From: an uncultured Gammaproteobacteria bacterium
GTDB taxonomy: Bacteria; Patescibacteriota; Patescibacteriia; Magasanikbacterales; GWA2-37-8
Assembly (NCBI GenBank): GCA_964641245.1
Contig: CAZXML010000001.1
Coordinates: 45,065-109,064, forward strand
Reading direction: 5' to 3'
Length of the DNA stretch: 64,000 bases
Shown here: piece after piece, positions 1 to 64,000 of the stretch
How the letters are laid out: every line of letters starts with the position of its first letter
Position numbering within the stretch: the first letter of the stretch is position 1
The notes under the pieces: generated by a model
Seen by the model: the letters and a program-made list of their open reading frames with translations, nothing else
Database searches by the model: none
Told to the model about the DNA's origin: nothing
Translations under genes and position numbers: made by a program

Positions 1-80
1 TTTTATCAAGGCCAATATTTCCATGGAAAAACTGATGCAAAATGTCAGAAAAATAGCTAAGTGATAAGTATAGACTTGTT

Positions 81-467
81 ATGTCTGAAGAACCAAAAAA
101 ATCCGCTAAGACCATACTGATAGTTGAAGATGACGATGTGTTGTTGCGTACTCTGTACCTGGTTTTTCACAAAACCGGTTTTACGATTGCCACGGCCACC
201 GATGGCGACACCGCGTTAAAAATGGTTTTGCGCCTTAAACCGTCTTTGGTGCTGTTGGATTTACTTTTACCAAAAATGAACGGGTTTGATTTTTTAAAAA
301 ATATTAAGGCAGACCCGGCCTTAAAAACTATCCCCATAATTGTATTGTCCAATTTAGGCGAGGAAAATATCCAAAAAGCAAAAGATTTGGGAGCCGCGGA
401 TTATTTTATAAAATCCGACACCAGTTTGGAAAATTTAAAAGAAAAAGTTTTAAAAATTCTAGCATAA
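81..467 (+). CDS. Stand-alone response-regulator receiver (CheY-like) protein
   Basis: ILIVEDDDVLL...LLDLLLPKMNGFDFL...IIVLSN shows the receiver-domain phospho-acceptor Asp and the loop motifs. 128 aa with no output domain. Confidence 0.8.
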   Translation: MSEEPKKSAKTILIVEDDDVLLRTLYLVFHKTGFTIATATDGDTALKMVLRLKPSLVLLDLLLPKMNGFDFLKNIKADPALKTIPIIVLSNLGEENIQKAKDLGAADYFIKSDTSLENLKEKVLKILA

Positions 468-497
468 ATTTTTATGTTAAAGGGGAGGTGGCTTAAC

Positions 498-1298
498 ATG
501 ATTCTGGTTTTAACTAACAGAATCTATGTAAAAAAACAGTTAGTTTTGGGTGGGGAGGGTCTAAAGGTAGGAAAAGATGTATTATTACTGGTTTTGTACC
601 AGATCTTTTTGGCCCTGGTCTCATTACCGTTATATCTTAGCGTAAAACCGGCGGGGTTGGCTGTTTATGTTAAAGATACGGCCACCTATACCAAAATTTC
701 CGCGGATTACAGTCTGCGCCGTATTTTAACCCTCACCGGTGTCGGCGTTTTTTTAATTATCTGGGTGGTAAAACTAATATTAATAATATCTCTGCCTAGT
801 TTTTACGGACCATTGCGTCTTTATGAAGTGGTAAATTTTCGTCCGGCCGATATTTTAAACAGCGATTTAGTGGCCACGGAAACAGGTATGCAAACTGCGC
901 GTGTTCTGTCTACAATTCCAATTCCAACCTTAAAAACTGCCACCAAAGTAAGCGGCGGAGATTATATTTTTTCCGGTTCAGCCACTCCGTTATCTACGGT
1001 CGCCTTGCTTTTATCCGGCAATCAAACCGCGGTTTATTCGGCAGTGGCAGATAAAAGCGGTAAATGGGAAATCAGCCACGCGCAAAGCGGGTTCCGGCTG
1101 GCCGAGGGCAATCATTCCATAATAATTTTTGAATACGATCAAAAAAACAGCGCCCGAGGGCAAGCCGCGCCGGAACAATATTTTAAAGTTACCACCAACA
1201 TCTGGGATAAAATTACCGGCAGTGTAGATACCATCGCCAATTGGTCGGTGGTCATTATTTTAATATTAGGGGTATTCCTAACTCTTCTCACTCTTTAA
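498..1298 (+). CDS. Membrane-anchored Ig-like domain protein, a short paralog of the giant gene's termini
   Basis: SD-like AAGGGGAGGTGG lies 8 nt before the second ATG (498). The N-terminal TM region SLPLYLSVKP...RRILTLTGVGVF matches the giant protein N-terminus. The C-terminus SG.A.P...D.SG.W.ISHAQSG...G.HSI plus a final TM helix matches the giant protein C-terminus. Confidence 0.6.
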   Translation: MILVLTNRIYVKKQLVLGGEGLKVGKDVLLLVLYQIFLALVSLPLYLSVKPAGLAVYVKDTATYTKISADYSLRRILTLTGVGVFLIIWVVKLILIISLPSFYGPLRLYEVVNFRPADILNSDLVATETGMQTARVLSTIPIPTLKTATKVSGGDYIFSGSATPLSTVALLLSGNQTAVYSAVADKSGKWEISHAQSGFRLAEGNHSIIIFEYDQKNSARGQAAPEQYFKVTTNIWDKITGSVDTIANWSVVIILILGVFLTLLTL

Positions 1299-1320
1299 AC
1301 GTATAGGAGTTTTTTTTAAT

Positions 1321-1404
1321 TGTCATTCTGAGCAAAGCGAAGAATCTCTGTCCGGCTGGTCAAAACGGTACTGACAGAGATCCTTCACTGCGTTCAGGAT
1401 GACA
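1321..1404. repeat. Family-A miniature palindromic element (TGTCATTCTGAGCAAAGCGAAGAATCTCTGTC...GACAGAGATCCTTCACTGCGTTCAGGATGACA)
   Basis: Imperfect palindrome with near-identical copies at 19004, 20417, 21290, 41493 and 50664. Confidence 0.85.
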
Positions 1405-1433
1405 AATAATATAAATAATTAGCTACCATTTGT

Positions 1434-4400
1434 ATGAAAGCAAGCTGGCTAAATATATTTTTCCATTTTTCCGGAAAAATATTCAAATTAAAACAAGGCT
1501 TAATTGCTTCCACCCGCTGGTATGTGGCGGTGTATTATGCTTTATTGTTGTTTTTTGTGGAGTTGGCTTTGGCTATTATTTCTTTTCCGCTGTATTTTTT
1601 GGTTTCTCCAAAAGATATTCAAAAAGGGGGATTATATTCGTTGCCCGGTCCGCAAGCGTCTATAAACGAATATCTTTGGCGCAGAAGAATCGGCCTTACC
1701 ACCGGTGTTGGCGCCACATCCGTATTTTTGCTTAAAGTTGTTTTAGTCGGCGTGGTCTCTTTTTATTTTTTGGGAGCGCAAAAATTGCTGGCCGATTCGC
1801 AAGATTGGACTTTTGGGACGCCATCGGATTATACATATAATTCTTCCATCGTTGAAATTACCGGCGGGGTTGCGCGGTTAAAAGATCTTGGAAGTTTGGT
1901 TGCCAGTAGCACAATTAATTCCGGTTTTACCACTAATTCGGTTGGTTGGACAAACGCAGATTGGACCGATCCAGGCAATGTAACTGTGGGCCAAACTCGG
2001 CAGACATCTGGTGGAAACACCGGCGCTTATGTAGATGTTGATATCGCGATAACCGGTTCGGCTACCGCAAATAGATCCGGCGCCGGTTATTGGCAACAAA
2101 CATTTATTACCAATGTTGCTACTCCGGATACCGCCACGTTAAATTTAGATTGGAAATCAATTACTTACACTTCGCCAACTCCGCCCGCTACATATCGGCT
2201 GTATGCTTTTATTGAAACTACCAGCGGCGCCCCCACCGCAACCAATACCGCTATTTGGAATAGCGGAGAAATTACCGCCGCCACCAGCTGGGCAAGTATT
2301 TCGGCCGTGGATATTGTTAGTAAAATTCCTACGGCCGGCACTTATTATTTAAAAATTGCCGCTTATGCTACCAGCCCATTGGCAACCGGAGCGTATTCTT
2401 TTATTTCCGGCTTTGACAATGTAATTGTAAATTGGTCCAAAACAACTCACTCGTATTCCACCGCCAACCCCACCACCACGCCGGTCGCTTCGCTGTCCGC
2501 GCCAAAAATTATGAGCTGGAACGGATTCACCGAAAACGCTACACTCAACGGCGGTTCAATCAGCTACCAACTCACCGCAGACAATGGAACAAATTGGAAA
2601 TACTGGAACGGCTCTGCTTGGGCAACGTCCAGCGTCAGTAATTTCAACATTGCCAGCGTTATTAATTCCAACATCGCTACTTTCCCCACATCATCCAATC
2701 AAATTAAATGGAGGGCGTACATGACCAGTGACGGAACACAACAAGTATCGCTAAGCGGAGTTTCTATTACATACACCCAAAACGATCCGCCGCACATCAT
2801 AAGTCTGTCGCCGGCGCAAAATACCGGCAATGGCACTGTATATGTTGCTTATAGTTTACAAGACGCCAACAGCGACCCGGAATCATTGGTTGATTATGAG
2901 TATTCATTAACCGGCGCGTTTGCCGGCGAGCAAACCACCATGACCGCTTCTACTTCTGATGCGGCGCATAATGGAATCACAGGATTAAGTTCCTCGCCAA
3001 TCGGCACCGCGCATACATTTGTTTGGGATGCCCGCGCCCAGCTTGGAAACATCGTCACCACCACTGTTTATGTACGCTTACGCGCCAACGACGGTATTGC
3101 TAACGGCGCCTATACCACCAGTTCCGTATTCACAGTAGATTATGTTGCGCCAATCGTTTCCAATGTTTCCGCCGTACAAACACCGGGCACAACCACTGTC
3201 AGTATTTCCTACGATTTAACCGATTTCACAGCGTCCGGTTTAAATGTTGAATTGGGAATCTCCAACGACAGCGGCAGTACCTGGACAATCGCCACTACCT
3301 CTGCCACAGGCAATGTGGGGAGTGGTCAAACCACCGGAACAGGCAAAACCATTACCTGGAACGCGGGCGCGGATTATTCCGGACAAAGCCTTTCTACAAT
3401 GCGGGCGCGGGTAAAAGCGCGTGATAACTGGCAAAACCAGGGAACATTCACCAGTTCTTCAAATTTTTCTTTAGACACTTTGGCCCCGGCCACTCTTGCC
3501 ACCGCCAATTTGCAAGCCCAGCCAAATGCCGGAGACACCACCGTGCTTATCGGCGGAACATTCACCGAAGCCAACCCCAATACCAATGATTTTTACGTTG
3601 CCATTAACAACGGTGTATATAGTAGCGCTACGGCCGGCACAGGTAATACCGCCTCGCCGTCAAACCAAGCCACCGATGTCGGCGCCACTTTAGACGGCAA
3701 TGATTTTATTTCCAAAGTTAAAATTACTCATACCGATGATTTTGGCAACTCCGGAAATAATGAAAATACATCGCCTACCACTACCTATATATATGTAAAG
3801 CCGTACACACCGTCCGCGCCGACATTAAATAATCCGGTAACTACTCGTTTGGATTTAACGATTAACCCGCATGCAAGTGAAACCAGTGGTTTGGAATACG
3901 CCATCCAGGAAACAACCAGCGGTTTTTTTGTCCAGACCGACGGAACTTTGGCCGCCAGCGTTGTCTGGCAAATTTTAGGAACAAGCGCCGGACAGTGGGG
4001 GAATATCACCGCAGTTTCCGGCAAGGCCCGCGTTACCGGTTTATCATCTCCGGTGGCCAATTATGTTTTTAAAGTAAAATCACGCAACACCGGCGATACG
4101 GCGCACGCCACCTCATCCGAATCCGCTTACTCCGCCACCGCGCAAATTACCAACACCGCGCCTTCGGTTTCATTATCAAGTTATTCTCAAACCACAGACG
4201 GAACCCGTTATGTGCCGATAAATTATACCGGCACAGACGCGCAGGGCGATATCAACAGTTTAAATCAACGCCAATATTCCACCGATAACAGCGCCTGGAA
4301 CACCATGACCGAAAAATCCGGCGTGGGTAGTAGCGGCATAACCAACCTCACATTCCTATCTGGTGGCAGTAGTTACAATTTTGCCTGGGATTCAAATACA

Positions 4401-7400
4401 GATTTGCCGAGCGTAGAGGACACCACTGTTTATGTCCGTTTGCGGTCTACCGACACTTTGGCCAGCAGTTCTTTGGCCACCTCCAACGCTTTCGAAATAG
4501 ACAATGTCAATCCGGTTATTTCTACCACCACAGCCAGCCAAGACAGCGGAGCCAGAACCGTAACCATCACCTATAATTTAACCGACGCTAATGCCAGCAA
4601 TGTGCTTTTGGAAATTTCATCCAATAGCGGTTCTACCTGGGTTGTGGCCACATCTTCCGCTACCGGCGCAGTTGGTTCCGGAGTAACAGCCGGTGCCGGT
4701 AAAACTATTACCTGGAACGCGGGTACGGATTTCAATAGTCAATACAACACAACTATGATGGTCCGCGTTACACCGCGGGATACTTTTGGTAATCTTGGTT
4801 CCAGCGCGTCATCGGCCAATTTTACAGTAGACACAAAATCTCCAACCGTTACCAATGTTACCGCCGTTCAAGATTCCGGCGCCTCAACATTTGTTTTCCA
4901 CTACGACATTGTCGAAGACTCCGGAAATTCTCGGGTTGTGCTGGCAATTTCATCCAACAGCGGTAGTACTTGGGTTGTGCCAACGTCTTCGGTTAGCGGA
5001 GATTACGGCGCCAGCGTCACTCCCGGCACCGGCAAAACAATTACTTGGGATGGGGGAGCGGATTATAGTAGTCAGGAAAAATCTACCATGCAAATCCGTC
5101 TTACAGCCACAGATAGTTTCTCAAATAACAGCGTAAACACATCGGCGGATTTTAATTTGGATACATATGCTCCGCGTATTACCAATGTCAGCGCTTCACA
5201 AAATGCCGGCAATACCACCGTGGCTATTTCTTACGATTTAGCGGATGCAAATACCTCCACAATTTTATTGCAAATTTCTTCGGACAATGGTTCCAGCTGG
5301 ACAGTGCCAACCACCACCGCCACCGGAAATCTGGGCAGTAATATTTCCGCCGGCACCGGTAAATCAATTTCCTGGAACGCCGGAACAGATTTCTCCGCCC
5401 AGGATATTTCCAACATGAAAATACGTTTGCGCGGTACCGATACATTTAGCAATCAATCCGGCTACGTAACATCTTCCGCGTTTGCCTTAGACACAAAATC
5501 TCCGGTTGTGGCCACCACCGCCAATTTGCAAGCCCAGCCCAACGCCGGCGACACCACCGCTTTAATCGGCGGATCATTTACCGAAACCAATCCAAACACC
5601 AATAATTTTTATGTCGCGCTTGATGGCGGTTCGTATGGTTCGGCTACCGCCGGCACGGGCAACACCGCTTCTCCTTCAGACCAAAGCACAGCCACCGGCG
5701 TCACCTTAAAAGGCAATAATTATATTTCCAAAGTTAAAATTGTTCACACCGATGATTTTGGATTGGCAACTACAAACGAAAACACATCGCCAGCTACCAG
5801 TTTAAAATATGTTAAACCTTATACACCGTCGGCGCCTACCGCGGATAATCCGGCAGTTGGTGAAGTGGATGTTTTGGTAAATGCTAATCCTTCGGAAGTT
5901 ACCGGTTTGCAATACGCAATTTACGAAACTACGCAAAGTAAGTATGTTCAGGCCAACGGCACACTTGGGGTTACACCAATTTGGCAGACCATCGGCACAT
6001 CATTTGGCCAGTGGGGGAACACCACCGCGATATCCGGTAAAATCCGCGTAAACGGATTGGCGAACGCTTCTTATACATATCAATTCAAAACCAAATCACG
6101 CAACAGCTCAGACTTTTTCAACACGGCCAGCAGTGAAAGCGCATTGTCCGCCGGCGCCTCTTCCGCCAATCAAGCGCCGTCAATTTCTATCAATTCGGCT
6201 GCTCAAACCACCAACGGCACTCAATATATTACAGTAAATTATACAGGTACGGATTTGGAAAGCGAAACTGTTTCGCTGGTCAGATACCAATATTCTACAG
6301 ACAACAGCATTTGGAACACAATGACGGAAAAATCAGGTGTTGGTTCGCAGGGAACAAGCGGTTTGGCATTTAGCGCCGCCGGAGCCAGTCATAATTTTGC
6401 CTGGGATGTTGGCGCGGATTTAGCAAACACCGAAGACACAACCGTTTACGTTAGACTCCAAGCCAACGACGGCACCAGCAGTGGAAACACCGCCGTATCC
6501 AGCGCGTTTGTGGTAGACACCAAAAATCCGGCCATTAGCAGTGTCACCGCCAGCCAAAATTCCGGCGCCGGCACCGTGGCTATTTCATATACTTTAACAG
6601 ACGACAGCACCAGCACGATAGTTATGGAAATGTCGTCCAGCAGTGGTTCTACCTATAATGTTTCCGTCAGTTCTGCAACCGGCAATGTAGGCGCAGGAAT
6701 TTCATCCGGCTCCGGTAAATCTATTTCCTGGAATGCCGGCACAGACTTTTCCGGTCAGGAATTATCTACCATGAAAACACGTTTACGCGCCACGGATGCA
6801 TTTGGCAACGTGGGTTCGTTATCCGCGTCCGGTTTGTTTGACTTAGACACCAAAGTTCCGGCTGTTTCCAACGTTTCGGCTATTCAAAGCGCCGGTGGCG
6901 GGTCCGTATCAATTACCTATGATTTAAGCGACACAAATCAAAGCACTGTTGTCTTGGAAGTTTCTTCAAGCAGTGGTTCTACCTGGCTAGTGCCGGTTAG
7001 TTCGGTTACCGGAGCGGTTGGTTCCGGAGTTTCGGGCGGTACCGGAAAGACAATTACGTGGAATGCTAATGCGGATTTCTCGGGCCAAGAATTTGCCGGC
7101 ATGATTGCGCGGGTTAGGGCCACCGATATTTATAGCAATGCCGGAAGCAATGTTCAGTCCGGAGCATTTTCCTTAGACACGAAAGCCCCGGTTGTATTAA
7201 ATGTTGGCGCTTCACAAACAGCCGGCACTACTACTGTGGTAATTTCTTACGATTTATCAGATTTGGGAACAAGCACGGTAGATGTTGAAATATCTTCCAA
7301 TAACGGTTTGGGTTGGACAGTGGCCACGAGCACACTTACGGGTTCGGTTGGCTCAAATATTACGGCTGGATTCGGCAAAACAGTAGTTTGGAATGCTAAA

Positions 7401-10400
7401 GTGGATTATTCCGGCCAAGACAGCAATTCAATGCGCGTCCGCGTGCGGGGCAGAGACCGATTTAATAACATCGGCGACTTTACTCAATCCACAGATTTTA
7501 ATTTAGACACATTATCTCCGGCAACACTCACCACCGCCGATTTAATTTCCCAGCCTAATGCCGGCGATACCACGGCTTCAATCGGAGGGTCATTTACGGA
7601 AACTCACCCCAACACCAATGATTTCTATATTGCTATTAATGGCGGGGCTTATGGTTCGGCCACTGCCGGTACAGCCAACACTGCCGCTCCATCCAATCAG
7701 GCCACTGGCGTTGGTGCTACTTTAACCGGTAATGATTATATTTCCAAAGTAAAAATTGCCCACGCCGATGATTTTGGCCAGGCAACCACCAACGAAAATA
7801 CTTCTCCGGCCACCAGCCTAAAATATGTTAAGCCGTACACACCGTCCGCTCCCACAGTAAATAATCCGCAAAATACTTCCGTAACCGTTGCCGTTAACTC
7901 GCATGCCAGCGAAAGCGCTTCTGTGGAGTACGCTATTGCCGAAGTTTCCACCGGTAATTATATACAAACCAATGGCACACTCGGCGCCAGCGCGGTTTGG
8001 AAAACGCTTGGCACCGGCGCCGGGAAGTGGGGGAATGTATCCGGCGTAACCGGCACAATTAGTGTCAGCGGTCTTACTTCACCGGTAGCAAATTACAGTT
8101 TTAAAGTTAAATCGCGCAATCCTTCGGACTCTCTGCACGCCTCCGCCAGCGAAAGTAATTTTTCCACTATCGTAGGAATCAGCAACACCGCGCCCGGTAT
8201 TTCCGTTTCCAGCGTTAGTCAGCAAACCGGCAATTCTTACGCTTTAATTAATTACGTCGGCACCGATACTCAAAATGACACAAACAATCTAAACGCGTTT
8301 GAATTTTCTACGAACACCGTAAATTGGTTTACTATGACTCAAAAATCCGGCGTGGGTAGTAGTGGAGTCAGCTCATTAATATTCTCATCAACCGGCACGA
8401 ACTTTATTTTTGCTTGGGATATTGCCACAGATTTGCCCGGATATGAATCCAGCGCCGTACGCATCCGCTTAAAATCCAATGACGGTCTTACAGACAGTAA
8501 TTTAGCGCAATCTTCCGCCTTCGCCGTAGATGCCAAAGCGCCGGTAGTTTCCGGTATCAGCGCCAGTCAAGCGCCAAGCACCGGTATATTTACTTTTGAA
8601 TATACTCTGGCCGATAATTCCGCCGCCAGCAATACAATCTCACTACAAATTTCCGATGATAGCGGTTCTACCTGGACCGTGCCCACCACTTCAGCATCCG
8701 GCGATGTTGGTAGCGGTGTATCCGCCGGTTCAGCCCGTTCTATAACATGGAATCCGGCCACCAATTATCCAAACGCCGAAAGTAGTAATTTCAGAATCCG
8801 AATTCGCGGTACCGATATATATAGTAATGTCGGATCCTATGCAACGTCCTCATTATTCGCCGTAGACACCAAAGGCCCCGTAGTCAGTTCGGTTTCAGCG
8901 GTACAAAGCACCAGCACGGGTAAAGTAACTGTTTCATATTCATTCTCCGACATCACTTCCGCCGGTAACTCAACCGAATTCCAGGTTTCTTCCAACAACG
9001 GCTCAACCTGGGTTGTTGCCACCACCACCCGTAGCGGAGAAATCGGTTCCGGTCAAAGCACCGGTTCAAAAACATTTATCTGGGACGCGCCCACGGATTT
9101 TAACGGCCAGTCCAATTCGCAAATGATGGTTCGCGTCCGCGCCACTGATTATTTTGGCAACCTTGGTAGTTTTACCAATTCTTCCGCTTTCTCGCTTGAT
9201 ACCGCCGCTCCGGTTGTTTCCAGTTTAACCGGCGTGCAAATAACCAATTCCACCACCGTTCAATTTACTTATAATTTAGCAGACACCCAATCCAGCGCAT
9301 CCGTCATCGCTCAAGTTTCCTCCGACGGCGGCAGTACCTGGACTGTTCCGGTCACAACACTTGCCGGAAATATCGGTTCTGCGGTTAACACTGGCAGTGG
9401 GCTCTCTATTACTTGGCTAGTCGGTACGGATTATGGCGGACAGGAATCAAATACAATGCGGGTGAGATTGCGGGCCACGGATAGTTATGGAAACGTTAGC
9501 GCATTTTTTACATCAGCAGATTTTTCTATAAATACGCTAGCGCCGGAGTCTGTCGTTTCTGCGCCGACTGTGTCAGGTGGAGTTGCAATGCCAGTATCCG
9601 TAGTAGCGGCAGTTATTGACCTTATCCCGCCTGCCGCGCCACTTGTGTTTAGCCCAACTGCCGGTAGTGTAATCGGTGAGGCTGAGCCGACTATAATTGG
9701 CGGCTCTGAACCTGGAGCAGTTATCAACATTGTTTTGGAAGGAGAAAATAAGTTTATTGCCGAAGCGGACGCTAATGGCGCTTGGCGATTCATCTTGCCG
9801 TCGCAATTTGCTCTTCAAAACGGACAACATATCTTTACTTTAACGGCCGTTGATCAGGCCGGCAATGTTAGCGCCCCAACACAATTCACTCTTACAAAAT
9901 CTTCTTCAGCGCCGGTTAGCGCCGTTTCACCAGCTGGTGGTACTGCCGGCCTCCCCGGGCTTCTTTCAGGTGTTTTACCACCCACCCCATCCGTCGCATT
10001 AGTCCGCCAAAATATAGAAGCCACCGAAGTAGCATCCTTGCAGGTACCAAAAATTAGTACCACCACGCCCGGCGTAGTGGGCAGTGATTTTGTGTTCTCC
10101 GGCACGGCTCTGCCAAATCAGGAAGTACTGGTATATTTCCACAGTAGTCAGGCTCTTATCTACCGCACCCGTTCCGACAGCAACGGTTTCTGGCAGGTAG
10201 CCCACGCGCAAAGCACCGCCGAATTAACACCCGGTGATCATACAATCTTTGCCGTCTCCGTAGATCCGGTGAACAAAGTAAAAAGCCGGCCCAGCGCGGT
10301 TTCCAGTTTCACCATAAGAAAAAATTTCTGGGTAAGCGTATTCAACGTGTTAAATCTCCAGACCACATTAGTTACTTTAATGGTTCTTGGGTTCACCATG

Positions 10401-10445
10401 CTTTGGCTTTACCGTCTGCGAGTTAGGCAGGGTGTTGAGGTTTAG
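1434..10445 (+). CDS. Giant (3003 aa) repetitive cell-surface protein with N- and C-terminal TM anchors and Ig/FN3-like tandem domains
   Basis: 9-kb uninterrupted ORF. At least 10 copies of a ~100-aa domain (ISYDLTD...SGSTWT...TGNVGSG...GKTITWNAG.DYSGQ...RVRA.D). Three ~680-aa super-repeats start at about 3480, 5510 and 7500, each beginning LQAQPNAGDTT. C-terminal Ig-like domains are followed by a hydrophobic helix and the tail RLRVRQGVEV. Confidence 0.85.
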   Translation: MKASWLNIFFHFSGKIFKLKQGLIASTRWYVAVYYALLLFFVELALAIISFPLYFLVSPKDIQKGGLYSLPGPQASINEYLWRRRIGLTTGVGATSVFLLKVVLVGVVSFYFLGAQKLLADSQDWTFGTPSDYTYNSSIVEITGGVARLKDLGSLVASSTINSGFTTNSVGWTNADWTDPGNVTVGQTRQTSGGNTGAYVDVDIAITGSATANRSGAGYWQQTFITNVATPDTATLNLDWKSITYTSPTPPATYRLYAFIETTSGAPTATNTAIWNSGEITAATSWASISAVDIVSKIPTAGTYYLKIAAYATSPLATGAYSFISGFDNVIVNWSKTTHSYSTANPTTTPVASLSAPKIMSWNGFTENATLNGGSISYQLTADNGTNWKYWNGSAWATSSVSNFNIASVINSNIATFPTSSNQIKWRAYMTSDGTQQVSLSGVSITYTQNDPPHIISLSPAQNTGNGTVYVAYSLQDANSDPESLVDYEYSLTGAFAGEQTTMTASTSDAAHNGITGLSSSPIGTAHTFVWDARAQLGNIVTTTVYVRLRANDGIANGAYTTSSVFTVDYVAPIVSNVSAVQTPGTTTVSISYDLTDFTASGLNVELGISNDSGSTWTIATTSATGNVGSGQTTGTGKTITWNAGADYSGQSLSTMRARVKARDNWQNQGTFTSSSNFSLDTLAPATLATANLQAQPNAGDTTVLIGGTFTEANPNTNDFYVAINNGVYSSATAGTGNTASPSNQATDVGATLDGNDFISKVKITHTDDFGNSGNNENTSPTTTYIYVKPYTPSAPTLNNPVTTRLDLTINPHASETSGLEYAIQETTSGFFVQTDGTLAASVVWQILGTSAGQWGNITAVSGKARVTGLSSPVANYVFKVKSRNTGDTAHATSSESAYSATAQITNTAPSVSLSSYSQTTDGTRYVPINYTGTDAQGDINSLNQRQYSTDNSAWNTMTEKSGVGSSGITNLTFLSGGSSYNFAWDSNTDLPSVEDTTVYVRLRSTDTLASSSLATSNAFEIDNVNPVISTTTASQDSGARTVTITYNLTDANASNVLLEISSNSGSTWVVATSSATGAVGSGVTAGAGKTITWNAGTDFNSQYNTTMMVRVTPRDTFGNLGSSASSANFTVDTKSPTVTNVTAVQDSGASTFVFHYDIVEDSGNSRVVLAISSNSGSTWVVPTSSVSGDYGASVTPGTGKTITWDGGADYSSQEKSTMQIRLTATDSFSNNSVNTSADFNLDTYAPRITNVSASQNAGNTTVAISYDLADANTSTILLQISSDNGSSWTVPTTTATGNLGSNISAGTGKSISWNAGTDFSAQDISNMKIRLRGTDTFSNQSGYVTSSAFALDTKSPVVATTANLQAQPNAGDTTALIGGSFTETNPNTNNFYVALDGGSYGSATAGTGNTASPSDQSTATGVTLKGNNYISKVKIVHTDDFGLATTNENTSPATSLKYVKPYTPSAPTADNPAVGEVDVLVNANPSEVTGLQYAIYETTQSKYVQANGTLGVTPIWQTIGTSFGQWGNTTAISGKIRVNGLANASYTYQFKTKSRNSSDFFNTASSESALSAGASSANQAPSISINSAAQTTNGTQYITVNYTGTDLESETVSLVRYQYSTDNSIWNTMTEKSGVGSQGTSGLAFSAAGASHNFAWDVGADLANTEDTTVYVRLQANDGTSSGNTAVSSAFVVDTKNPAISSVTASQNSGAGTVAISYTLTDDSTSTIVMEMSSSSGSTYNVSVSSATGNVGAGISSGSGKSISWNAGTDFSGQELSTMKTRLRATDAFGNVGSLSASGLFDLDTKVPAVSNVSAIQSAGGGSVSITYDLSDTNQSTVVLEVSSSSGSTWLVPVSSVTGAVGSGVSGGTGKTITWNANADFSGQEFAGMIARVRATDIYSNAGSNVQSGAFSLDTKAPVVLNVGASQTAGTTTVVISYDLSDLGTSTVDVEISSNNGLGWTVATSTLTGSVGSNITAGFGKTVVWNAKVDYSGQDSNSMRVRVRGRDRFNNIGDFTQSTDFNLDTLSPATLTTADLISQPNAGDTTASIGGSFTETHPNTNDFYIAINGGAYGSATAGTANTAAPSNQATGVGATLTGNDYISKVKIAHADDFGQATTNENTSPATSLKYVKPYTPSAPTVNNPQNTSVTVAVNSHASESASVEYAIAEVSTGNYIQTNGTLGASAVWKTLGTGAGKWGNVSGVTGTISVSGLTSPVANYSFKVKSRNPSDSLHASASESNFSTIVGISNTAPGISVSSVSQQTGNSYALINYVGTDTQNDTNNLNAFEFSTNTVNWFTMTQKSGVGSSGVSSLIFSSTGTNFIFAWDIATDLPGYESSAVRIRLKSNDGLTDSNLAQSSAFAVDAKAPVVSGISASQAPSTGIFTFEYTLADNSAASNTISLQISDDSGSTWTVPTTSASGDVGSGVSAGSARSITWNPATNYPNAESSNFRIRIRGTDIYSNVGSYATSSLFAVDTKGPVVSSVSAVQSTSTGKVTVSYSFSDITSAGNSTEFQVSSNNGSTWVVATTTRSGEIGSGQSTGSKTFIWDAPTDFNGQSNSQMMVRVRATDYFGNLGSFTNSSAFSLDTAAPVVSSLTGVQITNSTTVQFTYNLADTQSSASVIAQVSSDGGSTWTVPVTTLAGNIGSAVNTGSGLSITWLVGTDYGGQESNTMRVRLRATDSYGNVSAFFTSADFSINTLAPESVVSAPTVSGGVAMPVSVVAAVIDLIPPAAPLVFSPTAGSVIGEAEPTIIGGSEPGAVINIVLEGENKFIAEADANGAWRFILPSQFALQNGQHIFTLTAVDQAGNVSAPTQFTLTKSSSAPVSAVSPAGGTAGLPGLLSGVLPPTPSVALVRQNIEATEVASLQVPKISTTTPGVVGSDFVFSGTALPNQEVLVYFHSSQALIYRTRSDSNGFWQVAHAQSTAELTPGDHTIFAVSVDPVNKVKSRPSAVSSFTIRKNFWVSVFNVLNLQTTLVTLMVLGFTMLWLYRLRVRQGVEV

Positions 10446-10465
10446 ATTGTGGTATAATAAAATCA

Positions 10466-13342
10466 TTGTTACTCCAACAACATGCTATGGAAGAAGCCAA
10501 AAAACTTTCATCAGACACGCTTATTGACCCAAAGCTGGTTTCATTAACGAAGTTTTTTTCGGAAGCAATAAGCATTCTAGTTGTTTTGGTTGGAGCCCTG
10601 AATTTGATTGGTTGGAAATTTAATCTGGCGGTTTTAAAGAGTGTTTCCGCCGGCTTTGTTACCATGAAACCAAATACGGCTATTGGCCTGATTTTTTTGG
10701 GCGCTTCCTTGTGGTTTTTGCAGGAAAAACGATTAAAACATTGGGCGCGATATTTTGGTTATGGAAGCGCGATCGTGGCTATACTCATTGGCGCGATGGT
10801 AATTTTCCAATATTTTTTGGGTTTTAATTTGGGTATTGACAATTTATTTTTCACAGAAACCGCGCCAGCCTTGTTTACCACTTTTCCCGGCCGCATGGCT
10901 TTAAACACCGCTTTTATTCTTGTTTTTCTCGGCGTTTCTTTGTTGTCTTTTAATATAAAAACCAAGCGCGATTTGTGTTTATGTTCGCTTACGGCCATAT
11001 TGAGCGGAGCGGCGGCCTTGTTTGTTATTCTCGGTTATTTGCATGATCTCTCGGATTTTTATTTTGCCGGGGTGTTTTATACACTCATGGCTTTGCATAC
11101 AGCTATCAGTTTTTTCCTCATTAGCTTGGGGATTTTACTTGCGCGTCCGGAAAGCAGATTAATCAAAATTTTTACGCGCAATGATTCAATTGGTATCACC
11201 GTCCGCCGCATACTGCCACTGGTTTTTATTGTATCTTTGGTCGTAGGGAAGCTGGAATGGTTTGGTCTTTATTTTAATTTATATAACAGAGATTTTGGAC
11301 ATGCGCTGGTTAGCATCGTTTCAATCACGATTTTAGTGTCGTTGGTGTGGTGGAACGCAGTCAAAATGACGCAGAAAGAAGAACAGCGCGCGCAAACCCA
11401 AGAATTGTTGATAAAGTCAACAGAAGAAGTAAGAAGGCTGGGTTTCTTGATAGAACACACAGCGGAAGCGGTCGCGTTAGTTGATTTTGAGGGGGGTAAT
11501 GTCTTGCGTTATGTTAATCATGCCTGGGAGAAATTATTTGGCTTTAGCAAGCAGGAGGCGGTGAATAAAAAAGAACCTCTGATTATTGAGGCGGCCAAAC
11601 GTGATCCGACTTTAAATAAAAAACTCAAAGACTGCATTGCTTCGCATACGCCGTTTCAGGCGGAGATGGAATGGAGAAGAAAAGACGGCGCTTTAATTCC
11701 GGTAGAAGTGTTTTCTTCGTCCAGCCGAGATGTTCTTACTGGCAAATATATTTGGCTTAACACTATTCATGATATCTCCGCGCGCAAAAAAGCCGAGAAA
11801 GAAAAAATAATTATAGATCAATCGTTGCGCCGGAGCGAGGAAAGTTTGAAAAATGCTCAGCGCATATCCCATCTTGGTAATTGGGAGTGGGATATTTCAA
11901 CTAATGACGTTTTTTGGTCTGATGAAGTATATCGTATTTATGGGTATAAACCGGGCGAGATTCAACCGAATTTTGATGTTGTTTTGCGCGCCATGTCTCC
12001 CGAAAGCATTGAGGCGTTTAAACAAGGCTTGGATGATGCTATTAAAGGAAAAAAACCGTTTGAAATGGATTATGAATTATTTCGGAAAGATGGGTCAAAG
12101 GCGGTACTGCATACTATTGGCGCGGTGATTTATGACCAAAATAAAGCGCCGTTGCATATGACAGGCACTGTTCTCGATATTACCGCGCATAAAAAAGCCG
12201 AGGAAGAAATTAAAAAAGAGCAATTAAAATCAGCGGCTTTAGCCGGTGAGCTGGAAAAGTTTAAGCTGGCCGTAGACGGCGCGAACGAGCATATTATAAT
12301 TACCGATGCGGAGGGTGGTGTTATTTACGCCAATAAAGCGGTAGAAACCATTACCGGTTTTTCGCCGGCCGAAGTATTGGGGAAAAAACCCGGAAAAATC
12401 TGGGGCGGGCACATGTCGATAGAGTTTTATAAAAAAATGTGGCATAGGATTAAAATCGAAAAGAAAGGCTTTATCGGCGAGGTAAACAATTATAAGAAAA
12501 ACAGCACTCCTTATGTCGCGTCATTAAATATAACGCCGATACTGGATAAAAATGGCGCGGTAGAATTTTTTGTCGGCATAGAACGGGATATTACTAAAGA
12601 AAAAAAGGTGGAAGAAATGAAGAATGATTTTATTTCTTTTGTTTCGCACCAATTGCGTACCCCGCTTACGGTTATGCGCTGGAACGCAGAAATGTTGCTG
12701 AGCGCGGATGCCGGGAAATTAAATCGCGAACAGAAACGATATATTGCGGAAATAGACCGTGGCGAACAAAGAATGGCTCTTTTAATAAACTCTCTGCTCA
12801 ATATTTCTCGTCTGGAATCTGGGCGATTAAAAATAAATCCCAAGCCGGTTGATTTGGAGGAATTTATCGGCAATATAGTAGCGGAAGATACTCCTTATGC
12901 CACCGCTAAAAATTGTACCATCATATTTACCAAGCCTAAAAAGAAATTGCCGCCGGTAAAGATAGACGAAATGCTAACCAAGGAGGTAATTTCCAACCTG
13001 CTAAATAACGCGATCCGGTATTCACAAACCAAAAAATGTGATATAAATGTATCGTTGGAGATAAGCGGGGAATTTTATCAGATAAATATAGTCGACCATG
13101 GTATTGGCATCCCCATAGACGTGCAGAATAAGATTTTTACTAAATTTTACCGCGCCGATAACGCCGTTAAGGTGGAAACCGAGGGAACCGGTCTGGGGCT
13201 TTACATGACAAAATTAATCGTAGAAACAGGCGGTGGAAAAATATGGTTCGAATCCACCGAAGGCAAAGGCAGCGCGTTTCATTTTACCATTTCTAAGGCC
13301 GGAATGCGGGAGGTGAAAGGAGAAAAAGAACTTTCTATTTAA
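10466..13342 (+). CDS. Sensor histidine kinase with a multi-TM N-terminus, three PAS domains, HisKA and HATPase_c
   Basis: H-box FISFVSHQLRTPLTVM, N-box NLLNNAIRYS, G-boxes DHGIGIP and GTGLGLYMTK. PAS-like segments are at about aa 330-700. Confidence 0.85.
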   Translation: MLLQQHAMEEAKKLSSDTLIDPKLVSLTKFFSEAISILVVLVGALNLIGWKFNLAVLKSVSAGFVTMKPNTAIGLIFLGASLWFLQEKRLKHWARYFGYGSAIVAILIGAMVIFQYFLGFNLGIDNLFFTETAPALFTTFPGRMALNTAFILVFLGVSLLSFNIKTKRDLCLCSLTAILSGAAALFVILGYLHDLSDFYFAGVFYTLMALHTAISFFLISLGILLARPESRLIKIFTRNDSIGITVRRILPLVFIVSLVVGKLEWFGLYFNLYNRDFGHALVSIVSITILVSLVWWNAVKMTQKEEQRAQTQELLIKSTEEVRRLGFLIEHTAEAVALVDFEGGNVLRYVNHAWEKLFGFSKQEAVNKKEPLIIEAAKRDPTLNKKLKDCIASHTPFQAEMEWRRKDGALIPVEVFSSSSRDVLTGKYIWLNTIHDISARKKAEKEKIIIDQSLRRSEESLKNAQRISHLGNWEWDISTNDVFWSDEVYRIYGYKPGEIQPNFDVVLRAMSPESIEAFKQGLDDAIKGKKPFEMDYELFRKDGSKAVLHTIGAVIYDQNKAPLHMTGTVLDITAHKKAEEEIKKEQLKSAALAGELEKFKLAVDGANEHIIITDAEGGVIYANKAVETITGFSPAEVLGKKPGKIWGGHMSIEFYKKMWHRIKIEKKGFIGEVNNYKKNSTPYVASLNITPILDKNGAVEFFVGIERDITKEKKVEEMKNDFISFVSHQLRTPLTVMRWNAEMLLSADAGKLNREQKRYIAEIDRGEQRMALLINSLLNISRLESGRLKINPKPVDLEEFIGNIVAEDTPYATAKNCTIIFTKPKKKLPPVKIDEMLTKEVISNLLNNAIRYSQTKKCDINVSLEISGEFYQINIVDHGIGIPIDVQNKIFTKFYRADNAVKVETEGTGLGLYMTKLIVETGGGKIWFESTEGKGSAFHFTISKAGMREVKGEKELSI

Positions 13343-13357
13343 TTTAATTCATTCATT

Positions 13358-13741
13358 TTGAATATGCCGAGCGCCAGAAACACAATTCTTATCGTGGAGG
13401 ACGATTTGGACCTGCTGGAGGTTTTAAGAAAAAAATTTATCATGGAGAAATTTGAGGTATTACAAGCCCCGGACGGAAAAATTGGTTTGGAGGAAGCGTT
13501 GCGCAGTCATCCGGATTTAATTTTGTTGGATATTATAATGCCGATTATGGATGGGATGACTATGTTGGCCAAATTGCGCCAGGATTCCTGGGGGAAAAAT
13601 GTATCGGTAATATTGCTGACAAACCTAAGTGATGAAAGCAAAGTGGCCGAGGGGCTGAAACACGGAGTATACGACTATCTGGTTAAGGCCGATTGGAATA
13701 TTGGTGATGTGGTAAAAAAAGTTAAAGCCAGACTTAAATAA
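13358..13741 (+). CDS. Stand-alone response-regulator receiver protein
   Basis: ILIVEDDLDLLEVL...ILLDIIMPIMDGM...ILLTNL. 127 aa, receiver only. Confidence 0.8.
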   Translation: MNMPSARNTILIVEDDLDLLEVLRKKFIMEKFEVLQAPDGKIGLEEALRSHPDLILLDIIMPIMDGMTMLAKLRQDSWGKNVSVILLTNLSDESKVAEGLKHGVYDYLVKADWNIGDVVKKVKARLK

Positions 13742-13742
13742 C

Positions 13743-14660
13743 ATGTCCATTATCGGTCACAAAAAAGTCATTTCTTTTTTTGATAAAGTGATAGCCAATA
13801 ACGCGCTAGCGCAGTCTTATTGTTTTGTGGGAAGTGATGGGACCGGAAAAAAAACAACCGCCAGATATCTGGCGGCGCAGGTGCTTAAGGTGTCGGACAA
13901 ACAACTGGATACGCATCCTGATTTTTATTTTATCTCCAGGCAAGTAGATGAAAAAACGGAAAAATTAAAAAAAGACATCAGCGCTTTGCAGGCCAGGCAA
14001 ATAAAAGAAAAATTGGGCCGTAAATCCTGGTTTGGCGGGTATCAGGTAATAATAATAGACGAAGCCGAATTGTTAAACGAAGAATCGGGGAATGCCTTGT
14101 TAAAAAATTTGGAAGAAGCCGGCGGGCAGAGAGTCTTTTTTTTATTAACATCGGACGACAGCGCATTACTACCCACCATCCGCTCCCGCTGTCAGATGTT
14201 TTATTTTTCTTTGGTTAATGAAAATGAAATCGAAGCCGGCCTTATAAAATTAGGTTACAGCCAAGCGTTATCCGCCGAATCAGCCAAAATATCCTGGGGC
14301 AGGCCCGGGCGCGCCATAATGCTGGCCGGTAGCGAAGAATCAAGAAAAAATTTTAACGCCGAAATAGAACGCTGGCAAAAAATAGAAAATGCCCCGTTTT
14401 ATCAAAAAATAAAAGCGGTTGAAGATTTATTCAATGAAAAGGTGGATAACCTTCGCACCAGTGAAAAAATATCCAACGCCTTAGAAACCTGGACCGTATT
14501 GTGGAGAGCCCGGATTTTGGATACAATGAATGCAGGAGGCGGAGGCGCTTCATTATCGCAAATGGCCTCGCTGATAGATAGTTTTAAAAAAGCGCAAATT
14601 TTATTATCCCAAAACATGAACCCGCGTTTGGTTGTTGAAGAGATATTATTAAAAATTTGA
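13743..14660 (+). CDS. holB: DNA polymerase III delta-prime subunit (clamp-loader AAA+)
   Basis: P-loop-like GSDGTGKKTTA, Walker B IIIDEAELL, and a sensor SRC motif (TIRSRCQ). Confidence 0.75.
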   Translation: MSIIGHKKVISFFDKVIANNALAQSYCFVGSDGTGKKTTARYLAAQVLKVSDKQLDTHPDFYFISRQVDEKTEKLKKDISALQARQIKEKLGRKSWFGGYQVIIIDEAELLNEESGNALLKNLEEAGGQRVFFLLTSDDSALLPTIRSRCQMFYFSLVNENEIEAGLIKLGYSQALSAESAKISWGRPGRAIMLAGSEESRKNFNAEIERWQKIENAPFYQKIKAVEDLFNEKVDNLRTSEKISNALETWTVLWRARILDTMNAGGGGASLSQMASLIDSFKKAQILLSQNMNPRLVVEEILLKI

Positions 14661-14663
14661 TAG

Positions 14664-14745
14664 GTATTAAGTATTATGTATCAAGTATTATGCGGTTGTT
14701 TGTCCGTACGATACTTAATACCTAATACTTAATACGTAATACTTA
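14664..14745. repeat. Family-F AT-rich palindrome (GTATTAAGTATTATG...TACTTAATAC)
   Basis: Long imperfect inverted repeat. A related copy lies at 32037-32123. Confidence 0.6.
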
Positions 14746-14749
14746 TTCT

Positions 14750-15829
14750 ATGTCCAAAAAAATCCATCTCCTGCTCGGCCTATTGTCCGCGCTGGTCCTC
14801 ACCGGCGCCGGCTGTATTCAGTTTACAAATTCCGCGCAGGGGCCAATGGGGGTTTTCCGGTCAGCTGATGCCGGTGAAACCTGGGCGTCAAAATCTGTTT
14901 TGCTTAGCGCGCAGGGAGTAAAAAGCCTGGCCGGAGCCAAAGTTTACAAAATTTTTACCGACCCCGGCGACCCCAAAGCCTTGTATATGGGCACACGCGG
15001 CCAAGGTTTGTATTATAGCTACGATAACGGCGATACCTGGCAGGGCACAGCGGTAATGGCCGGCAAGTACATTTACGCTTTAGCCGTAGACCCGCGCGAT
15101 AAGTGCGTTATTTATGTCAGCGATGGCCAGCATATTTATAAAACATCGGATTGCCAAAGAACTTGGGATTTATTATTCAGCGAAGAGCGAACCACGCAAA
15201 GATTTGTGGCTTTGGCCGTAGATAACAGCGATTCAAAAATAATTTATGGCGCGGAATTGGGCGGAGATATTTTCCGCAGTAAAGACGGCGGGCAAAGCTG
15301 GCGTATTATTAAACGCTTTGGTTTTGAAATGCGCCATTTAGCTGTAGATCCGTTAAGCGCGCACCGTTTGTTTGCCGCCGCGTACAACCAAGGTCTATTC
15401 CGTTCCGATGACGGCGGAGAAACCTGGGTTAGTGCCACCGACGGCTTTCAAAATTTCAACGACAGCTTTACTTTTAACCGTTTTGTCTTAAACCCATCTC
15501 AAAAAGACAGTATATTCTGGATTTCCAAATATGGCATCCTGCGTTCCGACAACGCCGGCGCTTCCTGGACAGATATCAAACTACTCACTCCGCCCGGCAG
15601 TGTAAATATTTATGGCTTTGCCATCAACCCAAAAAATCCGCTTGAAATGTATTACACCGGCACAATCCTAGGAGATAAAAATGAAAACGTCCGCAGTACT
15701 CTGTACAAATCCGTAGACGGCGGAGTAAACTGGGTCACAAGAAAACTCCCGTCTAACACCATACCGGTAGATATGCTTACCAGCCGAGAAAACGGCAAGA
15801 TGTTGTTTTTAGGATTCACGACGTTGTAA
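14750..15829 (+). CDS. BNR/Asp-box repeat beta-propeller lipoprotein
   Basis: Lipobox LTGAGC after a signal peptide. Seven S-x-D-x-G-x-T/S-W repeats (SADAGETW, YDNGDTW, SKDGGQSW, SDDGGETW, SDNAGASW, SVDGGVNW). Confidence 0.7.
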   Translation: MSKKIHLLLGLLSALVLTGAGCIQFTNSAQGPMGVFRSADAGETWASKSVLLSAQGVKSLAGAKVYKIFTDPGDPKALYMGTRGQGLYYSYDNGDTWQGTAVMAGKYIYALAVDPRDKCVIYVSDGQHIYKTSDCQRTWDLLFSEERTTQRFVALAVDNSDSKIIYGAELGGDIFRSKDGGQSWRIIKRFGFEMRHLAVDPLSAHRLFAAAYNQGLFRSDDGGETWVSATDGFQNFNDSFTFNRFVLNPSQKDSIFWISKYGILRSDNAGASWTDIKLLTPPGSVNIYGFAINPKNPLEMYYTGTILGDKNENVRSTLYKSVDGGVNWVTRKLPSNTIPVDMLTSRENGKMLFLGFTTL

Positions 15830-15856
15830 AAGTATTAAGTATTAATTTATTTCAAT

Positions 15857-15928
15857 TGTCATTCTGAGCATAGCGAAGAATCCCTCTCGTTTATGTGTAA
15901 GGGATCCTTCACTTCGTTCAGGATGACA
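15857..15928. repeat. Family-A miniature palindromic element (variant)
   Basis: TGTCATTCTGAGCATAGCGAAGAATCCCTC...GGGATCCTTCACTTCGTTCAGGATGACA. Confidence 0.8.
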
Positions 15929-15938
15929 GAAAAATCGT

Positions 15939-16487
15939 ATGAACATCACAGACTTTAAAAGCGACTTCGACTCCGCCATTTCATTCTTCAAAGAAGACAT
16001 TTCCGGATTAAGAACCGGCCGGGCGTCGGCGGCGATAGTTGAAGACATAATGGTAGAAGCCTACGGCACGCACCAAACCCTAAAATCTTTGGCCTCAATT
16101 AATATCCCCGATGCCAAAACCGTAAATATTGACCCTTGGGATAAGAGTGTTTTGTCGGCCGTAGAAAAAGCTATCCGTGATTCCGGTTTGGGTTTAAATC
16201 CGGTAAATACGGGCAGTCAGATTCGCTTAGCCATGCCGGAACTAACCAGCGAACGCCGGAATGAGTTAATAAAAATTTTACATCAAAAAGAAGAAGGCGC
16301 CCGGATTGCCCTTCGTAAAACCAGAGAGGAAGTAAAAGAAATGATAAAATCCGCCGAAGCAGACGGTGAAGTTACCGAAGATGAAAAATACCGTTTGCAG
16401 GAAGATCTGGAAAAATTGGTAAAAGAATACAACGATAAAGTTAAAGATATTGTGGTAAAGAAAGAAGGGGAGATAAATACGATATAG
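15939..16487 (+). CDS. frr: Ribosome recycling factor
   Basis: 182 aa. Its length and the conserved RRF pattern (RTGRASAAIVEDIMVEAYG...IPDAKT...LAMPELTSERR) fit RRF. Confidence 0.85.
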   Translation: MNITDFKSDFDSAISFFKEDISGLRTGRASAAIVEDIMVEAYGTHQTLKSLASINIPDAKTVNIDPWDKSVLSAVEKAIRDSGLGLNPVNTGSQIRLAMPELTSERRNELIKILHQKEEGARIALRKTREEVKEMIKSAEADGEVTEDEKYRLQEDLEKLVKEYNDKVKDIVVKKEGEINTI

Positions 16488-16491
16488 AAGT

Positions 16492-17352
16492 ATGCAGCAA
16501 GAACATTTGAAGCGTTTAGCTAAAACTTTAGATGATATCCGGCATCAAAATGGTGTTGAGTCTTGGTATGCGCGAGAGCTGTACCCGCTATTGGGCTATG
16601 TCCGTTGGGAGAACTTTGAAACCGCTATAAACAGAGCAAAAGACTCGTGTCTGAAGACCGGCGCAAATGTTGAAGATCATTTTCGTGAGGTCACGAAAAC
16701 GATAGAAATGCCTAAGGGGGCAAGCAAAGAAGTGGTAGATATCAAACTTACCCGATACGCCTGCTATTTGGTTACACTCAACGGAGATCCCAAAAAAGAA
16801 GCCATTGCGTTTGCCCAGGCGTATTTTGTCACCCAGACCAGAACTGTTGAATTATTACAACAACGAATGGCCGAGCTGGAAAGAATTGACGCCAGAGAAA
16901 AATTAAAAATTACTGAAAAGGAGTTTAGCGATATGGCGTTTAGCAGAGGTGTTGATAGTAAGGGTATTGGAGAAATACGCTCTAAGGGCGATAAAGCTCT
17001 TTTTGGCGGAAGAACAACCGACGAAATGAAGCAAAAATTAGGGGTTCAACTCAAGAAGCCTCTGGCGGATTATTTGCCGAATGTAACACTGAAAGCAAAA
17101 GATTTAGCCACCGCGATGACTATAGAAAAAACGAGGCAGAATAATCTTTCGGGAAAAAATCAGATACGGGATGAGCACGTTAATAATAATAGAAATGTCC
17201 GCGGCGCCTTAACAAAAACCGGTATTTTCCCGGAGAGTTTGCCGGTCGCGGAAGACATAAAGAAAATTGAAGCCAGACATCGGAAAGAAACAAAAGCCTT
17301 GCAAAAAAAACAGCGCGATGAGTTAGGCAGGGCAGCGAAAAAGTTGGCTTAA
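16492..17352 (+). CDS. DinD / Bro-N-like DNA-damage-inducible protein D family protein
   Basis: The N-terminal ~120 aa carry WYARELYPLLGY..WENF and LTRYACYLV.LNGDP motifs, recalled from DinD-type proteins. The C-terminus is charged and coiled. Confidence 0.45.
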   Translation: MQQEHLKRLAKTLDDIRHQNGVESWYARELYPLLGYVRWENFETAINRAKDSCLKTGANVEDHFREVTKTIEMPKGASKEVVDIKLTRYACYLVTLNGDPKKEAIAFAQAYFVTQTRTVELLQQRMAELERIDAREKLKITEKEFSDMAFSRGVDSKGIGEIRSKGDKALFGGRTTDEMKQKLGVQLKKPLADYLPNVTLKAKDLATAMTIEKTRQNNLSGKNQIRDEHVNNNRNVRGALTKTGIFPESLPVAEDIKKIEARHRKETKALQKKQRDELGRAAKKLA

Positions 17353-17389
17353 TCTAGTTGACGTAAATAGCAAAATTAAGATATAATTA

Positions 17390-17412
17390 AGGCCTGTAAA
17401 GGCCTTTTTTGT
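17390..17412 (+). terminator. Rho-independent terminator
   Basis: AGGCCTGTAAAGGCCT hairpin followed by a T6 run. Confidence 0.6.
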
Positions 17413-17424
17413 TTATTAATTTTT

Positions 17425-17433
17425 TGGTATAAT
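17425..17433 (+). promoter_or_regulatory. Extended -10 promoter element (TGGTATAAT) upstream of glyS
   Basis: Matches TGnTATAAT about 150 nt upstream of the glyS start. Confidence 0.35.
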
Positions 17434-17579
17434 TACTAATAAAAAAAGTCTGGCAGGTAGTTTGTCGTGGGGACTCTTTGCCGTGGGACAAGCCCGTGGC
17501 TGAAGGGAAAATTCCCAGTTGACTCGCTACCGTGCCAGAACGCAGTAGTATATCAGATTTTAAGTATATTGTCAATGTT

Positions 17580-18992
17580 ATGTCAGATAATAACGAAAAA
17601 ATGGACAAAATCATTTCTCTGGCCAAACGACGCGGTTTTGTGTTTCCGGGTTCGGAAATCTATGGCGGTTTGGCTAATAGTTGGGATTATGGGCCGTTGG
17701 GGCATCTGCTTAAGCAAAACATTAAAAACGCCTGGTGGAAGTTTTTTGTGCAGGAAAGAGGGGATATGGTGCCGTTAGATACGGCCATTATTATGAACCC
17801 AAAGGTTTGGGAGGCGTCCGGGCATTTGCAAAATTTTAGCGATGAACTGGTGGAATGCAAGAAATGCCATCACCGGTTTAGGGCCGACCATTTACTGGAA
17901 GCCGAAAGCGCCAAGCCGGGTTACGACAAAGAAGCCCCTAGAGTTCTGCCACCGCCCGCGGGCGGGGTGCCGCCTCATGGCGGCAAATTAAAATGCCCTG
18001 ATTGCGACGGCGGGCTTACTGAACCAAAACAATTCAATTTAATGTTTAAAACCTATTTGGGAGTAAACGAAGATACTTCCACCACGGCCTATTTGCGTCC
18101 GGAAACCGCGGCCGGTATGTTTGTTAATTTCAAAAATATTTTAAATGTTACCCGACGCCGTTTGCCTTTTGGTATTGCCCAAATCGGCAAAAATTTCCGC
18201 AACGAAATCACGCCGGGAAATTTTATTTTCCGCACCCGTGAATTCGAAATCGGGGAGTTTGAATATTTTATCAACCCAAAAGACTGGGAAAAAGTTTTTG
18301 AAATGTGGTTGAAAGAAATAAAACGCTGGTGGCAGGATGTTATGCAAATAGACATGGACAATCTGGTCTGGCACGAAATTCCGGAAGGCGAACGCGCTCA
18401 CTACAGCAAACGCACGGTAGATATAGAATACAAATATCCGTTTGGCGTTAAAGAACTGCACGGCATTGCCTACCGCACGGATTTTGATTTATCCCGCCAC
18501 GAAACCGTCAGCGGTCAGGATATGCATTACACCGATTTAGAAACAAACGAAAAATTCATTCCGCATGTAATAGAACCGACTTTTGGCATCGACCGTATGC
18601 TGTTGGTGTGTTTGCTGGAGGCGTATCACGAAGAAGCGGCTCCGACCACTGTTGAGGGAGAATCCGAAGCACGTATCGTCATGAAATTCCCGAAACACCT
18701 CGCTCCAATTCAGGTTGCCGTGTTGCCGTTATCCAAAAAAGAAGAATTATCCAATGTTGCCAAAGATTTAGCAGACAGTTTGCGCAAAGATTTTTCTGTG
18801 GAATATGACGAAACCCAAAGCATCGGCAAACGCTATCGCCGGCAAGATGAAATCGGTACACCGTATTGTATAACAGTAGATTTTGAATCGTTAGAGGACA
18901 AAAAAGTGACAGTGAGGGATAGGGATACGATGGAACAAGAAAGGGTTGAGATGGTGGGGTTAGGGGAGTACTTGAGAAATAAATTTATTTAG
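17580..18992 (+). CDS. glyQS: Glycyl-tRNA synthetase (class II, alpha2 type) carrying a 13-aa in-frame hairpin-element insertion
   Basis: LAKRRGFVFPGSEIYGGL...WDYGPLG, motif 2/3 region and the anticodon-binding C-terminus are present. The start is probably the ATG at 17580 or 17601. The insertion LPPPAGGVPPHGG maps to nt 17946-17984. Confidence 0.85.
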   Translation: MSDNNEKMDKIISLAKRRGFVFPGSEIYGGLANSWDYGPLGHLLKQNIKNAWWKFFVQERGDMVPLDTAIIMNPKVWEASGHLQNFSDELVECKKCHHRFRADHLLEAESAKPGYDKEAPRVLPPPAGGVPPHGGKLKCPDCDGGLTEPKQFNLMFKTYLGVNEDTSTTAYLRPETAAGMFVNFKNILNVTRRRLPFGIAQIGKNFRNEITPGNFIFRTREFEIGEFEYFINPKDWEKVFEMWLKEIKRWWQDVMQIDMDNLVWHEIPEGERAHYSKRTVDIEYKYPFGVKELHGIAYRTDFDLSRHETVSGQDMHYTDLETNEKFIPHVIEPTFGIDRMLLVCLLEAYHEEAAPTTVEGESEARIVMKFPKHLAPIQVAVLPLSKKEELSNVAKDLADSLRKDFSVEYDETQSIGKRYRRQDEIGTPYCITVDFESLEDKKVTVRDRDTMEQERVEMVGLGEYLRNKFI

Positions 18993-19003
18993 CGTTTTTT
19001 AAC

Positions 19004-19087
19004 TGTCATTCTGAGCAAAGCGAAGAATCTCTGTCTGGTTGGTAAAAACAATACTGACAGAGATCCTTCACTGCGTTCAGGATGACA
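19004..19087. repeat. Family-A miniature palindromic element
   Basis: Canonical copy. It overlaps the annotated ORF start, so the real peptidase start is downstream. Confidence 0.85.
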
Positions 19088-19099
19088 ATAATAAAGTGT

Positions 19100-20383
19100 A
19101 TGCACAAAATTTCAAAGTTAAAAAACGGCATCAATCTTATCAAAATTCCTTTAAAAGGAAGCAAAGCCCTCACCGTCATGGCCATGTTTCCGGTTGGTTC
19201 GCGTTATGAAGACAAAAAACTTTCCGGCGCTTCGCATTTTGTGGAACACATGATGTTTAAGGGCACCAAAAAACGCCCCACTCATTTAGAAATTTCCCGC
19301 GAACTGGATTCCTTGGGCGCCGAATACAACGCCTTCACTTCCAAAGATTATACCGGTTATTATGTAAAAACCGGAGAAGTTAATACCGAAAAAGCTTTTG
19401 ACTGGCTGGCCGATATTATTTTTAATTCCAAAATGGACGCGGAGGAAATCGCCAAAGAAAAAGGTGTGATTGTGGAAGAATTACGGATGTATGAAGACAA
19501 TCCGTTGATGGCTGTAGATACTTTGTTTGAAAAAGCCATGTTTGGCGATCATCCGCTGGGCTGGGATGTGGGCGGTACCCCGGAAACCGTAAACGGTTTA
19601 AGCCGGGCTGATTTGTGGAATTATTATCAAAATTATTATTTACCCAGCAACATGGTTTTAATCGTGGCCGGCAATCTTAATGAAAAAAAACTGGCAAAAT
19701 CATTAAAACTTTTTGCGGCAGACAGGGCAAAAGATAGAAAGCATGATTTAAAAGCAAATTTTACCAAGTTTGTCTGGCCAAAAACCATTTTACCTTTGGA
19801 AAACAGAGTGGTAGTCTCCGAAAAAAAACTGGACCAGGCGCAGGTAATTCTTGGCTTTCCCGGGCTACATTATAATGACCCCGACCGTTTTGCCGCTTCG
19901 GTGTTATTCAATATTTTAGGCGGAGGCATGAGTTCCAGATTATTTGTGGAAGTGCGCGAAAAACGCGGCTTGGCCTATATGGTCAATGCCGGCGCCGGTT
20001 CATTCCGCGATGTCGGAGTGGCTAGTATTCAAGCCGGTTTGGATCCTTCCCGGCTAGCCGACGCTCTTAAAGTTATAAAAGACGAATTAATAAAAATAAC
20101 AAAAGAACCGGTTTCAGCTAAAGAATTATTGGATTCAAAAAATAATATTGCCGGACGAACCGAACTGGCCATGGAAGATTCCAGCGCGCAAGCTCAATGG
20201 TTTGCCAAACAATTTTGGTTTGCCAACAAAATAGAATCATACGACGAAGTGGTAAAACAAATTAAGCGCGTGACGGTCGCGGATGTAAAAAAGCTGGCCA
20301 AAAAATTATTTGATTTAAATCAAATGCGCGTGGCCGTAATCGGCCCGATGAGCAGAGAAAAAGTTTTGGATTTACTAAAGTAA
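19100..20383 (+). CDS. M16 (pitrilysin/insulinase) family zinc peptidase
   Basis: Inverted zinc motif HFVEHMMFKGT (HxxEH). About 430 aa with a two-domain M16 architecture. Confidence 0.75.
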   Translation: MHKISKLKNGINLIKIPLKGSKALTVMAMFPVGSRYEDKKLSGASHFVEHMMFKGTKKRPTHLEISRELDSLGAEYNAFTSKDYTGYYVKTGEVNTEKAFDWLADIIFNSKMDAEEIAKEKGVIVEELRMYEDNPLMAVDTLFEKAMFGDHPLGWDVGGTPETVNGLSRADLWNYYQNYYLPSNMVLIVAGNLNEKKLAKSLKLFAADRAKDRKHDLKANFTKFVWPKTILPLENRVVVSEKKLDQAQVILGFPGLHYNDPDRFAASVLFNILGGGMSSRLFVEVREKRGLAYMVNAGAGSFRDVGVASIQAGLDPSRLADALKVIKDELIKITKEPVSAKELLDSKNNIAGRTELAMEDSSAQAQWFAKQFWFANKIESYDEVVKQIKRVTVADVKKLAKKLFDLNQMRVAVIGPMSREKVLDLLK

Positions 20384-20393
20384 CCTATATTTC

Positions 20394-20524
20394 TGTCATC
20401 CCCCCGACCCATTAATTGTCATTCTGAGCAAAGCGAAGAATCTCTGTCCGTTCGGCGATTGAGACAGAGATCCTTCACTGCGTTCAGGATGACAGTTGGC
20501 GCAAGACTCGCTCGGAATGACAAA
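20394..20524. repeat. Cluster of a TGTCATCC fragment, a family-A element and a partial GAATGACA terminus
   Basis: CTGTCATCCCCCCGACC, then the full A element 20417-20494, then CTCGGAATGACA. Confidence 0.75.
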
Positions 20525-20535
20525 CGCACAAACAT

Positions 20536-21288
20536 ATGAATAATAAAAAAATCTACCTATTCGCCAACTGGAAAATGTACCTGGATTACGATGAAAGTAA
20601 TATTTTAGCGAACGCTATTGCTGATAAGAAAAAAATTATTCCAAAATCCGTAAAAATGGCAATTTTCCCAAGCGCTTTGTCGCTTTATCCTGTGGGGCAG
20701 GTTTTGCATGATGCCGGCATTAGTGTTGGCGCGCAAAATACATATTGGTTAGACAAAGGTGGGTACACCGGTGAAGTGTCAGCCGTCATGTACAACGAAG
20801 CCGGATGTGAGTATGCTTTAACTGGTCATTCCGAACGCAGGCACTTGTTTCACGAAACCAACGATGAGGTGCGTAAAAAAGTAGAAGCAATTTTATCTGC
20901 GGGATTAACTCCGGTTATTTGCGTTGGCGAAACTGAAAAAGAACGAAAAGAAAATAAATCCGACGAGGCCATTGAAATTCAAATCAGAGCCGCCTTTCAC
21001 AATATTGTCTGGCCAAAGGAACGGGAATTAATTGTGGCCTATGAACCGGTTTGGGCTATTGGCACCGGAGAAAATTGCGATCCGATTGAAGCCGAACGGA
21101 TGCATGAACTGATCAAAAAACAAATTATCGCGTTAACCGGCATCACTCCCGTTATTTTATATGGAGGCAGTATCAATCCCAAAAATATTGCCGGATATTT
21201 AAAAAATCCGAACATAAACGGCGTATTGGTCGGTAGCGCGTCGGCTAATTATGAAAGCTGGATGGAAATTATATCTAATAGTTTTTAA
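20536..21288 (+). CDS. tpiA: Triosephosphate isomerase
   Basis: FANWKM, GHSERR, AYEPVWAIGTG and YGGS motifs. Confidence 0.9.
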   Translation: MNNKKIYLFANWKMYLDYDESNILANAIADKKKIIPKSVKMAIFPSALSLYPVGQVLHDAGISVGAQNTYWLDKGGYTGEVSAVMYNEAGCEYALTGHSERRHLFHETNDEVRKKVEAILSAGLTPVICVGETEKERKENKSDEAIEIQIRAAFHNIVWPKERELIVAYEPVWAIGTGENCDPIEAERMHELIKKQIIALTGITPVILYGGSINPKNIAGYLKNPNINGVLVGSASANYESWMEIISNSF

Positions 21289-21289
21289 T

Positions 21290-21435
21290 TGTCATTCTGA
21301 GCAAAGCGAAGAATCTCTGTCCGCATATTGTCATTCCCGCCCGAGAGCGGGAATCCAGACAATTCAACCGGACACTGGATTCCCAATCAAGTTGGGAATG
21401 ACAGACAGAGATCCTTCACTGCGTTCAGGATGACA
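21290..21435. repeat. Nested elements: a family-D palindrome (TGTCATTCCCGC...GGGAATGACA, 21339-21404) inserted inside a family-A element
   Basis: The A left half is at 21290-21328 and the A right half at 21405-21435. They are interrupted by a complete D-type element. Confidence 0.8.
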
Positions 21436-21471
21436 ATCTAATTCAAGTTTGTTCCGATTAAAAGTAGTAGT

Positions 21472-22377
21472 ATGCTAAACGCATTATTTATAATAATCAT
21501 CATTGCCGCCCTCGCCGTTATTTTGTTTTTGGTTATCCGCAAATTTCCTCATCTGGCAAATTTGGATATTCAAAATCTGGACGAAGAAAAAATTTACCGC
21601 AAGAAAAAAGAAATTATAAATAAGCGCATAGAAAAAAGTAGCGGCCTTTTAAAAGAAAAAATTATCAGAAGTCTTGTGCCGGTCAGCAAATTGTGGGGAA
21701 GGCTTCAGCTCCAATTTAGAATATATGTGGGAAAAATAGAAAGACTTCTTCATCATGAGCAGGTGCTTAAAACAAAACAAAAAAAGACTGTTGTCGGCAA
21801 CGAAGAGAGCGGACAAAAATTAACTTCCTTAATTCAGGAAGGCGAACAGCAGTTAAAAGCGGGCAATTACGATAAAGCCGAAGAAGTTTTTATCTCCGCC
21901 ATAAAAATTGACCCGAAATCTGCGGTCGCTTATAGAGGATTAGGCGATACCTATTTGGCCAAAAATTCTCTGGAGGAAGCCAGACAGACTTATAAATTTT
22001 TAATCAGAATGGAACCGGACGACGATAATGTGTTGGTCAAATTGGCGGAAATAGCGGAAAGCCATGGCGATCTGGAAGAGGCGATACATCATTACCAGCA
22101 GGCGGTTTTGGTCAATGATTCATTTTCCCCGCGTTTTTATCACTTGGCCGAACTGCTGGTAAAGGTGGGCCAACCGCAGGTGGCGGTAGAATCTATTCTG
22201 CAGGCCGTAGAACTGGAACCCCAAAATCCAAAGTACCTTGACTTATTGATAGAAATTGCTATAATATGCGGCAATAAAGAGTTGGCGCTTAAAGGTTACG
22301 GAGAATTACGCTTAGTCAACCCCGACAATCAAAAATTACCCAGTTTCAAAGATAGAATTTATCGAATAGGCGTATAA
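21472..22377 (+). CDS. TPR-repeat protein with an N-terminal TM helix
   Basis: N-terminal hydrophobic segment. Repeated A..Y...G/A..Y...G TPR-like helices (AYRGLGDTYLAK, ARQTYKFLIRMEPDD). Confidence 0.6.
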   Translation: MLNALFIIIIIAALAVILFLVIRKFPHLANLDIQNLDEEKIYRKKKEIINKRIEKSSGLLKEKIIRSLVPVSKLWGRLQLQFRIYVGKIERLLHHEQVLKTKQKKTVVGNEESGQKLTSLIQEGEQQLKAGNYDKAEEVFISAIKIDPKSAVAYRGLGDTYLAKNSLEEARQTYKFLIRMEPDDDNVLVKLAEIAESHGDLEEAIHHYQQAVLVNDSFSPRFYHLAELLVKVGQPQVAVESILQAVELEPQNPKYLDLLIEIAIICGNKELALKGYGELRLVNPDNQKLPSFKDRIYRIGV

Positions 22378-22389
22378 GAAAAACGAAAT

Positions 22390-22424
22390 GCCGTCTTAGC
22401 TCAGCTGGTAGAGCAACAGTTTTG
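22390..22424 (+). pseudogene. 5' fragment (~35 nt) of a tRNA-Thr, fused to a double-hairpin element
   Basis: GCCGTCTTAGCTCAGCTGGTAGAGCAACAGTTTTG equals the acceptor, D-arm and half the anticodon stem of the downstream tRNA. It is followed by CCACCGCCCGCGGGCGGGGTGCCGCC, which also occurs in glyS. Confidence 0.6.
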
Positions 22425-22492
22425 CCACCGCCCGCGGGCGGGGTGCCGCCACGGGGCGGCATAAACTTCCAATGATTAAATAACAATTAAAC

Positions 22493-22568
22493 GCCGCCTT
22501 AGCTCAGCTGGTAGAGCAACACTTTTGTAAAGTGAAGGTCCTGGGTTCGAATCCCTGAGGCGGCTCCA
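22493..22568 (+). tRNA. tRNA-Thr (anticodon UGU), with CCA encoded
   Basis: Hand-folded cloverleaf. Acceptor GCCGCCT/AGGCGGC, D-arm GCTC-AGCTGGTA-GAGC, anticodon loop TTTGTAA, T-loop TTCGAAT. There is one U-U mismatch in the T-stem. Confidence 0.7.
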
Positions 22569-22632
22569 GATTAGGGGTTGTTCTTTGAAAATAAATAAGG
22601 TATAATGTAAGTGGCTATACGCCATTTAGTTT

Positions 22633-23241
22633 ATGCCTAATAAAAAAATTACAAAAGAACAGGAAGCCTTAGTAAAGAGTTTGTATTCTAGCGGAAAAAT
22701 GGGGTTGGAAATTGCCACTAAGTTAGAAATTTCTCTTAAACAAGTTTACGGTTCTCTCCGCCGTCAACAAATACCACGCAAGAGCTTACGTGAGCAAAAT
22801 AAAGTTCTTTTTGAGAGAAAGCCATTGTCGTTTCGTTTTAAGGAAAAACTCACAACAAAGGAACGTGAACTCCTGATTGCGGCGATTATGCTGTATTATG
22901 GCGAGGGCGCAAAAACATCTGTTACGGTTGATTTTGCGAATTCAGATGGTCGGACAGTTAAATTATTTTTAAAGTTTTTAAGGAAAATTTGTCGTATAGA
23001 CGAGAAGCGATTGCGGTTTTATTTGTACTGTTTTTCAGATCAAGATTCTAATTCTTTGATTAGTTATTGGTCGTCTCAATTGAAAGCTGAACGAAATCAA
23101 TTCACAAAACCATACGTGCGTTCAACTTTCAACAGAGGCAGTAGAGCAATGCCTTACGGAGTAATTCATGTGCGATATAGTGATAAGAAATTATTAGACA
23201 AAATTCTATCACTATGTAATAGTTTGGTCGTGTCGTTATAA
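22633..23241 (+). CDS. Hypothetical HTH protein, possibly a degenerate LAGLIDADG-like homing endonuclease
   Basis: N-terminal HTH (GLEIATKLEISLKQVYGSL). LIAAIMLYYGEGAK loosely resembles a LAGLIDADG motif. It lies between a tRNA and the tmRNA candidate. Confidence 0.3.
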   Translation: MPNKKITKEQEALVKSLYSSGKMGLEIATKLEISLKQVYGSLRRQQIPRKSLREQNKVLFERKPLSFRFKEKLTTKERELLIAAIMLYYGEGAKTSVTVDFANSDGRTVKLFLKFLRKICRIDEKRLRFYLYCFSDQDSNSLISYWSSQLKAERNQFTKPYVRSTFNRGSRAMPYGVIHVRYSDKKLLDKILSLCNSLVVSL

Positions 23242-23244
23242 AAT

Positions 23245-23527
23245 GGGTGGATTCCTGAGCGGTCAAAAGGGGCAGACTGTAGTAAAATGCAGCTCTTGAG
23301 GGAAACTTCAGGATGAACTTTCTGGGATAACGGTGAAAGCTAAGGCAGGTGCTATGCCAATACCGTGGGAACCCCGATATTTGGTCGGGGGCGCCGTAGA
23401 GACTAGATACCAGAGTGCCTAAAGTCAATGTGACTAAGGCAAAGATATAGTCCACGCCAGAAGGAAACTTTTGGATTAGTGAAATCTGCTGGCTCCGCCT
23501 TCGTAGGTTCGAATCCTACTCCACCCA
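23245..23527 (+). ncRNA. ssrA: Probable tmRNA (ssrA); the tRNA-like domain is clear but the tag ORF is not resolved
   Basis: The 5' GGGTGGA pairs with the 3' TCCACCC. A perfect T-arm GTAGG-TTCGAAT-CCTAC and a discriminator A follow. About 283 nt, with no ORF. Confidence 0.5.
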
Positions 23528-23614
23528 CACGGCTTCACTGCGTTACGCCGTGTAAACCACAGCTTCTACTGTGTTACACTATGTAAACTCAGTCTTGCCT
23601 AGGTACATAAAATT

Positions 23615-23881
23615 ATGCAACACTTTGTATATATCTTGAAATGTTGCGATGAGAGTTTTTATACAGGTTTAAGCAACAATCTTAAAAGAAGATTGAAAGA
23701 GCATGAGGATGGTAAAAGCGTTAATACAAAAAATTTGAGACCAGTTAAGTTAGTATTTTATTGCTGTTTTAAAGATCAGCATTTAGCTGCAGAATTTGAG
23801 CAATACTTAAAATCACATTCAGGAATTGCGTTTAGGAATAAACACTTAGCTACTACTACAAAACGCACAGTGAAGACATAG
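23615..23881 (+). CDS. GIY-YIG nuclease domain protein (UPF0213 / YhbQ-like)
   Basis: FVYILKC.DESFYTGLSNNLKRRLKEHEDGK is the classic GIY-YIG core. 88 aa. Confidence 0.8.
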   Translation: MQHFVYILKCCDESFYTGLSNNLKRRLKEHEDGKSVNTKNLRPVKLVFYCCFKDQHLAAEFEQYLKSHSGIAFRNKHLATTTKRTVKT

Positions 23882-23936
23882 CTTGCACTGGATAGTGTGA
23901 GAAGTAGCTTGCACTGCGTAGCCGTAGCGAAGCAGT

Positions 23937-24009
23937 GCCGTTGTAGCTCAGTTGGTAGAGCATTTCCATGGTAAGGAAAAGGTCTCGGGTTCGAATCCCG
24001 ACAACGGCT
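23937..24009 (+). tRNA. tRNA-Thr (anticodon GGU)
   Basis: Acceptor GCCGTTG/CAACGGC, D-arm GCTC-AGTTGGTA-GAGC, anticodon stem TTTCC/GGAAA with loop ATGGTAA, T-arm TCGGG-TTCGAAT-CCCGA. Confidence 0.75.
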
Positions 24010-24093
24010 CAACGCGTGAATCATGAAGCACGAATCATGAATCATGAACGTTACAAACAATCCCTAATTCTTAATTCGTAATTCATACACAAT

Positions 24094-24276
24094 ATGTCGC
24101 AGGATAATTTGGTGAAAATGGAATGCAAGGAATGTAAACACACGAACTATTTTACCAGCAAGAACAAGAAGGTTTTAAAGAACCGCTTGGAGCTGGAAAA
24201 GTTCTGTAAGTTTTGCCGAAAGCACACCGGTCACAAAGAAACAAAATAGAAATGAAAAAGCCCTGCTCTGAATAGT
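24094..24276 (+). CDS. rpmG: 50S ribosomal protein L33
   Basis: Hand translation gives [49 protein letters not shown]..., the L33 zinc-ribbon signature. It is absent from the supplied ORF track. The rpmG-tRNA-Trp arrangement is common. Confidence 0.7.
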
Positions 24277-24299
24277 TTTCCGGGTGGGGTTTGTTCTTA

Positions 24300-24371
24300 G
24301 GCCTGTAGTTTCAATGGTAAAACAGCGGTCTCCAAAACCGCGGTTCTCGGTTCGAATCCGAGCGGGCCTGC
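24300..24371 (+). tRNA. tRNA-Trp (anticodon CCA)
   Basis: Acceptor AGGCCTG/CGGGCCT, D-arm GTTT-CAATGGTA-AAAC, anticodon stem GCGGT/ACCGC with loop CTCCAAA, T-arm CTCGG-TTCGAAT-CCGAG. Confidence 0.75.
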
Positions 24372-24387
24372 AAAATAAATTCACTTT

Positions 24388-24834
24388 ATGCCGGAAATAG
24401 ATTTCTATCAAATTTCCTTGAAAGTTATTTTAAGGAATAAAAAAGGCGAGGTTTTAATTTTGAAAACACCTGAATATGGAAGTTATTCTGGTTGTTATGA
24501 TTTGCCGGGAGGCCGTATAGATGCAAACGAATTTGATGTTCCGTATGAGCAAATAATGAAACGGGAAATTACAGAGGAAGTGGGGGATATACAATATAAA
24601 TTTAATCCTAAACCGGTTGCGATTGGCCGTCATCTGGTGCATGCCCATCAAAGCAGGCTTAAGCGCGAACTTCATATTCAGTATATATTTTTTGAAGCGG
24701 AATATTTGGGAGGGGATATTTGCGTTAGCCGCGAGCATACAGAATATAAATGGGTGGATATGTCTGCTGAAAAATTAGAAGATTTATTTAAGTCCGGAAT
24801 TTTGGAAGGAATGAAGATGTGTTTCTTGGGTTAA
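24388..24834 (+). CDS. NUDIX hydrolase
   Basis: Nudix box GGRIDANEFDVPYEQIMKREITEEVG (Gx5Ex7REUxEExGU). Confidence 0.8.
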   Translation: MPEIDFYQISLKVILRNKKGEVLILKTPEYGSYSGCYDLPGGRIDANEFDVPYEQIMKREITEEVGDIQYKFNPKPVAIGRHLVHAHQSRLKRELHIQYIFFEAEYLGGDICVSREHTEYKWVDMSAEKLEDLFKSGILEGMKMCFLG

Positions 24835-24983
24835 TTTGGTTTTTTAGCTAATTAAGCCCCAAGTGCGTACCATAACGCCCGGCAAGGCGTGCCCCTTGAC
24901 CAGAAAGGCGCTTTAACGTAATATAGACCATTACAAAAGTCAGGTAATGTGGTACTATATAAATACTTATAATTAATAAGCGT

Positions 24984-25292
24984 ATGTTTAATAAATTATT
25001 CCGTTCGGTCTTTCCAGCGCGTAATCCGGCTGATATAGCGCGAGAATATAAAATCCCATCACAAATCCGTTTTAAGTTCCAGACTAAAGATGGTTGGATT
25101 ATTGCAACCTCTGAAAATTTGCCTGGTTTTATTACTGAAGCACGCAATCCGCAAGAATTGTTAGAAATGATTAACGACGGCATTTTAACGTACTTTGATG
25201 TTCCGCGGCGCGTAGGCGATGTTGTCCATAATCAAATGACACTTGACGGCTATGGGACTGTCTCGTTGGATAAACACTTGCAACCAGCTTAA
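24984..25292 (+). CDS. hicB: HicB-like antitoxin (UPF0150)
   Basis: DGWIIATSENLPGFITEARNPQELLEMINDGILTYFDV matches the HicB N-domain pattern. It is adjacent to HicA. Confidence 0.6.
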   Translation: MFNKLFRSVFPARNPADIAREYKIPSQIRFKFQTKDGWIIATSENLPGFITEARNPQELLEMINDGILTYFDVPRRVGDVVHNQMTLDGYGTVSLDKHLQPA

Positions 25293-25297
25293 ACACT

Positions 25298-25537
25298 ATG
25301 GGCGAAAATACCTTCAATCGCCGACAGTGTGTGCGGGCATTAAATAAGCTAAATTTTGTTCTTGATAACAAACGTTCTGGCAAGCACGATAAATACAAGG
25401 CACCGTTTGCCAATGCCAATCCGCCGTTTATTATGGTGCCTCGTCATAATGACATTCACTGTCAGGACGATATTGTAAAGGAATTGGAAAGAATGGGCGG
25501 GAAGGAACTGGTCGAAAAATTTAAGCAGTATTTGTAA
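25298..25537 (+). CDS. hicA: HicA-like mRNA interferase toxin
   Basis: RSGKHDKY...PPFIMVPRHNDI matches the HicA (YcfA) G-S/K-H...VP.H pattern. 79 aa. Confidence 0.6.
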   Translation: MGENTFNRRQCVRALNKLNFVLDNKRSGKHDKYKAPFANANPPFIMVPRHNDIHCQDDIVKELERMGGKELVEKFKQYL

Positions 25538-25676
25538 AAGCCTTTGTAAAGAGGTTTTTATTGTTTAGTTAAATTTTAATATACAGTGAGTAGTGCTAGG
25601 GAGTAAAGTCGGTATATAAACATACCGATTTGTCTTCATAAAAATAGTTCTAACGTCCTGTACGATGCCCTGCTAA

Positions 25677-25700
25677 GACCGGTTAAAACTGGTCTTTTTT
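25677..25700 (+). terminator. Rho-independent terminator
   Basis: GACCGGTTAAAACTGGTC hairpin followed by a T6 run. Confidence 0.6.
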
Positions 25701-25792
25701 GTATGTGAGTTGTTGGTCGCGAGCAGTAGATAAAAATAAACGGTCACCGAAATCACTACTCTAAATTCGGTAGGTTTCGGTAACATTTATTT

Positions 25793-26185
25793 TTGTCTAC
25801 AACGAGGGAGTTTTTTGTTATTAGACGATATGGTATAATATGTTATATGTCTATCATCATCCTACAACGTTTGTTATTGGACGCGGTACTGGATATTTTT
25901 TATTTCCCTATTTGGTGGTACACCAAAGGCGCGGCGCATGCTTTGCGCTGGTGTTTTAATTTATTAAAAACAGGAAACAAAAATCTGGCTCCGGGTTTGT
26001 GGCTGGCAAATTTATTTGTGCCCATGTTTGGGCAATTTGACTGGCAGGGGCGGATTGTCAGTTTTTTAATGCGTTTGGCGCAAATTTTTGCCCGTACGGT
26101 AGCGCTGGCCGTTTGGGTTAGTTTGTGTTTTGTTTTATTTTTAGGCTGGCTGGCATTGCCGGCGCTTGTTGCGTATGCAATTTAA
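25793..26185 (+). CDS. Small polytopic membrane protein (the start is probably downstream)
   Basis: Hydrophobic helices. Its 3' end overlaps the clpC-like ORF in another frame. Confidence 0.4.
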   Translation: MSTTREFFVIRRYGIICYMSIIILQRLLLDAVLDIFYFPIWWYTKGAAHALRWCFNLLKTGNKNLAPGLWLANLFVPMFGQFDWQGRIVSFLMRLAQIFARTVALAVWVSLCFVLFLGWLALPALVAYAI

Positions 26186-28940
26186 AAAAGCTGAACCATT
26201 AAATTTAATTTCCTGCGACCGTTGCCACGCAACCGGTTATATTGGGTTTGGCAAATGCCCGGAATGCAAGGGAATGGAAATGGGAATCAGCAAAAGGGGT
26301 AAATGGCTTTATTGGGATTATCCGCTTACCCGTTATAATTTATCTTTGCAAAGCGGACGGCGGATTTTAAACCGTATTCGTTTAATTACGGCGCTGGTTT
26401 TTTGGTTAACTTGTTGGATTTGGGTTGGAGTCACTGCCTACAAGGCAGATTTAGGCATTGTTTTTCGTGATCCCATTCATTGGCGTAATTTTATTTTAAC
26501 TTTGGGAAACAGCACCACCATTTTATTTTGGATGGGCGTAATCAGTTTATTTTATTTTTGGTACAGGATTATCCGGCAAAAAGAATTGGTGGGCGCGGTG
26601 GAAACTTTTAATTATGATGAAAAAAATAAAAAAGATTTAGTTGTTGGTTCCTGGGTTGACGCAAAAAAATTACCAAAGCGAAAAAAACATAATATCGCCG
26701 ACGCTTTTACCGAAGAGGCTTTATCCGCGCTGGCCAAGGCGTATCGTTTTGCTGATAAGAATGGCGCCAAAGAAGCAACTCCCGAACATTTATTTTATAC
26801 CCTGCTATCATTCAACAGAATCAGTAATATTTTTATCAGACTAGGCATTCCGGCTTCGTCACTACAAAAAGAATTGGTACCGTTGTTGCCAACCCACCCC
26901 AACCCCGCCCGAGCGGGGAATCGAGAAATGCCAACAGTGTCCAAAGATTTTCAACAAATTATTTTTCAGGCTTACGAATCGGCCTATAGCGCGCACCAGG
27001 ATTACGTTAGCGTCACCGAACTACTTATCATCGCCCTGCAGGAAACTCCGGCCATCGCCAAGGTTTTATTTAATTTTAATATCAGCGAACGTGATTTGGC
27101 AAATGTTATAGAGTGGGCCAGAATGCGCGAAAAACTTCACCGTCAATACCTCAAATTCAAACGGGCGGCCAGTCATCATTCCAAATACGGCATGGACAAA
27201 GCTATGACCGCGCTGGCCACTCCTTATTTAAATAGTTTCAGTTCCGACATTACCATGCTGGCGCATTACGGCCAGTTAAATCAATGCGTGGCCCGCTCCA
27301 AAGAAATAGAAGAAATTTATCAGGTTATAGACAGTGGTGAACACAATGTATTGCTGGTGGGGGAACATGGCGTCGGTAAAAAAACAATTGTGGAAGGCAT
27401 TGCGCAAAGCATGATAGAAGACGACGTGCCGGCCAGACTAAAAGACAAACGTTTGGTGCGTTTAAGTGTGTCGGCGCTGCTCGCCGGTACCAGTCCGGCC
27501 GGAGCGGTAGAAAGATTGCGGAATATAATGAACGAAATGTCGCGGGCGCGCAATGTAATTTTATTTATTCATAATTTACACGAACTGGTTGGCGTGGCGG
27601 CCGGCGAGAGCGGGAGTTTAGATATCGCGGACACCCTCACGGAATTTTTAGACAGTGATAAATTTTTAACCATCGCCACCACCACCACCGAAGATTTTTC
27701 GGAACATATTTCCAACTCTTCAATTAAAAGCGTGTTTACAAAAATAGATATTGCCGAGATGACCGAAGATCAGGCCATACAGGTTTTGGAATCGCGGGCG
27801 GGCGCGCTGGAGTATAAACAAAATGTATTTTTTTCTTACGATGCCGTGGCCAAAGCCGTGGAATACGCCGTTAAATTTATTCACGAATCATTTTTGCCAG
27901 GAAACGCTTTGGAACTTCTTACCGAATCCGCCACTTATACTCACAATAAAAAAGGCGGTAATTCCATCGTCACCAAAGAAGAAGTGGCGGCGGTAGTGAC
28001 CGAAAAAACCAAAATTCCTTTGTCCGCTATTTCCAGTGATGAATCCAGCAAACTCTTACTTTTAGAAGAAGAAATGCATGAACGCGTGATTGGCCAGGAT
28101 GAGGGCGTAACCGCCGTCGCCAATGCTTTGCGCCGGGCCCGCGCCGAAATGCGTTCGTCCAAACGGCCCATCGCCAACTTTTTATTTTTGGGCCCCACCG
28201 GCGTAGGCAAAACCGAACTTGCCAAAACCATCGCCCAAGTGTACTTTGGAGGTGAAAACAAAATGATTCGCCTAGACATGAGCGAGTATCAGGACAAGAG
28301 CAGTATATATAGGTTGATTGGCATGCCCGGAGCCAAAGGAACCGGCATACTTACCGAGGCTGTCCGCCGGAGTCCGTTTTCTCTTTTATTGCTGGATGAA
28401 ATAGAAAAAGCCGACCATGATGTGCTGAATTTATTTCTGCAGGTTATGGATGAAGGCCGGCTTAGCGACAGCGCCGGACACGTATTTGATTTTACCAATG
28501 TAATTTTAATCGCCACATCCAATGCCGGTACGGCCTATGTGCAAGAACAAAATAAAAAAGGCGTGGCGCACGAAGTTTTGCTGGACAGTCTTTTGCACGG
28601 AGAATTGAAAGAATATTTCCGCCCGGAATTTTTAAATCGTTTTGACGGAATTATTTTGTTCAACGCCTTAACCCAGCCGGATATTAAAAAAATCGCCGGT
28701 TTAATGTTTGGCGCTATTGCCAAAAGCATGGAACAAAAAGGCGTGCAGTTGACGGCCACAGACGATGCCCTGGAATTTTTGGCCACCGCCGGTTTTGATC
28801 CGGAATTTGGCGCTCGGCCGATGCGCCGGGTTTTGCAGGAAAAAGTAGAAAATAAACTGGCAGAATTATTTTTACAGGGAAAATTAAAAAGAGGCAGTAT
28901 GGTGACGGTCGGGGCGGGAGGAGAGATAAATGTAAATTAA
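26166..28940 (+). CDS. ClpC/ClpA-like double AAA+ unfoldase with an N-terminal zinc ribbon and two TM helices
   Basis: CDRCHATGYIGFGKCPECKG zinc ribbon, then TM segments, then Clp_N. D1 Walker A LLVGEHGVGKKT. D2 Walker A FLGPTGVGKTELAK. Sensor-2 GARPMRRV. Confidence 0.8.
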   Translation: MLRMQFKKAEPLNLISCDRCHATGYIGFGKCPECKGMEMGISKRGKWLYWDYPLTRYNLSLQSGRRILNRIRLITALVFWLTCWIWVGVTAYKADLGIVFRDPIHWRNFILTLGNSTTILFWMGVISLFYFWYRIIRQKELVGAVETFNYDEKNKKDLVVGSWVDAKKLPKRKKHNIADAFTEEALSALAKAYRFADKNGAKEATPEHLFYTLLSFNRISNIFIRLGIPASSLQKELVPLLPTHPNPARAGNREMPTVSKDFQQIIFQAYESAYSAHQDYVSVTELLIIALQETPAIAKVLFNFNISERDLANVIEWARMREKLHRQYLKFKRAASHHSKYGMDKAMTALATPYLNSFSSDITMLAHYGQLNQCVARSKEIEEIYQVIDSGEHNVLLVGEHGVGKKTIVEGIAQSMIEDDVPARLKDKRLVRLSVSALLAGTSPAGAVERLRNIMNEMSRARNVILFIHNLHELVGVAAGESGSLDIADTLTEFLDSDKFLTIATTTTEDFSEHISNSSIKSVFTKIDIAEMTEDQAIQVLESRAGALEYKQNVFFSYDAVAKAVEYAVKFIHESFLPGNALELLTESATYTHNKKGGNSIVTKEEVAAVVTEKTKIPLSAISSDESSKLLLLEEEMHERVIGQDEGVTAVANALRRARAEMRSSKRPIANFLFLGPTGVGKTELAKTIAQVYFGGENKMIRLDMSEYQDKSSIYRLIGMPGAKGTGILTEAVRRSPFSLLLLDEIEKADHDVLNLFLQVMDEGRLSDSAGHVFDFTNVILIATSNAGTAYVQEQNKKGVAHEVLLDSLLHGELKEYFRPEFLNRFDGIILFNALTQPDIKKIAGLMFGAIAKSMEQKGVQLTATDDALEFLATAGFDPEFGARPMRRVLQEKVENKLAELFLQGKLKRGSMVTVGAGGEINVN

Positions 28941-28945
28941 AATTT

Positions 28946-29947
28946 GTGTTCTATTTTCTAATCACCTTTTTTTTATCAATAATTTTAACTTTGCTGGTTA
29001 AAAAGGCGGCGCAAAGCCTTCGGGTCACAGACCATCCTGACCAGCAAAGAAAACCGAATTGGAAACCCATCCCGCTATTAGGCGGAGTGGCTATTTTTTT
29101 GTCTTTTTGGGCCGTGGTTATATTTTTAATTTTTAATCCGATTTTTGGCATAGAAAGAATAGCCAATCAATTGCTAGCCGCGTTTTTTTCCGGAACAATA
29201 ATTCTTTTGATCGGGATTGCCGATGATTTTCGGCCACTATCAGCCAAGGTTCGTTTGCTGTTTGTGATGCTTGCCATTTCATTTATCGCGGTTTGGGCAA
29301 GCGGATCGCTGACCAGAATTACTAATCCATTGGGCGGATATTTTGCGCTGGGGAAAATAGCCAGCGGAATTTTGATATTTTTTTGGCTGATGGGCACAAC
29401 TTATACGGTAAAAATTTTAGACGGTTTGGATGGACTGGCCACGGGCGTGGTAGCGATTGGCGCGCTTATTATTTTTTTGCTCGCGTCCGTTACCAAATTT
29501 TATCAGCCTAATGTTGCTTTAGTGTCCGCTGTATTTCTAGCCGCTTGTCTTGGGTTTTTAGTTTTTAATTTTAATCCGGCAAAAATATTTTTAGGTGAAA
29601 GCGGCAGTATGTTTATCGGGTTTATGCTGGGCGTTCTGGCTATAATCGGCGGAGGGAAATTGGCCACCGCCTTGCTGGTAATGGCCATTCCGATTTTGGA
29701 TCTGGCGCGCGTGGCTTATGTTAGAATCAGAAGAAAACAATCTGTATTTAAAGGCGACCGCGAGCATCTTCATTTCCGCCTGCTGGATTCCGGCTTAAGC
29801 CACCGCCAATCCGTTCTCTTGCTCTACGGTTTATCATTTTTATTCGGCATCACCACTTTATTTTTACAAAGCCTGCAAAAATTGTACGCGCTTTTGGCGC
29901 TAGTGGTTTTGATGGCGGTTATTAGCCGTCTTCTGGGACGACGATGA
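28946..29947 (+). CDS. MraY/WecA-family polyprenyl-phosphate phospho-sugar transferase (GT4)
   Basis: Ten or more TM helices. Conserved IADDF and NFNPAKIFLGESGSMF motifs. Confidence 0.7.
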   Translation: MFYFLITFFLSIILTLLVKKAAQSLRVTDHPDQQRKPNWKPIPLLGGVAIFLSFWAVVIFLIFNPIFGIERIANQLLAAFFSGTIILLIGIADDFRPLSAKVRLLFVMLAISFIAVWASGSLTRITNPLGGYFALGKIASGILIFFWLMGTTYTVKILDGLDGLATGVVAIGALIIFLLASVTKFYQPNVALVSAVFLAACLGFLVFNFNPAKIFLGESGSMFIGFMLGVLAIIGGGKLATALLVMAIPILDLARVAYVRIRRKQSVFKGDREHLHFRLLDSGLSHRQSVLLLYGLSFLFGITTLFLQSLQKLYALLALVVLMAVISRLLGRR

Positions 29948-30066
29948 TGGTGAAAATGGTGAAGATGAACAAATTGTTCACGCGGAGCGATTAACCAACT
30001 ACAACAATAGATCATTTGCACCACCTTCATCAAGCGTAACGATTTACCAATTTAATCAATTTCAGT

Positions 30067-30537
30067 ATGCGCGACCCAAAACCCTTTAAAACCTGGCATT
30101 TAGTTTTTATAATCATAGTCATCCTTATTTCCATCGGTTATAAAATCTACGGTTCTTTGTGGACAAAGGCGACTATAAAAATCGGTGGGCAAGAAATCCG
30201 CGTTTTGGTGGCGGACACCTATAACCACCGTCTAAAAGGCTGGAGCGACCGGAAAGATATGGGCCAATACGGCGGTATGCTTTTTGTGTTTCCCGATAGC
30301 GCCCAGCACGCCATGGTAATGCGTGATATGCATTTTCCATTGGATATAATTTGGCTGGACGGAACTAAAATCATAGACATCGCCCCAAATATACCCCTGG
30401 AACCCGGACTGGCCGAATCGCAATTAACAATCTACCGATCCCGCGCCGCCTCTACCTTGGTTTTGGAAGTATCAGCCGGTTTTATGGAAAGAACCGGGTT
30501 GAAAATAGGGGATACGGTGGAAATAATACAGGATTAG
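30067..30537 (+). CDS. DUF192 (COG1430) domain protein
   Basis: N-terminal TM helix, then the conserved DUF192 core VFPDSAQHAMVMRDMHFPLDIIWLDG...LEVSAGF. Confidence 0.65.
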   Translation: MRDPKPFKTWHLVFIIIVILISIGYKIYGSLWTKATIKIGGQEIRVLVADTYNHRLKGWSDRKDMGQYGGMLFVFPDSAQHAMVMRDMHFPLDIIWLDGTKIIDIAPNIPLEPGLAESQLTIYRSRAASTLVLEVSAGFMERTGLKIGDTVEIIQD

Positions 30538-30661
30538 GCGCGGGGTTGACATATTTTGAGTTTTAATATATACTAAGCGCACTAACAAATTAGCAATAAA
30601 CAATTAGCAACTAACAATCGATTTGTTGTTTGTTAATTGTTATTTGTTAATTAATCAAATT

Positions 30662-30967
30662 ATGTACGCAGTAATCGCAACCGGCGGAAAACAGTATCTT
30701 GTTAAAACCGGCGATGTTATAAAAATAGAAAAATTGCCTTTAAACGAAGGCGAGAAAGTTGTTTTTGACAAAGTTTTACTTACCGCCAAAGATGACGGTT
30801 CCGATGTAAAAGTTGGCAAGCCTTATGTGGAAGGTGTAACCATAGAAGCGACTTTAGAAAAACAAGGCAAGACACGCACCTTGCGCGTAGAAAAATTCAA
30901 ACGCAAAGTCCGTTACCACAAAGTTCACGGGCAAAGACAGAGATTCAGCCAAGTGAAAATTAAGTAA
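30662..30967 (+). CDS. rplU: 50S ribosomal protein L21
   Basis: MYAVIATGGKQYLVKTGDVIKIEKL. The start is the internal ATG at 30662. Confidence 0.9.
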   Translation: MYAVIATGGKQYLVKTGDVIKIEKLPLNEGEKVVFDKVLLTAKDDGSDVKVGKPYVEGVTIEATLEKQGKTRTLRVEKFKRKVRYHKVHGQRQRFSQVKIK

Positions 30968-31003
30968 TATAAAAAAATCAGTCCGTAAGGGCTGATTTTT
31001 TAT
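30968..31003. terminator. Bidirectional rho-independent terminator between rplU (+) and recR (-)
   Basis: AAAAAATCAGTCCGTAAGGGCTGATTTTTTATTTT. Confidence 0.7.
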
Positions 31004-31599
31004 TTTGTTGTTCTGTTCTTAATCGCGCTTCCCAGAGTAATTTCATCCGCGTATTGAATGTCGCTTCCCATCGGCAAACCGCGCGCCAGACGGGTAATTT
31101 TTAAATTAGGGTTGAGCCGTTTTATTTCTTTTTCAAAATAAAGCATGGTGGTTTCTCCGGGCAGATCAGGGTTAAGCGCCAAGATAATTTCTCTAATTTC
31201 TTCATTTCTTATTTTCTCAAACAATTCTTTGATTTTTATTTTATCAATTTCATCATCTCCCGGTTCTATCACTCCGCGTAAAACATGATACAAACCGTTG
31301 TACATTCCCGTGCGTTCTATAACCGGAATATCCTGCGGTTCGCTTACCACGCACAGCACGGATTGGTCTCTGGTTTTGTTGCTGCAAATAGAGCAAGGGT
31401 TTTGGTCGGAAAAATCCCAGCATACCTCGCAGCTTTTCACATTATCAATCAATTCTTTTAAAGCCAGGGTAATTTCGCCAACTTCTTTTTTCCCGGATTT
31501 TAGCAAATAAAAAACAAACCGCTCGGCGGTGCGCTGACCGACCGTGGGCAGTTTTCTAAATGCGCCGATAAGATTTTGAATTGAACGAGAATAAGACAT
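31000..31599 (-). CDS. recR: Recombination protein RecR
   Basis: C4 zinc finger CEVCWDFSDQNPCSIC, Toprim domain, 199 aa. The ybaB-recR linkage is conserved. Confidence 0.9.
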   Translation of the reverse strand: MSYSRSIQNLIGAFRKLPTVGQRTAERFVFYLLKSGKKEVGEITLALKELIDNVKSCEVCWDFSDQNPCSICSNKTRDQSVLCVVSEPQDIPVIERTGMYNGLYHVLRGVIEPGDDEIDKIKIKELFEKIRNEEIREIILALNPDLPGETTMLYFEKEIKRLNPNLKITRLARGLPMGSDIQYADEITLGSAIKNRTTK

Positions 31600-31609
31600 A
31601 GCGTTGTTT

Positions 31610-31735
31610 TGTCATTGCGAGGAGTGAAGCGACGCGGTCCCGACCGCGGTCGAGGATCCTCGATTCACTATCGGGACAATCCCATTGTTGGCAGCACCAG
31701 TATTGTGGGATTGCTTCGCTTTGCTCGCAATGACA
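31610..31735. repeat. Family-B miniature palindromic element (TGTCATTGCGAGGAG...GGTCCCGACCGCGGTCGAGGATCCTCGATTCACTATCGGGACAATCCC...CTCGCAATGACA)
   Basis: A full copy in the recR-ybaB spacer. Related copies lie at 35429 (in frame within a CDS) and 36887 (inverted). Confidence 0.85.
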
Positions 31736-31736
31736 A

Positions 31737-32036
31737 TTACTTCTTAAGCATGCCGTCAAATCCGCCCATCTCCTGCATTTTGCCGGCCATTATTTTTTGC
31801 ATTTTTTTGGTGGCGTCGCCGTGCGCGTCTTTGATGGCGTTTTGCAGTTTTTCTTTTTTAGCCGGATTTAACATTTCGTCGTCTATGGCCACGCCGGTTA
31901 GCTGTAAATTTCCATCCATAGTTAAAGCCACGCCACTACTGTGGCTGGTGACGGACTCGCCCGCTAAAGCGCCCTGAAGTTTTTTACCCTGGTCGCGCAG
32001 GTCTTTGAATTGTTTTAATTTGCTAAACACTGACAT
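31737..32036 (-). CDS. ybaB: Nucleoid-associated protein YbaB/EbfC
   Basis: 99 aa. Motifs ...GGFDGMLKK and the DnaX-YbaB-RecR context. Confidence 0.85.
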   Translation of the reverse strand: MSVFSKLKQFKDLRDQGKKLQGALAGESVTSHSSGVALTMDGNLQLTGVAIDDEMLNPAKKEKLQNAIKDAHGDATKKMQKIMAGKMQEMGGFDGMLKK

Positions 32037-32123
32037 ATTGTATTAAGTATTATGTATTAAGTATTATGTATCCAGCGAACGATTTCGTGCTTAATACATA
32101 ATACTTGCTACTTAATACTAACA
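32037..32123. repeat. Family-F AT-rich palindrome (GTATTAAGTATTATGTAT...ATACATAATACTTGCTACTTAATAC)
   Basis: Long inverted repeat between ybaB and dnaB. It may be a bidirectional terminator or a mobile mini-element. Confidence 0.6.
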
Positions 32124-33575
32124 CTACATCGGCGGCATGGCCGAGCTGTTGCGTTGTGTAAACGCGGATTTTGGCTTTAGTGTTGGCGTGGCGGTGGGGT
32201 GGTCTATAAATTTGGTGGTTAGACTGCGGAAGGAAGCGCGCTGTTCGTCAAATATCATGCGCACCATGCCGGTGGGGCCGTTGCGGTGTTTGGCAATGTG
32301 AATTTCGGCGATATTTTTTTCATCCGGAGAAATATCTTCTGGGCGGTAATTGCGGTCGGCGGATTTTCGGTAGATAAATAATACCACATCGGCGTCTTGT
32401 TCAATAGAACCGGATTCACGCAAGTGAGAAAGTTTAGGAATAGCAGGAGTGCTGGATTCTACGGTACGCGATAATTGGGAAAGTGCCAGCACCGGAATAT
32501 TTAATTCACGCGCGATACTTTTTAAACCACGGGTAATTTCCGCCACTTCCTGCACGCGGTTTTCTATATTGCCACGGGATTCCATTAACTGCAAGTAGTC
32601 AATAACTATCAGTCCCAAACCATGTTCCATTTGCAACCGGCGCGCTTTGGTGCGAATCTGCATTATATTATTGTTGGACGCGTCATCTATAAAAATTGGC
32701 GCTTCGGAAAGCACACCCATGGCATGGCCGATGCGAGGAAAATCATCATCTTCCGGACGTTCGCTTAACCGGCCGGTTCTCATTCTCCATAAATCCACAT
32801 TGGCTTCCGAACAAAGCAAACGGTCTACCAACTGTTCCTTACTCATTTCCAAAGAAAATAATCCGACCGGTATTTTTCCTTTTACGCCCACATGACGCAC
32901 AATATCCAAAGCAAAAGAAGATTTTCCCACACTGGGGCGGGCTCCCAAAATTATTAAATCGGATTTTTGCAGTCCGGCCAGTAAATTATCCAAATCAGGA
33001 TAGCCCGTGGGAATGCCGCGCATCTGCCCTTTATTTTTGTGCAAGTCATCTATTCTGTCAAAAGCTTCATTTAATATTCCTCGAATCGGCGTAAAAGTTT
33101 GCCGCATGAAATTTTGCGACACGCCGAACAATTGCCGTTGCGCGTTATCCAAAAGAGAATCCAATTCCTCGGTTTCTTCATAGCCCATTTTAGAAATTTC
33201 GTGCGCGGCCGTAAGCAATCGGCGCCGGGTGGCTTTTTTATGAACAATGTTGGCGTAATTTACCACGTGAGAGGCGGTGGGAACGGCGTTGGTAAGCGAT
33301 ACTAAATAACTGTAACCGCCAGCTCTTTCCAGATGTCCTTTTTCCGTAAGCCGGTTGCTTAGTGTCAGTAAATCAATTGGTTCATTTTTTTGGTAAAGTT
33401 CCAAAATGGATTCAAAAATTTGCGCGTGAGCGTTTTTATAAAAATCTTCCGGCTGAACAATATCCGCAATTTTTAACATCGCATCTTTGTCCAACAAAAC
33501 CGAACCGAGTAATGACATCTCGGCTTCCATGCTTTGCGGTGGAATTTTTTCCAGTTGGGTTATGTCTTGTGTCAT
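32124..33575 (-). CDS. dnaB: Replicative DNA helicase DnaB
   Basis: Walker A GARPSVGKSSFALDI, Walker B IVIDYLQLM, and an N-terminal DnaB domain. Confidence 0.9.
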   Translation of the reverse strand: MTQDITQLEKIPPQSMEAEMSLLGSVLLDKDAMLKIADIVQPEDFYKNAHAQIFESILELYQKNEPIDLLTLSNRLTEKGHLERAGGYSYLVSLTNAVPTASHVVNYANIVHKKATRRRLLTAAHEISKMGYEETEELDSLLDNAQRQLFGVSQNFMRQTFTPIRGILNEAFDRIDDLHKNKGQMRGIPTGYPDLDNLLAGLQKSDLIILGARPSVGKSSFALDIVRHVGVKGKIPVGLFSLEMSKEQLVDRLLCSEANVDLWRMRTGRLSERPEDDDFPRIGHAMGVLSEAPIFIDDASNNNIMQIRTKARRLQMEHGLGLIVIDYLQLMESRGNIENRVQEVAEITRGLKSIARELNIPVLALSQLSRTVESSTPAIPKLSHLRESGSIEQDADVVLFIYRKSADRNYRPEDISPDEKNIAEIHIAKHRNGPTGMVRMIFDEQRASFRSLTTKFIDHPTATPTLKPKSAFTQRNSSAMPPM

Positions 33576-33582
33576 GTTAATG

Positions 33583-33648
33583 TGTCATGCTGAACTTGTT
33601 TCAGCATCTTTCGATACACCGTAGATCCTGAAATGAATTCAGGATGAC
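33583..33648. repeat. Family-C element (TGTCATGCTGAACTTGTTTCAGCATC...GATCCTGAAATGAATTCAGGATGAC)
   Basis: Two short hairpins. Copies lie at 45665 and 47766 (inverted), at 52063, and in the 52666-52860 and 55184-55320 clusters. Confidence 0.8.
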
Positions 33649-33756
33649 GGGTAGTTTGGTTCGTCTATTTTAGTCCAGCACGTTTCTTTTGGCAAGAAAA
33701 AATCAAGGCCCGTATGTTAGCAGAAGGGGGATGAAATGTGGGTAGAATTAATTTGA

Positions 33757-34077
33757 TTGTTTGGGGTTGACATTTGGGTTATTTTGATCTATTATGGGCG
33801 TGGTCAGACAACCAACCACGGAGGAATGCCAATGAGTGAACAGGCGTCGCAATACGAGAAGTCGTTGAGAAAGCGAACGTACTTGGTGGCCTTTCGTTCC
33901 GTAGCTGGTGATTTTTATCATATTCCGGATAACCTGCGTTATTTTCTCATCTTTCTTGAGAATCATAGCGCAACCATCCTATTCATCATTTCGGAGGACG
34001 GTCCTAATAAAGGCCAAATTACCCGTTTGATTGAACAAGCGCAGAAGGAAGCCGAACGTATTGGCGCTCGATTCTAG
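33757..34077 (+). CDS. Hypothetical protein
   Basis: ORF only. A possible internal start MPMSEQ lies near 33826. Confidence 0.3.
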   Translation: MFGVDIWVILIYYGRGQTTNHGGMPMSEQASQYEKSLRKRTYLVAFRSVAGDFYHIPDNLRYFLIFLENHSATILFIISEDGPNKGQITRLIEQAQKEAERIGARF

Positions 34078-34167
34078 CTTCTGATGATCAGCACCATGTT
34101 GGCCCCGTTACGCATCATGCGGATGGGGTCTTTTTCTTTTCAGATTATCTGATATAATTGCATTTAT

Positions 34168-36471
34168 ATGATTTCTCGCCTTTTACTGAAAAATATGGTT
34201 CCGGCCGGGGCTTTGTCTGCCTTGGCTTATTTGGTTTTTGAAAAATGGCATAATTGGTTTTTGGGAACCCTGGTTTTATTTTTATATTTTTTGTTTGTTT
34301 CGGCCAAAACACAAGGGGTGTTGGTAAATTATTTCGGATTTACAAAATCGTTGCGGATTAGACTGTTGGCATTTTTTTTAAGTCTGGCCACATTGGGCTG
34401 GTTTTTGGGAATTTTTATATTTTTTGATTATTTTAATGGTTTGGCGGTATTTTTATCTTTTTTTGTAAACGCACTGGCGTGGTCACTCGCCACTCAATCG
34501 CTCTCTCCCCTTTTAGGGGAGAGACAGAGAGAGGGGTATACGGCGGGCATTGACGCACAAACAGATACCCCACCCCTCGCCCCTCCCCTAATAGGGGAGG
34601 GAGACCTTGAACCGCCCCACGCCAAAATCAGTGTCTTAATTTATCTGGGCCTGGTAATTTACGGATTTTATCTTTTGATGCAATCCAAAACCGGTGGCGT
34701 CATTTCTTCGCCGTGGCAAACTATTAATCAGAGTTATGTGTGGATTTTTTTGTTGGCTACTTTTTTGCTGGGTGCGTTAATATTTTTCTCAAAGATTTCT
34801 CTAAAAACTCTACTGTTCCTTCTTATAGTACATGCATTTTTACTTCACAGTTATTTACCGCTCACTCACGAATTATTTTACGGCGCGGACGGTTGGAGAC
34901 ATATTGCGAATGAACAGAGATTGGTGGAAGGAAAATCATTCTTAGAAGCAAAGCTTTCTACTGACACAAAAAATCAGAAGTCTGAAGTCCAAAGTCTGAA
35001 GTCCAAAGCCGGGCTTTTGTCTTATGCCAATTATTGGGGAACAAATGCGGCGCTGTCAAAAATACTGCAAATAGATTTAATTTCTTTGACCAAATGGTTT
35101 TTGCCGATTTCCTGGTCAATAATTTTTACTATTTTGTTATTAGAGATTGGATTGGCGTTGGGCTGGTCCGGCCGGAATTCATTGCTCTTTGCTTGGGCCG
35201 GAATGTGGCCGTTTGCTTTGCAGGTTGGCGGTTCTTTTTCTTTGCCCGTGAACTGGGGCTTCCTAATTTTTGTTTTGTTGTTTTTGCTGTTGATTAAAAG
35301 AATAAAAGAGCCAAATGACGAACAGAAAAATATTTTGTTGGCACTTGGACTTGGTTCAGCGCTGGGGTATTTATTATTTTTTGTTTTGTATTGGATGAGT
35401 TTTTTCTTAATGTCGCTTGTCTCACATTTGTCATTGCGAGGAGAGCAGCGACGCGGTCCCGACCGCGGTCGAGGATCCTCGATTCACTATCGGGACAATC
35501 CCATTGTCAGCACTACAGTATTTTGGGATTGCTTCGCTCTGCTCGCAATGACAGTGGTTGCGACATTGATTTTACCGGTTTTAGAGTTAGCTGGGAAGTT
35601 TAGTGTGTGGGATAGCGGGGTAAATATTTTGTTGCAAGCAAAACAATTTGCCGGCAATTTTTTATCTTTATATTTGGCCGCCGGCCCGCGTCCGCACGAT
35701 ATTATTGGCGGGAATATTTTGTTTAATCAAATGCCCGCTTCAATTTTTACATCAAATATTCTTACGCAATGGCTATGGTGGTTGCCAATGGTAATTTTGT
35801 CCGCCATCATTTTTATTATCCTGGGAATTAAGCGAAACAGAAAAGACCCAATTTATAAATTTATCCTGACTATTTTTTCCGTCCTGCTCACCAGTTATTT
35901 TTTATCCTTCTATTTATTATCCGGCGAGCGCTTGTTTTCCCGTCGTCTGGACGCAACACTGGCGCTCTTGTTTTTGATTTTGCTTTTCTACGGAGTAAAA
36001 GATATTCTTGATAAAAAGTGTATGGCTGGTTTAGCGGTAGTTATTTTATCCCTCGCCATCACCGCTTCATATACTTTGGGTCCGGATACTTATACTGTCA
36101 GCGCCAATCAATATACTGCCATCAATTATGTCTGGTCCCAAGAACAAAATAGTAATACGCATTGTGTTTTAGGCAACACTTATCCACTGCTCGCGCTGGA
36201 AGCCGTTTCCGGTAAAGAAATCATCGGCGGCGGTTTCCCCATAGATGCCAGTTTTGCCCAACCGGAACGGGAAGAACTATTTAAACAAATGAATATAGCC
36301 ATCAACGACAATTTACTTTCTCAAACAGCGTCTTTGACCAAAGCCGACCATTGTTGGTTTGTGGGGGAGAAGGCGAATTTTGCACAGCAAGGAATTTTGG
36401 GCGGTAATAGCACAAAAATATTTGGTGATACGGCGGTGGTGAGATATAATACTGCGGTCAATCTAAAATAA
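34168..36471 (+). CDS. Large polytopic membrane protein (767 aa) carrying two in-frame repeat-element insertions
   Basis: More than 12 predicted TM helices. A family-G insertion at 34497-34612 encodes SLSPLLGERQREGY...PPLIGEGDLEP. A family-B insertion at 35429-35553 encodes SLRGEQRRGPDRGRGSSIHYRDNPIV. Confidence 0.55.
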   Translation: MISRLLLKNMVPAGALSALAYLVFEKWHNWFLGTLVLFLYFLFVSAKTQGVLVNYFGFTKSLRIRLLAFFLSLATLGWFLGIFIFFDYFNGLAVFLSFFVNALAWSLATQSLSPLLGERQREGYTAGIDAQTDTPPLAPPLIGEGDLEPPHAKISVLIYLGLVIYGFYLLMQSKTGGVISSPWQTINQSYVWIFLLATFLLGALIFFSKISLKTLLFLLIVHAFLLHSYLPLTHELFYGADGWRHIANEQRLVEGKSFLEAKLSTDTKNQKSEVQSLKSKAGLLSYANYWGTNAALSKILQIDLISLTKWFLPISWSIIFTILLLEIGLALGWSGRNSLLFAWAGMWPFALQVGGSFSLPVNWGFLIFVLLFLLLIKRIKEPNDEQKNILLALGLGSALGYLLFFVLYWMSFFLMSLVSHLSLRGEQRRGPDRGRGSSIHYRDNPIVSTTVFWDCFALLAMTVVATLILPVLELAGKFSVWDSGVNILLQAKQFAGNFLSLYLAAGPRPHDIIGGNILFNQMPASIFTSNILTQWLWWLPMVILSAIIFIILGIKRNRKDPIYKFILTIFSVLLTSYFLSFYLLSGERLFSRRLDATLALLFLILLFYGVKDILDKKCMAGLAVVILSLAITASYTLGPDTYTVSANQYTAINYVWSQEQNSNTHCVLGNTYPLLALEAVSGKEIIGGGFPIDASFAQPEREELFKQMNIAINDNLLSQTASLTKADHCWFVGEKANFAQQGILGGNSTKIFGDTAVVRYNTAVNLK

Positions 36472-36477
36472 ATAATT

Positions 36478-36882
36478 ATGCAAGAATGCCTCTTCTGTAA
36501 AATAATCAATAAAGAAATTTCCAACTATACCGTCTACGAAGACGCCAATGTTTTGGCGTTTTTGGATATTCATCCTTGTTCCAAGGGGCATACGGTGGTG
36601 GTGCCGAAAAAACATTTTGCGGATTTAACGAAAATGTCGGCAGGTGATTGGCAAGGCATGAGCGGGGGATTGGCGGGGGTTTTTTCTAAAGTACAAAAAA
36701 TTTTAAATCCGGATGGAATAAATTTGGGAATAAACAACGGCAAAGCCGCTGGGCAGGCCGTGGGGCATGTTCATTGGCATCTTATTCCGCGGTGGAATGG
36801 GGATGGGGGAGGGAGTATGCATTCGATAATTCGTAAAGGGGAGGGCGTGGATGTGAAGGGAGTAGCAGAATTATTTATCTAA
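36478..36882 (+). CDS. HIT-family hydrolase
   Basis: Histidine triad HVHWHLIPR. 134 aa. Confidence 0.85.
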   Translation: MQECLFCKIINKEISNYTVYEDANVLAFLDIHPCSKGHTVVVPKKHFADLTKMSAGDWQGMSGGLAGVFSKVQKILNPDGINLGINNGKAAGQAVGHVHWHLIPRWNGDGGGSMHSIIRKGEGVDVKGVAELFI

Positions 36883-36886
36883 TAAT

Positions 36887-37012
36887 TGTCATTGCGAGCG
36901 AAGCGAAGCAATCCCAAAATACTGTAGTGCTGACAATGGGATTGTCCCGATAGTGAATCGAGGATCCTCGACCGCGGTCGGGACCGCGTCGCTACGGCTC
37001 CTCGCAATGACA
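36887..37012. repeat. Family-B element (inverted relative to 31610)
   Basis: TGTCATTGCGAGCGAAGCGAAGCAATCCC...CGAGGATCCTCGACCGCGGTCGGGACC...CTCGCAATGACA. Confidence 0.85.
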
Positions 37013-37023
37013 TAAAGTGCGCT

Positions 37024-37572
37024 ATGGAAATAAAAAAACTCTCCTCCGAAATTGTTCACAAAAATCCGTTTTGGGAATATGTACGCGACAAGTTTGTTTT
37101 GCCGGACGGCAAGAAGGATGATTATTATTATGCCAGAACAAATGGCAATGTTATTTTAATCCCCGTTTTAGACGATGGCCGGCTGGTGTTGGTGAGGCAG
37201 TATCGATATTTGGAGGAAAAGTATAGTGTGGAATTTCCGGGCGGGGGAATTACCGCGGGAGAATCCGCGACAGACGCGGCCAACCGGGAATTTTTGGAAG
37301 AAACCGGATATAAAACCGATAATTTAATAAAAATCGGAACCTTTGAACCGTGCGTGGGCATGCTAAAAGATTTATCCCATGTTTTTATTGCCAACGAATT
37401 AACGGAATTACAACAGCCAAAATCCCATGATGTGGAACACACCGAAGTAATCTTGCGCCGGGTGGATGAATTTGAAAATATGATTAAACAAGGAGAGATT
37501 TGGGGTGGACAGGTTTTGGCCGCGTGGGCTTTGGTGCGGGATTTATTGCAAAAAATCGAGTCCGGCCAATAA
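37024..37572 (+). CDS. NUDIX hydrolase (ADP-ribose pyrophosphatase-like)
   Basis: Nudix box GGGITAGESATDAANREFLEETGY. Confidence 0.8.
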   Translation: MEIKKLSSEIVHKNPFWEYVRDKFVLPDGKKDDYYYARTNGNVILIPVLDDGRLVLVRQYRYLEEKYSVEFPGGGITAGESATDAANREFLEETGYKTDNLIKIGTFEPCVGMLKDLSHVFIANELTELQQPKSHDVEHTEVILRRVDEFENMIKQGEIWGGQVLAAWALVRDLLQKIESGQ

Positions 37573-37660
37573 TTGGTTCATTCGCGGAAATTGTGCTATA
37601 ATTTATATATCCGTATATCTACGGATATAAACTCATTCGCTCGGAAGCGATCAAGCAAGC

Positions 37661-39658
37661 TTGTCGTTTAGCTCTCTCATTTCGATTATGGAACCAAGCG
37701 AAAAAGAACCGGACATTATAGGCAACCCGGATGTCAACTATTTTGCCACCACCAATTTTCGCAATAAAAACCGGAAATTTGGCATAAAGCTGGACGATCG
37801 CCGCCGGCATTTATATGTTGTGGGCAAAACGGGTATGGGCAAAACCACCATGTTAGAAAACATGGTTCTTAATGATATCTACGCGGGGCACGGCGTGGGA
37901 GTGGTAGATCCGCACGGCGATTTTGCCGAAAAAATTATAGATTATATTCCGGCTAATCGCATTAACGACGTGGTTTATTTTAATCCGTCCGATATTGATT
38001 TTCCAATCGGTTTTAATATTTTAGAAAGCATAGATCCGCGCTACCGCCATTTGGTGGCATCCGGACTTATGGGCGTTTTCAAAAAAATCTGGCCGGATGT
38101 GTGGAGCGCGCGCATGGAATACATTTTAAACAACACTCTTTTGGCCTTGCTGGAATTTCCCAACACCACCCTGCTAGGCATCAACCGACTGCTGGCCGAC
38201 AACGCTTACCGCAAACGCGTCATTAAAAATTTAAAAGATCCTGTTATCCGTTCATTCTGGGAAACGGAATTTGCCGGTTATAACGACCGCTATAAACAGG
38301 AAGCGGTCGCTCCGGTACAAAATAAAATCGGTCAATTTTTGTCGGCTTCGGTTATCCGCAACATTGTGGCGCAGACAAAATCGCGCATCAACATCCGCGA
38401 AATCATGGACACCAAGAAAATTTTTATCATGAACTTATCCAAAGGCAGAATCGGCGAAGATAATTCCCGGTTGCTGGGTGGTATGCTTATCACCAAAATT
38501 CAATTGGCGGCCATGGAAAGAGTAGACACTCCGGAAAAAGACCGCAAAGATTTTTTTCTTTATGTAGATGAATTTCAAAATTTTGCCACGGAAAGTTTTT
38601 CCAACATTTTATCCGAAGCGCGCAAATACCGGTTAGACTTAACCATGGCGCACCAATATATGGAGCAGTTGGATGAAACCGTGCTGGCCGCGGTAATTGG
38701 TAACGTGGGTACGCTGGTAACATTCCGGGTGGGTTCTACGGATGCGGAAATTCTGGCCAAAGAATTCGCGCCTACTTTTATAGAAACCGATTTGGTTAAT
38801 TTAACAAAATTTCAAATTTATTTAAAATTAATGATAGACGGCGTTGCTTCACAGCCTTTTTCCGCCAACACTTTATCGCCGATAAATATTTCCACCCATA
38901 GCACAGAAAAAGTTATTAAAGTTTCCCGCGAACGCTACGCCACCAGCCGGGAAAATATAGAAGACAAAATTATGCGTTGGACCGGTATGGAAGCCGGCGG
39001 AACGGGGGATACCGATGTAGACGAGGACGATGAAAATTACGGCGAGGATGAAGAGGGTATGCCGGTTTTGTTAGATAAGATGGTTGCTCCACCAATGGTG
39101 CCGGTTGCTCCAAAAGCTCCGACTCCGTCTGCTGTAAAAAAACTCCCGATTCTGACTCCGAGTCAGAATCGAGGATCCTCGATTTTGCCCGAACGCAAAA
39201 TCGGGACAACCCCTCCGCCGGTCAAAAAATCAGAACCCGCTCCGGTTAAATCAGACATAAAAGACAGTCAGCCGATTTCATTGGTGGATACAAGTCAAAA
39301 GGGGATAAGTTTGTCGCAAGCAGTACAAACTAACAAACAACCTGTTAAAGTAGAGAAAAAACACGAACATAAACCGGTGCAGGTGAGTCAGACGGTTCCT
39401 AAACAAGCGACAAATGCCAACCCACCCCTACCCAGACGCCTCCCGACCGCGGTCGAGGATCCTCGATTCTCGAGAATCGGGACAAGCGGGGAATTGCCAA
39501 AACCGCCAGCGCCACCGGCGACACCGGCGTCGGTAATTCCGCCTAAACCTTTACCAATAAATCAAACAGAGAAAAAGATTTTCCCGGATAAAATTGTCCA
39601 CATAGACGATGACACGGATAATGGCCTGCCTGCCGGCAGGCAGGTTGACAAAAATTAA
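37661..39658 (+). CDS. TraD/VirD4/HerA-like P-loop NTPase with a Pro-rich low-complexity C-terminus that contains repeat-element insertions
   Basis: Walker A VVGKTGMGKTT, Walker B FFLYVDEFQNF, and an AHQYMEQL motif. The C-terminal 250 aa are P/K-rich with embedded CGAGGATCCTCG and CCTGCCTGCCGGCAGGCAGG hairpins. Confidence 0.5.
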   Translation: MSFSSLISIMEPSEKEPDIIGNPDVNYFATTNFRNKNRKFGIKLDDRRRHLYVVGKTGMGKTTMLENMVLNDIYAGHGVGVVDPHGDFAEKIIDYIPANRINDVVYFNPSDIDFPIGFNILESIDPRYRHLVASGLMGVFKKIWPDVWSARMEYILNNTLLALLEFPNTTLLGINRLLADNAYRKRVIKNLKDPVIRSFWETEFAGYNDRYKQEAVAPVQNKIGQFLSASVIRNIVAQTKSRINIREIMDTKKIFIMNLSKGRIGEDNSRLLGGMLITKIQLAAMERVDTPEKDRKDFFLYVDEFQNFATESFSNILSEARKYRLDLTMAHQYMEQLDETVLAAVIGNVGTLVTFRVGSTDAEILAKEFAPTFIETDLVNLTKFQIYLKLMIDGVASQPFSANTLSPINISTHSTEKVIKVSRERYATSRENIEDKIMRWTGMEAGGTGDTDVDEDDENYGEDEEGMPVLLDKMVAPPMVPVAPKAPTPSAVKKLPILTPSQNRGSSILPERKIGTTPPPVKKSEPAPVKSDIKDSQPISLVDTSQKGISLSQAVQTNKQPVKVEKKHEHKPVQVSQTVPKQATNANPPLPRRLPTAVEDPRFSRIGTSGELPKPPAPPATPASVIPPKPLPINQTEKKIFPDKIVHIDDDTDNGLPAGRQVDKN

Positions 39659-39781
39659 AAATTGCAGTATAATGATAACTATATAATTTGGGGTACAGAA
39701 GTACCAACGAAGTTCCCAAAGTAGGTCGACTTAATAAACTCTCAAAAACCATTTTGGGAACAAACAAGAAGTACAAATACT

Positions 39782-40090
39782 ATGGCATTCGACGGAACAA
39801 GACAAATGTACAATGTGGATCTTTCCTGCGGAAAATGCGGAACCCACATTTCACAATTACCTTTTGAACCAAAAGGTGATCGCCCGGTTTATTGTTTTGA
39901 CTGCAACAAGACCTACCGCCAAGACAGACCAGCAGGTGGCGACAGAGGTGTTCGCGCTCCAAGACAAATGTACAGCGTCAATGTAAATTGCGCTCAGTGC
40001 GGAACCCAGATTTCGGAATTACCATTCCAACCATCTGGCGACAAGCCGGTTTACTGCAGAGAATGTATGCAAGCTCGCAGAAATTCCTAA
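39782..40090 (+). CDS. Tandem zinc-ribbon small protein
   Basis: Two repeats of CGKCGT.IS.LPF.P.GD.PVYC..C. Confidence 0.5.
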   Translation: MAFDGTRQMYNVDLSCGKCGTHISQLPFEPKGDRPVYCFDCNKTYRQDRPAGGDRGVRAPRQMYSVNVNCAQCGTQISELPFQPSGDKPVYCRECMQARRNS

Positions 40091-40194
40091 TTTAAACTTA
40101 AAACAGAGCGCCCTTCCTAACCGGAGGGTGTTTTGTTATCATTGACAAAATCAATTTTTTTCTGTAAGATTGGGTTTATTAAAAAGGAGGATAT

Positions 40195-40479
40195 GTGTTC
40201 AAAAAAATTGAAATTCAGCTGACGGAACCTTTGTGTGGGTGTTCGGTCGCCAATCTTAAGTGGGGGATTCCCACGGATAGCGAAGGGAAACCTTGTTTAA
40301 TAATTACCTGTAGGACGTGTAAAATTTCGATGTTCATTCCTAGTGAAAAGTTTTTTGCGAATTTTAAGTTGGATATTCCTTATCCCGGAGTTAAGTCCGT
40401 GGAAAAGCCTAAGGAAAAACATACTGTTATCGATGGTGGTAAGGTAATCCCTTTGCACAAAGATGAGGAAGAAAAATAG
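40195..40479 (+). CDS. Hypothetical small Cys-containing protein
   Basis: ORF followed by the terminator GCCGTTTCGATTTCATCGGACGGC plus a T-run at ~40501-40535. Confidence 0.35.
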   Translation: MFKKIEIQLTEPLCGCSVANLKWGIPTDSEGKPCLIITCRTCKISMFIPSEKFFANFKLDIPYPGVKSVEKPKEKHTVIDGGKVIPLHKDEEEK

Positions 40480-40706
40480 TATTATAGTTCCTGCGTTGTT
40501 ATAGGCCGTTTCGATTTCATCGGACGGCTTTTTTTATTCCACTCATCTTGTTCCCTCCCGCTATTAGAGGAGGGATAATGGGTGGGGTTTTGTTTTAATT
40601 TGGCTTTTTCAATTACCAAACCCCCGCCTCTGCCCCCCCCCTTGTAGGGGGAGAAAGCCGGCCACAAGTGCTTGAAAAAATATCAAAAATAGAGTAGTTT
40701 ATCCCC

Positions 40707-41948
40707 ATGTCCAAAGCAAATAAAAAAATAAAGGTTTTGTGTACCATGAGTGGCGGGGTGGATTCCTCGGTTGCCTCGGCTCTTTTGGTTGCCCAAGGCT
40801 ATGATGTTACTGGCGCATTCATGGTCAATTACGACGAAATTGGCCCGCAAGGCGAATCCTGCTGGACTAGTGATTATCAAGACGCTCTGCGGGTGGCGGC
40901 CAAGCTGGGCATACCGCTGATGCGTTTGGATTTTGTAAAAGAATATAAAAAAACCGTTTTGGATTATATGTATGAGGAGTACCGGAAAGGCAGAACGCCG
41001 AACCCGGATGTTTTGTGTAATAAGTTTGTAAAGTTTGGCGTGTGGTTGGAAAAGGCGAAGGAGTTGGGGTTTGATAAGCTCGCAACAGGTCACTACGCGC
41101 GTCTCGCAAATTCCCCGCTTGGGCCTGCCTGCCGGCAGGCAGGCGGGGTAAGGGGTGGGTTGGCGTTAATGGAAGCGATGGATGCCAACAAAGACCAAAC
41201 CTATTTTTTACACCAATTAAATCAGGAACAATTAAAATTCGTTTTATTTCCTATCGGAGAATACACCAAGCCCCAAGTTAGAAAATTGGCCAAAAAATTC
41301 AATTTACCAAATGCCGACAAGGAAGAAAGCATGGGAATTTGTTTTGTGGGCGAAGTGCCAATGAAAGAATTTTTATTGAAAAAAATTAAGGCGAAAAAAG
41401 GGAAAATTATTTTAAGTACTGGTGAACAAATTGGCGTGCACGATGGTCTGCCTTTTTATACTATCGGACAGCGCCAAGGCCTTCGGACGTCTTGTCATTC
41501 TGAACGGAGTGAAGAATCTCTGTCTCAATCGTCAAACGGACAGAGATCCTTCGCTGGCACTCAGGATGACAATACGCGACCGCTTTACGTTCTTGCTAAA
41601 AATTTTGAGAAAAACGAATTGGTAGTCGGCTACGAAGACGATCCGTTATTATATAAAAAAACCGCCGAAGTGTCGGAGGTAAATTGGGTAAGCGGGCAAC
41701 CACCGAAATTTCCCTTAAATTGCGAAGTCCGTTTGCGTCATCGACAATCACTGCAAAAGTGCCTCGTTGATTCCCCGCTTGTCCCGATTCTCGAGAATCG
41801 TGGATCCCGACTCACTGTCGGGAGGCGGTCTACGGGTAGGGGTGGGTTGGCCATTAAATTTTCCAAACCTCAACGCGCGGTAACCCCCGGCCAATTTGCT
41901 GTCTTCTATAAAAAAGGTGAATGTCTTGGCGGTGGAATAATAAACTAA
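40707..41948 (+). CDS. mnmA: tRNA-specific 2-thiouridylase MnmA carrying three in-frame palindromic-element insertions
   Basis: PP-loop CTMSGGVDSSVA and the conserved MnmA core. It is 413 aa against about 360 typical. Extra segments are encoded at 41107-41165, 41493-41571 (family A) and 41770-41855. Confidence 0.85.
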   Translation: MSKANKKIKVLCTMSGGVDSSVASALLVAQGYDVTGAFMVNYDEIGPQGESCWTSDYQDALRVAAKLGIPLMRLDFVKEYKKTVLDYMYEEYRKGRTPNPDVLCNKFVKFGVWLEKAKELGFDKLATGHYARLANSPLGPACRQAGGVRGGLALMEAMDANKDQTYFLHQLNQEQLKFVLFPIGEYTKPQVRKLAKKFNLPNADKEESMGICFVGEVPMKEFLLKKIKAKKGKIILSTGEQIGVHDGLPFYTIGQRQGLRTSCHSERSEESLSQSSNGQRSFAGTQDDNTRPLYVLAKNFEKNELVVGYEDDPLLYKKTAEVSEVNWVSGQPPKFPLNCEVRLRHRQSLQKCLVDSPLVPILENRGSRLTVGRRSTGRGGLAIKFSKPQRAVTPGQFAVFYKKGECLGGGIIN

Positions 41949-41959
41949 AAAAGAAAAAG

Positions 41960-42290
41960 ACCTACCAGACCGCCCCTTTTTTGTTTTTTTATGGGGCTGG
42001 CTCTGATAAGTCTCATTCCGATTGTCCTGTGCTTTCGGATGCTCTCTTCCCGTAGGTGGGAGCATTGGGTTAACCAACCCCGATGGCGGTCGCTGACCAT
42101 GGTTCTTCGGCCTAGTGGCCTATCATGTTCTGCGCCATCGCGCTCGGCACGGTCTGTAGTACCCTCCTTCCTCGGTGTGGGTGTTGCTGGGGTTGATTTT
42201 TGAGCGGTGTGAGCAACCCAGGTCCCGCTGGGTTTCACGTTTTATATACTACTTTGCCTCTTGAGTTTTGTCAAGAGTAGTGATAAGATT
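41960..42290. ncRNA. ORF-free, GC-rich structured region; candidate non-coding RNA of unknown class
   Basis: About 300 nt with markedly higher GC than the flanks, containing many short complementary segments. Only short, low-complexity ORFs are present. Confidence 0.25.
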
Positions 42291-42297
42291 TATCAAT

Positions 42298-44229
42298 ATG
42301 ATTAACTCTCACGAATTACGTCAAAAATATCTGGAATTTTTCAAATCAAAAGGGCATGCCATTATTCCTTCGGCTTCTTTGATTCCGGAAAATGATCCCA
42401 CTGTGTTATTTACCACAGCCGGCATGCACCCGCTTGTTCCATATTTGCTTGGAGAAAAACATCCGGGTGGCAAACGGGTTACCAGCGCGCAAAAATGTGT
42501 GCGTACAGGCGACATAGACGAAGTGGGCGACAACCGTCATCTTACTTTTTTTGAAATGATGGGCAATTGGTCTTTTGGCGACTACTTCAAGAAGGAAGCG
42601 ATAGAATGGAGCTGGGAATTTTTAACATCTACAGTTTATTTAGGATTAGACCCGCGCCAATTGGCCGTGTCTGCTTTTGAAGGTGAAGAGGGGATTCCGC
42701 GCGACAACGAAGCCGCGGAAATTTGGCAATCTTTGGGAATGAGTGAAGAAAGAATTGCGTTTTTACCGAGAAAAAATAATTGGTGGGGTCCGGCGGGTCA
42801 AACCGGTCCGTGCGGTCCGGATACGGAAATGTTTTTTTGGCGCCCCAGTCATTCGACAGGGCAAGCGGCGGGTGAATTTCCTCCGGCCGGCAGTAATCCC
42901 AAAACAGACGAAGACAATTGGTTGGAAATTTGGAACGATGTTTTCATGCAGTACAATAAAAATACCGCCGGCGCCTACGAACCGTTAAAACAAACCAATG
43001 TAGATACGGGTATGGGTTTGGAACGGACGCTGGTGGTTCTAAATGGTTATGCGGATGTTTTTCAGATAGACACGCTTTGGCCGGTTATCCAAAAAATTCA
43101 AAACATTTCCGGGCGCGAGTATATAGAAAGCGCGGACGTCACCCGTTCCATGAGAATAATTGCCGACCATTTGCGTACGGCCACTATGATTATGGCCGAC
43201 GATACCAAAATCGCGCCCAGTAATGTGGATCAGGGTTATATTGTCCGTCGGTTAATCCGCCGCGCCGTGCGTCACGGCCGGCTGTTAGGCATGCACGCCA
43301 ATTTTTGCAGTATTATTTCTCAAGAAGTAATAAATATTTTGGCCGATGTTTATCCGGAGCTGGAAAAAAATAAAGAATTTGTGTTAACCGAAATGGCGCG
43401 GGAAGAAAGCGGTTTTAAAAATACCATTGAACAAGGTTTAAAAGAATTTGAAAAATTATTGCGCGGATTTCAAATGGCATTCGAAAAAATGCCGATTTTG
43501 CCTCGGCAAAATCGAGCATCCTCGATTTCAACGCCAGTTGAAATCGGGACAGGCCAAATGGTAAAACAAATTTCCGGCAAACAAGCATTCAAGTTATTTG
43601 AGACTTTTGGTTTTCCTTTGGAAATAACCCAGGAGCTGGCCAACGAAAATAATTTAATGGTAGATGTGAACGGTTTTGAGGAAGCGTTTAAAGCGCATCA
43701 GGATTTATCGCGCGTTGGCGCCGAACAAAAATTCAAAGGCGGGCTGGCCGATACCGGCGAGATGTCCACCAAATATCATACTGCCACCCATTTGCTCCAT
43801 GCCGTACTGCGCAAAGTGCTCGGGACGCATGTAGAACAGCGGGGCAGTAACATTACCGCCGAACGTTTGCGTTTTGATTTTTCTCATCCGGAAAAAATGT
43901 CGGAGGAACAAAAAAAACAAGTGGAAGATTTAATAAATTACGCCATCGGCCATGACTACCATGTATCTTTCGCCGAAATGTCTGTAGATGAAGCTAAAGC
44001 CAAGGACGCGATGGGTTTATTTGGCGATAAATACGGCGCCCAAGTTAAAGTTTATTCCATCGGCGATCCCAATTCCGCTCCGGACGCTCACGCCAATTCC
44101 CTAACATTCAGCCGCGAAATTTGCGGCGGTCCTCATGTAGAACACACCGGCACTCTCGGTAAATTTAAAATTATAAAAGAAGAAGCCGTGAGTTCGGGAA
44201 TTCGCCGTATCAAAGCTATTTTGGAATAA
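42298..44229 (+). CDS. alaS: Alanyl-tRNA synthetase, compact form lacking the C-Ala domain, with one in-frame element insertion
   Basis: Catalytic motifs FTTAGMHP, QKCVRTGDID and FFEMMGNWSFGDYFK. Editing domain HTATHLLH...CGGPHV. Insertion at ~43495-43560. Confidence 0.85.
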   Translation: MINSHELRQKYLEFFKSKGHAIIPSASLIPENDPTVLFTTAGMHPLVPYLLGEKHPGGKRVTSAQKCVRTGDIDEVGDNRHLTFFEMMGNWSFGDYFKKEAIEWSWEFLTSTVYLGLDPRQLAVSAFEGEEGIPRDNEAAEIWQSLGMSEERIAFLPRKNNWWGPAGQTGPCGPDTEMFFWRPSHSTGQAAGEFPPAGSNPKTDEDNWLEIWNDVFMQYNKNTAGAYEPLKQTNVDTGMGLERTLVVLNGYADVFQIDTLWPVIQKIQNISGREYIESADVTRSMRIIADHLRTATMIMADDTKIAPSNVDQGYIVRRLIRRAVRHGRLLGMHANFCSIISQEVINILADVYPELEKNKEFVLTEMAREESGFKNTIEQGLKEFEKLLRGFQMAFEKMPILPRQNRASSISTPVEIGTGQMVKQISGKQAFKLFETFGFPLEITQELANENNLMVDVNGFEEAFKAHQDLSRVGAEQKFKGGLADTGEMSTKYHTATHLLHAVLRKVLGTHVEQRGSNITAERLRFDFSHPEKMSEEQKKQVEDLINYAIGHDYHVSFAEMSVDEAKAKDAMGLFGDKYGAQVKVYSIGDPNSAPDAHANSLTFSREICGGPHVEHTGTLGKFKIIKEEAVSSGIRRIKAILE

Positions 44230-44232
44230 ATT

Positions 44233-44661
44233 ATGCTCAAAAAAATTATTTTATATCTTTGGTCAATGCGCCATCAGTTCGCGCGTTATTTTATTATTGG
44301 GTTAGGCGGGGTCGTTTTAGACATCGGCAGCCTTTACTTGTTAAAAGAATATTTACATTTGCGTCCGGTAATTGCGGTTATTGTCAACGGTATATTTTTG
44401 CTTAATTACGTTTTTTTTCTAAACAAGTATTGGACTTTTAAATCGCAAGGCGTTACGCACAAGCAGGTAATCCGGTTTTTTATTTTATCGGGAATAAACT
44501 ACGGTATTTCTATCGGCTGGATGTATATTTTCAATCATATATTCGGCTTTAATTACCTTTTGGTCAGACTTTCCAACATCGCCCTTTCGGTAGCCTGGAA
44601 TTTCCTTCTATATAAGTACTGGGTGTACAAACAGGAAGAGCCGGTAATTTTCGCCAGTTAG
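44233..44661 (+). CDS. GtrA-family membrane protein
   Basis: 142 aa with four TM helices. GtrA-like RYFIIGLGGVVLDIGSLYLL...KYWTFK. Confidence 0.65.
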   Translation: MLKKIILYLWSMRHQFARYFIIGLGGVVLDIGSLYLLKEYLHLRPVIAVIVNGIFLLNYVFFLNKYWTFKSQGVTHKQVIRFFILSGINYGISIGWMYIFNHIFGFNYLLVRLSNIALSVAWNFLLYKYWVYKQEEPVIFAS

Positions 44662-44734
44662 AGCCAAGACACATACCCCTTGACTTAATTACTGTTTTGT
44701 ATTATCATATACCTCGTTACTAATATCCACGTAA

Positions 44735-44953
44735 ATGGCTAATAACAAAGACATCATCGAAGTAAAAGGTACTATAGAGGAGCTACTCCCGGCTACGACT
44801 TTTAAAGTAAAGCTGGAAAGCGGCCAGATGATCATTGCCCATTTATCCGGAAAAATCAGAATGAATAAAATCAGAATGAGCATTGGCGACAGCGTAAAAA
44901 TAGAAATGACGCCATACGACTTGACAAAAGGAAGAATAACGTATAGATTCTAG
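44735..44953 (+). CDS. infA: Translation initiation factor IF-1
   Basis: 72 aa S1-like. [54 protein letters not shown]. Confidence 0.9.
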
Positions 44954-45105
44954 TAGTCGGCAAGGGAGTGGACAACTTACTATATATACATATCAATCAT
45001 TGCGGTGTAGCTGGATCGTAGTTATACAACGTCTAAATGTCCGTATAACTTAACCATCTGGTGCTGATATCGCGGCAGTGATTGGTATTTTTTAAAACTA
45101 AAATT

Positions 45106-45219
45106 ATGAAAGTACGCGCATCTGTAAGAAAAATTTGTATCAAATGTAAAATCGTCCGCCGCAAGGGACGCGTTTGTGTTATCTGCGTTACACCAAAACA
45201 CAAGCAACGACAAGGTTAA
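45106..45219 (+). CDS. rpmJ: 50S ribosomal protein L36
   Basis: Hand translation [37 protein letters not shown]. It is below the ORF-track length cutoff. Confidence 0.85.
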
Positions 45220-45265
45220 TTTCTTAATTTCTAAATCATTTTTCTAATCATTAATTTCTCCGTGT

Positions 45266-45649
45266 ATGCGTGTATCCGGTATAAACATTCCTAAGGAAAA
45301 AAGAATCGTCATTGCTTTAAGTTATATTTACGGCATCGGCCCTACTTTTGCTAAAAAGATTTTGGCTCAAGCCAAAATCAGCGAAGACACCAGAACAAAA
45401 GATCTTACTCCGGAACAGGAAGACAAATTACGCATGATTATTGAAAAAGAATATAAGACAGAAGGTGATTTGCGCCGTGAAGTTATGGCCAACATCAAAC
45501 GTCTTAAAGATATCAAAGCCTACAGAGGCATCCGCCACATGAAACACTTGCCGGTCAGAGGTCAGCGCACCAAAACCAACTCACGCACTGTCCGCGGTAA
45601 TGTCCGCAAAACTATGGGTAGCGGCCGGGTCAAGGAAGGTTTAAAGTAA
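45266..45649 (+). CDS. rpsM: 30S ribosomal protein S13
   Basis: [25 protein letters not shown]. Confidence 0.9.
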
Positions 45650-45664
45650 AAAGATAATCGTTAA

Positions 45665-45734
45665 TGTCATGCTGAACTTGTTTCAGCATCCAGTCGGATA
45701 AATTAATAGATCCTGAATCAAGTTCAGGATGACA
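45665..45734. repeat. Family-C element
   Basis: GTCATGCTGAACTTGTTTCAGCATC...GATCCTGAATCAAGTTCAGGATGACA, between rpsM and rpsK. Confidence 0.8.
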
Positions 45735-45746
45735 AATAATATAAAT

Positions 45747-46205
45747 ATGTCAGATGTTCAATCAGTACAACCAGCCGAAGTAAAAGTGGCCACAGAAGCC
45801 GTCAAAACTACTTCCGAAAAGCCGGTCGCAAAGGGAAAGAAAAAGAAAGTAGTCAGACAAGTTGTTCATGGCAATGCTTTTATTCAGGCTTCCTACAACA
45901 ACACCATCATCAGCATCACCGATCCTAACGGAGATGTTTTGGGCTGGTCATCGGCCGGTAAAGTAGGGTTTAAGGGTCCAAAAAAGGCCACTCCTTACGC
46001 CGCCAGCATGGTGGTAAAAGACATTGTGGATAAGTTGGTTGCTTACGGACTTAAAGATATCCATGTTTTTGTAAAAGGAATCGGCGGAGGCCGTGAAGGC
46101 GCCATCCGCGGTTTGCACTTAAACGGTTTGAATGTTTTATCCATCAGCGACGTCACCCCAATCCCGCACAACGGTTGCCGCGCTCCAAGAAAACGCAGAA
46201 TTTAA
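45747..46205 (+). CDS. rpsK: 30S ribosomal protein S11
   Basis: HGNAFIQASYNNTIISITDPNGDVLGWSSAG...PYAA. The start is probably the internal ATG. Confidence 0.85.
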   Translation: MSDVQSVQPAEVKVATEAVKTTSEKPVAKGKKKKVVRQVVHGNAFIQASYNNTIISITDPNGDVLGWSSAGKVGFKGPKKATPYAASMVVKDIVDKLVAYGLKDIHVFVKGIGGGREGAIRGLHLNGLNVLSISDVTPIPHNGCRAPRKRRI

Positions 46206-46257
46206 ACGCAAATTATCATTTATCATTTATCATTTATCAATTATCAAGTATTGAAAT

Positions 46258-46866
46258 ATGGCAAGAGATTTAAGACCAAAACATAAATTGTGCAGAAAAT
46301 ACGGAGAGAAGCTTTGTGATTCTCCTAAATGTCCGCTTACCAAACGCCCATATCCGGCCGGCGTTCATGGTCCAAGCAAAAAACACCACAAGCAATCTGT
46401 TTATGGTAAACAATTGTTCGAAAAACAAAAAGCCAAACAATTGTATGGTCTTTTGGAAAAACAATTTTCAAACTATGTAGCCGAAGCTTCAAAAAGCACC
46501 GGCGACACCGGAAAGTTTCTGGTAAATTATTTGGAATCAAGACTGGACAATGTTATTTACCGCACCGGTTTGGCTTCTTCCCGTCGCGCCGGCCGACAAT
46601 TGGTTTGTCATGGCCACGTATTGGTAAACGGCAAGAAAGTAGATATCCCTTCTTACAGAGTTCGTATTGGTGAAGAAGTTGGTTTATCCGAAAAAAGCAA
46701 AACCAGTCCGCTTTTTGCCAAAGTTACCGAAACTTTAAGCAAAGTAGACGCGCCAGGTTGGTTGGCTATCAATCCAAAAAATGCGTCCGCCAAAGTGCTT
46801 AACGCTCCTACGGTAGATACTCCGGGTTACGACGCTAAATCAATCATTGAGTTCTACTCACGTTAA
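46258..46866 (+). CDS. rpsD: 30S ribosomal protein S4
   Basis: N-terminal Cys cluster and an S4 domain (LDNVIYRTGLASSRRAGRQLV.HGHVLVNGKKV). Confidence 0.9.
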   Translation: MARDLRPKHKLCRKYGEKLCDSPKCPLTKRPYPAGVHGPSKKHHKQSVYGKQLFEKQKAKQLYGLLEKQFSNYVAEASKSTGDTGKFLVNYLESRLDNVIYRTGLASSRRAGRQLVCHGHVLVNGKKVDIPSYRVRIGEEVGLSEKSKTSPLFAKVTETLSKVDAPGWLAINPKNASAKVLNAPTVDTPGYDAKSIIEFYSR

Positions 46867-46983
46867 TTTGATAGTTAAAACATATAATCTCATTCGCTCG
46901 AAAATATTTAGCAAGCTAAACATTTTACTCACTCATTTCGATTATAAGGAGGGGACACCCCCATTTACTCACAGTTTAAATCT

Positions 46984-47757
46984 ATGGAAAATCTATTGCT
47001 GCCGTCAAAAATAGAGTTCGTGCCAGGAGACGCCCCAAACAAAGGGCAATTAATTGTGTCACCGTGCTTTTTTGGCTACGGCACAACTTTGGGCAACACT
47101 TTAAGACGCGTTTTGCTTTCTTCTCTTCCCGGAGCCGCGGTTGAAGCCTTAAAAATAAAAGGCGTTTCCCACGAATTCAGTTCCGCCGAAGGTTTAAAAG
47201 ACGATGTGGTAGATATAATTTTAAGCTTAAAACAATTAGCTGTCAGAGTTTTTATAGATGAACCGGTTACCTTACACATCAGCAAGAAAGGCCCGGGCGA
47301 AGTCACCGCCGCCGACATCGAACCAAATGCCAGTGTGCAAATTATGAATCCGGATTTGGTTTTGGCTACCCTTACCTCCAACAAAACTTTTGAAATGGAT
47401 TTGGTTGTTGGTCGCGGACGCGGTTTTAAACCGGTAGAAGAAAAAGACAAAAAGCACTATGATTTGGGTACTATCGTTATCGATTCCATTTACACCCCAA
47501 TCAAAGATGTCGGCTATAATGTTGAATACACCCGCGTGGGCGATATCACCAACTACGAAAAGTTAATTTTAAATATCGAAACTAACGGCACTATCACTCC
47601 AAGTGAAGCCGTTAAACAAACCACCCAGATTATAATGGATCACTTTGCTATTATCGCCGCCGCCGCTGCCGAAATAATCGAAGAAATGCCGGTACCGGTT
47701 ACAGCCGAAGAAGAACCAAAAGCCAAGAAAGCTAAAAAAGCTAAAAAGAAAGCGTAA
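46984..47757 (+). CDS. rpoA: RNA polymerase alpha subunit consisting of the N-terminal domain only, with a Lys-rich tail
   Basis: Alpha-NTD motifs GYGTTLGNTLRRVLLSSLPGAAV and ...RGRGF. It ends after ~235 aa with EEPKAKKAKKAKKKA. No alpha-CTD follows. Confidence 0.8.
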   Translation: MENLLLPSKIEFVPGDAPNKGQLIVSPCFFGYGTTLGNTLRRVLLSSLPGAAVEALKIKGVSHEFSSAEGLKDDVVDIILSLKQLAVRVFIDEPVTLHISKKGPGEVTAADIEPNASVQIMNPDLVLATLTSNKTFEMDLVVGRGRGFKPVEEKDKKHYDLGTIVIDSIYTPIKDVGYNVEYTRVGDITNYEKLILNIETNGTITPSEAVKQTTQIIMDHFAIIAAAAAEIIEEMPVPVTAEEEPKAKKAKKAKKKA

Positions 47758-47765
47758 TTAACACC

Positions 47766-47833
47766 TGTCATCCTGAACTAGTTTCAGGATCTACGGAATC
47801 CCCGAAAGATGCTGAAACAAGTTCAGCATGACA
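47766..47833. repeat. Family-C element (inverted)
   Basis: TGTCATCCTGAACTAGTTTCAGGATC...GATGCTGAAACAAGTTCAGCATGACA. Confidence 0.8.
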
Positions 47834-47849
47834 CAATACTAAATATCAT

Positions 47850-48200
47850 ATGCGTCACCAAAAGAACAAGGTTACCTTAGATAGAAAGACAGCCGCGCGC
47901 CGATCTCTTTTGGCAAACCTGGCTGAGAGTTTGATTATATACGAAAAAATAAAAACCACTAAAGCCAAGGCCAAAGCTTTGCGCCCTTACGTGGAACGCC
48001 TAATCACCAAAGCCAAACTGCAAACTTTAGCCGCCCGCAGAGATATCATGAAGTCATTATACACTCAAAATGCGGTTAAAAAGTTAATGGAGAACTTGGC
48101 CCCAAGATTTAAAGAAAGACCAGGTGGCTTTACCCGTATCATCATGATTCGAAACAGAAAAGGCGACGGCGCTGAAGAGGTTCTTATCGAGTTAGTATAA
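47850..48200 (+). CDS. rplQ: 50S ribosomal protein L17
   Basis: MRHQKNKVTLDRKTAARRSLLANLAESLI. Confidence 0.9.
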   Translation: MRHQKNKVTLDRKTAARRSLLANLAESLIIYEKIKTTKAKAKALRPYVERLITKAKLQTLAARRDIMKSLYTQNAVKKLMENLAPRFKERPGGFTRIIMIRNRKGDGAEEVLIELV

Positions 48201-48204
48201 TTTA

Positions 48205-48594
48205 ATGAATATGACAACAACAGCGATTAAAAGAAAAAAAATATCTTTAGACGCCTCCGGCCAGATTGTCGGCCGTTTAGCTACCAAAATTGCTATGATT
48301 TTGATGGGCAAAAACAAACCGGATTTCCAGCGCCACATAGACACCGGAGATAAAGTGGAAGTTTCTAACATTAAAGAAATCCGTTTTACCGGAAAAAAGG
48401 CTATCAGCAAAGAATATAGACACCACAGTTTACACCCGGGTGGTTTAAAAATTAAAACAGCCCAGACTTTGATAAAAGAAGATCCGGAAGAAATTCTTAA
48501 GCACGCTGTTTCCAGAATGTTGCCAAAAAACAAAATGCGCACCGCCAGATTATTGCGTATTAAATTTATAAATCAAATAACAAAAAACAATTAG
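48205..48594 (+). CDS. rplM: 50S ribosomal protein L13
   Basis: LDASGQIVGRLATKIAMILMGKNKPDF. Confidence 0.85.
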   Translation: MNMTTTAIKRKKISLDASGQIVGRLATKIAMILMGKNKPDFQRHIDTGDKVEVSNIKEIRFTGKKAISKEYRHHSLHPGGLKIKTAQTLIKEDPEEILKHAVSRMLPKNKMRTARLLRIKFINQITKNN

Positions 48595-48653
48595 CAATAA
48601 ACAAACGGTTTGTTGCTTGTTAATTGCTAGTTGCTAATTGTTAATTAAATACT

Positions 48654-49073
48654 ATGCCAAAGATTGCAAAGACAAAAGAAACAGCAGGGGATTCGCTTCG
48701 TTCGGTTGGACGACGTAAAACCGCATCGGCCCGTGTTCGCTTAACACCGGGTACCGGCAAAATCACCATCAACGGAAAAGATTTTAAAACCTATCTTCCT
48801 TATTTTGAATGGCAAAATATCGTGATGGCCCCGCTGGTAGCCGTCGGTAAAGAAAAAACTTTCGATGTTTCCGTAAAAATCGTCGGTGGCGGCCAAAAAG
48901 GCCAAGCAACCGCCGTCCAATTGGGCATTGCCCGCGCTTTGGTAAAATGGAACGAAGATTTAAAGAAATCACTAAAAACTCAAGGTTATTTAACCCGCGA
49001 CGCCCGCGTCAAAGAACGCAAGAAACCCGGTCTCAAACGCGCCCGCCGAGCACCACAGTGGTCCAAACGTTAA
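48654..49073 (+). CDS. rpsI: 30S ribosomal protein S9
   Basis: GRRKTASARVRL..G.G.I.ING...GGGQKGQATAVQLGIARAL...LTRDARVKERKK. Confidence 0.9.
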   Translation: MPKIAKTKETAGDSLRSVGRRKTASARVRLTPGTGKITINGKDFKTYLPYFEWQNIVMAPLVAVGKEKTFDVSVKIVGGGQKGQATAVQLGIARALVKWNEDLKKSLKTQGYLTRDARVKERKKPGLKRARRAPQWSKR

Positions 49074-49079
49074 TCGATT

Positions 49080-49112
49080 ATTTAAAAAGCCTTCGCACTT
49101 GCAGAGGCTTTT
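49080..49112 (+). terminator. Rho-independent terminator
   Basis: AAAAAGCCTTCGCACTTGCAGAGGCTTTTTT. Confidence 0.65.
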
Positions 49113-49205
49113 TTAGTTGACGGGCAATTGTCATTCCCGCTTGCGGCGGGAATGACAGTAAAATCGTTTGTTTTTTTGGTGTCACTAGGGTAAAATATAC
49201 CCATT

Positions 49206-50651
49206 ATGTCCTACACCGTCGCCCAAAACACCTCTTTTCTCACCATCGCCTCTGTTCTGCAAAAGGTAATTTCTTTTTTTTACTTTATTTTTGTCGCCCG
49301 AATAATTCAGGTAGAAAATACCGGCGTGTATTTTTTTGCCATTGCTTTTACAACTATTTTTATTGTGGTGGCCGATTTTGGTATGGGCTCGGTTTTAACC
49401 AGAGAAGCGTCCCGTTTTCCGGACAGATCCGAAAGTTATTTCAACACCGTTTTTTGGACAAAAGTAATTTTTGGCGCCGGCACTTATTTATTGGTGGTTT
49501 TGTTCGCCAATATTTTAAAATATCCGGAAACCACCAAACTGCTTATCTATGTTTCCGGTATTACCATGTTCCTGGACAATCTTACCGGCGCGTTCAACAG
49601 TATTTTTCGGGCCAAGAAAAATCTAATCTATGAATCTCTGGGTATTATCATCTCCCAATTCACTACCTTGCTTATCGGCACTTTTGCGTTGCTTAATCAC
49701 TGGCCGCTTGTCTGGCTTATCCTGGCCTACACTATTCCCAGTTTTTTAAACTTAATTTACATTAGAATTTTTTTAAAAAAAGTTTACAACATCGGCGTTC
49801 ATTTTGTCTGGCAAAGCCAGGTGTTTAAAATTTTTCTGGCCACAGCCCTGCCGTTTGCTTTGGCGGGTATTATCGGCCGGTTGTTTTCTTTCAGCGATTC
49901 TCTGCTTATGTCTAAACTGCTTTCCGCTAAAGAGCTGGGGTGGTGGAGCGTGTCGTACAAAATCACTTTTGCTTTCCAGTTTATTCCCGTGGCCTTATCC
50001 GCCAGTGTTTACCCCGTTTTCAGCAGTTTATTTTTAACCAACAAAATGGCCATTGGTCCGTTGTTCGAAAAATCATGGCGTTATTTATTTGCCATTATTT
50101 TCCCCATCGCCTTTGGGCTCATTGCCATTGCCGATCCGGTGGTACGCAAAGTTTTTGGCCAGGAATTTTCGCCCTCCATCACACCCCTGCGATTTTTGCT
50201 GATTAGTTTAATTTTTGGATTTTTGTCATTTATAACCGGCGCTTTGCTCAATGCCATCAACAAACAAAAAACACAAACCGCACTAATGGCTGTAGTTTTA
50301 GTTATAAATGTTATTTTAAATATAATTTTATTGCCGAAGCTGGGAATTACCGGCGCAGCCATTTCGGCGCTGGCCAGCAATGCCGTTCTTTGTCTGGCCG
50401 GCCTCTATTTTGCCCGCCGCCAAGTGGCCATAGATTCCACAAAACTTCTAAAATACATCAACCAAACCCTCTGGCCATCCCTAGCCATGGCCGCCGTCGT
50501 CTACTACCTTTCCAATAAAATTCATTACCTCCCCACAATTTTAATCGGTGGCGCAATTTATCTGATTTTGATTTGTTTTACCGGCGTTGTTACCAGAAAC
50601 CATGTTTCGATAATTATTGATAAATTAAAGCCGAAACGTCGAATTGCGTAG
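49206..50651 (+). CDS. Polysaccharide flippase (Wzx/MOP superfamily)
   Basis: 481 aa with ~14 TM helices. The loop pattern is flippase-like. Confidence 0.6.
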   Translation: MSYTVAQNTSFLTIASVLQKVISFFYFIFVARIIQVENTGVYFFAIAFTTIFIVVADFGMGSVLTREASRFPDRSESYFNTVFWTKVIFGAGTYLLVVLFANILKYPETTKLLIYVSGITMFLDNLTGAFNSIFRAKKNLIYESLGIIISQFTTLLIGTFALLNHWPLVWLILAYTIPSFLNLIYIRIFLKKVYNIGVHFVWQSQVFKIFLATALPFALAGIIGRLFSFSDSLLMSKLLSAKELGWWSVSYKITFAFQFIPVALSASVYPVFSSLFLTNKMAIGPLFEKSWRYLFAIIFPIAFGLIAIADPVVRKVFGQEFSPSITPLRFLLISLIFGFLSFITGALLNAINKQKTQTALMAVVLVINVILNIILLPKLGITGAAISALASNAVLCLAGLYFARRQVAIDSTKLLKYINQTLWPSLAMAAVVYYLSNKIHYLPTILIGGAIYLILICFTGVVTRNHVSIIIDKLKPKRRIA

Positions 50652-50663
50652 CGTCGTCAATTT

Positions 50664-50744
50664 TGTCATTCTGAGCAAAGCGAAGAATCTCTGTCCGTAC
50701 AATCACAACTAGACAGAGATCCTTCACTACGTTCAGGATGACAA
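50664..50744. repeat. Family-A element
   Basis: TGTCATTCTGAGCAAAGCGAAGAATCTCTGTCCG...GACAGAGATCCTTCACTACGTTCAGGATGACA. Confidence 0.85.
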
Positions 50745-50783
50745 ATCCGTATAATCCGTTAAAAATCCGTGTAATCTATAATT

Positions 50784-51908
50784 ATGAAAACCCTCATCAT
50801 CACCCTGGAATACCCGCCGCAAATCGGGGGAGTGGCATCCTACACTTACAACCTCGCCAAAAACATGTCTGGCGACGATGTTGTCGTCTACGCCCCAAAA
50901 ATGGAAGGGGACTTGGCTTTTGATAAAAAAAATAAATGGAAGGTTATGCGCGCCAATCCGTTTTATTGGTTTGCCTGGCCGAAGTGGGTAAGAATGCTGG
51001 TACACGTTTGGGACTTGGCAAAAAAAGAAAAAATCCAAATGATTTACGCTCATCATGCCTTGCCGGTGGGCTACGTGGCCTATTTATTAAAAAAATTCCA
51101 AAAAATTCCTTACGTTGTTTTTTTCCACGGCACGGATTTGGATTTAGGGATAAAAAATAAAAAAAATAAATTAAAAAAGATTTGCGCGGAGGCGGAAAAA
51201 ATAGTGGTCAACAGCGAATATCTAAAAAATAAATTTCAATCCGCTTTTGAAGATTTAAAAAAAGAAATCACCGTGGTCTATCCCTGCCCGGACGAAATTT
51301 TTTCTCGGCGCGTTCCGGAACCGGAATTAAAAAAATTAAAATCACAGCTGGCGTTGGAGGGTAAAAAAGTTATCATTACCGTCGCCCGCATCGCCGAAGG
51401 CAAAGGCTACCCGCACATCATCCGCCTGCTCCCAAAAATTCTGGAAAAAGTTCCAAACCTAGTCTGGCTTATTGTCGGAGACGGCCCTAAAAAAGACGAA
51501 GTCATAATATCCATCCAAAAAAACTTCCTGCAAAACGTCACCCGTTTCATCGGCAAAATACCCTACACCGAACTCCCCAAATACTACCAATTGGCCGATT
51601 TATTGGTGCTTTTAACGCACCCGGACGAATCTACAGCCGAAGAAGCCTGGGGCACCGCTTTCGTTGAAGCCGCCGCCTCCGGACTCCCCGTAGTGGCCGG
51701 TAGAGCCGGCGGTGTAGAAGAAGCCGTCCAAAACATGGTTTCCGGCCTGGTGGTAGACGTCTACCAAGACCAAAGCATCATCTCCGCCATCACCGAATTA
51801 TTACGCAACCCGGATTATTCCAAACAAATGGGCCAAGCCGGCAAAGAACGTGTTATACGTGAGTTTAATTGGTCAGAACAATTGAAGAAATTAGAAATTA
51901 GAAATTAG
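50784..51908 (+). CDS. Glycosyltransferase family 4 (GT-B, group 1)
   Basis: C-terminal EAWGTAFVEAAASGLPVVAGRAGGVEE (the E-x7-E region). Confidence 0.75.
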   Translation: MKTLIITLEYPPQIGGVASYTYNLAKNMSGDDVVVYAPKMEGDLAFDKKNKWKVMRANPFYWFAWPKWVRMLVHVWDLAKKEKIQMIYAHHALPVGYVAYLLKKFQKIPYVVFFHGTDLDLGIKNKKNKLKKICAEAEKIVVNSEYLKNKFQSAFEDLKKEITVVYPCPDEIFSRRVPEPELKKLKSQLALEGKKVIITVARIAEGKGYPHIIRLLPKILEKVPNLVWLIVGDGPKKDEVIISIQKNFLQNVTRFIGKIPYTELPKYYQLADLLVLLTHPDESTAEEAWGTAFVEAAASGLPVVAGRAGGVEEAVQNMVSGLVVDVYQDQSIISAITELLRNPDYSKQMGQAGKERVIREFNWSEQLKKLEIRN

Positions 51909-51913
51909 AAATT

Positions 51914-52663
51914 ATGGAATTGATAAGTGTCATCATCCCCGTCTACAACCACGCCCACACCCTAAAAAGATCCCTAGATTCTATTTTTAACCAAACCTAC
52001 CGCCCTTTAGAGGTAATCGTAGTCAACGACGGCAGCACCGACAATTTCTCCGAAGTCATGTCAAGCTGTCATCCTGAACTTGTTTCAGGATCTATCACTG
52101 TAAAAACAATCTCCCAACCCAACTCCGGCGCCCCCACCGCCCGCAACAACGGCTTCGCCCTCTCCAAAGGCGACTACGTCATCTTCTGGGACGCCGACAC
52201 CCTCGCCAACCCCCAAATGCTCCAAAAAATGTTCTCTTATTTACAAAAACACCCCGACGCTTCTTATTCCTACTCCCAATTCAAATTCGGCTGGAAAACC
52301 ATAAAAAGCCACCCCTTCGACGCTCAAAAACTAAAGCAATTAAATTACATCGACGTCACCTCCCTCATCCGCCGCCAATCTCTCAATTGTCATCCTGAAC
52401 GCAGTGAAGGATCCCTCTCTGTCTGCCCCTTCGACCCATCCCTAAAACGTTTCCAAGACTGGGACCTCTGGCTCACTCTCTTATCCCGTGGAAAAACCGG
52501 CGTCTTCATCCCCGAAGTCCTCTACGAAAAAGTAGTCGGCTCCCGCGAAGGCATCAGCACCTGGCTCCCCAGTTTTATGTATCTTCTACCCTGGAAAACC
52601 AAAGAAGTAAAAAAATACGAATCCGCCCGTTCAATCATTATAAAAAAACACAATCTATTGTAG
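51914..52663 (+). CDS. Glycosyltransferase family 2, with two in-frame partial palindromic-element insertions
   Basis: ISVIIPVYNHAHTLKRSL...LEVIVVNDGSTD, and a D.D region. The insertions encode SSCHPELVSGSITV (52063-52100) and NCHPERSEGSLSVCP (~52378-52425). Confidence 0.7.
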   Translation: MELISVIIPVYNHAHTLKRSLDSIFNQTYRPLEVIVVNDGSTDNFSEVMSSCHPELVSGSITVKTISQPNSGAPTARNNGFALSKGDYVIFWDADTLANPQMLQKMFSYLQKHPDASYSYSQFKFGWKTIKSHPFDAQKLKQLNYIDVTSLIRRQSLNCHPERSEGSLSVCPFDPSLKRFQDWDLWLTLLSRGKTGVFIPEVLYEKVVGSREGISTWLPSFMYLLPWKTKEVKKYESARSIIIKKHNLL

Positions 52664-52665
52664 TA

Positions 52666-52860
52666 TTTTGTCATCCTGAACTTGTTTCAGGATCTTTGTC
52701 CGTCAGTTGTCATCCTGTCCGTCATTTGTCATCCTGACAAAGGCCGTAGCCGCCGAAGGATCTATACCTATTAAAGAAAATCGTAAATTCGCGGCTTGTC
52801 ATCTAGTTTTTTAATTGTCATCCTGAACTTGTTTCAGGATCTATCATTTGTAAAACACCT
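52666..52860. repeat. Cluster of family-C / TGTCATCCTG hairpin elements
   Basis: At least four TGTCATCCTG termini. It matches 55184-55320. Confidence 0.75.
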
Positions 52861-52885
52861 CAGGAGAGCGTAAACTACCACCAAC

Positions 52886-53200
52886 ATGCCCACCAAAACC
52901 ATCCTCAACCGCCTCCAAAAAACCTGCGCGTGTTGCGGTAAAGCAATTCATGTCATCGTCTATTCTCCCGCAGCGAGCGGGATCCTCGACTCGTGGAGTC
53001 GGGAAAAAAAAGATTATCGCGGCGGCCATTTCTTTGGAAAACTCCCGCTATATACCAAAAAAGAGGAAGCGCGCGCCCACAGTTTTGGTTTTACAAAAGA
53101 ACTTTTTGGAAAAACAGAGGTAAGAGTCATGAAAAAAGACCCTAAGCCGTATGGGTATGTGGAGTATTGGGAGTGTCCGAAGTGTTATTGGCAAGGATAA
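52886..53200 (+). CDS. Small Cys-rich (zinc-ribbon-like) protein
   Basis: CACCGK...CPKCYW. It contains a CCCGCAGCGAGCGGGATCCTCGACTCGTGGAGTCGGG hairpin in frame. Confidence 0.45.
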   Translation: MPTKTILNRLQKTCACCGKAIHVIVYSPAASGILDSWSREKKDYRGGHFFGKLPLYTKKEEARAHSFGFTKELFGKTEVRVMKKDPKPYGYVEYWECPKCYWQG

Positions 53201-53404
53201 AACGAAGCCGTTCACTGGGCGGTTTTCGGCTTGAGTTTTGGGTGGGGAGGGGTGTTCGCTCAATGGTTCTCTCCCCATTTATTTGCAAGTCGAGTGAGAG
53301 AAAAGGACACAAAGTGTACTTTTCCGAGCGAGCGAAGCAAATATGTGGCAAAGCCCATATGGGAGAGATAAAGAGAGGGGTATTTTTCCCTTAAAATTTT
53401 TTTT

Positions 53405-53782
53405 ATGAAGCTAACCAAGATACAAATACAGGAAATTTGGGGTGATGACGGACCGTATTCTCAAGTGCAAATGATAGTGGAGACACGCATATTAGACGAC
53501 TCGGTAAGTCGAATTTTTATAAATGTTGAGGCTCAAATAAATCCCTTAACTTATAAAACCATAAAGCAGAATATAAATAAGTTTGAGGACGACGAGAAGA
53601 TACAACAGCTTTTTGATCATGCGCAATATCGAGGTAATAGTTATGGTTATGTAGCCAGTTCATTTTCAGAGGAGTTTACGGGTCCGGACGTTTTAGAACG
53701 AGCTCAATTTGCGGTCGAGTATACAAAGGAAAGTATAATTAAAATGCATAAATTTGTAATGGATTTGTTTGATATCGGGTAA
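53405..53782 (+). CDS. Hypothetical protein
   Basis: ORF only. Confidence 0.3.
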   Translation: MKLTKIQIQEIWGDDGPYSQVQMIVETRILDDSVSRIFINVEAQINPLTYKTIKQNINKFEDDEKIQQLFDHAQYRGNSYGYVASSFSEEFTGPDVLERAQFAVEYTKESIIKMHKFVMDLFDIG

Positions 53783-53990
53783 ACCTATGAGAAAAAAATC
53801 AAAAATAAAGCAACTACAATTATCGTCGGTAAAAAAAAGCAAAAAAATGGCTTGCAGGCACGACTATAAAAATGCAATTAAAGTTGGCAATATAGATTAT
53901 CAATGTCCGTTGTGCGGCAAGCTTTTAGATCCGCTCGAATGGTTCCTTATGAACAGCTTTAATTTTATTGATGTTGAAATTGAAAAATAA
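53769..53990 (+). CDS. Small Lys-rich zinc-ribbon protein
   Basis: CRHDY...CPLCGK. Confidence 0.3.
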   Translation: MISGKPMRKKSKIKQLQLSSVKKSKKMACRHDYKNAIKVGNIDYQCPLCGKLLDPLEWFLMNSFNFIDVEIEK

Positions 53991-53991
53991 T

Positions 53992-54222
53992 ATGAATGAC
54001 CTTATAAACATTAAAGTAATTCAGAAAGATTTTAACGGTGAGAAAAAGCGGTTCGTTAATGCCAGAGAATTGTATAAATGGCTGGGCGTGGGTAGAGATT
54101 TTTCCAATTGGATAAAAGACAGAATTGAAAAGTATGATTTTGTAGAAGACCTTGATTATTTTATAGCCATCGCCAAATTTGGCGATGGACTAAAACCCCA
54201 TAACACAGGCAAAATCGTATGA
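53992..54222 (+). CDS. AntA/AntB-type phage antirepressor N-terminal domain protein
   Basis: FVNARELYKWLGVGRDFSNWIKDRIEKYDFVEDLDYF matches the AntA-domain pattern. Confidence 0.5.
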   Translation: MNDLINIKVIQKDFNGEKKRFVNARELYKWLGVGRDFSNWIKDRIEKYDFVEDLDYFIAIAKFGDGLKPHNTGKIV

Positions 54223-54362
54223 TAGTAAAACGTAAAAAAGAATATTATGTCCTCTCCGAAAAAACCCGCAAAAATCTAGGCGGGCCGTATAAAACTCGGG
54301 CCGAGGCTGTTAAACGGTTGGGGCAGGTTGAGTTTTTTAAGCATAGGAAATAAGTTATATTT

Positions 54363-55013
54363 ATGTGGTATTTGTACTTAGACGAAAGTGGTGATTTGGG
54401 TTTTGATTTTGTAAATAAAAAACCATCGAAATTTTTTACGGTTGCCATTTTGGCATTGAGCACCCGCGACGCTAATCGCCAGATGATTAAAGCGGTTAAA
54501 ATTACGTTGCGTCGCAAGCTCAACAGCGCCAAGCGTCAAAAAAGAATCGCTCAGGAACTTAAAGGTACTGGTACAACGATAGAAGTAAAAAAGTATTTTT
54601 TCGGAAAGGCAAAAAAAATTAAATTTGGCATCTACTCTATAACGTTGAATAAGAAAAAAGTTTTTGAAAGATTAGCTAAAGATAAGCCGCGTATCTATAA
54701 CTATATCGCTCGTAAAGTTTTAGACCAAATTCCTTTTGAAAAGAATAATGGTGATAGGGTAGAGTTAATATTAGATAAATCAATGGCTAAACCGGAGATC
54801 GCTGAGTTTAATTCCTACATTCGTCGACAGTTGGAGGGCCGTTTATCACCCACCATTCCTTTGGATATTTATCACTGGCTTTCGCATGAGAATTACGGCT
54901 TGCAGGCTGTGGATTTGTTTTCTTGGGGGATATTTCAAAAATATGAACGACAAAACACCGAATGGTATGGTGTATTTGATGAAAAAGTAAGATTTGATGA
55001 ACAATTTTTATAA
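54363..55013 (+). CDS. DUF3800 family protein
   Basis: The N-terminal YLYLDESGD motif is the hallmark of DUF3800. Confidence 0.55.
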   Translation: MWYLYLDESGDLGFDFVNKKPSKFFTVAILALSTRDANRQMIKAVKITLRRKLNSAKRQKRIAQELKGTGTTIEVKKYFFGKAKKIKFGIYSITLNKKKVFERLAKDKPRIYNYIARKVLDQIPFEKNNGDRVELILDKSMAKPEIAEFNSYIRRQLEGRLSPTIPLDIYHWLSHENYGLQAVDLFSWGIFQKYERQNTEWYGVFDEKVRFDEQFL

Positions 55014-55183
55014 AACAAAAAAGCCCCTTGCGGGGAGGTAGCCTTATAGATTTGTGATGCCTAGATTATAGCCAACCGATGGATGGGAACATCTAGAACA
55101 ATCTACAAAGGACTTATACCTGACTCTAGAATACAGCTTTTTAACCTAAATGTCAATAGTTATCCACAGGTCATTTTATGCCT

Positions 55184-55340
55184 GTCATTCCCGCTTGTCA
55201 CTTGTCATCTCGCGTCTTTAACTGTCATCCTGAGCGAAGCGTAGGATCTATACCTATAAAAGAAAATCGTAAATTCGTATCTTGTCATCCTGAACTTGTT
55301 TCAGGATCTATTAGTTGTAAAACACCCCCAAAAAGCGTAA
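55184..55340. repeat. Cluster of family-D (TGTCATTCCCGC), short TGTCATC and family-C hairpin elements
   Basis: It matches the 52666-52860 cluster. Confidence 0.75.
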
Positions 55341-55352
55341 AATACAACCAAT

Positions 55353-55505
55353 ATGCCCACCAAAACAATCCTCAAACGCCTACAAAAAACCTGCGCGTGC
55401 TGCGGAAAAGCAATTCATGTTATTGTCTATTCTCCCGCAGCGAGCGGGATCCTCGACTCGTGGAGTCGGGACAAAAAAGATTATCGCGGCGGTTTTTTTA
55501 TTTAA
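55353..55505 (+). pseudogene. Truncated duplicate of the 52886-53200 Zn-ribbon gene
   Basis: MPTKTILKRLQKTCACCGKAIHVIVYSPAASGILDSWSRDKKDYRGG then a stop. It is ~90% identical to the first 50 codons of the upstream copy. Confidence 0.6.
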
Positions 55506-55582
55506 GTTTTAGGTGGCTCTCTCCCTATTTAGGGGAGAGATACAGAGTGGGGTATTTTTACCTTTATGTGTTTAGTTATTTT

Positions 55583-56248
55583 ATGACCAAAATTAAAGAT
55601 ATTCCTAAAATAGACAGACCCAGGGAAAAATTAATAAAGTACGGTCCGGAGAAATTATCTAACTCAGAATTGTTGGCAATTTTATTAGGTACGGGAGTAA
55701 AAGGTGTGAATGTAGTGGAATTATCAAATAAAATTCTAAAGAAATTTAGCAGCGTAGGTTTGGCCACCGCAAATTTTGATGAATTAAAAAATACTTTTGG
55801 CCTGGGTCCCGCCAAAGCCTGCGAAATCTCTGCTTGTTTTGAATTAGGACGTAGATTGCTAAAAGACAAGAAGTTCGCTTTGCTTTTGTCCCCTCAAGAG
55901 GTGTGGCAGGAGTTAAGGGATCTCCGGGATTTAAAGAAGGAGCATTTTGTTATTTTTTATCTTGATACCAGAAATCAGGAAATTAAACGGGACATCATTT
56001 CGTTCGGTACTCTTAATGCAAATTTAGTCCACCCACGCGAAGTATTTGAACCGGCCATTATCCACTGCGCCGCCCAAATTATCGTCGCCCACAACCACCC
56101 TTCCGGCAATCCTGAACCATCCGAAGAGGATATAGAAATCACCAAGCGTTTGGTGGAAGCGGGGAAGATATTGGGAATAGAGGTGTTAGATCATGTAATA
56201 GTAACTAAATCAGGCTTTAGTAGTCTTAAAGAGTTGGGCTTAATGTAA
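55583..56248 (+). CDS. radC: RadC-like JAB/MPN domain protein (UPF0758)
   Basis: HhH N-terminus and the JAMM motif HNHPSG...E. 221 aa from the internal ATG. The upstream ORF extension is a translation of the repeat cluster. Confidence 0.8.
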   Translation: MTKIKDIPKIDRPREKLIKYGPEKLSNSELLAILLGTGVKGVNVVELSNKILKKFSSVGLATANFDELKNTFGLGPAKACEISACFELGRRLLKDKKFALLLSPQEVWQELRDLRDLKKEHFVIFYLDTRNQEIKRDIISFGTLNANLVHPREVFEPAIIHCAAQIIVAHNHPSGNPEPSEEDIEITKRLVEAGKILGIEVLDHVIVTKSGFSSLKELGLM

Positions 56249-56385
56249 ATTTGACAAATCATTGTATGTACGTTATTATGTACATATCCGTATTCCCCGC
56301 TTGGGCGGGGTAGGGGTGGGTTGGCCACTTCATTGTCATCCCGACCGCAGTGGAGGGATCCCTTAACCATTTTAATTAATATAAT

Positions 56386-56739
56386 ATGAACACCAAAACC
56401 ACCCTCTCCATCTCCGAAGCCAGAAAAAAAATATTTGACATCGCCGAAGCAGTGCAACGCCCGGGGAATTATTATACCATTACAGAAAATGGAAAGCCAA
56501 AAGCGGTGCTGATGAGTGCGGAGGAATTTGAGTCGTGGGTAGAAACAATGGAAATTTTGAGTGACCCAAAAGCAATGAAACGGATTGAACAGGCGGAAAA
56601 GGAGCTAAGGCGCGGTGATTATGTAAGTTGGACTGATTTTAAAAAAGGATGGGGGCATACGCAAAAGACCGGTGTTATGGCATTGGCAGATAAAGGCAAA
56701 AAAAAGTATCGTGTTGGCGGTGGAAAAAAGAAGCGTTAA
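56386..56739 (+). CDS. Phd/YefM-family antitoxin
   Basis: LSISEARKKIFDIAEAV....YTITENGKPKAVLMSAEEFESW.ET.EIL. Confidence 0.7.
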   Translation: MNTKTTLSISEARKKIFDIAEAVQRPGNYYTITENGKPKAVLMSAEEFESWVETMEILSDPKAMKRIEQAEKELRRGDYVSWTDFKKGWGHTQKTGVMALADKGKKKYRVGGGKKKR

Positions 56740-56740
56740 T

Positions 56741-57004
56741 ATGCCCACAGAATTCTTTGTTAAAACACCTCCGTCAGTCCAAAAATCAATGCGTAAAATA
56801 CCTTTTCCGTGGATAGAAAGAATTAGAATGGCGATAGATAGTATTTCGATAGATCCATTCCAGGGTGAAAAAATGCTTGGACGATATAAACATGCGCGGA
56901 AAGTGCGTGTTTGGCCATATAGAATTATTTATGTTGTGGATAAGGTAAATAGAGTCGTTTCTCTGCTAGAAGTCGATCATCGGGGGAGTATGTCGTATGA
57001 TTAA
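56741..57004 (+). CDS. RelE/ParE-family toxin
   Basis: It starts 2 nt after the antitoxin stop. C-terminal YRIIYVVDKVNRVVSLLEVDHR. Confidence 0.7.
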   Translation: MPTEFFVKTPPSVQKSMRKIPFPWIERIRMAIDSISIDPFQGEKMLGRYKHARKVRVWPYRIIYVVDKVNRVVSLLEVDHRGSMSYD

Positions 57005-57183
57005 AAAGTTACAGTCTCCGCGTCTGGCCGTACAGGATAATTTATCGGGTATATAAAGACCTTGTTTTGTTGGTTATTATCCGTATTGGGCATCGGCAAG
57101 GAGTGTATTAATTTTCTTGACTTTATAGCTGAAATGGCGCAAAATTAAAGGGAATTATTTATGTATTTAACCGTGTATTTTAT

Positions 57184-58206
57184 ATGGACAAGAAAGAACT
57201 TATAGCACAAATTGAACAAACCAGAGGGTCGAAAGTTATAACCTATTTAACAAGCGATAGACAGGGGCCGGTTAATGCCCGCATTGCCATGGATATCATA
57301 CCAATTTTTAGCCGACAGCTTCGTTTAATGGGGAAGGTAAGCAAAATCGACCTTTTTCTTTATAGCTCTGGCGGCGACACCATGGTGCCTTGGCGTTTAG
57401 TTTCTATGATTCGCGAATACTGCGATACATTTTCGGTTCTTATTCCGTACAAGGCCCACAGCTCTGCAACCATGATATCATTGGGTGCGGACGAGATAGT
57501 CATGAGCGATTTATCGGAAATTTCTCCGATTGACCCATCCACGGCCAACGTTTTTAATCCAACCGATCCGCAAAATCCGCAGATGAAAATTCCAATCTCC
57601 GTGGAAGACGTGATGGCATATTTTGACTTAGCTAAAAATAAATTTGGAATAAAAAGCGATGAGCAGTTGACTGATATCTTTACCGAATTTATTGGCGCTA
57701 ACCCTCAGATTCATCCGCTCGCGTTGGGCAATGTAAATCGTACGCACAATTTAATCCGTATGTTGGCCAGACGTTTGTTGAAAAGCCATAAGTCGCCAAT
57801 GAAAGAAGATGAAATAGAAAAAGTGGTAGATTATTTTACCGAGAAATTATATTCACATCAATATTTTGTTGGCCGCAAAGAAGCCAGAGAGGACTTGAAT
57901 GTTAAGACTGTTGTTGATGCCGAAAAAAACCTGGCAAACTTAATGACCACACTTTATGATGTATACAAGAGTGAGATGGAGCTGGACAAAATGTGGGTGC
58001 CGGAAAATGAACTTGGACCAGTCATGCAAAGTAGAAAGGAGTATAAGATTGCCTGCATAGACAGTGCCGCGACAGATAATCATTTCAAACTTGCAATAGA
58101 ATTTAAACGACAACAAGTTAATATTGTACAACAAACACCTCAAGGTCCGATCCAAATTCCGCAGGAACAGGTAGGATTTAAGATTGTGGAGCAGGGGTGG
58201 AAATAA
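57184..58206 (+). CDS. SDH_sah / ClpP-fold serine peptidase (S49-like)
   Basis: IDLFLYSSGGD...PYKAHSSATMISLGADEIVMSDLSEISPIDPS matches the ClpP/SDH nucleophile-Ser region. Confidence 0.55.
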   Translation: MDKKELIAQIEQTRGSKVITYLTSDRQGPVNARIAMDIIPIFSRQLRLMGKVSKIDLFLYSSGGDTMVPWRLVSMIREYCDTFSVLIPYKAHSSATMISLGADEIVMSDLSEISPIDPSTANVFNPTDPQNPQMKIPISVEDVMAYFDLAKNKFGIKSDEQLTDIFTEFIGANPQIHPLALGNVNRTHNLIRMLARRLLKSHKSPMKEDEIEKVVDYFTEKLYSHQYFVGRKEAREDLNVKTVVDAEKNLANLMTTLYDVYKSEMELDKMWVPENELGPVMQSRKEYKIACIDSAATDNHFKLAIEFKRQQVNIVQQTPQGPIQIPQEQVGFKIVEQGWK

Positions 58207-58222
58207 AAATAATATACATCAT

Positions 58223-58918
58223 ATGACTAAATTAAAACCTTATTTTTCATTGCTAATCATTATCTTCTTATTCACTTCAATCTCGGTTCTTTTATACTTT
58301 TTAAACTCAAAATTGATAAAAGAATCAGATTTTTATGTTGCTCTAGTCACATTCTTTGTGGGTAGTTTTGTGATTTATTTGTATATTGCCCAAAAAGCTG
58401 GGTTTAAGAGGGATGCTGCAAATATACTTCTAATGGAAGTTAGATATGCTGAGAATACAATTGATCGGATGAAGGAAGGGCAACTGTTGTTAAATAATGA
58501 GAATAAATTGCTCCCGGTTAATAATTGGTCAAAGTATAATTATTTATTTATAAATGATTTAGATCGTGACGAACTTGATCTGATAAATAATTTCTATAAT
58601 AAATGTCTGCTAATTGATGAATCGCTAAATCAGTTAAGTATTTCTAAACAACTGGAACAAAAATCAGGACATATTCATAGTGCTTTAGTTAAGCTTGCAT
58701 TAGATTTAAGTCAGCAGAACCCAACTGCCGATCCGGCTGTTTTAATACAGAATTTTAATCAAACAAAAATTCTATTTATTAAAATGATATCATCTGATGG
58801 ATATGCTTTCTTGCCAGATAAACCAAAGCAGGAGTTGCTCAATGCTTTGACTAACATAGAAAAAATTACAACCAGTAGCCCAGGTACGAAATTAAAGCAA
58901 ATTGCAAACATTCGTTAA
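58223..58918 (+). CDS. Hypothetical two-TM membrane protein, translationally coupled to the upstream peptidase
   Basis: Its ORF overlaps the end of the peptidase gene. Two N-terminal TM helices, and the mod gene starts 4 nt downstream. Confidence 0.4.
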   Translation: MTKLKPYFSLLIIIFLFTSISVLLYFLNSKLIKESDFYVALVTFFVGSFVIYLYIAQKAGFKRDAANILLMEVRYAENTIDRMKEGQLLLNNENKLLPVNNWSKYNYLFINDLDRDELDLINNFYNKCLLIDESLNQLSISKQLEQKSGHIHSALVKLALDLSQQNPTADPAVLIQNFNQTKILFIKMISSDGYAFLPDKPKQELLNALTNIEKITTSSPGTKLKQIANIR

Positions 58919-58921
58919 AGT

Positions 58922-60499
58922 ATGCCCACACTCAACTGGATCGGAAAAGATAAAATTACTAATCATGACAAGGATGTGCCGTTCCGGCTGTTGAAGAAAA
59001 ATAACAAACTTTCGCTTGGGCAAAGTGATAATTTGGTTGTGGAAGGTGATAATTTGGAGGCATTAAAGGCATTAATGCCTTTTTATTATAATAAAGTAAA
59101 ATGTATCTATATTGACCCACCATATAACACCGGCAATGAGGGGTGGGTTTATAACGACAGGGTAAATTCAACAAGAATTCAGGAGTGGCTGGGTAAGGCC
59201 GTCGGACCGGAAGGGGAGGATCTTACGCGCCACGACAAGTGGTTGTGCATGATGTATCCACGGCTAAAGCTGTTAAAAGATTTATTACGGGATGACGGAG
59301 TTATTTTTATTTCCATTGATGACAATGAACATTGTAGCTTGCGAATGATTGTGGATGAAATTTTTGGTATAGAAAATTTTGTTGAATCTTTTATCTGGAA
59401 ATCTAGACTTGGAAAAGGTGCTACTTCTCAGACTACAGCCAAATTGCATGAATATGTTGTGGCTTATGCAAAAAATATCCAACAACTGGAATTTAAAACC
59501 GACAAAAGAATTAGTGTTGGTGAGGCCAAAGAAAGACTGCGACAGTGGGGGCAAGGTGATCGAAGAGAGGATCGTCCCACGATGTATTATTCTGTGTATT
59601 CAAAAAAATTTGGTAAGGTATACCCGATAAGACCAGATGGAAGTGGTGGACGATGGCGCATAAGTAAAAATAAAATGGAGGAGTTAATTTCTGGCGGGTC
59701 TGTTATTTTTGAAAAACAGAAGGATGGTCGCATCGAAGCTTATAGAATTATACCGTCTGGTTCAGAAACAAATACCGCCTATTCATCTATTCTTAATTCT
59801 GACATTGTAAAAACGACCGCACACGGTAGTACGGAATTGAAGGAGGTTTTTGGTAAGCAAATTTTTGCTTACCCTAAACCCGCCAGCCTAATCAAAGAAT
59901 TAGTTTCGCTTTGTGCTGAAAAAGACAAAGAGGCGATAATTCTCGACTCATTTGCTGGTTCCGGCACAACTGGCCATGCGGTTTTGGAATTAAATAAAGA
60001 GGACGGTGGGAATCGTAAGTTTATTTTGGTAGAAATGGAAGAAAAAATTGCCAAAGAAATTACTTCGGAAAGAATGAGGCGGGTGATCGGCGGGTATTCC
60101 TATAAAACTAATAGCGATAAGTCAGTGAAAGTTGCTGGTTTAGGTGGCGGATTTGAATATGTTGAACTGGGTTCCACGTTATTTTCTAACGCCGGAGCGA
60201 TTAGTGACAGCGTAAAATATTTTGACTTGGCCAGCTATGTATTTTTTACTGAAACGCTTACCAATTTAGAAAAGAGGAAAGTTAAAGAGCCATATTTGGG
60301 TAATTTTGCTGATTCTGATTACTATCTACTGTTCACCGGCAAGGACAAAAATATTTTGGATCGTAAGTTTTTAAAACAAATCCAAAATAAAACTAGCCGC
60401 AACGTAATTTATGCAGATAAATGTTTATTAGATGAAGATATGTTGGAAAAGTACCAAATTATTTTCAAACAAATTCCGTATCAGATTAAGGTATATTAA
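58922..60499 (+). CDS. mod: Type III R-M Mod-like beta-class N6-adenine / N4-cytosine DNA methyltransferase
   Basis: Motif IV IYIDPPYN precedes motif I LDSFAGSGTTGHAV. Confidence 0.8.
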   Translation: MPTLNWIGKDKITNHDKDVPFRLLKKNNKLSLGQSDNLVVEGDNLEALKALMPFYYNKVKCIYIDPPYNTGNEGWVYNDRVNSTRIQEWLGKAVGPEGEDLTRHDKWLCMMYPRLKLLKDLLRDDGVIFISIDDNEHCSLRMIVDEIFGIENFVESFIWKSRLGKGATSQTTAKLHEYVVAYAKNIQQLEFKTDKRISVGEAKERLRQWGQGDRREDRPTMYYSVYSKKFGKVYPIRPDGSGGRWRISKNKMEELISGGSVIFEKQKDGRIEAYRIIPSGSETNTAYSSILNSDIVKTTAHGSTELKEVFGKQIFAYPKPASLIKELVSLCAEKDKEAIILDSFAGSGTTGHAVLELNKEDGGNRKFILVEMEEKIAKEITSERMRRVIGGYSYKTNSDKSVKVAGLGGGFEYVELGSTLFSNAGAISDSVKYFDLASYVFFTETLTNLEKRKVKEPYLGNFADSDYYLLFTGKDKNILDRKFLKQIQNKTSRNVIYADKCLLDEDMLEKYQIIFKQIPYQIKVY

Positions 60500-60843
60500 T
60501 CAAGAATTTTAGGGTTAAATGTGGCGCTGTGTTCCAAGACATTGGCAATGGCGCGGATAGTGTCTTGAGCTGTGAGGGAGGTTTCGCTCAAAGAAACGAT
60601 ATAGGTGCCGCGCGACGGCGATGAAAAAACACCAGTATTTACCAGTGCGCTATGCACATCAGCGTAAGATACAAACGGGCTCATTTCCGAATTAATCCAC
60701 ATAACAGGTTTGGCAGTCCAGAATTCGGCGTCTTGGCCCAGGCAGGTTGATGTCACCAGCATCACTAACCCACTACCAGTCGATATGTTTTGTAAGTTGG
60801 AATTATAAGCTAAACCCGATGTCAGATAAATATCTTCTTTCAT
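60496..60843 (-). CDS. Hypothetical protein encoded antisense between mod and res
   Basis: 115-aa ORF in a locally GC-richer segment, convergent with mod and divergent from res. Confidence 0.35.
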   Translation of the reverse strand: MKEDIYLTSGLAYNSNLQNISTGSGLVMLVTSTCLGQDAEFWTAKPVMWINSEMSPFVSYADVHSALVNTGVFSSPSRGTYIVSLSETSLTAQDTIRAIANVLEHSATFNPKILD

Positions 60844-60897
60844 AAAAATAAATTAAGAATAAGGCGTTATTGTAACATTCATTTTAAATACAAGCAA

Positions 60898-63183
60898 ATG
60901 CAGCTTAAAAAATACCAACAAAAAGTATTAGATGCTCTGGAAAAGTATGTTCTGGAGATTAAAAAATACGACACCGCCAAGGCGGCGGGTGTGGCTTTTA
61001 TGGTCCAAGCGGATAAGCAGTATAATTGGGTGCCGGAGTTGGGGAGTAGCCCATTCGTTTGTGTAAAGGTACCTACCGGTGGAGGTAAAACAATTATCGC
61101 TTCTTCGGCTTTAGGTGTTTTGTTTAAACAGTTTGTGCCGGAGAGAAATGATCACGGATTAGTAATGTGGTTTGTGCCTTCGGACGCAATTAAAAAACAA
61201 ACCTTAGATAATTTACGTAATCGTAAGCATCCTTACCGTTCGATTTTGGATGATCGTTTTGATACCGCAGTTAAAGTTTTTGATTTATCAGAAGCCAAGA
61301 CAATGAAGAAGGATGATTTACGGGATAATGCCTGCATAGTTGTTACGACTCTAAGCGCCTTTAGGCGCACTGACAGAGAGTGGCTTAAGGTTTTTCAAGA
61401 CAACGGAAGTCTGATGACTCATTTTGAGAATGAAGAAATTGACAAGTTGGATTTTTTACAGAAAAACAAACAAGGTGGTGTGGTTTTTTCTTTGGCCAAT
61501 GTTATAAAATTATATAATCCTTTGGTGATTGTTGATGAAGGGCATAATGTCCAAACGAATTTGTCTTTTGACATGTTGAAGGAATTGAATCCGGCGTTTA
61601 TTTTGGAGTTTACTGCCACGCCAAAAGGGCAAAGCAATGTTTTGATAAATATTTCAGCTCAGGAATTGAAAGAAGAGAAAATGATTAAAATGCCAATTTA
61701 TTTGGCGAATCAAACACCTTGGCAAGATACTGTTTATGCCGGTATTGAGAAAATTAAGGAATTGGAAAAGATCACACAAAAATTAAAAGGTGAATACATA
61801 CGACCAATTATGCTTATTCAGGCGGAGCAAGAATTGGTTAATGAAAAGAAAATTTATGTAGATAAAATTGTTAAATTTTTATTGGAGGAAGCAAAAATTC
61901 CCGCTGAACAAATCGCCATTCAAACCAGTAAAACTAAGCAGTTGCCTACAGCCGAAGAATTAGCCGATAAAAAATGTCCGATAAGATATATTATTACAGT
62001 TAATGCTTTGCGTGAGGGTTGGGACTGTCCTTTCGCCTATGTTTTGGTGTCGGTATCCAATATGGGCGCCAGACTTTCGGTGGAGCAAACCATCGGTCGT
62101 CTAATGCGTTTACCGGGAGCCAAAGAAAAAGCGGACCCGGCTTTAAATTCGGCCTATGTTTTTGCTTGTACTAGGAATTTTAGTGAAACATCAGAAATGG
62201 TAATTAAGGCGTTGCAAGAAAACGGATATGAGGATGTCGTTGGTGTTGCAAACGGTGTTAATATTGTGCGGAATGTTTTTGCACGGAAAATTAAAGATAA
62301 AAATATTATTTTGCCATTATTGAATATTAAAGAAGGTGAAAAATATCGTAAGATGGATTATGTTGGAGATTTAATTGGCGATGACTCAATATTGGTTTCC
62401 GCTTCTTTTTCTGGTGGTGTTAAGCTGGAAAGTGATAGTAAAATGATAAAAATTGATATTGGTCATGAGGGTGAACTGGTGCGCGATTCTGTTGGAAAAT
62501 TGGGGCTTATTTACCATCATCAGGATTTATCGCGCGCAGAATTAGAAAGTTGGTTTATTACCAAAATTCAACGCGGCTTTATTTCCATAAAAGAAATGAG
62601 TGGATATGTCTCTAAAGCCATTGGAGTTTTATTAAGTAAGTATAGTTTAAGCGCTCTTAGTACAAATCGTTATCAGGTCAAAGAAGAAATTGATCGACAG
62701 ATTGATTTAGCGGTTGATAAACATACAAAGAAAAAATTTATTGAATTAAAAAAGTTGTTAAAATCTGAAGGCGAAGGCCTTGTGTTGGGAGCTGAAATTA
62801 GTTTACTACAATACACTAAAGATAACTTTATTAAGCACCTATACGAACGAGCTGGAGCAATGAATCGGGAAGAATTAGATTTAGCGTTTAAAATTGATAA
62901 TTCGGATAATGTTTTATGGTGGTTCCGCAATCCGGACGTTGGCGGGTTTTATATTCAAGGTTGGCTGAAGCATAAATTTTATCCGGATTTTGTTGTTAAA
63001 ACTAAAAAAGGCAATTATTTCGTTTTGGAATATAAAGGTGAACATTTAGAAGGATCGGAAGATTCGGAATATAAAATGGAGATAGGAAAAATATGGCAGG
63101 AGTTAGCAGATAAAAATTATCACTTTGAATGGGTGGACAAGAAAAATATGGTGGAGGTAGTTGATAAAATTAGCAAATTATGA
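60898..63183 (+). CDS. res: Type III restriction enzyme Res subunit (SF2 helicase plus a PD-(D/E)xK nuclease)
   Basis: Motif I KVPTGGGKT, motif II VIVDEGHN, motif III FTATP, ALREGWDCP, motif VI QTIGRLMR, and a C-terminal PD...EYK. Confidence 0.8.
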   Translation: MQLKKYQQKVLDALEKYVLEIKKYDTAKAAGVAFMVQADKQYNWVPELGSSPFVCVKVPTGGGKTIIASSALGVLFKQFVPERNDHGLVMWFVPSDAIKKQTLDNLRNRKHPYRSILDDRFDTAVKVFDLSEAKTMKKDDLRDNACIVVTTLSAFRRTDREWLKVFQDNGSLMTHFENEEIDKLDFLQKNKQGGVVFSLANVIKLYNPLVIVDEGHNVQTNLSFDMLKELNPAFILEFTATPKGQSNVLINISAQELKEEKMIKMPIYLANQTPWQDTVYAGIEKIKELEKITQKLKGEYIRPIMLIQAEQELVNEKKIYVDKIVKFLLEEAKIPAEQIAIQTSKTKQLPTAEELADKKCPIRYIITVNALREGWDCPFAYVLVSVSNMGARLSVEQTIGRLMRLPGAKEKADPALNSAYVFACTRNFSETSEMVIKALQENGYEDVVGVANGVNIVRNVFARKIKDKNIILPLLNIKEGEKYRKMDYVGDLIGDDSILVSASFSGGVKLESDSKMIKIDIGHEGELVRDSVGKLGLIYHHQDLSRAELESWFITKIQRGFISIKEMSGYVSKAIGVLLSKYSLSALSTNRYQVKEEIDRQIDLAVDKHTKKKFIELKKLLKSEGEGLVLGAEISLLQYTKDNFIKHLYERAGAMNREELDLAFKIDNSDNVLWWFRNPDVGGFYIQGWLKHKFYPDFVVKTKKGNYFVLEYKGEHLEGSEDSEYKMEIGKIWQELADKNYHFEWVDKKNMVEVVDKISKL

Positions 63184-63815
63184 ACCCTGAAACCAAAGCT
63201 AGAATCATAGTTAATTTAAAAAGATGGGTTTTTAATCACGATTTTAATTTCATCAAAGCACTAGTTGCGTTAGCTGTTTTAGTTTTTTTATGTTTAGCTC
63301 TTATTAATCAATTCGGTCCCGTAACAAAGACTAATGATGATTTTTCTATTGTTTTAAGCATGGTAAGCATGCTAGTTTTAGGCGGAACATTTTTTGCTAT
63401 TTTTTGGAATACATTAGAAACTAAAAGTTTAAAAGAGCTTCAGATGAAACAGATAAATCTTAGTTTAAAACCAATACTTATTATATTCAAGAAGCACCAC
63501 CCTAATCATGGGGATGTAGATACGATAAAAAATATTGGACTTGGAGTTGCGAATAATATTAAATTTGAAGAATTGCAAGATAGCGGTGGTTTCAAACATC
63601 AATTTAATACAAAAAAATTATTAGCACCTCAAGAAGAATATAGAGTCGAGATGAGTGTTTTGGGTAGTATGTTACCGCCAATTTTTTCTTTTATAAATTT
63701 ATTTAGAAATGAAAAGATTGTATTAAAGGTTGACTTTGAAGACATTGATGGCATGCCATATCGTACGAATTTAGAGATCGACAAAGGGGAAATTAGGATT
63801 ATTAATCAAGTTTAG
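63180..63815 (+). CDS. Hypothetical membrane protein overlapping the res stop (ATGA)
   Basis: ORF with N-terminal TM helices, translationally coupled to res. Confidence 0.35.
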   Translation: MNPETKARIIVNLKRWVFNHDFNFIKALVALAVLVFLCLALINQFGPVTKTNDDFSIVLSMVSMLVLGGTFFAIFWNTLETKSLKELQMKQINLSLKPILIIFKKHHPNHGDVDTIKNIGLGVANNIKFEELQDSGGFKHQFNTKKLLAPQEEYRVEMSVLGSMLPPIFSFINLFRNEKIVLKVDFEDIDGMPYRTNLEIDKGEIRIINQV

Positions 63816-64000
63816 TGTTTTAATCCATGTCCCAATACTACAACCCCCAACGCACATCGCGAATGTACATACCGGGCGCATCAGAACCATTCAAACTCTC
63901 TCGCTCCAAGATAGATCTTTTTTTAAACTGCCCTCGCTGTTGTGTAGATCTGTAGTTTTAAGCGGTTTTTCCTTCAAAAAGTTATCCACATTGCAAGATT

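Follow-up and report, generated by a model that had tools for sequence, protein, structure and literature searches.

The protein of 3003 residues described here is real and intact, a predicted surface protein of an ultra-small bacterium of the Patescibacteria (CPR). It is one part of a conserved gene cassette, and the cassette is its most informative feature. We hold it for about evenly balanced whether this giant, as part of that cassette, is a membrane-anchored fibre of the fibrillar-adhesin type from a Patescibacteria-specific family; its constant neighbourhood with a small paralogue and a dedicated two-component system marks the giant as a candidate host- or surface-contact device. This reading draws on the intact reading frame and architecture, the conserved three-super-repeat family, an old triplication, the topology, a small paralogue ("mini"), synteny, the modular build of the family, and the literature, in which host attachment by giant membrane proteins has been proposed for CPR (PMC8080830) and epibiotic growth of a Saccharibacterium requires adhesins (PMC10633639). 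The features concerned lie in the window, the whole stretch of 64,000 nucleotides that was analysed:

2..64, + strand: 3' end of the upstream receiver gene RRa, truncated where the window begins, translation FIKANISMEKLMQNVRKIAK*
81..467, + strand: RRb, stand-alone CheY-like receiver of 128 aa without output domain (Pfam Response_reg)
474..1298, + strand: mini paralogue, 274 aa (BLASTP against the giant, hydropathy)
1434..10445, + strand: giant gene, 3003 aa, single ORF
1434..1778, + strand: N-terminal membrane module, aa 1-115, hydrophobic segment 2 reaching aa 116 (hydropathy, family charges)
1779..2441, + strand: N1 domain, aa 116-336, CBM-type beta jelly-roll
2442..2795, + strand: N2 domain, aa 337-454, beta-sandwich with Asp-box-like DNGTNW motif (AlphaFold2)
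2796..3488, + strand: leading module pair C0-D0, aa 455-685 (module identities)
3489..5504, + strand: super-repeat 1 (SR1), aa 686-1357, A1-B1-C1-D1a-D1b-D1c, 672 aa
5505..7520, + strand: super-repeat 2 (SR2), aa 1358-2029, 672 aa
7521..9545, + strand: super-repeat 3 (SR3), aa 2030-2704, 675 aa
9669..9896, + strand: Big_13/Big_6 bacterial Ig-like domain, aa 2746-2821 (Pfam)
10020..10331, + strand: terminal Ig-like domain common to mini, aa 2863-2966 (BLASTP)
10332..10442, + strand: C-terminal anchor with LNLQTT motif, hydrophobic helix and basic tail WLYRLRVRQGVEV (hydropathy)
10466..13342, + strand: sensor histidine kinase (HK), 958 aa (Pfam, hydropathy)
13358..13741, + strand: downstream stand-alone receiver, 127 aa (Pfam Response_reg, 80.3 bits)

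The 9 kb of continuous coding sequence described in the original prediction were confirmed as 3003 codons and one terminal stop, with no internal stop. Our own HMMs resolve the architecture as TMN-N1-N2-C-D-[A-B-C-D-D-D]x3-T, a membrane-anchored chain of about 28 beta-sandwich domains. A hydrophobic N-terminal module is followed by N1, N2, 24 FN3-like beta-sandwiches (C0-D0 and the three A-B-C-D-D-D super-repeats), two Ig-like Big domains, the C-terminal TM helix and a basic tail. Cysteine is absent from the chain; the ectodomain is acidic, with a high content of Ser, Thr and Asn.

The 24 tandem FN3-like modules make up a rod-forming stalk. AlphaFold2 modelled residues 686-1137 as four beta-sandwiches (mean pLDDT 92.8, pTM 0.77), and the best structural matches of this model are tandem FN3/Ig arrays. 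At the level of the predicted fold all four module types are seven-strand, FN3-type sandwiches; modules A-D gave no match to fn3 (PF00041) at E<=10, and none of the stalk modules is represented in Pfam. Module B had been singled out as FN3-like, which stands for its predicted fold but not as a distinction from the other modules. The cadherin label given to module C is unsupported by Pfam or fold searches, and the "two or three" ISYDLTD-type modules per super-repeat turned out to be exactly three D modules in each. The Asp-box motif S-x-D-x-G-x-T-W has ten matches, one per D module. The giant differs from Asp-box (BNR) beta-sandwiches such as reelin subrepeat B in that its Pfam match stays under the cut-off of 27, and from reelin jelly-rolls in that its D modules are FN3-like sandwiches; a sialidase-type beta-propeller was rejected on the same modelled fold. 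Ca2+ could be bound by Asp residues that are conserved close to the inter-domain linkers (Y.L.D, R.R..D, F.vDt..P).

Three super-repeats had been predicted, with starts at about 3480, 5510 and 7500 that proved right within about 20 nt. Global identity among them is 50-57% on the amino acid and 69-71% on the nucleotide level (SR2 compared to SR1: 56.8% and 71.2%; SR3 compared to SR1 and SR2: 50-52% aa), so the earlier estimate of about 80% nt was too high; 74-79% nt is reached only in stretches of 250-380 nt within module A, the most conserved part of the giant. C0 is 31-41% identical to C1-C3, and D0 42-55% to the other D modules. Compared across orthologues, SR1 is 56-68% identical to SR1 versus 49-57% between paralogues within the protein. 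SR2 reaches 51-59% with the SR2 of orthologues, above most in-protein paralogues, and SR3 46-58% with the SR3 of orthologues (52-58% in all but one of the five compared). Each super-repeat has its nearest counterpart at the corresponding position in other species, and the triplication is therefore old. With stalk repeats this old and position-specific, a fixed structural or signalling role fits as well as adhesion.

The membrane anchors expected at both ends were found as hydrophobic segments at aa 29-59, 86-116 and 2967-2990. The N-terminal module begins with a basic amphipathic N-terminus, and its two hydrophobic segments (hydropathy peaks 2.49 and 2.31) are separated by a basic loop. Family mean charges are 4.9 K/R in the N-terminus and 7.6 K/R in the loop before TM2, and 0.9 K/R versus 3.3 D/E after TM2. 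This charge bias around TM2, together with the C-terminal TM helix and its basic tail, leads us to infer an extracellular location. Both flanks of TM1 are basic, and its orientation is therefore ambiguous. The second hydrophobic segment may serve as an N-in/C-out signal-anchor, and in that role about 2850 residues would be exported; the C-terminal helix, followed by RLRVRQ, would be a stop-transfer anchor. A tripartite C-terminal pattern of LN[LW]xTT, about 17 hydrophobic residues and WLYR[IL][KR]K is kept in about 55 homologues. A motif search for LPXTG, LPXT[GASN] and NPQTN gave no match in the giant. We rejected a sortase-anchored LPXTG protein: the giant does end in a TM helix with a basic tail, yet LN[LW]xTT takes the place of the LPXTG motif. 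Pfam and NCBIfam gave no match to an anchor family, to SLH or another wall-binding family, or to a domain for S-layer anchoring or lattice formation, by which an S-layer protein was rejected as well.

A possible head is formed by N1, whose beta jelly-roll is the fold common to the families CBM4/16/22/61. The following N2 (pLDDT mostly 86-92) was found in every family member, including the 909-aa form. No known adhesive-domain family was matched in the giant (Pfam, NCBIfam). Variability in N1 does not exceed that of the stalk (identity to orthologues 0.53 versus 0.45-0.71), and the ectodomain is evenly conserved across the family, with no hypervariable tip. Because the putative head adjoins the N-terminal membrane module, it would be distal only if this module is cleaved. 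The motif LLA(D/A)xQ(D/N)W lies after TM2, with A120 invariant in the family. At the opposite end, the Ig-like domain at aa 2746-2821 scores 59 bits for Big_13 (cut-off 27) and 36.6 bits for Big_6 (cut-off 27.6), and the terminal Ig domain is conserved across the family.

The mini protein is a miniature paralogue of the giant's two ends: the N-terminal TM module, the last Ig domain and the C-terminal TM. BLASTP matched its residues 2-59 to giant residues 1-59 (E 2e-5), and residues 142-244 to 2863-2966 (E 1e-13, 30% identity). A single Big_13-like Ig domain lies between its two-segment TM module and its C-terminal TM helix, and hydrophobic segments were located at aa 30-58, 83-114 and 249-274. 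The predicted cytoplasmic N-terminal peptide (M..WLN...S....K.K) is kept in mini and giant alike. At least 180 homologues of mini occur, almost all of 273 aa and all unnamed Patescibacteria proteins. With its three membrane segments and a membrane-proximal Ig domain like that of the giant, mini most likely assembles together with it as a membrane-embedded base or partner.

Around these two genes the order is stable. Two receivers (RR-RR) precede mini in all 33 loci having upstream sequence, the giant follows mini in 31 of 34 loci, and a polytopic PAS histidine kinase with a further receiver often comes next. The neighbours form a two-component system by their HisKA/HATPase_c and receiver Pfam scores, which exceed the cut-offs. 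The RRa C-terminus fits (Y)FIKANT.M.KI, the C-terminal consensus shared by the first receivers of the loci L002-L006. RRb (Response_reg 78.7 bits, cut-off 30.2) shows in its translation the acidic pocket E16-D17-D18, the phospho-acceptor D60, S89 at the Ser/Thr position and the Lys K110; its orthologue stands directly upstream of mini in L001-L006 (59-73% identity). The kinase combines about 8 TM segments (aa 25-300) with three PAS domains, HisKA and HATPase_c, and is found at the same position in L003, L005, L006, L009, L014, L022, L028 and L031. The downstream receiver is 50-58% identical to the post-HK receivers of L005 and L006. In L005, PilB/PilC-like genes come after the cassette.

For the adhesive fibre the following picture arises. 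A length of roughly 100 nm is expected for the chain of beta-sandwiches, similar to the cell radius of an ultra-small bacterium. Should signal peptidase cut between LLA and (D/A)xQ after TM2, the CBM-like head would come to lie at the outer tip of the stalk and could there bind a glycan, either of a host cell or of a surface; uncut, the chain would be a loop anchored at both ends. The two upstream CheY-like receivers and the downstream PAS kinase and receiver may couple the fibre to phosphorelay signalling, controlling or reporting on it.

The giant resembles the fibrillar adhesins defined by Monzon, Lafita and Bateman 2021 (PMC8286594), e.g. the Gram-positive SasG, Cna and Rib-repeat proteins, in its very long single chain, putative terminal lectin- or CBM-like domain, tandem Ig/FN3-like stalk, C-terminal anchor and monoderm-type envelope. 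It differs in lacking LPXTG or a catalogued anchor, having instead a TM helix, basic tail and two-segment N-terminal module, and in a stalk that is old, diverged (40-57% aa) and position-specific, whereas theirs is typically near-identical and fast-evolving. Its modules, absent from Pfam, form six-domain super-repeats, and it comes with an obligatory mini paralogue and a two-component cassette. With the Ca2+-stiffened RTX adhesins (LapA and, from Marinomonas primoryensis, MpIBP; PMC5550230, PMC7493085) it shares giant dimensions, many consecutive beta-sandwich extenders and conserved Asp near the linkers, Ca2+ binding being putative in the giant. However, it has no RTX nonapeptides, T1SS signal or LapG-type retention module, its extender domains are not identical copies, and its host is a monoderm without outer membrane. 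An RTX/LapA-type T1SS adhesin was rejected after a motif search for the GGxGxD nonapeptide found zero GG.G.D matches throughout the giant. The giant proteins of Vampirococcus lugosii (PMC8080830) and those of the Omnitrophota giant genes (bioRxiv 10.1101/2023.11.21.568195) are likewise huge predicted membrane or surface proteins of ultra-small host-dependent bacteria with a proposed role in attachment, but belong to other families with other domain sets (in Omnitrophota e.g. SecA-DEAD, dockerin and many TM segments). In the literature consulted on giant proteins of ultra-small bacteria we found neither a mini paralogue nor a linked two-component cassette described.

Alternatively, the giant ectodomain and mini may be the sensory input of the adjacent phosphorelay, a contact or mechano-sensing receptor; we consider this rather unlikely. 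Ligand or fibre tension would act through the shared three-helix membrane frame on the polytopic PAS histidine kinase and from there on the CheY-like receivers, which would exert their effect by protein-protein contact, e.g. with the conserved basic N-terminal peptides of mini and giant or with pilus machinery. The near-invariant RR-RR-mini-giant order with HK and RR often adjacent, the lack of output domains in every cassette receiver, the shared N-terminal peptide, the uniformly conserved ectodomain and the PilB/PilC-like genes of L005 are consistent with such a route, as is a kinase with about 8 TM segments in which Pfam and hydropathy revealed no recognisable extracellular sensor domain. 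However, which way information flows cannot be read from adjacency, and the two-component system could merely regulate transcription or turnover of the fibre via an unlinked factor. In addition, the kinase's membrane domain is conserved with L003 only, not with L005 or L006.

Similarly unlikely, in our view, is an envelope scaffold or coat, in which the giant, anchored at both ends, would form a structural layer or molecular ruler along the cell surface or in loops above it, and each super-repeat position would contact, titin-like, a fixed envelope partner instead of a foreign cell. Hydrophobic anchors are indeed kept at both ends family-wide, the four-domain pTM suggests a fixed inter-domain geometry, and the membrane-adjacent CBM-like N1 could bind the cell's own wall polysaccharide. 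The top Foldseek match is a cardiac thick-filament titin/MyBP-C array, and titin A-band super-repeats (FN3/Ig) also arrange FN3-type domains in higher-order units whose positions are individually conserved between species, as in the evenly conserved, positionally orthologous super-repeats of the giant. This likeness is of the fold only (10-15% identity) and an analogy only, the giant being prokaryotic, extracytoplasmic and membrane-anchored. A ruler is hard to square with 0 to 6 super-repeats among related species, no SLH or other wall-binding family was detected (Pfam, NCBIfam), and a dedicated signalling cassette would be unusual for a purely structural coat protein.

That the super-repeats arose by repeat collapse or expansion during assembly, or that the ORF is chimeric, is highly improbable, even though the gene is internally repetitive and is split into 2-3 ORFs in three related assemblies (L016, L025, L029), which tells that errors or pseudogenes occur in the family: against it stand 9009 nt of open frame, an identical three-super-repeat module string in 28 orthologues from independent assemblies, and the position-wise match between species. 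The copy number is therefore genuine. At about 70% nucleotide identity, with a longest exact repeat of 25 nt and no 31-mer repeated, the assembly hazard raised in the original prediction is low.

Across the family, unnamed in Pfam and NCBIfam, size ranges from 909 to 5686 aa, with the same two ends throughout. As judged from the sequences collected, it is confined to Patescibacteria: each of the 61 family homologues and every named related locus belongs there (Uhr-, Buchanan-, Magasanik-, Falkow- and Paceibacteria), in agreement with the CPR origin first proposed.

The neighbourhood of the giant gene is the main new result. In the window the gene is part of a cassette containing two-component genes and a small upstream paralogue (termed mini in the following):

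2-64, tail of a CheY-like receiver (RRa), upstream of mini
81-467, CheY-like receiver (RRb), upstream of mini
474-1298 (+), mini, 274 aa
1434-10445 (+), giant protein, 3003 aa
10466-13342, histidine kinase of 958 aa downstream of the giant gene, with about eight TM segments, three PAS domains, HisKA and HATPase_c
13358-13741, third receiver, downstream of the kinase

This gene order recurs in six loci fetched via homologues of the giant protein and also in 30 loci of GTDB species representatives fetched via mini. All 36 loci, with L034 being the same contig as L001, were scanned with our own HMMs. At least two receiver ORFs directly precede mini in 33 of 33 loci with upstream sequence, and a protein sharing the two ends of the giant (the frame protein) begins right after mini in 31 of the 34 loci with downstream sequence. 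A kinase lies inside the fetched stretch in 16 loci, and the receiver adjoining mini is orthologous across L001-L006 (59-73% identity). In L026, L032 and L035 the giant does not directly follow mini; a kinase comes next in L035, and the frame protein begins 6.4 kb downstream in L032. Directly after the cassette of L005 (19513-21546) we found PilB-like (MshEN and T2SSE) and PilC-like (T2SSF) type IV pilus genes, none of which occur in the 64-kb window.

The relation between mini and the giant rests on both ends of the latter. Mini matches the first 59 residues of the giant with an E-value of 2e-5 and the terminal Ig-like domain at aa 2863-2966 with 1e-13. The three hydrophobic segments of the giant are also present in mini, which is a miniature of the two ends. 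At least 180 homologues of mini, nearly all exactly 273 aa long, are unnamed and come from Patescibacteria without exception, and a profile search of 1.84 billion representatives returned 714 matches at E≤1e-3.

The giant gene itself is a single ORF of 3003 codons (window 1434-10445, + strand) whose only stop is the terminal one; the originally predicted coordinates and module motifs are borne out and the frame is intact. Chunked BLASTP of the giant against itself gave a strict 672-residue periodicity and three super-repeats, and the recurring linker F-x-[VLI]-D-x-x-x-P was used to set the module boundaries:

aa 1-115, N-terminal membrane module
aa 116-336, N-terminal domain N1
aa 337-454, N-terminal domain N2
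aa 455-685, leading C0-D0 pair
aa 686-1357 (nt 3489-5504), first super-repeat (SR1), modules A-B-C-D-D-D
aa 1358-2029 (nt 5505-7520), second super-repeat (SR2)
aa 2030-2704 (nt 7521-9545), third super-repeat (SR3)
aa 2705-3003, C-terminal region

Over their length the super-repeats share 50-57% identity at the protein and 69-71% at the DNA level. The original prediction of about 80% nucleotide identity was therefore too high, and only pieces of module A (250-380 nt) reach 74-79%. It had also warned of an assembly hazard, which was not confirmed: exact repeats within the gene do not exceed 25 nt and all of its 31-mers are unique, so that there is no real hazard for k-mer assembly. Together with the roughly 70% nucleotide identity and a layout common to 28 orthologues from independent assemblies this effectively excludes a mis-assembly of the super-repeats, and the copy number of three is genuine and trustworthy. 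The GC content of the gene (window 2001-10000) is 0.49 compared to 0.41-0.44 in the flanks, and the GC skew is negative on its coding strand. Both follow from a protein rich in Ala, Gly, Thr and Ser, and horizontal acquisition was rejected as an explanation of the raised GC.

The 61 clear family members revealed by a protein search all stem from metagenomes of Patescibacteria and, where named, are annotated as 'hypothetical' or 'Ig-like domain-containing'. The named records of the cassette loci belong to Uhr-, Buchanan-, Magasanik-, Falkow- and Paceibacteria, a few being mislabelled 'Gammaproteobacteria', and NCBI places Uhrbacteria within the Patescibacteria group; the assumed CPR origin is thus in agreement with all homologues and named loci. 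With HMMs built from the modules of the window protein, 28 proteins (3003-3205 aa, from independent assemblies) gave the identical string TMN-N1-N2-C-D-(ABCDDD)x3-T (TMN, N-terminal membrane module; T, C-terminal end), and other members gave one or four super-repeats. A wider HMMER scan detected the two ends in proteins ranging from 909 to 5686 aa, in which the number of super-repeats varies between zero and six.

Compared to the same position in other species, SR1 shows 56-68%, SR2 51-59% and SR3 46-58% identity, while paralogues inside one protein share 49-57%. Each super-repeat of the window protein is closer to its counterpart elsewhere than to most of its own paralogues. The triplication is therefore older than the divergence of these lineages, and each position is maintained by selection; a recent repeat expansion or concerted evolution was rejected on account of this positional orthology. 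The identity to orthologues is even along the chain (0.45-0.71 per module, with module A highest at 0.64-0.71 and N1 at 0.53), and this per-module comparison revealed no hypervariable tip along the giant as would be expected in an arms race. Most orthologues with three super-repeats (about 3170-3205 aa) exceed the 3003 aa of the window protein by about 180 aa. The FN3 domain and first Big domain that come after the last D module in the orthologues P0016, P0026 and others are missing in frame from the window protein at window 9546-9668 (aa 2705-2745). In L016, L025 and L029 the giant gene is broken into two to three consecutive ORFs (frameshifts, assembly errors or pseudogenes).

A Big_13/Big_6 domain (aa 2746-2821) is the only part of the giant recognised by Pfam or NCBIfam. 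Modules A, B, C, D, N1 and N2 gave no Pfam match at E≤10, searched with the whole protein and as single modules, and nothing above the NCBIfam cut-off. AlphaFold2 predicts four all-beta sandwiches for A-B-C-D (aa 686-1137, 19 homologous segments; mean pLDDT 92.8, pTM 0.77), and in a Foldseek search against the PDB this model matched tandem FN3/Ig arrays best, i.e. thick-filament titin/MyBP-C, contactin FN1-3 and fibronectin FN7-10 (E 7e-9 to 1e-5, 10-15% identity). As modelled, all four module types are FN3-like, which extends this originally proposed label to each of them. The cadherin label for module C was rejected, as cadherins are absent from both structural match lists and the sequence lends no support. 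An Asp-box-like motif, S-x-[DNS]-x-G-x-[ST]-[WY], is present in each of the ten D modules. For aa 1-454 the AlphaFold2 model has pLDDT values mostly of 83-93 in N1 and N2 and below 50 in the loop between the hydrophobic helices.

Hydrophobic segments at aa 29-59, 86-116 and 2967-2990 agree with the predicted anchors at both ends. Family-wide, the N-terminus contains 4.9 and the inter-helix loop 7.6 Lys/Arg residues, compared to 0.9 Lys/Arg and 3.3 Asp/Glu over the 27 residues past the second helix. By the established positive-inside rule, which we used for helix orientation, this bias would make the second helix an N-in/C-out signal-anchor with the bulk of the giant exported; the orientation of the first helix is ambiguous. 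Directly past the second helix the family alignment contains the motif LLA(D/A)xQ(D/N)W with an invariant A120, a possible signal-peptidase I site. The C-terminus has a tripartite pattern shared by about 55 homologues: LN[LW]xTT, some 17 hydrophobic residues and WLYR[IL][KR]K. Searches of the giant for LPXTG, NPQTN, RTX, PEP and PGF motifs were all negative. The protein has no cysteine, and its ectodomain contains 28% Ser and Thr with a net charge of about -78.

By the criteria published for fibrillar adhesin-like proteins (PMC8286594), the giant resembles this group in having a stalk, a putative lectin-like domain at a terminus and a putative anchor at the surface. It differs in that its anchor is not a catalogued one, its stalk modules are old and position-specific instead of near-identical, and its putative head adjoins the N-terminal membrane module. 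An adhesin reading is plausible. From this anatomy, the three differences and the even conservation we propose with moderate confidence that the giant is a surface fibre for binding to surfaces that bear glycans, with a functional coupling to the phosphorelay. It seems unlikely that the fibre and mini are themselves the sensor of the adjacent kinase, and a role as an envelope scaffold anchored at both ends appears equally doubtful. More improbable still is a scheme in which the giant and mini together form a bacterial sensor of contact or tension of a novel type. Here, a fibre of about 100 nm, FN3-like and with a CBM-like head, would be fixed in the membrane through a three-helix frame that it shares with mini, and this frame would signal directly to the polytopic PAS histidine kinase. 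The two output-less CheY-like receivers would bind conserved N-terminal peptides of mini and the giant, or pilus motors, and thereby switch the cell between free and host-attached states, with the reach tuned by super-repeat number (0-6). Returning to the surface fibre, what is new here is best described as a fibrillar-adhesin-like giant whose three-segment membrane frame is unusual and whose super-repeats are titin-like, accompanied by an obligatory mini and a two-component cassette dedicated to it.

As CPR bacteria other than Saccharibacteria are uncultured, candidate molecules by which they find and hold their partners must come from genomes. In the cassette a putative giant surface fibre and a phosphorelay are physically linked, and it is conserved in several of the candidate phyla (Uhr-, Buchanan-, Magasanik- and Falkowbacteria), which provides concrete, testable targets: N1-N2, the membrane segments of mini and giant, the kinase, the receivers and the fibre itself. 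Its share of about 14% of the 64-kb window, in a lineage with genomes under 1 Mb, implies strong selection. Four beta-sandwich module families and one mini/giant 'frame' family outside current Pfam and NCBIfam are added. For another CPR bacterium a role of giant membrane proteins in attachment was proposed (PMC8080830), a Saccharibacterium needs adhesins to grow epibiotically (PMC10633639), and the giant genes of other ultra-small bacteria represent different families (bioRxiv 10.1101/2023.11.21.568195). Our literature search returned such general papers on CPR and giant proteins only and none that describes this family or cassette.

A REP-like intergenic palindrome with the left arm GTCATTCTGAGCAAAGCGAAGAATC occurs six times in the window (none expected by chance), each time just 3' of a stop codon:

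1322-1403 (+), copy between mini and the giant gene
15858, 19005, 20418, 21291 and 50665 (+), left arms of the other copies

The first copy folds into a hairpin with a stem of some 35 bp (-50.4 kcal/mol, z -6.6) and fills the gap of 135 nt between mini and the giant gene, which measures -4 to +85 nt in L001-L006. The palindrome may act as a terminator or in RNA stability, or it may be a mobile one. A scan for promoter and terminator consensus sequences gave no excess over shuffled sequence.

Further observations concern the remaining window. A group I intron match in Rfam at 23270-23474 (+) is barely over threshold (50.5 bits, gathering score 50) and is flanked by an unannotated 202-aa ORF (22633-23241) and a tRNA-Thr(ggt) at 23937 in a tRNA cluster. 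A DUF3800-V RNA motif at 55031-55128 (-; 53.6 bits, gathering score 37.4) adjoins a DUF3800 protein gene at 54363-55013 (+), which is a known association. PMC12102498 discusses a type IV secretion system of Patescibacteria, to which the TrwB/VirD4-like type IV coupling protein at 37661-39658 (+; TrwB_AAD_bind, T4SS-DNA_transf) may belong. Another Asp-box protein is encoded near the giant, 1 kb 3' of the cassette at 14750-15829 (+), i.e. a BNR/Asp-box, Sortilin-Vps10-like propeller protein of 359 aa with sub-threshold NCBIfam similarity to F510_1955 family glycosylhydrolases. Outside the cassette the window consists of ordinary chromosomal DNA carrying housekeeping genes.

Follow-up and report, generated by a model that had tools for sequence, protein, structure and literature searches.

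How does the same GC-rich double hairpin come to lie both in frame within glyS and directly behind a truncated tRNA-Thr gene 4.5 kb downstream on the same strand? Both copies are where the first-pass annotation of the 64-kb window (the whole stretch of DNA analyzed) had placed them, in frame in glyS and after a 35-nt 5′ fragment of tRNA-Thr, and comparison with other loci refines the bounds of the element, which we call E, to 37 nt, CCACC...GGCGGCA; the preceding TG belongs to the host site. The same annotation took E for a tiny GC-rich palindromic element. It is a real one, it recurs in other genomes, and the best description of it is a small palindromic element specific for both site and orientation. 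We consider it rather probable that Patescibacteria harbor E as a small tandem-hairpin DNA element, rich in GC and capable of being copied, that the glyS copy is secondary, and that E is spread by the repair of nuclease breaks.

Table 1. Features of the window, and loci on other contigs that carry E
Feature	Coordinates	Strand	Remarks
glyS (P0001)	17580-18992	+	dimeric-type glycine--tRNA ligase, 470 aa
E in glyS	17949-17985	+	CCACCGCC-CGCG-GGCGGGG / TGCCGCC-TCAT-GGCGGCA
Promoter-like site	22238-22265	+	TTGACT-16-TATAAT, TG upstream, 11/12; consensus match only
5′ partial tRNA-Thr(UGU), positions 1-35	22390-22424	+	pseudogene fragment, ends ...ACAGTTTTG
E in anticodon loop of partial tRNA-Thr	22425-22461	+	loop 2, ACGG
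TAAACT	22462-22467	+	anticodon-loop remainder (T36 A37 A38) and start of anticodon-stem 3′ strand of the interrupted copy
AT-rich spacer	22468-22492	+	interrupted partial copy to intact gene; unconserved between genomes
Intact tRNA-Thr(UGU)	22493-22568	+	functional copy
Stand-alone GIY-YIG nuclease gene	23615-23881	+	88 aa, UPF0213 type; only one in window
tRNA-Thr loci with E architecture			L008/L010/L013, L012, L014
tRNA-Tyr loci with E architecture			L015, L016/L018, L017, L019
E at tRNA-Tyr, via GIY-YIG homologs			L035, L036/L037; independent route
Diverged E at tRNA-Ser(UGA), via GIY-YIG homologs			L031-L034; independent route

E folds into two adjacent 7-bp hairpins within its 37 nt. A 28-nt core, TGCCACCGCCCGCGGGCGGGGTGCCGCC, is exact at 17947-17974 and 22423-22450 and occurs nowhere else in the window, even with up to 3 mismatches allowed; 100 dinucleotide-preserving shuffles gave 0 matches, for a chance expectation of 0. 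Both copies continue with four nucleotides and GGCGGC, the four forming loop 2 (TCAT in glyS, ACGG in the tRNA-Thr fragment). They are the two strongest GC spikes in the window, which is 43% GC overall, and a covariance model run with filters off scored them at 67 and 60 bits, the next match in the window reaching 12.8. Both copies are also present, unchanged, in a JGI assembly made independently (L038; 99.97% identity over 14,690 nt). The two sequences agree at 34 of 37 positions and all three differences fall in the 4-nt loop 2. This makes recent neutral copying unlikely, and hints at another donor copy, loop-specific mutation, or selection for the hairpins. Across loci the stems are conserved and the loops variable, with nine of the approximately 13 loci found by a search pattern that fixed the stems. 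Hairpin 2 of the Ser variant has changes on both strands. However, just two pairs have changed on each side, and that one variant accounts for both; with stems fixed in the search such covariation is too weak to serve as proof of structure; we rejected it in that role. Other small palindromic repeats are abundant in the window. With just two copies of E in 64 kb, a genome-wide family is unsupported there. The short target motif occurs 118 times in the window and is occupied by E at only two of these sites, so the motif alone cannot explain site choice.

At the tRNA-Thr locus, taking E out of the anticodon loop at YTG^WAAA restores a perfect loop with no base duplicated. The partial copy has the same sequence as the corresponding 5′ half of intact tRNA-Thr genes in two relatives (L008 and L011). 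The intact gene of the window differs from the partial copy by both-strand changes, C5/G68 and C30/G40, that keep the pairing. A candidate promoter sits inside the 3′ end of the upstream TPR gene and, if used, would make the partial tRNA and E the leader of the tRNA-Thr transcript. The first-pass annotation had left room for a single intron-containing tRNA across 22390-22570. When introns as long as 300 nt were permitted, ARAGORN still called only the contiguous tRNA at 22493-22568, ruling out such a gene over 22390-22568.

Several other identities for E were examined and set aside. Rfam returned no match for 22390-22470, even at an E-value of ≤10, which rules out a known RNA family. No terminator-like site was found in 22200-22700, the GC-rich hairpin being followed by ATAAAC without a T run, and an intrinsic terminator is thereby ruled out. 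A 71-nt tRNA-sized unit, in which the 3′ strand of hairpin 2 (GGGGCGGC) pairs with the fragment's 5′ GCCGTCT, is not general, because Tyr and Ser fragments start with GGGT... or GGAA... and cannot form this pairing. The window does contain a true group I intron (23281-23481, 50 bits), but it lies in a separate tRNA-Tyr gene and has no sequence in common with E. An integrative element at a tRNA gene was rejected as well: the duplicated part is the 5′ half and not the 3′ end, and Pfam showed no integrase family in the neighboring ORFs examined, namely the upstream TPR gene and the downstream ORF202, whose sole PHROGs match is helix-turn-helix.

The first-pass annotation had also allowed for the motif occurring nowhere else. 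Instead, E is found on other Patescibacteria contigs, drawn from NCBI, JGI, ENA and Logan assemblies, at about 13 distinct loci in the whole sample. Every junction reads YTG-E-WAAA and every copy is in the sense orientation. The host copies are partial, non-functional tRNA-Thr(UGU), tRNA-Tyr(GUA) or tRNA-Ser(UGA) genes, each beside an intact gene, with E at position 35/36 in the Thr and Ser copies and at 34/35 in the Tyr copies. Because E destroys a tRNA, it is found only in redundant partial copies of this kind. Intact tRNAs next to E-bearing copies retain the uninterrupted site. At loci reached independently through GIY-YIG homologs, E lies on both 5′ and 3′ gene fragments flanking the GIY-YIG gene and the intact tRNA. 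E is polymorphic in presence, as four tRNA clusters are empty of it (L011, L022, L024 and L025), and in copy number, as L036 and L037 differ by one 101-nt unit consisting of the element and a half-tRNA. In L036 the partial copy and the intact gene represent different tRNA-Tyr alleles. The proposed link between E and partial duplication of the tRNA 5′ half thus proves general and not a one-off; the element itself may or may not have caused the duplication.

A nuclease gene is also usual at these loci. At all Tyr and Ser loci, the E-bearing partial copy is separated from the intact tRNA by a small UPF0213-type GIY-YIG gene; at three Thr-type loci, no GIY-YIG gene was present in the examined sequence. 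The adjoining nuclease gene and presence/absence among relatives that mark a homing-endonuclease cassette are thus seen at Tyr and Ser loci and not at Thr loci. In the window, the only such gene lies 1.1 kb downstream of the tRNA-Thr locus, and its product is 30-36% identical to the GIY-YIG proteins encoded between E-bearing partial and intact tRNAs elsewhere. The locus proteins are GIY-YIG catalytic domains of 71-88 aa in cellular genomes, and a DNA-binding domain is absent from UPF0213 proteins, a point against the explanation favored below.

Translated in frame, the glyS copy yields LPPPAGGVPPHGG, part of LPPPAGGVPPHGGK; it falls in a variable linker of GlyRS that is flanked by two invariant Cys pairs, C93/C96 and C139/C142. 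An AlphaFold model of GlyRS for placing the insert had a mean pLDDT of 50 and was set aside. In DNA alignment E is a clean, strain-specific 11-codon insertion, a net gain of 33 nt over relatives, and it is absent from 27 homologs that are 79-92% identical. The target, CTG^AATTA, is a look-alike of the anticodon-loop site, and at the 3′ junction, G^AATTAAAATG, there is no difference from the closest allele. Of the 9 nt that precede E, 7 agree with the donor flank, but ancestral glyS minus 4 nt fits equally well, and this ambiguity led us to reject flank co-conversion as proof of gene conversion into glyS. The direction of copying is clear. The tRNA-linked type of E occurs in many lineages and the glyS copy in this strain alone, which makes glyS the derived copy.

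In the explanation we favor, the usual site of E is tRNA anticodon-loop DNA, at YTG/WAAA and in sense only, with most E-bearing copies forming part of a compact cassette that includes the small UPF0213-type GIY-YIG gene. The stretch at 22390-22467 is one E-interrupted 5′ pseudo-copy of this kind, and the glyS copy a recent secondary copying of E into its look-alike site, which survived because the net change was +33 nt, the GC-rich sequence contains no stop codon, and the site is a variable linker. We infer that the GIY-YIG nuclease breaks DNA in or near tRNA genes and that recombination repair follows. Such repair would duplicate gene segments, as has been shown for the phage protein SegB, and the same repair would copy E from an existing copy via short-homology templated repair. 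Partial copies bearing E or other hairpins may persist because the insert splits a direct repeat through which the cassette would otherwise be lost by recombination.

SegB is a free-standing GIY-YIG homing endonuclease that cuts inside tRNA genes, and its cutting leads to recombination-dependent tandem segmental duplications that include tRNA-Tyr (PMC13096335). In both systems a GIY-YIG gene lies among tRNA genes, and the SegB duplications match the partial and tandem tRNA copies seen here. SegB, however, comes from a phage, has a DNA-binding part and acts without any hairpin insert, whereas the proteins here are catalytic domains of 71-88 aa and the fragments carry E.

A stronger version of this explanation, which we regard as possible but doubtful, is that E and the small UPF0213-type GIY-YIG genes form an undescribed mobile system of Patescibacteria that targets tRNA genes, with E written in by its machinery. 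Nuclease breaks in tRNA-gene DNA would fall at the anticodon loop or close to it, and repair would duplicate part of the gene, allowing the essential tRNA to survive. The displaced fragments would then receive a 37-nt hairpin cassette, not an intron, at YTG^WAAA and would thereby become immune or recombination-proof. Now and then a protein gene such as glyS could acquire E in frame through the same machinery.

E might instead be an ordinary REP/MITE-like element that moves independently of GIY-YIG proteins, carried by a transposase (for example of the IS200/IS605 or RAYT kind, acting on single strands and recognizing hairpins), with tRNA fragments serving as harmless places to land, where the target is displayed in a stem-loop. 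A hairpin pair that always points the same way beside a short fixed sequence, with no target duplication, fits such a transposase; related tandem hairpins are present in the intergenic DNA of E-bearing genomes, many other small palindromic repeats occur in the genome, and the Thr-type loci have no GIY-YIG gene. We nevertheless judge this explanation unlikely. There are just two copies in the 64-kb window, each metagenome match of E lies inside a tRNA fragment, no transposase was seen adjoining any copy, and 37 nt is far below the size of known hairpin-end elements. A 23-mer of E has no exact match in low-GC genomes among 185,579 species representatives, that scan giving only chance matches in Streptomyces and other high-GC genomes; a viral scan gave no match. 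Such high-GC genomes, where GC-rich palindromes arise by chance, and the presence of only two copies in the window, are also what could be said for an accidental or technical similarity: a chance match, an assembly chimera, or a selected Pro/Gly-rich GlyRS linker later copied to the tRNA locus. This is highly improbable, and our results refute it. The shuffles and the second assembly speak against chance and chimera, E sits at the same loop position in many contigs, drawn from NCBI, JGI, ENA and Logan assemblies, and relatives with the tRNA-linked type have a glyS without the insert.

Selection on the hairpins would be expected if E were a functional RNA, such as a small tRNA intron or a structured leader of the tRNA or GIY-YIG transcript. 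Conserved stems with variable loops, the both-strand changes in hairpin 2, and the constant sense orientation agree with this, as does the placement of E within the probable tRNA-Thr transcript with no terminator nearby and directly upstream of GIY-YIG start codons. A third tRNA intron type is also mentioned in the literature. Even so, we give this reading a low probability, below that of a transposase-moved element. Every host copy is truncated and stands beside an intact, uninterrupted gene, several have further insertions in the D-loop, neither ARAGORN nor Rfam recognized an intron-containing tRNA or RNA family, respectively, and the glyS copy is translated, where loss of 37 nt would shift the frame.

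Rickettsia and mitochondria both provide examples of small selfish palindromes persisting within essential genes. Rickettsia palindromic elements (RPEs) are short selfish DNAs of about 100-150 nt, present in many copies in a small AT-rich genome, where RNA genes and essential protein genes, the latter in frame, can contain them. E shares their brevity, their palindromy and both kinds of host gene, but the sequences are unrelated, and E is only 37 nt with two window copies. The GC clusters and double-hairpin elements of mitochondria in yeasts, Allomyces and other fungi are GC-rich, a few tens of nt long, and mobile in AT-rich organellar genomes, where they reach many copies, occasionally enter coding regions, and have been noted near endonuclease-gene insertion sites. 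E has similar GC-rich hairpins, but is bacterial and tied to partial tRNA-gene duplicates. We know of no RPE with an anticodon-loop preference or nuclease cassette, and of no mitochondrial element with a fixed anticodon-loop site. E resembles RPEs and these mitochondrial elements, but in a new setting.

REP/BIME elements are imperfect palindromes of 20-40 nt, often paired, that are thought to be mobilized as single-stranded hairpins (PMC3733652). E falls within this length. However, REPs are headed by GTAG or CGTC, number in the hundreds between genes and come with a RAYT gene, whereas all copies of E begin with CCACC after the host TG, neither of the two copies in 64 kb is plainly intergenic, and the ORFs examined around the two sites include no RAYT gene. 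In place of the terminal inverted repeats and target-site duplication of a MITE, E has only 4-nt inverted ends (TGCC...GGCA), host bases included. Group I introns in tRNAs of Patescibacteria occupy position 35/36 (PMC13011429), and a remark by Castelle et al. (2018) refers to "small introns" in CPR tRNAs. The phylum, the loop and, for tRNA-Thr and tRNA-Ser, the position are shared with E. In contrast to group I introns, E has 37 nt and no P3-P9 core, follows G where the 5′ exon of a group I intron ends in U and the intron itself in G, and lies at 34/35 in tRNA-Tyr. An intron of a functional tRNA interrupts a full-length gene; all host copies of E are truncated and adjacent to an intact one.

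We found no description in the literature of such an element in Patescibacteria, nor of one with a fixed position in the tRNA anticodon loop or a link to a small GIY-YIG cassette. The tRNA annotation of metagenome-assembled genomes can be misled by such fragments and inserts. If the link to the nuclease is causal, a testable role would emerge for the UPF0213 proteins, which are very widespread, the litter of gene fragments in the tRNA clusters of these reduced genomes would be explained, and essential enzymes would be seen to have a way of gaining new peptide loops.

Both GC-rich double hairpins that the first-pass annotation had placed in glyS and beside a truncated tRNA-Thr are present at those sites. 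They share an exact 28-mer (TGCCACCGCCCGCGGGCGGGGTGCCGCC), followed in each by four variable bases and GGCGGC, and make up a 37-nt element that we call E. The second copy is joined to a 35-nt 5' fragment of tRNA-Thr(UGU), with the intact gene just downstream. No third 28-mer site exists in the window with up to three mismatches allowed, no further copy was found there by a covariance model of E, and 100 dinucleotide-preserving shuffles gave no match to the 28-mer. The window has a G+C content of 43%, and the two copies are its most extreme GC spikes. A JGI-assembled contig from a different metagenome (L038) is 99.97% identical to window positions 17560-32249 and has both copies unchanged; they are therefore not an assembly artefact. 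All differences between the two copies fall in loop 2, where three of four positions have changed while 33 positions outside it are identical; we cannot account for this by simple recent copying.

Features of the window and of compared loci (L numbers)
Feature	Positions (strand)	Remarks
E in glyS	17949-17985
E at tRNA fragment	22425-22461
28-mer TGCCACCGCCCGCGGGCGGGGTGCCGCC	17947-17974, 22423-22450 (+)
5' fragment of tRNA-Thr(UGU)	22390-22424	35 nt
Intact tRNA-Thr(UGU)	22493-22568	ARAGORN and Rfam
Promoter-like site	22238-22265	strong
202-aa ORF	22633-23241 (+); L011 14480-15088	between tRNA-Thr(UGU) and intron-containing tRNA-Tyr
tRNA-Tyr(GUA)	23245-23527 (+)	split; joined exons a valid 83-nt tRNA-Tyr
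Group I intron in tRNA-Tyr	23281-23481	201 nt; Rfam match 23270-23474
Tandem ~30-nt units	23529-23614	CACGGC...GCCGTGTAAAC and CACAGC...CTATGTAAAC
GIY-YIG gene	23615-23881 (+)	only one in window
286-aa ORF, BRO-N domain	16492-17352 (+)	Pfam, 6.6e-10
~90-nt palindromic repeats, glyS-M16-TIM-TPR spacers	18993-19081, 20384-20535, 21289-21471	TGTCATTCTGAGCAAAGCGAAGAATC...GATCCTTCACTGCGTTCAGGATGACA
~90-nt palindromic repeats, elsewhere	1312-1405, 15856-15930, 41492-41556, 50663-50745
211-nt repeats	52815-53025, 55282-55492	91% identical
DUF3800-V RNA	55031-55128 (-)	Rfam, 53.6 bits
Unit repeated three times (300 nt or longer)	3460-7791	2016-nt spacing, 71-72% identical
tRNA-Thr(UGU) loci	L012, L013, L014, window	5' half, E, TAAAC plus few anticodon-stem bases, ~30-nt spacer, intact gene
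tRNA-Tyr(GUA) loci	L015, L016/L018, L017, L019	partial tRNA with E, GIY-YIG ORF, intact tRNA-Tyr
tRNA-Tyr locus	L035	5' part with E, GIY-YIG gene, intact tRNA-Tyr, GGGCAGACTG plus partly deleted E plus complete 3' half
tRNA-Tyr locus	L036	as L035, followed downstream by a tandem pair of units, each made up of 3' half, trailer, ACTG and E
tRNA-Ser(UGA) loci	L031-L034	diverged E (CCACCGCCTTTGGACGGGGTCCCGCTCAAGCGGGA) at CTTG^AAAAC; 5' and 3' fragments flank GIY-YIG and intact gene
tRNA-Ser(GCU) locus	L026	14-nt partial copies only, one with single hairpin TCCCGCAGAGCGGGA
Three tandem 62-nt repeats	L016 930-1095	hairpin ATCCCGCTGAAGCGGGAT in each
Further copy of tRNA-Ser(UGA) last 16 nt	L031 2470-2560	ATCTCACCGCTTCCGC

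Further copies of E lie in other genomes. Eight loci were recovered from JGI metagenome contigs with a search pattern in which loop 2 and the hairpin 1 apex could vary, and at all eight E sits between ...TG and TAAA... within a tRNA anticodon loop. At the tRNA-Thr loci the flanks of E agree with the genome's own tRNA; in L012, for example, ACGGTTTTG, E and TAAACCG stand beside an intact gene with the same stem. At the tRNA-Tyr loci the partial copy spans positions 1 to about 43-50, matches the intact tRNA-Tyr except for E at CTG^TAAA (the caret marks the insertion point), and is directly followed by an ORF of 71-81 aa for a small GIY-YIG nuclease. Taking E out restores a perfect anticodon loop in every case.

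An independent route led to the same arrangement. Homologs of one Tyr-locus GIY-YIG protein were searched, and four of them that lie on long contigs were inspected; all four adjoin tRNA genes with partial duplicates. L037, which comes from another sample and encodes the same protein as L036, is identical to it except for one 101-nt unit instead of two. The upstream partial copy in L036 starts with GGGCAGG and its intact gene with GGGTGGA, so the upstream block comes from a different allele. The L016 and L036 partial copies have single hairpins of this kind in their D-loops too. Across three tRNA species, all junctions read YTG^WAAA, all copies of E are sense-oriented, and E is in each instance hosted by a redundant gene fragment next to an intact gene. 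E is polymorphic in presence and in copy number, and one fragment is of a foreign allele type. Separately, the hairpin-bearing 62-nt repeats of L016 lie beside its E-bearing tRNA cluster, and the extra 16-nt tRNA end in L031 lies downstream of the E-bearing 3' copy; therefore, partial duplications of both gene ends are nested there.

The window GlyRS groups its source organism with Magasanikbacteria/Parcubacteria-like Patescibacteria. Aligned to 27 homologs that are 79-92% identical, it alone has 11 extra residues. They fall in the linker that varies most, which is flanked on either side by an invariant Cys pair, and the DNA difference from relatives is a clean +33 nt. The closest glyS allele (L020) reads ...AGTATTTCAG directly followed by AATTAAAATG, and the window reads ...AGAGTTCTG, the 37 nt, then AATTAAAATG; thus E has an exact 3' junction, and 4 nt are missing on its 5' side. 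Relatives keep the gene order RRF, glyS, M16 peptidase, TIM, TPR protein, tRNA cluster. In one of them, L008 (also seen as L010 and L013), a tRNA-Thr(UGU) 5' fragment, a double hairpin whose first stem is shorter than the window's and whose loops differ, TAAACTGTAG, a spacer and the intact gene follow one another, and its glyS has no insert. L011, L022, L024 and L025 have no tRNA-Thr fragment at all. Copies of the tRNA-linked type are therefore widespread, and the glyS copy arose as a derived event specific to this strain. The best reading of the glyS copy is a rare, off-target outcome of the process that gave the tRNA-fragment copies. It was fixed because the reading frame survives a gain of 37 nt with a loss of 4 nt, no stop codon occurs in the GC-rich sequence and the linker is tolerant.

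In a second variable loop (alignment A1, columns about 430-480), five GlyRS homologs from different lineages (P0008, P0010, P0043, P0092, P0105) have short insertions that resemble one another: SAKATAGE, SAEASAAK and SAKASAAEG. Since the 5' arm of E, GCC ACC GCC, could encode A-T-A, they may represent additional hairpins inserted in frame. The BRO-N ORF, whose domain is typical of viruses, lies between RRF and glyS, and this interval is different in each of the relatives compared.

As a single strand, E forms two adjacent 7-bp hairpins, the first with a bulged A and the second closed by T-A. Folded as RNA, the copies have energies from -16 to -27 kcal/mol and lie 1.7-2.6 sd below those of shuffles; in the window tRNA copy, a long alternative hairpin has a slight edge in stability over this fold. 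Among 11 distinct copies, 98% of cells pair, compared to 44-61% with slid partners. Only two pairs show real covariation, both in the Ser variant (TGCCGCC/GGCGGCA to TCCCGC/GCGGGA), in part because the stems were held constant by the search pattern. Even so, the copies that the protein route yielded (L035, L036) have unchanged stems and different loops, and the loops of E are hypervariable overall. What is conserved is a hairpin pair of 35-37 nt at one precise, oriented anticodon-loop position; in a protein gene it occurs once, at the glyS site, which looks like that position.

Run on other loci, the covariance model picked up diverged tandem hairpins, both in plain intergenic DNA and immediately upstream of a tRNA-Tyr, and related hairpins also occur within a 211-nt repeat of the window, which has several other hairpin-repeat families. 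Thus, within a broader class of hairpin repeats, E forms a subfamily that is GC-rich and associated with tRNA. Both 211-nt repeats end in a tandem hairpin (TCCCGCAGCGAGCGGGATCCTCGACTC...GAGTCGGGA) that is a distant relative of E, and one lies beside a DUF3800-V RNA. Composite palindromic repeats fill the spacers of the glyS-M16-TIM-TPR row, which measure 89, 152 and 183 nt in the window and 4-19 nt in L011, L022 and L024; the window lineage has gone through a burst of insertions of small elements. The repeats at 3460-7791, in a region of higher G+C (about 49%), probably encode recurring domains of a single very large protein.

Several other identities were considered for E. Were fragment, hairpins and gene a single intron-containing tRNA, ARAGORN with introns allowed should join them; it calls only the contiguous intact gene. 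E itself matches no Rfam family, group I introns included, and the group I intron nearby belongs to the separate, split tRNA-Tyr gene. The strong promoter-like site would put E in the tRNA-Thr transcript leader, and no terminator-like site was found that would make E a terminator. A tRNA-sized mimic is suggested in the window by an apparent acceptor-stem closure, which is impossible at the Tyr or Ser sites. The short motif alone does not explain the choice of site, as YTGWAAW occurs 118 times in the window. Among mobile elements, REP/BIME sequences have a GTAG head and high copy number, and E has neither, its copy number being low; MITEs duplicate their target, and E does not; E likewise fails the defining tests for a tRNA-borne integrative element.

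The split tRNA-Tyr gene was missed by ARAGORN. Its intron lies between anticodon positions 35 and 36, an unusual site reported for tRNA-Asn and tRNA-Asp in Patescibacteria (PMC13011429). The conserved 202-aa ORF upstream matches no Pfam family and has only an N-terminal helix-turn-helix (phrog_1303, E = 3e-6) like those in DNA-binding and nuclease-associated proteins of phages; possibly it is a further mobile gene in this tRNA cluster. In the stretch from tRNA-Tyr to the GIY-YIG gene, each of the two tandem units is a hairpin followed by TGTAAAC, an echo of the TG^TAAAC context of E.

At the Tyr and Ser sites, a UPF0213-type GIY-YIG gene (PDB relatives 1ZG2 and 1YWL; Pfam PF01541) is packed between fragment and intact gene, and a link between E and these cassettes is probable. 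What speaks against a strict nuclease role is that such a gene is missing from the sequence covered at three Thr-type loci and that the window's only one lies 1.1 kb from the tRNA site of E. The GIY-YIG endonuclease SegB cuts within phage tRNA genes and was shown experimentally to cause recombination-dependent amplification of a tRNA-Tyr segment (PMC13096335). By analogy, the nuclease would make breaks in tRNA-gene DNA, and recombinational repair would leave partial and tandem tRNA duplicates. An existing E could then be copied into broken YTG^WAAA sites through short-homology templated repair, and would be kept solely in fragments, as insertion into a sole functional tRNA would be lethal. All loop-including fragments carry E, possibly because the insert splits a direct repeat of about 45 nt into about 35 + 10; this, with the D-loop hairpins, would protect the cassette from deletion through recombination. 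Our confidence in this nuclease-and-repair mechanism is moderate to low. The first-pass proposal is partly supported: it stands for a small palindromic element tied to partial tRNA duplicates, and insertion or recombination of that element may have caused the duplication.

Rickettsia palindromic elements, mitochondrial GC clusters and mitochondrial double-hairpin elements are small palindromes of AT-rich reduced genomes that can be tolerated in frame. E behaves like them in its small palindromic form, its spread in such genomes and its in-frame tolerability. Full-text literature searches found no description of E within a tRNA fragment. A 2026 survey of tRNA introns in Patescibacteria (PMC13011429) makes no mention of hairpins, fragments with inserts or duplications; its preprint cites Castelle et al. 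2018 on 'small introns', so E may have been noticed before under a different name. We hold with high confidence that E is a real, copyable, site- and orientation-specific element. It belongs to a known kind of selfish DNA, the small palindromic elements, and its site in the DNA of tRNA anticodon loops is precise and unusual.

Follow-up and report, generated by a model that had tools for sequence, protein, structure and literature searches.

A composite of two nested TGTC-tagged palindromic repeats downstream of tpiA in a Magasanikbacteria-like genome

A 146-bp block at positions 21290–21435 of the window (the whole 64-kb stretch of DNA analysed here) contains a complete palindromic doublet, D, inside the spacer of another palindromic element, A, as seen both by reading the sequence and in a multiple alignment. 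We consider it probable that two non-coding palindromic units make up this block, both from the (C/T)GTC-tagged REP class that takes in dRS3/NTS and the Ssn-related motifs, and that a pre-formed A[D] unit was copied behind tpiA by Ssn-type spread. The nesting is real and recurrent, and the structure is of a known class, found in a phylum outside the surveys that defined it.

Anatomy of the nested block

The block and the two genes on either side of it are laid out as follows.

20536–21288, plus strand: tpiA (PF00121); 1 nt separates its native TAA stop from the element, and the stop position aligns with that of relatives
21290–21321, plus strand: A left arm, 32 nt, TGTCATTCTGAGCAAAGCGAAGAATCTCTGTC, comprising the module TGTC-ATTCT-GAGCAAAGCGA-AGAAT-C and then the inner-stem half TCTGTC
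21322–21328, plus strand: remnant of the A spacer, CGCATAT
21329–21403: whole D doublet, TGTCATTCCCGCCCGAGAGCGGGAATCCAG / ACAATTCAACCGGACA / CTGGATTCCCAATCAAGTTGGGAATGACA
21329–21358, plus strand: D left module, TGTCATTCCCGCCCGAGAGCGGGAATCCAG, read as TGTC-ATTCCCGC-CCGAGA-GCGGGAAT-CCAG; NTS/dRS3-like
21359–21374, plus strand: D spacer, ACAATTCAACCGGACA
21375–21403, minus strand: D right module, CTGGATTCCCAATCAAGTTGGGAATGACA, read on the minus strand as TGTC-ATTCCCAA-CTTGA-TTGGGAAT-CCAG
21404–21435, minus strand: A right arm, 32 nt, GACAGAGATCCTTCACTGCGTTCAGGATGACA, read on the minus strand as TGTC-ATCCT-GAACGCAGTGA-AGGAT-C plus TCTGTC
21472–22377, plus strand: downstream TPR-repeat gene; the element ends 36 nt before it

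The initial annotation had described a complete D unit interrupting an otherwise canonical A element. This description was borne out when the arms were aligned with uninterrupted A copies of the window, but its limits needed correction: D occupies 21329–21403 rather than 21339–21404, and the left half of A, given as 21290–21328, includes 7 nt of spacer.

A repeat finder reported outer arms of 34 nt that are 82% complementary and 82 nt apart, as well as two inner inverted repeats with 10-nt arms matching at 100%. The self-fold of the composite reached −37.3 kcal/mol as DNA (z −7.2) and −76.7 kcal/mol as RNA (z −10.1). An independent JGI assembly (L001/L002) has the identical block, which rules out an assembly artefact; two Logan contigs stop within the right A arm, as a repeat predicts. 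No Rfam family was found over the element, either at gathering thresholds or at E ≤ 10, and the element contains no intrinsic terminator or T-tract.

Module architecture of A and D

The repeat families of the window share one module, which is composed of TGTC, a stem that starts with AT, a loop, a return stem that ends with AT, and then C. Modules are 25–30 nt long, and in A and D alike two inverted modules with their TGTC tags outward form a doublet. A and D are thus variants of one architecture, a TGTC-tagged REP, and not the unrelated types of element that their designation as separate families had implied. A has an extra inner stem, CTCTGTC/GACAGAG, that closes its spacer, and its module is formed by five perfect pairs, then G.A and A.G, then two further pairs (nine positions in all) around a 3-nt loop. 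The left and right modules of D have 8-bp stems, ATTCCCGC with a 6-nt loop and ATTCCCAA with a 5-nt loop. Both D modules carry a CCAG tail; the A modules keep the C, which is followed by TCTGTC. All window modules compared keep GTC before the hairpin and C after it.

Six intact A copies are found in the window:

1321–1404: intact A copy
15857–15928: intact A copy
19004–19087: intact A copy
20417–20494: intact A copy
41493–41571: intact A copy, flipped
50664–50743: intact A copy

In the multiple alignment, both outer arms of the nested copy align with these six without gaps, and D fills the spacer. The left arm is identical at 32 of 32 positions to the copies at 1321, 19004, 20417 and 50664, and the right arm, also at 32 of 32, to the right arms that end at 1404, 19087 and 20494. 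Intact A spacers are 8–20 nt long and begin with CG, as the CGCATAT remnant does. In the flipped copy at 41493, ATTCT/AGAAT is swapped for ATCCT/AGGAT in both modules, a compensatory change by which the small hairpins are kept.

Where 0.87 matches to the A end motif would be expected by chance, the window has 30. Of its 58 TGTCAT sites, 38 lead into a hairpin of 5 bp or more (mean 7 and maximum 17 in shuffled sequences), and C stands directly after 35 of 43 window modules. Single modules also occur alone, and A modules are present in both orientations as well as in frame inside ORFs. All six intergenic A copies lie 1–33 nt past a stop codon, in the same orientation relative to transcription; intergenic doublets of the window in general lie up to 55 nt after the upstream ORF.

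The tpiA–TPR junction in relatives

Homologues of TpiA group the host with Candidatus Magasanikbacteria, a lineage of the CPR/Patescibacteria. The element is located in a co-directional string of genes, proS–M16 peptidase–tpiA–TPR, and relatives with the same gene order are represented by L005, L006, L007/L008 and L009, with TpiA identities of 94%, 87%, 84% and 83%, respectively. The tpiA–TPR junction lacks the element in all four of them (in L005 it is 10 nt long), and the two genes are 10–36 nt apart in relatives versus 183 nt in the window. Exact deletion of 21290–21435 leaves a TAA at the native position and a 37-nt spacer that aligns with L008. Given the empty junction in four relatives and the L008-like junction that the deletion restores, the 146-bp block is an insertion without target-site duplication, and the comparison of these sequences indicates that it was inserted after the split from the close relatives. 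The proS–M16–tpiA junctions of L009 are likewise tight where the window has elements at 19004–19087 and 20394–20522. Module density is 0–0.2 per kb in the syntenic DNA of relatives versus 0.67 per kb in the window.

At the boundaries of D, where the initial annotation had pointed to a possible target-site duplication, there is none: D is preceded by CGCATAT and followed by GACAGAG, and no consistent direct repeat was found either there or at the seven A copies. The only repeat at the D boundaries is a tandem GACA-GACA, formed by the end of D against the A inner stem, and L238 has a single merged GACA instead. A 7-nt ATCTAAT repeat, which would make a target-site duplication if a 10-nt 'leader' were included, was dropped as a candidate since deletion of 21290–21435 only already gives the stop and a spacer aligned with L008; the ATCTAAT repeat around this copy is most simply native sequence.

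Nested composites at other loci

A scan of species-representative genomes with the A left arm returned at least 115 contigs; among the matches listed, the record titles cover many phyla and include the isolates Helicobacter marmotae and Anaerophaga thermohalophila. The D core (GGGAATCCAG-N8-30-CTGGATTCCC), scanned against metagenome contigs, matched at least 120 of them. Nearly all of the matches listed were full (C/T)GTCATTCCC...GGGAATGAC(A/G) elements with unique spacers, and they came from both high-GC and low-GC organisms.

Among the matches listed, complete A[D] composites are present at three non-orthologous loci of one MAG (CAZBWU01), L183, L230 and L238. In L238, D abuts the right A arm as it does in the window, and identity over the whole composite is 85%; CGTGCAAT stands there in place of the A spacer remnant CGCATAT. 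In L183 and L230, D is located mid-spacer with near-identical junctions, and the two composites are 90% identical to each other. Homologues of the D spacer were found in L238 and L230 (ACAATTTAA...) and, in the opposite orientation, in a stand-alone D of the close relative L006 (ACAATTCGACCGGATA), which lies between M16 and tpiA (L006:1118–1188). A stand-alone D is also present in L047. The 29-mer of the D right module is identical in L238, L047, L028, L045 and L059, and L092 has a 30-mer that contains it. A comparison of the translated composite with a protein database, which sought further composites through spurious ORFs, gave no candidates.

The reverse order of nesting, D[A], occurs in L132, where A lies within a D-type doublet. 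A neighbouring structure of the window is probably of the same kind:

20394–20522, plus strand: intact A doublet (20417–20494) inside a degenerate outer TGTCAT...GGAATGACA pair

Its outer ends and flanks align with the stand-alone D at L006:1118–1188, which is positionally orthologous.

Taken at face value, the record title of the MAG ('uncultured Gammaproteobacteria') would mean that the composite is shared across phyla. This was rejected because DnaE and synteny place the MAG with Magasanikbacteria-like Patescibacteria: the CAZBWU01 DnaE is closest to Magasanikbacteria/Patescibacteria proteins (62–71% identity to named matches), and L183 and L240 are syntenic with the window at 34–42 kb and 13.7–15.8 kb (48–87% amino-acid identity). 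Elements stand at different junctions in the window and in syntenic CAZBWU01 DNA, so their positions are not orthologous. By these alignments, the two related genomes together have A[D] at four or more non-orthologous loci. The view that the elements are, or were, mobile, already expressed in the initial annotation, is upheld by the empty tpiA–TPR junction of four relatives and by these non-orthologous positions in the syntenic MAG.

Arrival of the composite at tpiA

Most likely, the composite arrived at tpiA as one 146-bp block, a reading based on the copies of the related genome rather than on copies in this genome. Arrival as a unit is likelier than two insertions because A[D] is found at non-orthologous sites, L183 and L230 share their junctions, and no A-only allele is seen here. 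The recurrence of A[D] at three other non-orthologous loci further suggests that the composite behaves as a repeat family of its own.

In-situ sequential insertion, with an A doublet placed behind tpiA first and a D doublet entering its spacer later, is possible but unlikely. Both partners do exist separately, A six times in the window and D in the close relative L006 and in L047. The structure at 20394–20522, moreover, looks like A put into a D-like unit, and its orthologue in L006 is un-nested, so that in-place nesting seems to occur in the lineage. At the tpiA junction, however, no relative has A alone, all four being empty; the same composite, with D against the right arm and at 85% identity, stands at the non-orthologous L238; in L183 and L230 the composite was copied whole; and no target-site duplication marks the D boundaries. 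With no A-only relative and with A[D] recurring at three other loci, the nesting loses the standing, once claimed for it, of direct evidence for sequential insertion at this site.

Relation to CGTC-tagged REPs and Ssn-associated motifs

The closest described class is that of the CGTC-tagged REPs, whose unpaired terminal tag is often TGTC, with CCTC also allowed (Di Nocera, De Gregorio & Rocco 2013, BMC Genomics 14:522; PMC3733652). Their stems start with A-T and then T-A and their short unpaired tail is mostly CCA; stems of 8–9 bp, loops of 4–5 nt and four families are described. They are mostly HH dimers (tags outside) with variable or structured spacers, lie downstream of ORFs between co-directional genes or, in some cases, in frame inside genes, and are known from five phyla, with Neisseria dRS3 and Rickettsia RPE-4/RPE-6 as equivalents; one genome may hold several families. 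The survey identified neither a dedicated transposase for them nor a tyrosine transposase gene flanked by CGTC repeats (PMC3733652).

The composite conforms to this class in that all four of its modules start with TGTC, have AT-started stems and form HH dimers, that it lies just downstream of an ORF between co-directional genes, and that several families share its genome. The D modules have the CCA tail, and some window copies are in frame inside genes. There are also differences. The host phylum, Patescibacteria/CPR, is outside the five of the survey. The A module, with its 5-bp perfect stem and tandem G.A pairs, 3-nt loop and extra inner stem, seems, from their written description, to fit none of the four families exactly. 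A CGTC dimer nested in a CGTC dimer is absent from the 2013 account of these repeats.

The other point of comparison is the work of Chenal et al. (2025, Nat Commun 16:2388; PMC11893778), in which dRS3 was extended to the 28-nt NTS, CGTCATTCCCGCGMAVGCGGGAATCYRG. SsnA, a 94-aa single-domain GIY-YIG protein, binds the hairpin only when the DNA is single-stranded, and its cut falls a few nucleotides 5′ of the tag; the GTC that precedes the palindrome is a determinant of cutting and the C that follows it one of binding (PMC11893778). Ssn proteins belong to CDD cd10448, and their genes often have the motif on both sides, in the order NTS-ssnA-NTS; the known role of SsnA is in limiting natural transformation in Neisseria, and mobility of Ssn-associated repeats has been hypothesised only (PMC11893778). 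Apart from T at position 1 and a CCGAGA loop that differs from the consensus GMAVG and is one base longer, the D left module matches the NTS. All modules resemble NTS/SRM in having GTC 5′ and C 3′ of the hairpin, positions important for SsnA. The A module differs from NTS in stem composition, and the published degenerate SRM pattern (Chenal 2025) has 0 matches in the window.

GIY-YIG genes

Starting from the 88-aa GIY-YIG ORF of the window, an iterative search across all the retrieved loci turned up nine further small GIY-YIG genes. Such a gene lies between A-type modules, their tags outward, in L173 (Magasanikiibacteriota; TGTCATTCTGAGCGAAGCGAAGAATCCCTT-gene-AAGGGATTCTTCGCTGCGCTCAGAATGACA), L146 (Campylobacteraceae), and L203 and L135 (both Verrucomicrobiota), and the bracketed single-domain GIY-YIG proteins are about 95 aa long. 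Related CGTC-tagged modules bracket the GIY-YIG gene of L053, and L220 (Latescibacterota) has two A-type doublets upstream of the GIY-YIG gene only. The layout of the bracketed genes is that of NTS-ssnA-NTS, and because A-type modules bracket GIY-YIG genes elsewhere, the A doublet looks like a gene-less derivative of such a unit.

The window contains one GIY-YIG gene:

23615–23881, plus strand: single-domain GIY-YIG protein, 88 aa (PF01541, E=2e-15)

This gene is free-standing, between an intron-containing tRNA and tRNA-Thr, and its product is 37% identical to the module-flanked GIY-YIG of L173. Its closest relatives, in L230 and L221, are without flanking modules, and it groups with UPF0213-like proteins that have none. 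The best PDB sequence matches of the GIY-YIG proteins are UPF0213 proteins, and Pfam gives GIY-YIG only. Unlike ssn genes, which are often bracketed by tagged modules, the UPF0213-like gene of the window is a candidate partner nuclease only. In view of its untagged flanks and module-free closest relatives, it was not accepted as the cognate nuclease. Nowhere in the 64-kb window was an Ssn-type gene found with A or D modules on its flanks.

Other readings of the block

A structured operon RNA (an mRNA stabiliser, attenuator or processing site), whose nested stems would be one functional fold and not an insertion scar, is very unlikely. Such a role would suit the very stable RNA fold (z −10.1) and the placement of the six intergenic A copies, 1–33 nt after a stop and oriented with transcription, and E. 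coli REPs have roles of this sort. Against it, there is no Rfam match even at E ≤ 10 and no T-tract terminator; modules are found in both orientations, in frame inside ORFs and flanking GIY-YIG genes; the relatives manage without the element at this junction; and the arm mismatches, as read from the sequence, become wobble pairs equally on both strands. An effect at the RNA level would in any case be compatible with a mobile origin.

The doublets resemble REPINs (Bertels & Rainey 2011; Nunvar 2010) in being two inverted REPs that form a long hairpin replicating as a unit, intergenic and without target-site duplication, with singlets that are apparently decayed doublets. Nevertheless, it is extremely unlikely that the block is a REPIN-type element moved by a RAYT, an IS200/IS605-like tyrosine transposase. 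Inverted hairpin doublets with a conserved foot tetranucleotide do make up the REPIN layout, but the tag here is TGTC, not GTAG; the genes bracketed by A modules are GIY-YIG genes and not those of a tyrosine transposase; no tyrosine transposase gene was found flanked by CGTC repeats (Di Nocera 2013, PMC3733652); and a scan of 26 window ORFs against Pfam gave no match to Y1_Tnp or any other transposase family.

A classical MITE, mobilised by a DDE transposase that recognises TGTCAT...ATGACA terminal inverted repeats, can be dismissed almost entirely: the block ends in terminal inverted repeats and is of MITE-like size, but neither the seven A copies nor D have the fixed-length target-site duplication of DDE-mobilised MITEs, no transposase is present among the window ORFs scanned, and single modules are found alone.

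Proposed route of spread

If a pre-formed composite was spread in the Ssn manner, as we favour, the doublets would descend from module-GIY-YIG-module units that lost the gene, and would owe their spread to an Ssn-type nuclease acting in trans. The nuclease would bind the module hairpin in single-stranded DNA and nick just 5′ of the tag, and repair or replication would then copy the unit into a new site. D, or its ancestor, would have landed once in an A spacer that was exposed when the A palindrome was extruded; A[D] would then have propagated as one unit, with one copy inserted behind tpiA. At its present site the element would be co-transcribed within the proS–M16–tpiA–TPR string. By analogy with REPs of E. 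coli, which influence mRNA decay and termination-coupled events, the stable hairpin 1 nt after the stop may affect tpiA mRNA stability or translation termination.

Several points weigh against the Ssn part of this scheme. To our knowledge, no transposition chemistry has been described for a lone GIY-YIG nickase. The window has neither a module-flanked Ssn-type gene nor a match to the SRM pattern. An HH dimer offers one cleavable module per strand, and simple two-cut excision does not follow. Finally, the A modules have five perfect pairs plus G.A, as opposed to the 8–9 bp stem described for the CGTC-tagged REPs.

Going further, we suggest, tentatively and as a doubtful generalization, that, in CPR bacteria, Ssn-associated TGTC/CGTC doublets move actively as whole units, that they favour the single-stranded tips of extruded palindromes, and that the pathway is that of a lone GIY-YIG nickase acting on single-stranded DNA. 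This mobility reading draws on both nesting orders, the empty sites, the non-orthologous positions and the module-GIY-YIG-module units elsewhere, taken together. If true, it would be the first comparative evidence of active mobility of Ssn-associated doublets as units in CPR bacteria.

By itself, the nested copy is ordinary selfish repeat DNA, of the kind to be expected where repeats are as dense as here (about 0.67 modules per kb). For palindromes of the CGTC/TGTC-tagged kind, which are among the most widespread bacterial non-coding repeats, the small but useful gain is that composites formed by nesting act as repeat units in their own right. Any mechanism is constrained by a 146-bp insertion 1 nt past a stop without duplication, by doublets inside spacers, and by composites copied as units. 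There are practical consequences as well: short-read assemblies fragment at the elements, as the two Logan contigs that stop in the right arm illustrate, and the elements create spurious ORFs and in-frame peptide inserts in CPR genomes.

Other features of the window and of the records

Several copies in the window are translated. The flipped A doublet at 41493–41571 lies within an unbroken mnmA-like ORF (40698–41948; Pfam tRNA_Me_trans), in which the Pfam middle-domain match ends at residue 265, exactly where the doublet starts. In-frame single modules at 52067–52091 and 52388–52412 contribute the peptides CHPELVSGS and CHPERSEGS to a family-2 glycosyltransferase ORF (51914–52663), and a 125-nt doublet of a third family (35429–35553) is translated through within a large membrane-protein ORF (34168–36471). 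Rickettsia palindromic elements (RPE; Ogata et al. 2000, cited in PMC3733652) are reported to be inserted in frame in genes; the window copies in mnmA, the GT2 glycosyltransferase and the membrane-protein ORF are in frame in the same way, whereas the 21290–21435 copy is intergenic.

Inverted pairs of same-family doublets bracket a HIT-family gene (35429–35553 and 36887–37012) and ribosomal protein plus rpoA genes (45665–45734 and 47766–47833). These pairs, which bracket 1.3–2 kb of ordinary genes, have the look of composite transposons, probably by coincidence. A DUF3800 gene followed by an opposite-strand DUF3800-V RNA (RF02964, 53.6 bits) occupies 54363–55128, with single TGTCAT modules clustered right after it, at 55183–55307.

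Around the GIY-YIG gene of the window, the flanks at 23530–23555 and 23897–23925 form hairpins with A-like loops (…TTCACTGCGTTAC… and …GTAGCCGTAGCGAAG…) and carry no TGTCAT tag; L009 has no such gene in its matching stretch. Upstream of it, a tRNA-Leu(UAA)-like gene at about 23245–23530 is apparently split by a group I intron (RF00028 at 23270–23474, 50.5 bits, barely over threshold); its exon halves were read by eye, and ARAGORN makes no call of the gene.

The title 'uncultured Gammaproteobacteria bacterium' is borne by L132, L145, L170, L171, L178–L183, L188, L190, L212, L221, L230, L238 and L240, and record titles in the MAG series of CAZBWU01 may be unreliable as to phylum.

The terminal ATGACA at the element ends 19082, 20517 and 21295 mimics a −35 hexamer, giving outward promoter-like matches at the level of the consensus only. 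A left flank of the form (G)TTTTT(T)AAY before TGTCAT is common to three A copies (1313–1320, 18996–19003 and 21282–21289) and to the L006 D (about 1110–1117), and AAY precedes TGTCAT at many other copies; the GTTTTT(T)AAY flank could reflect a target preference or a carried flank.
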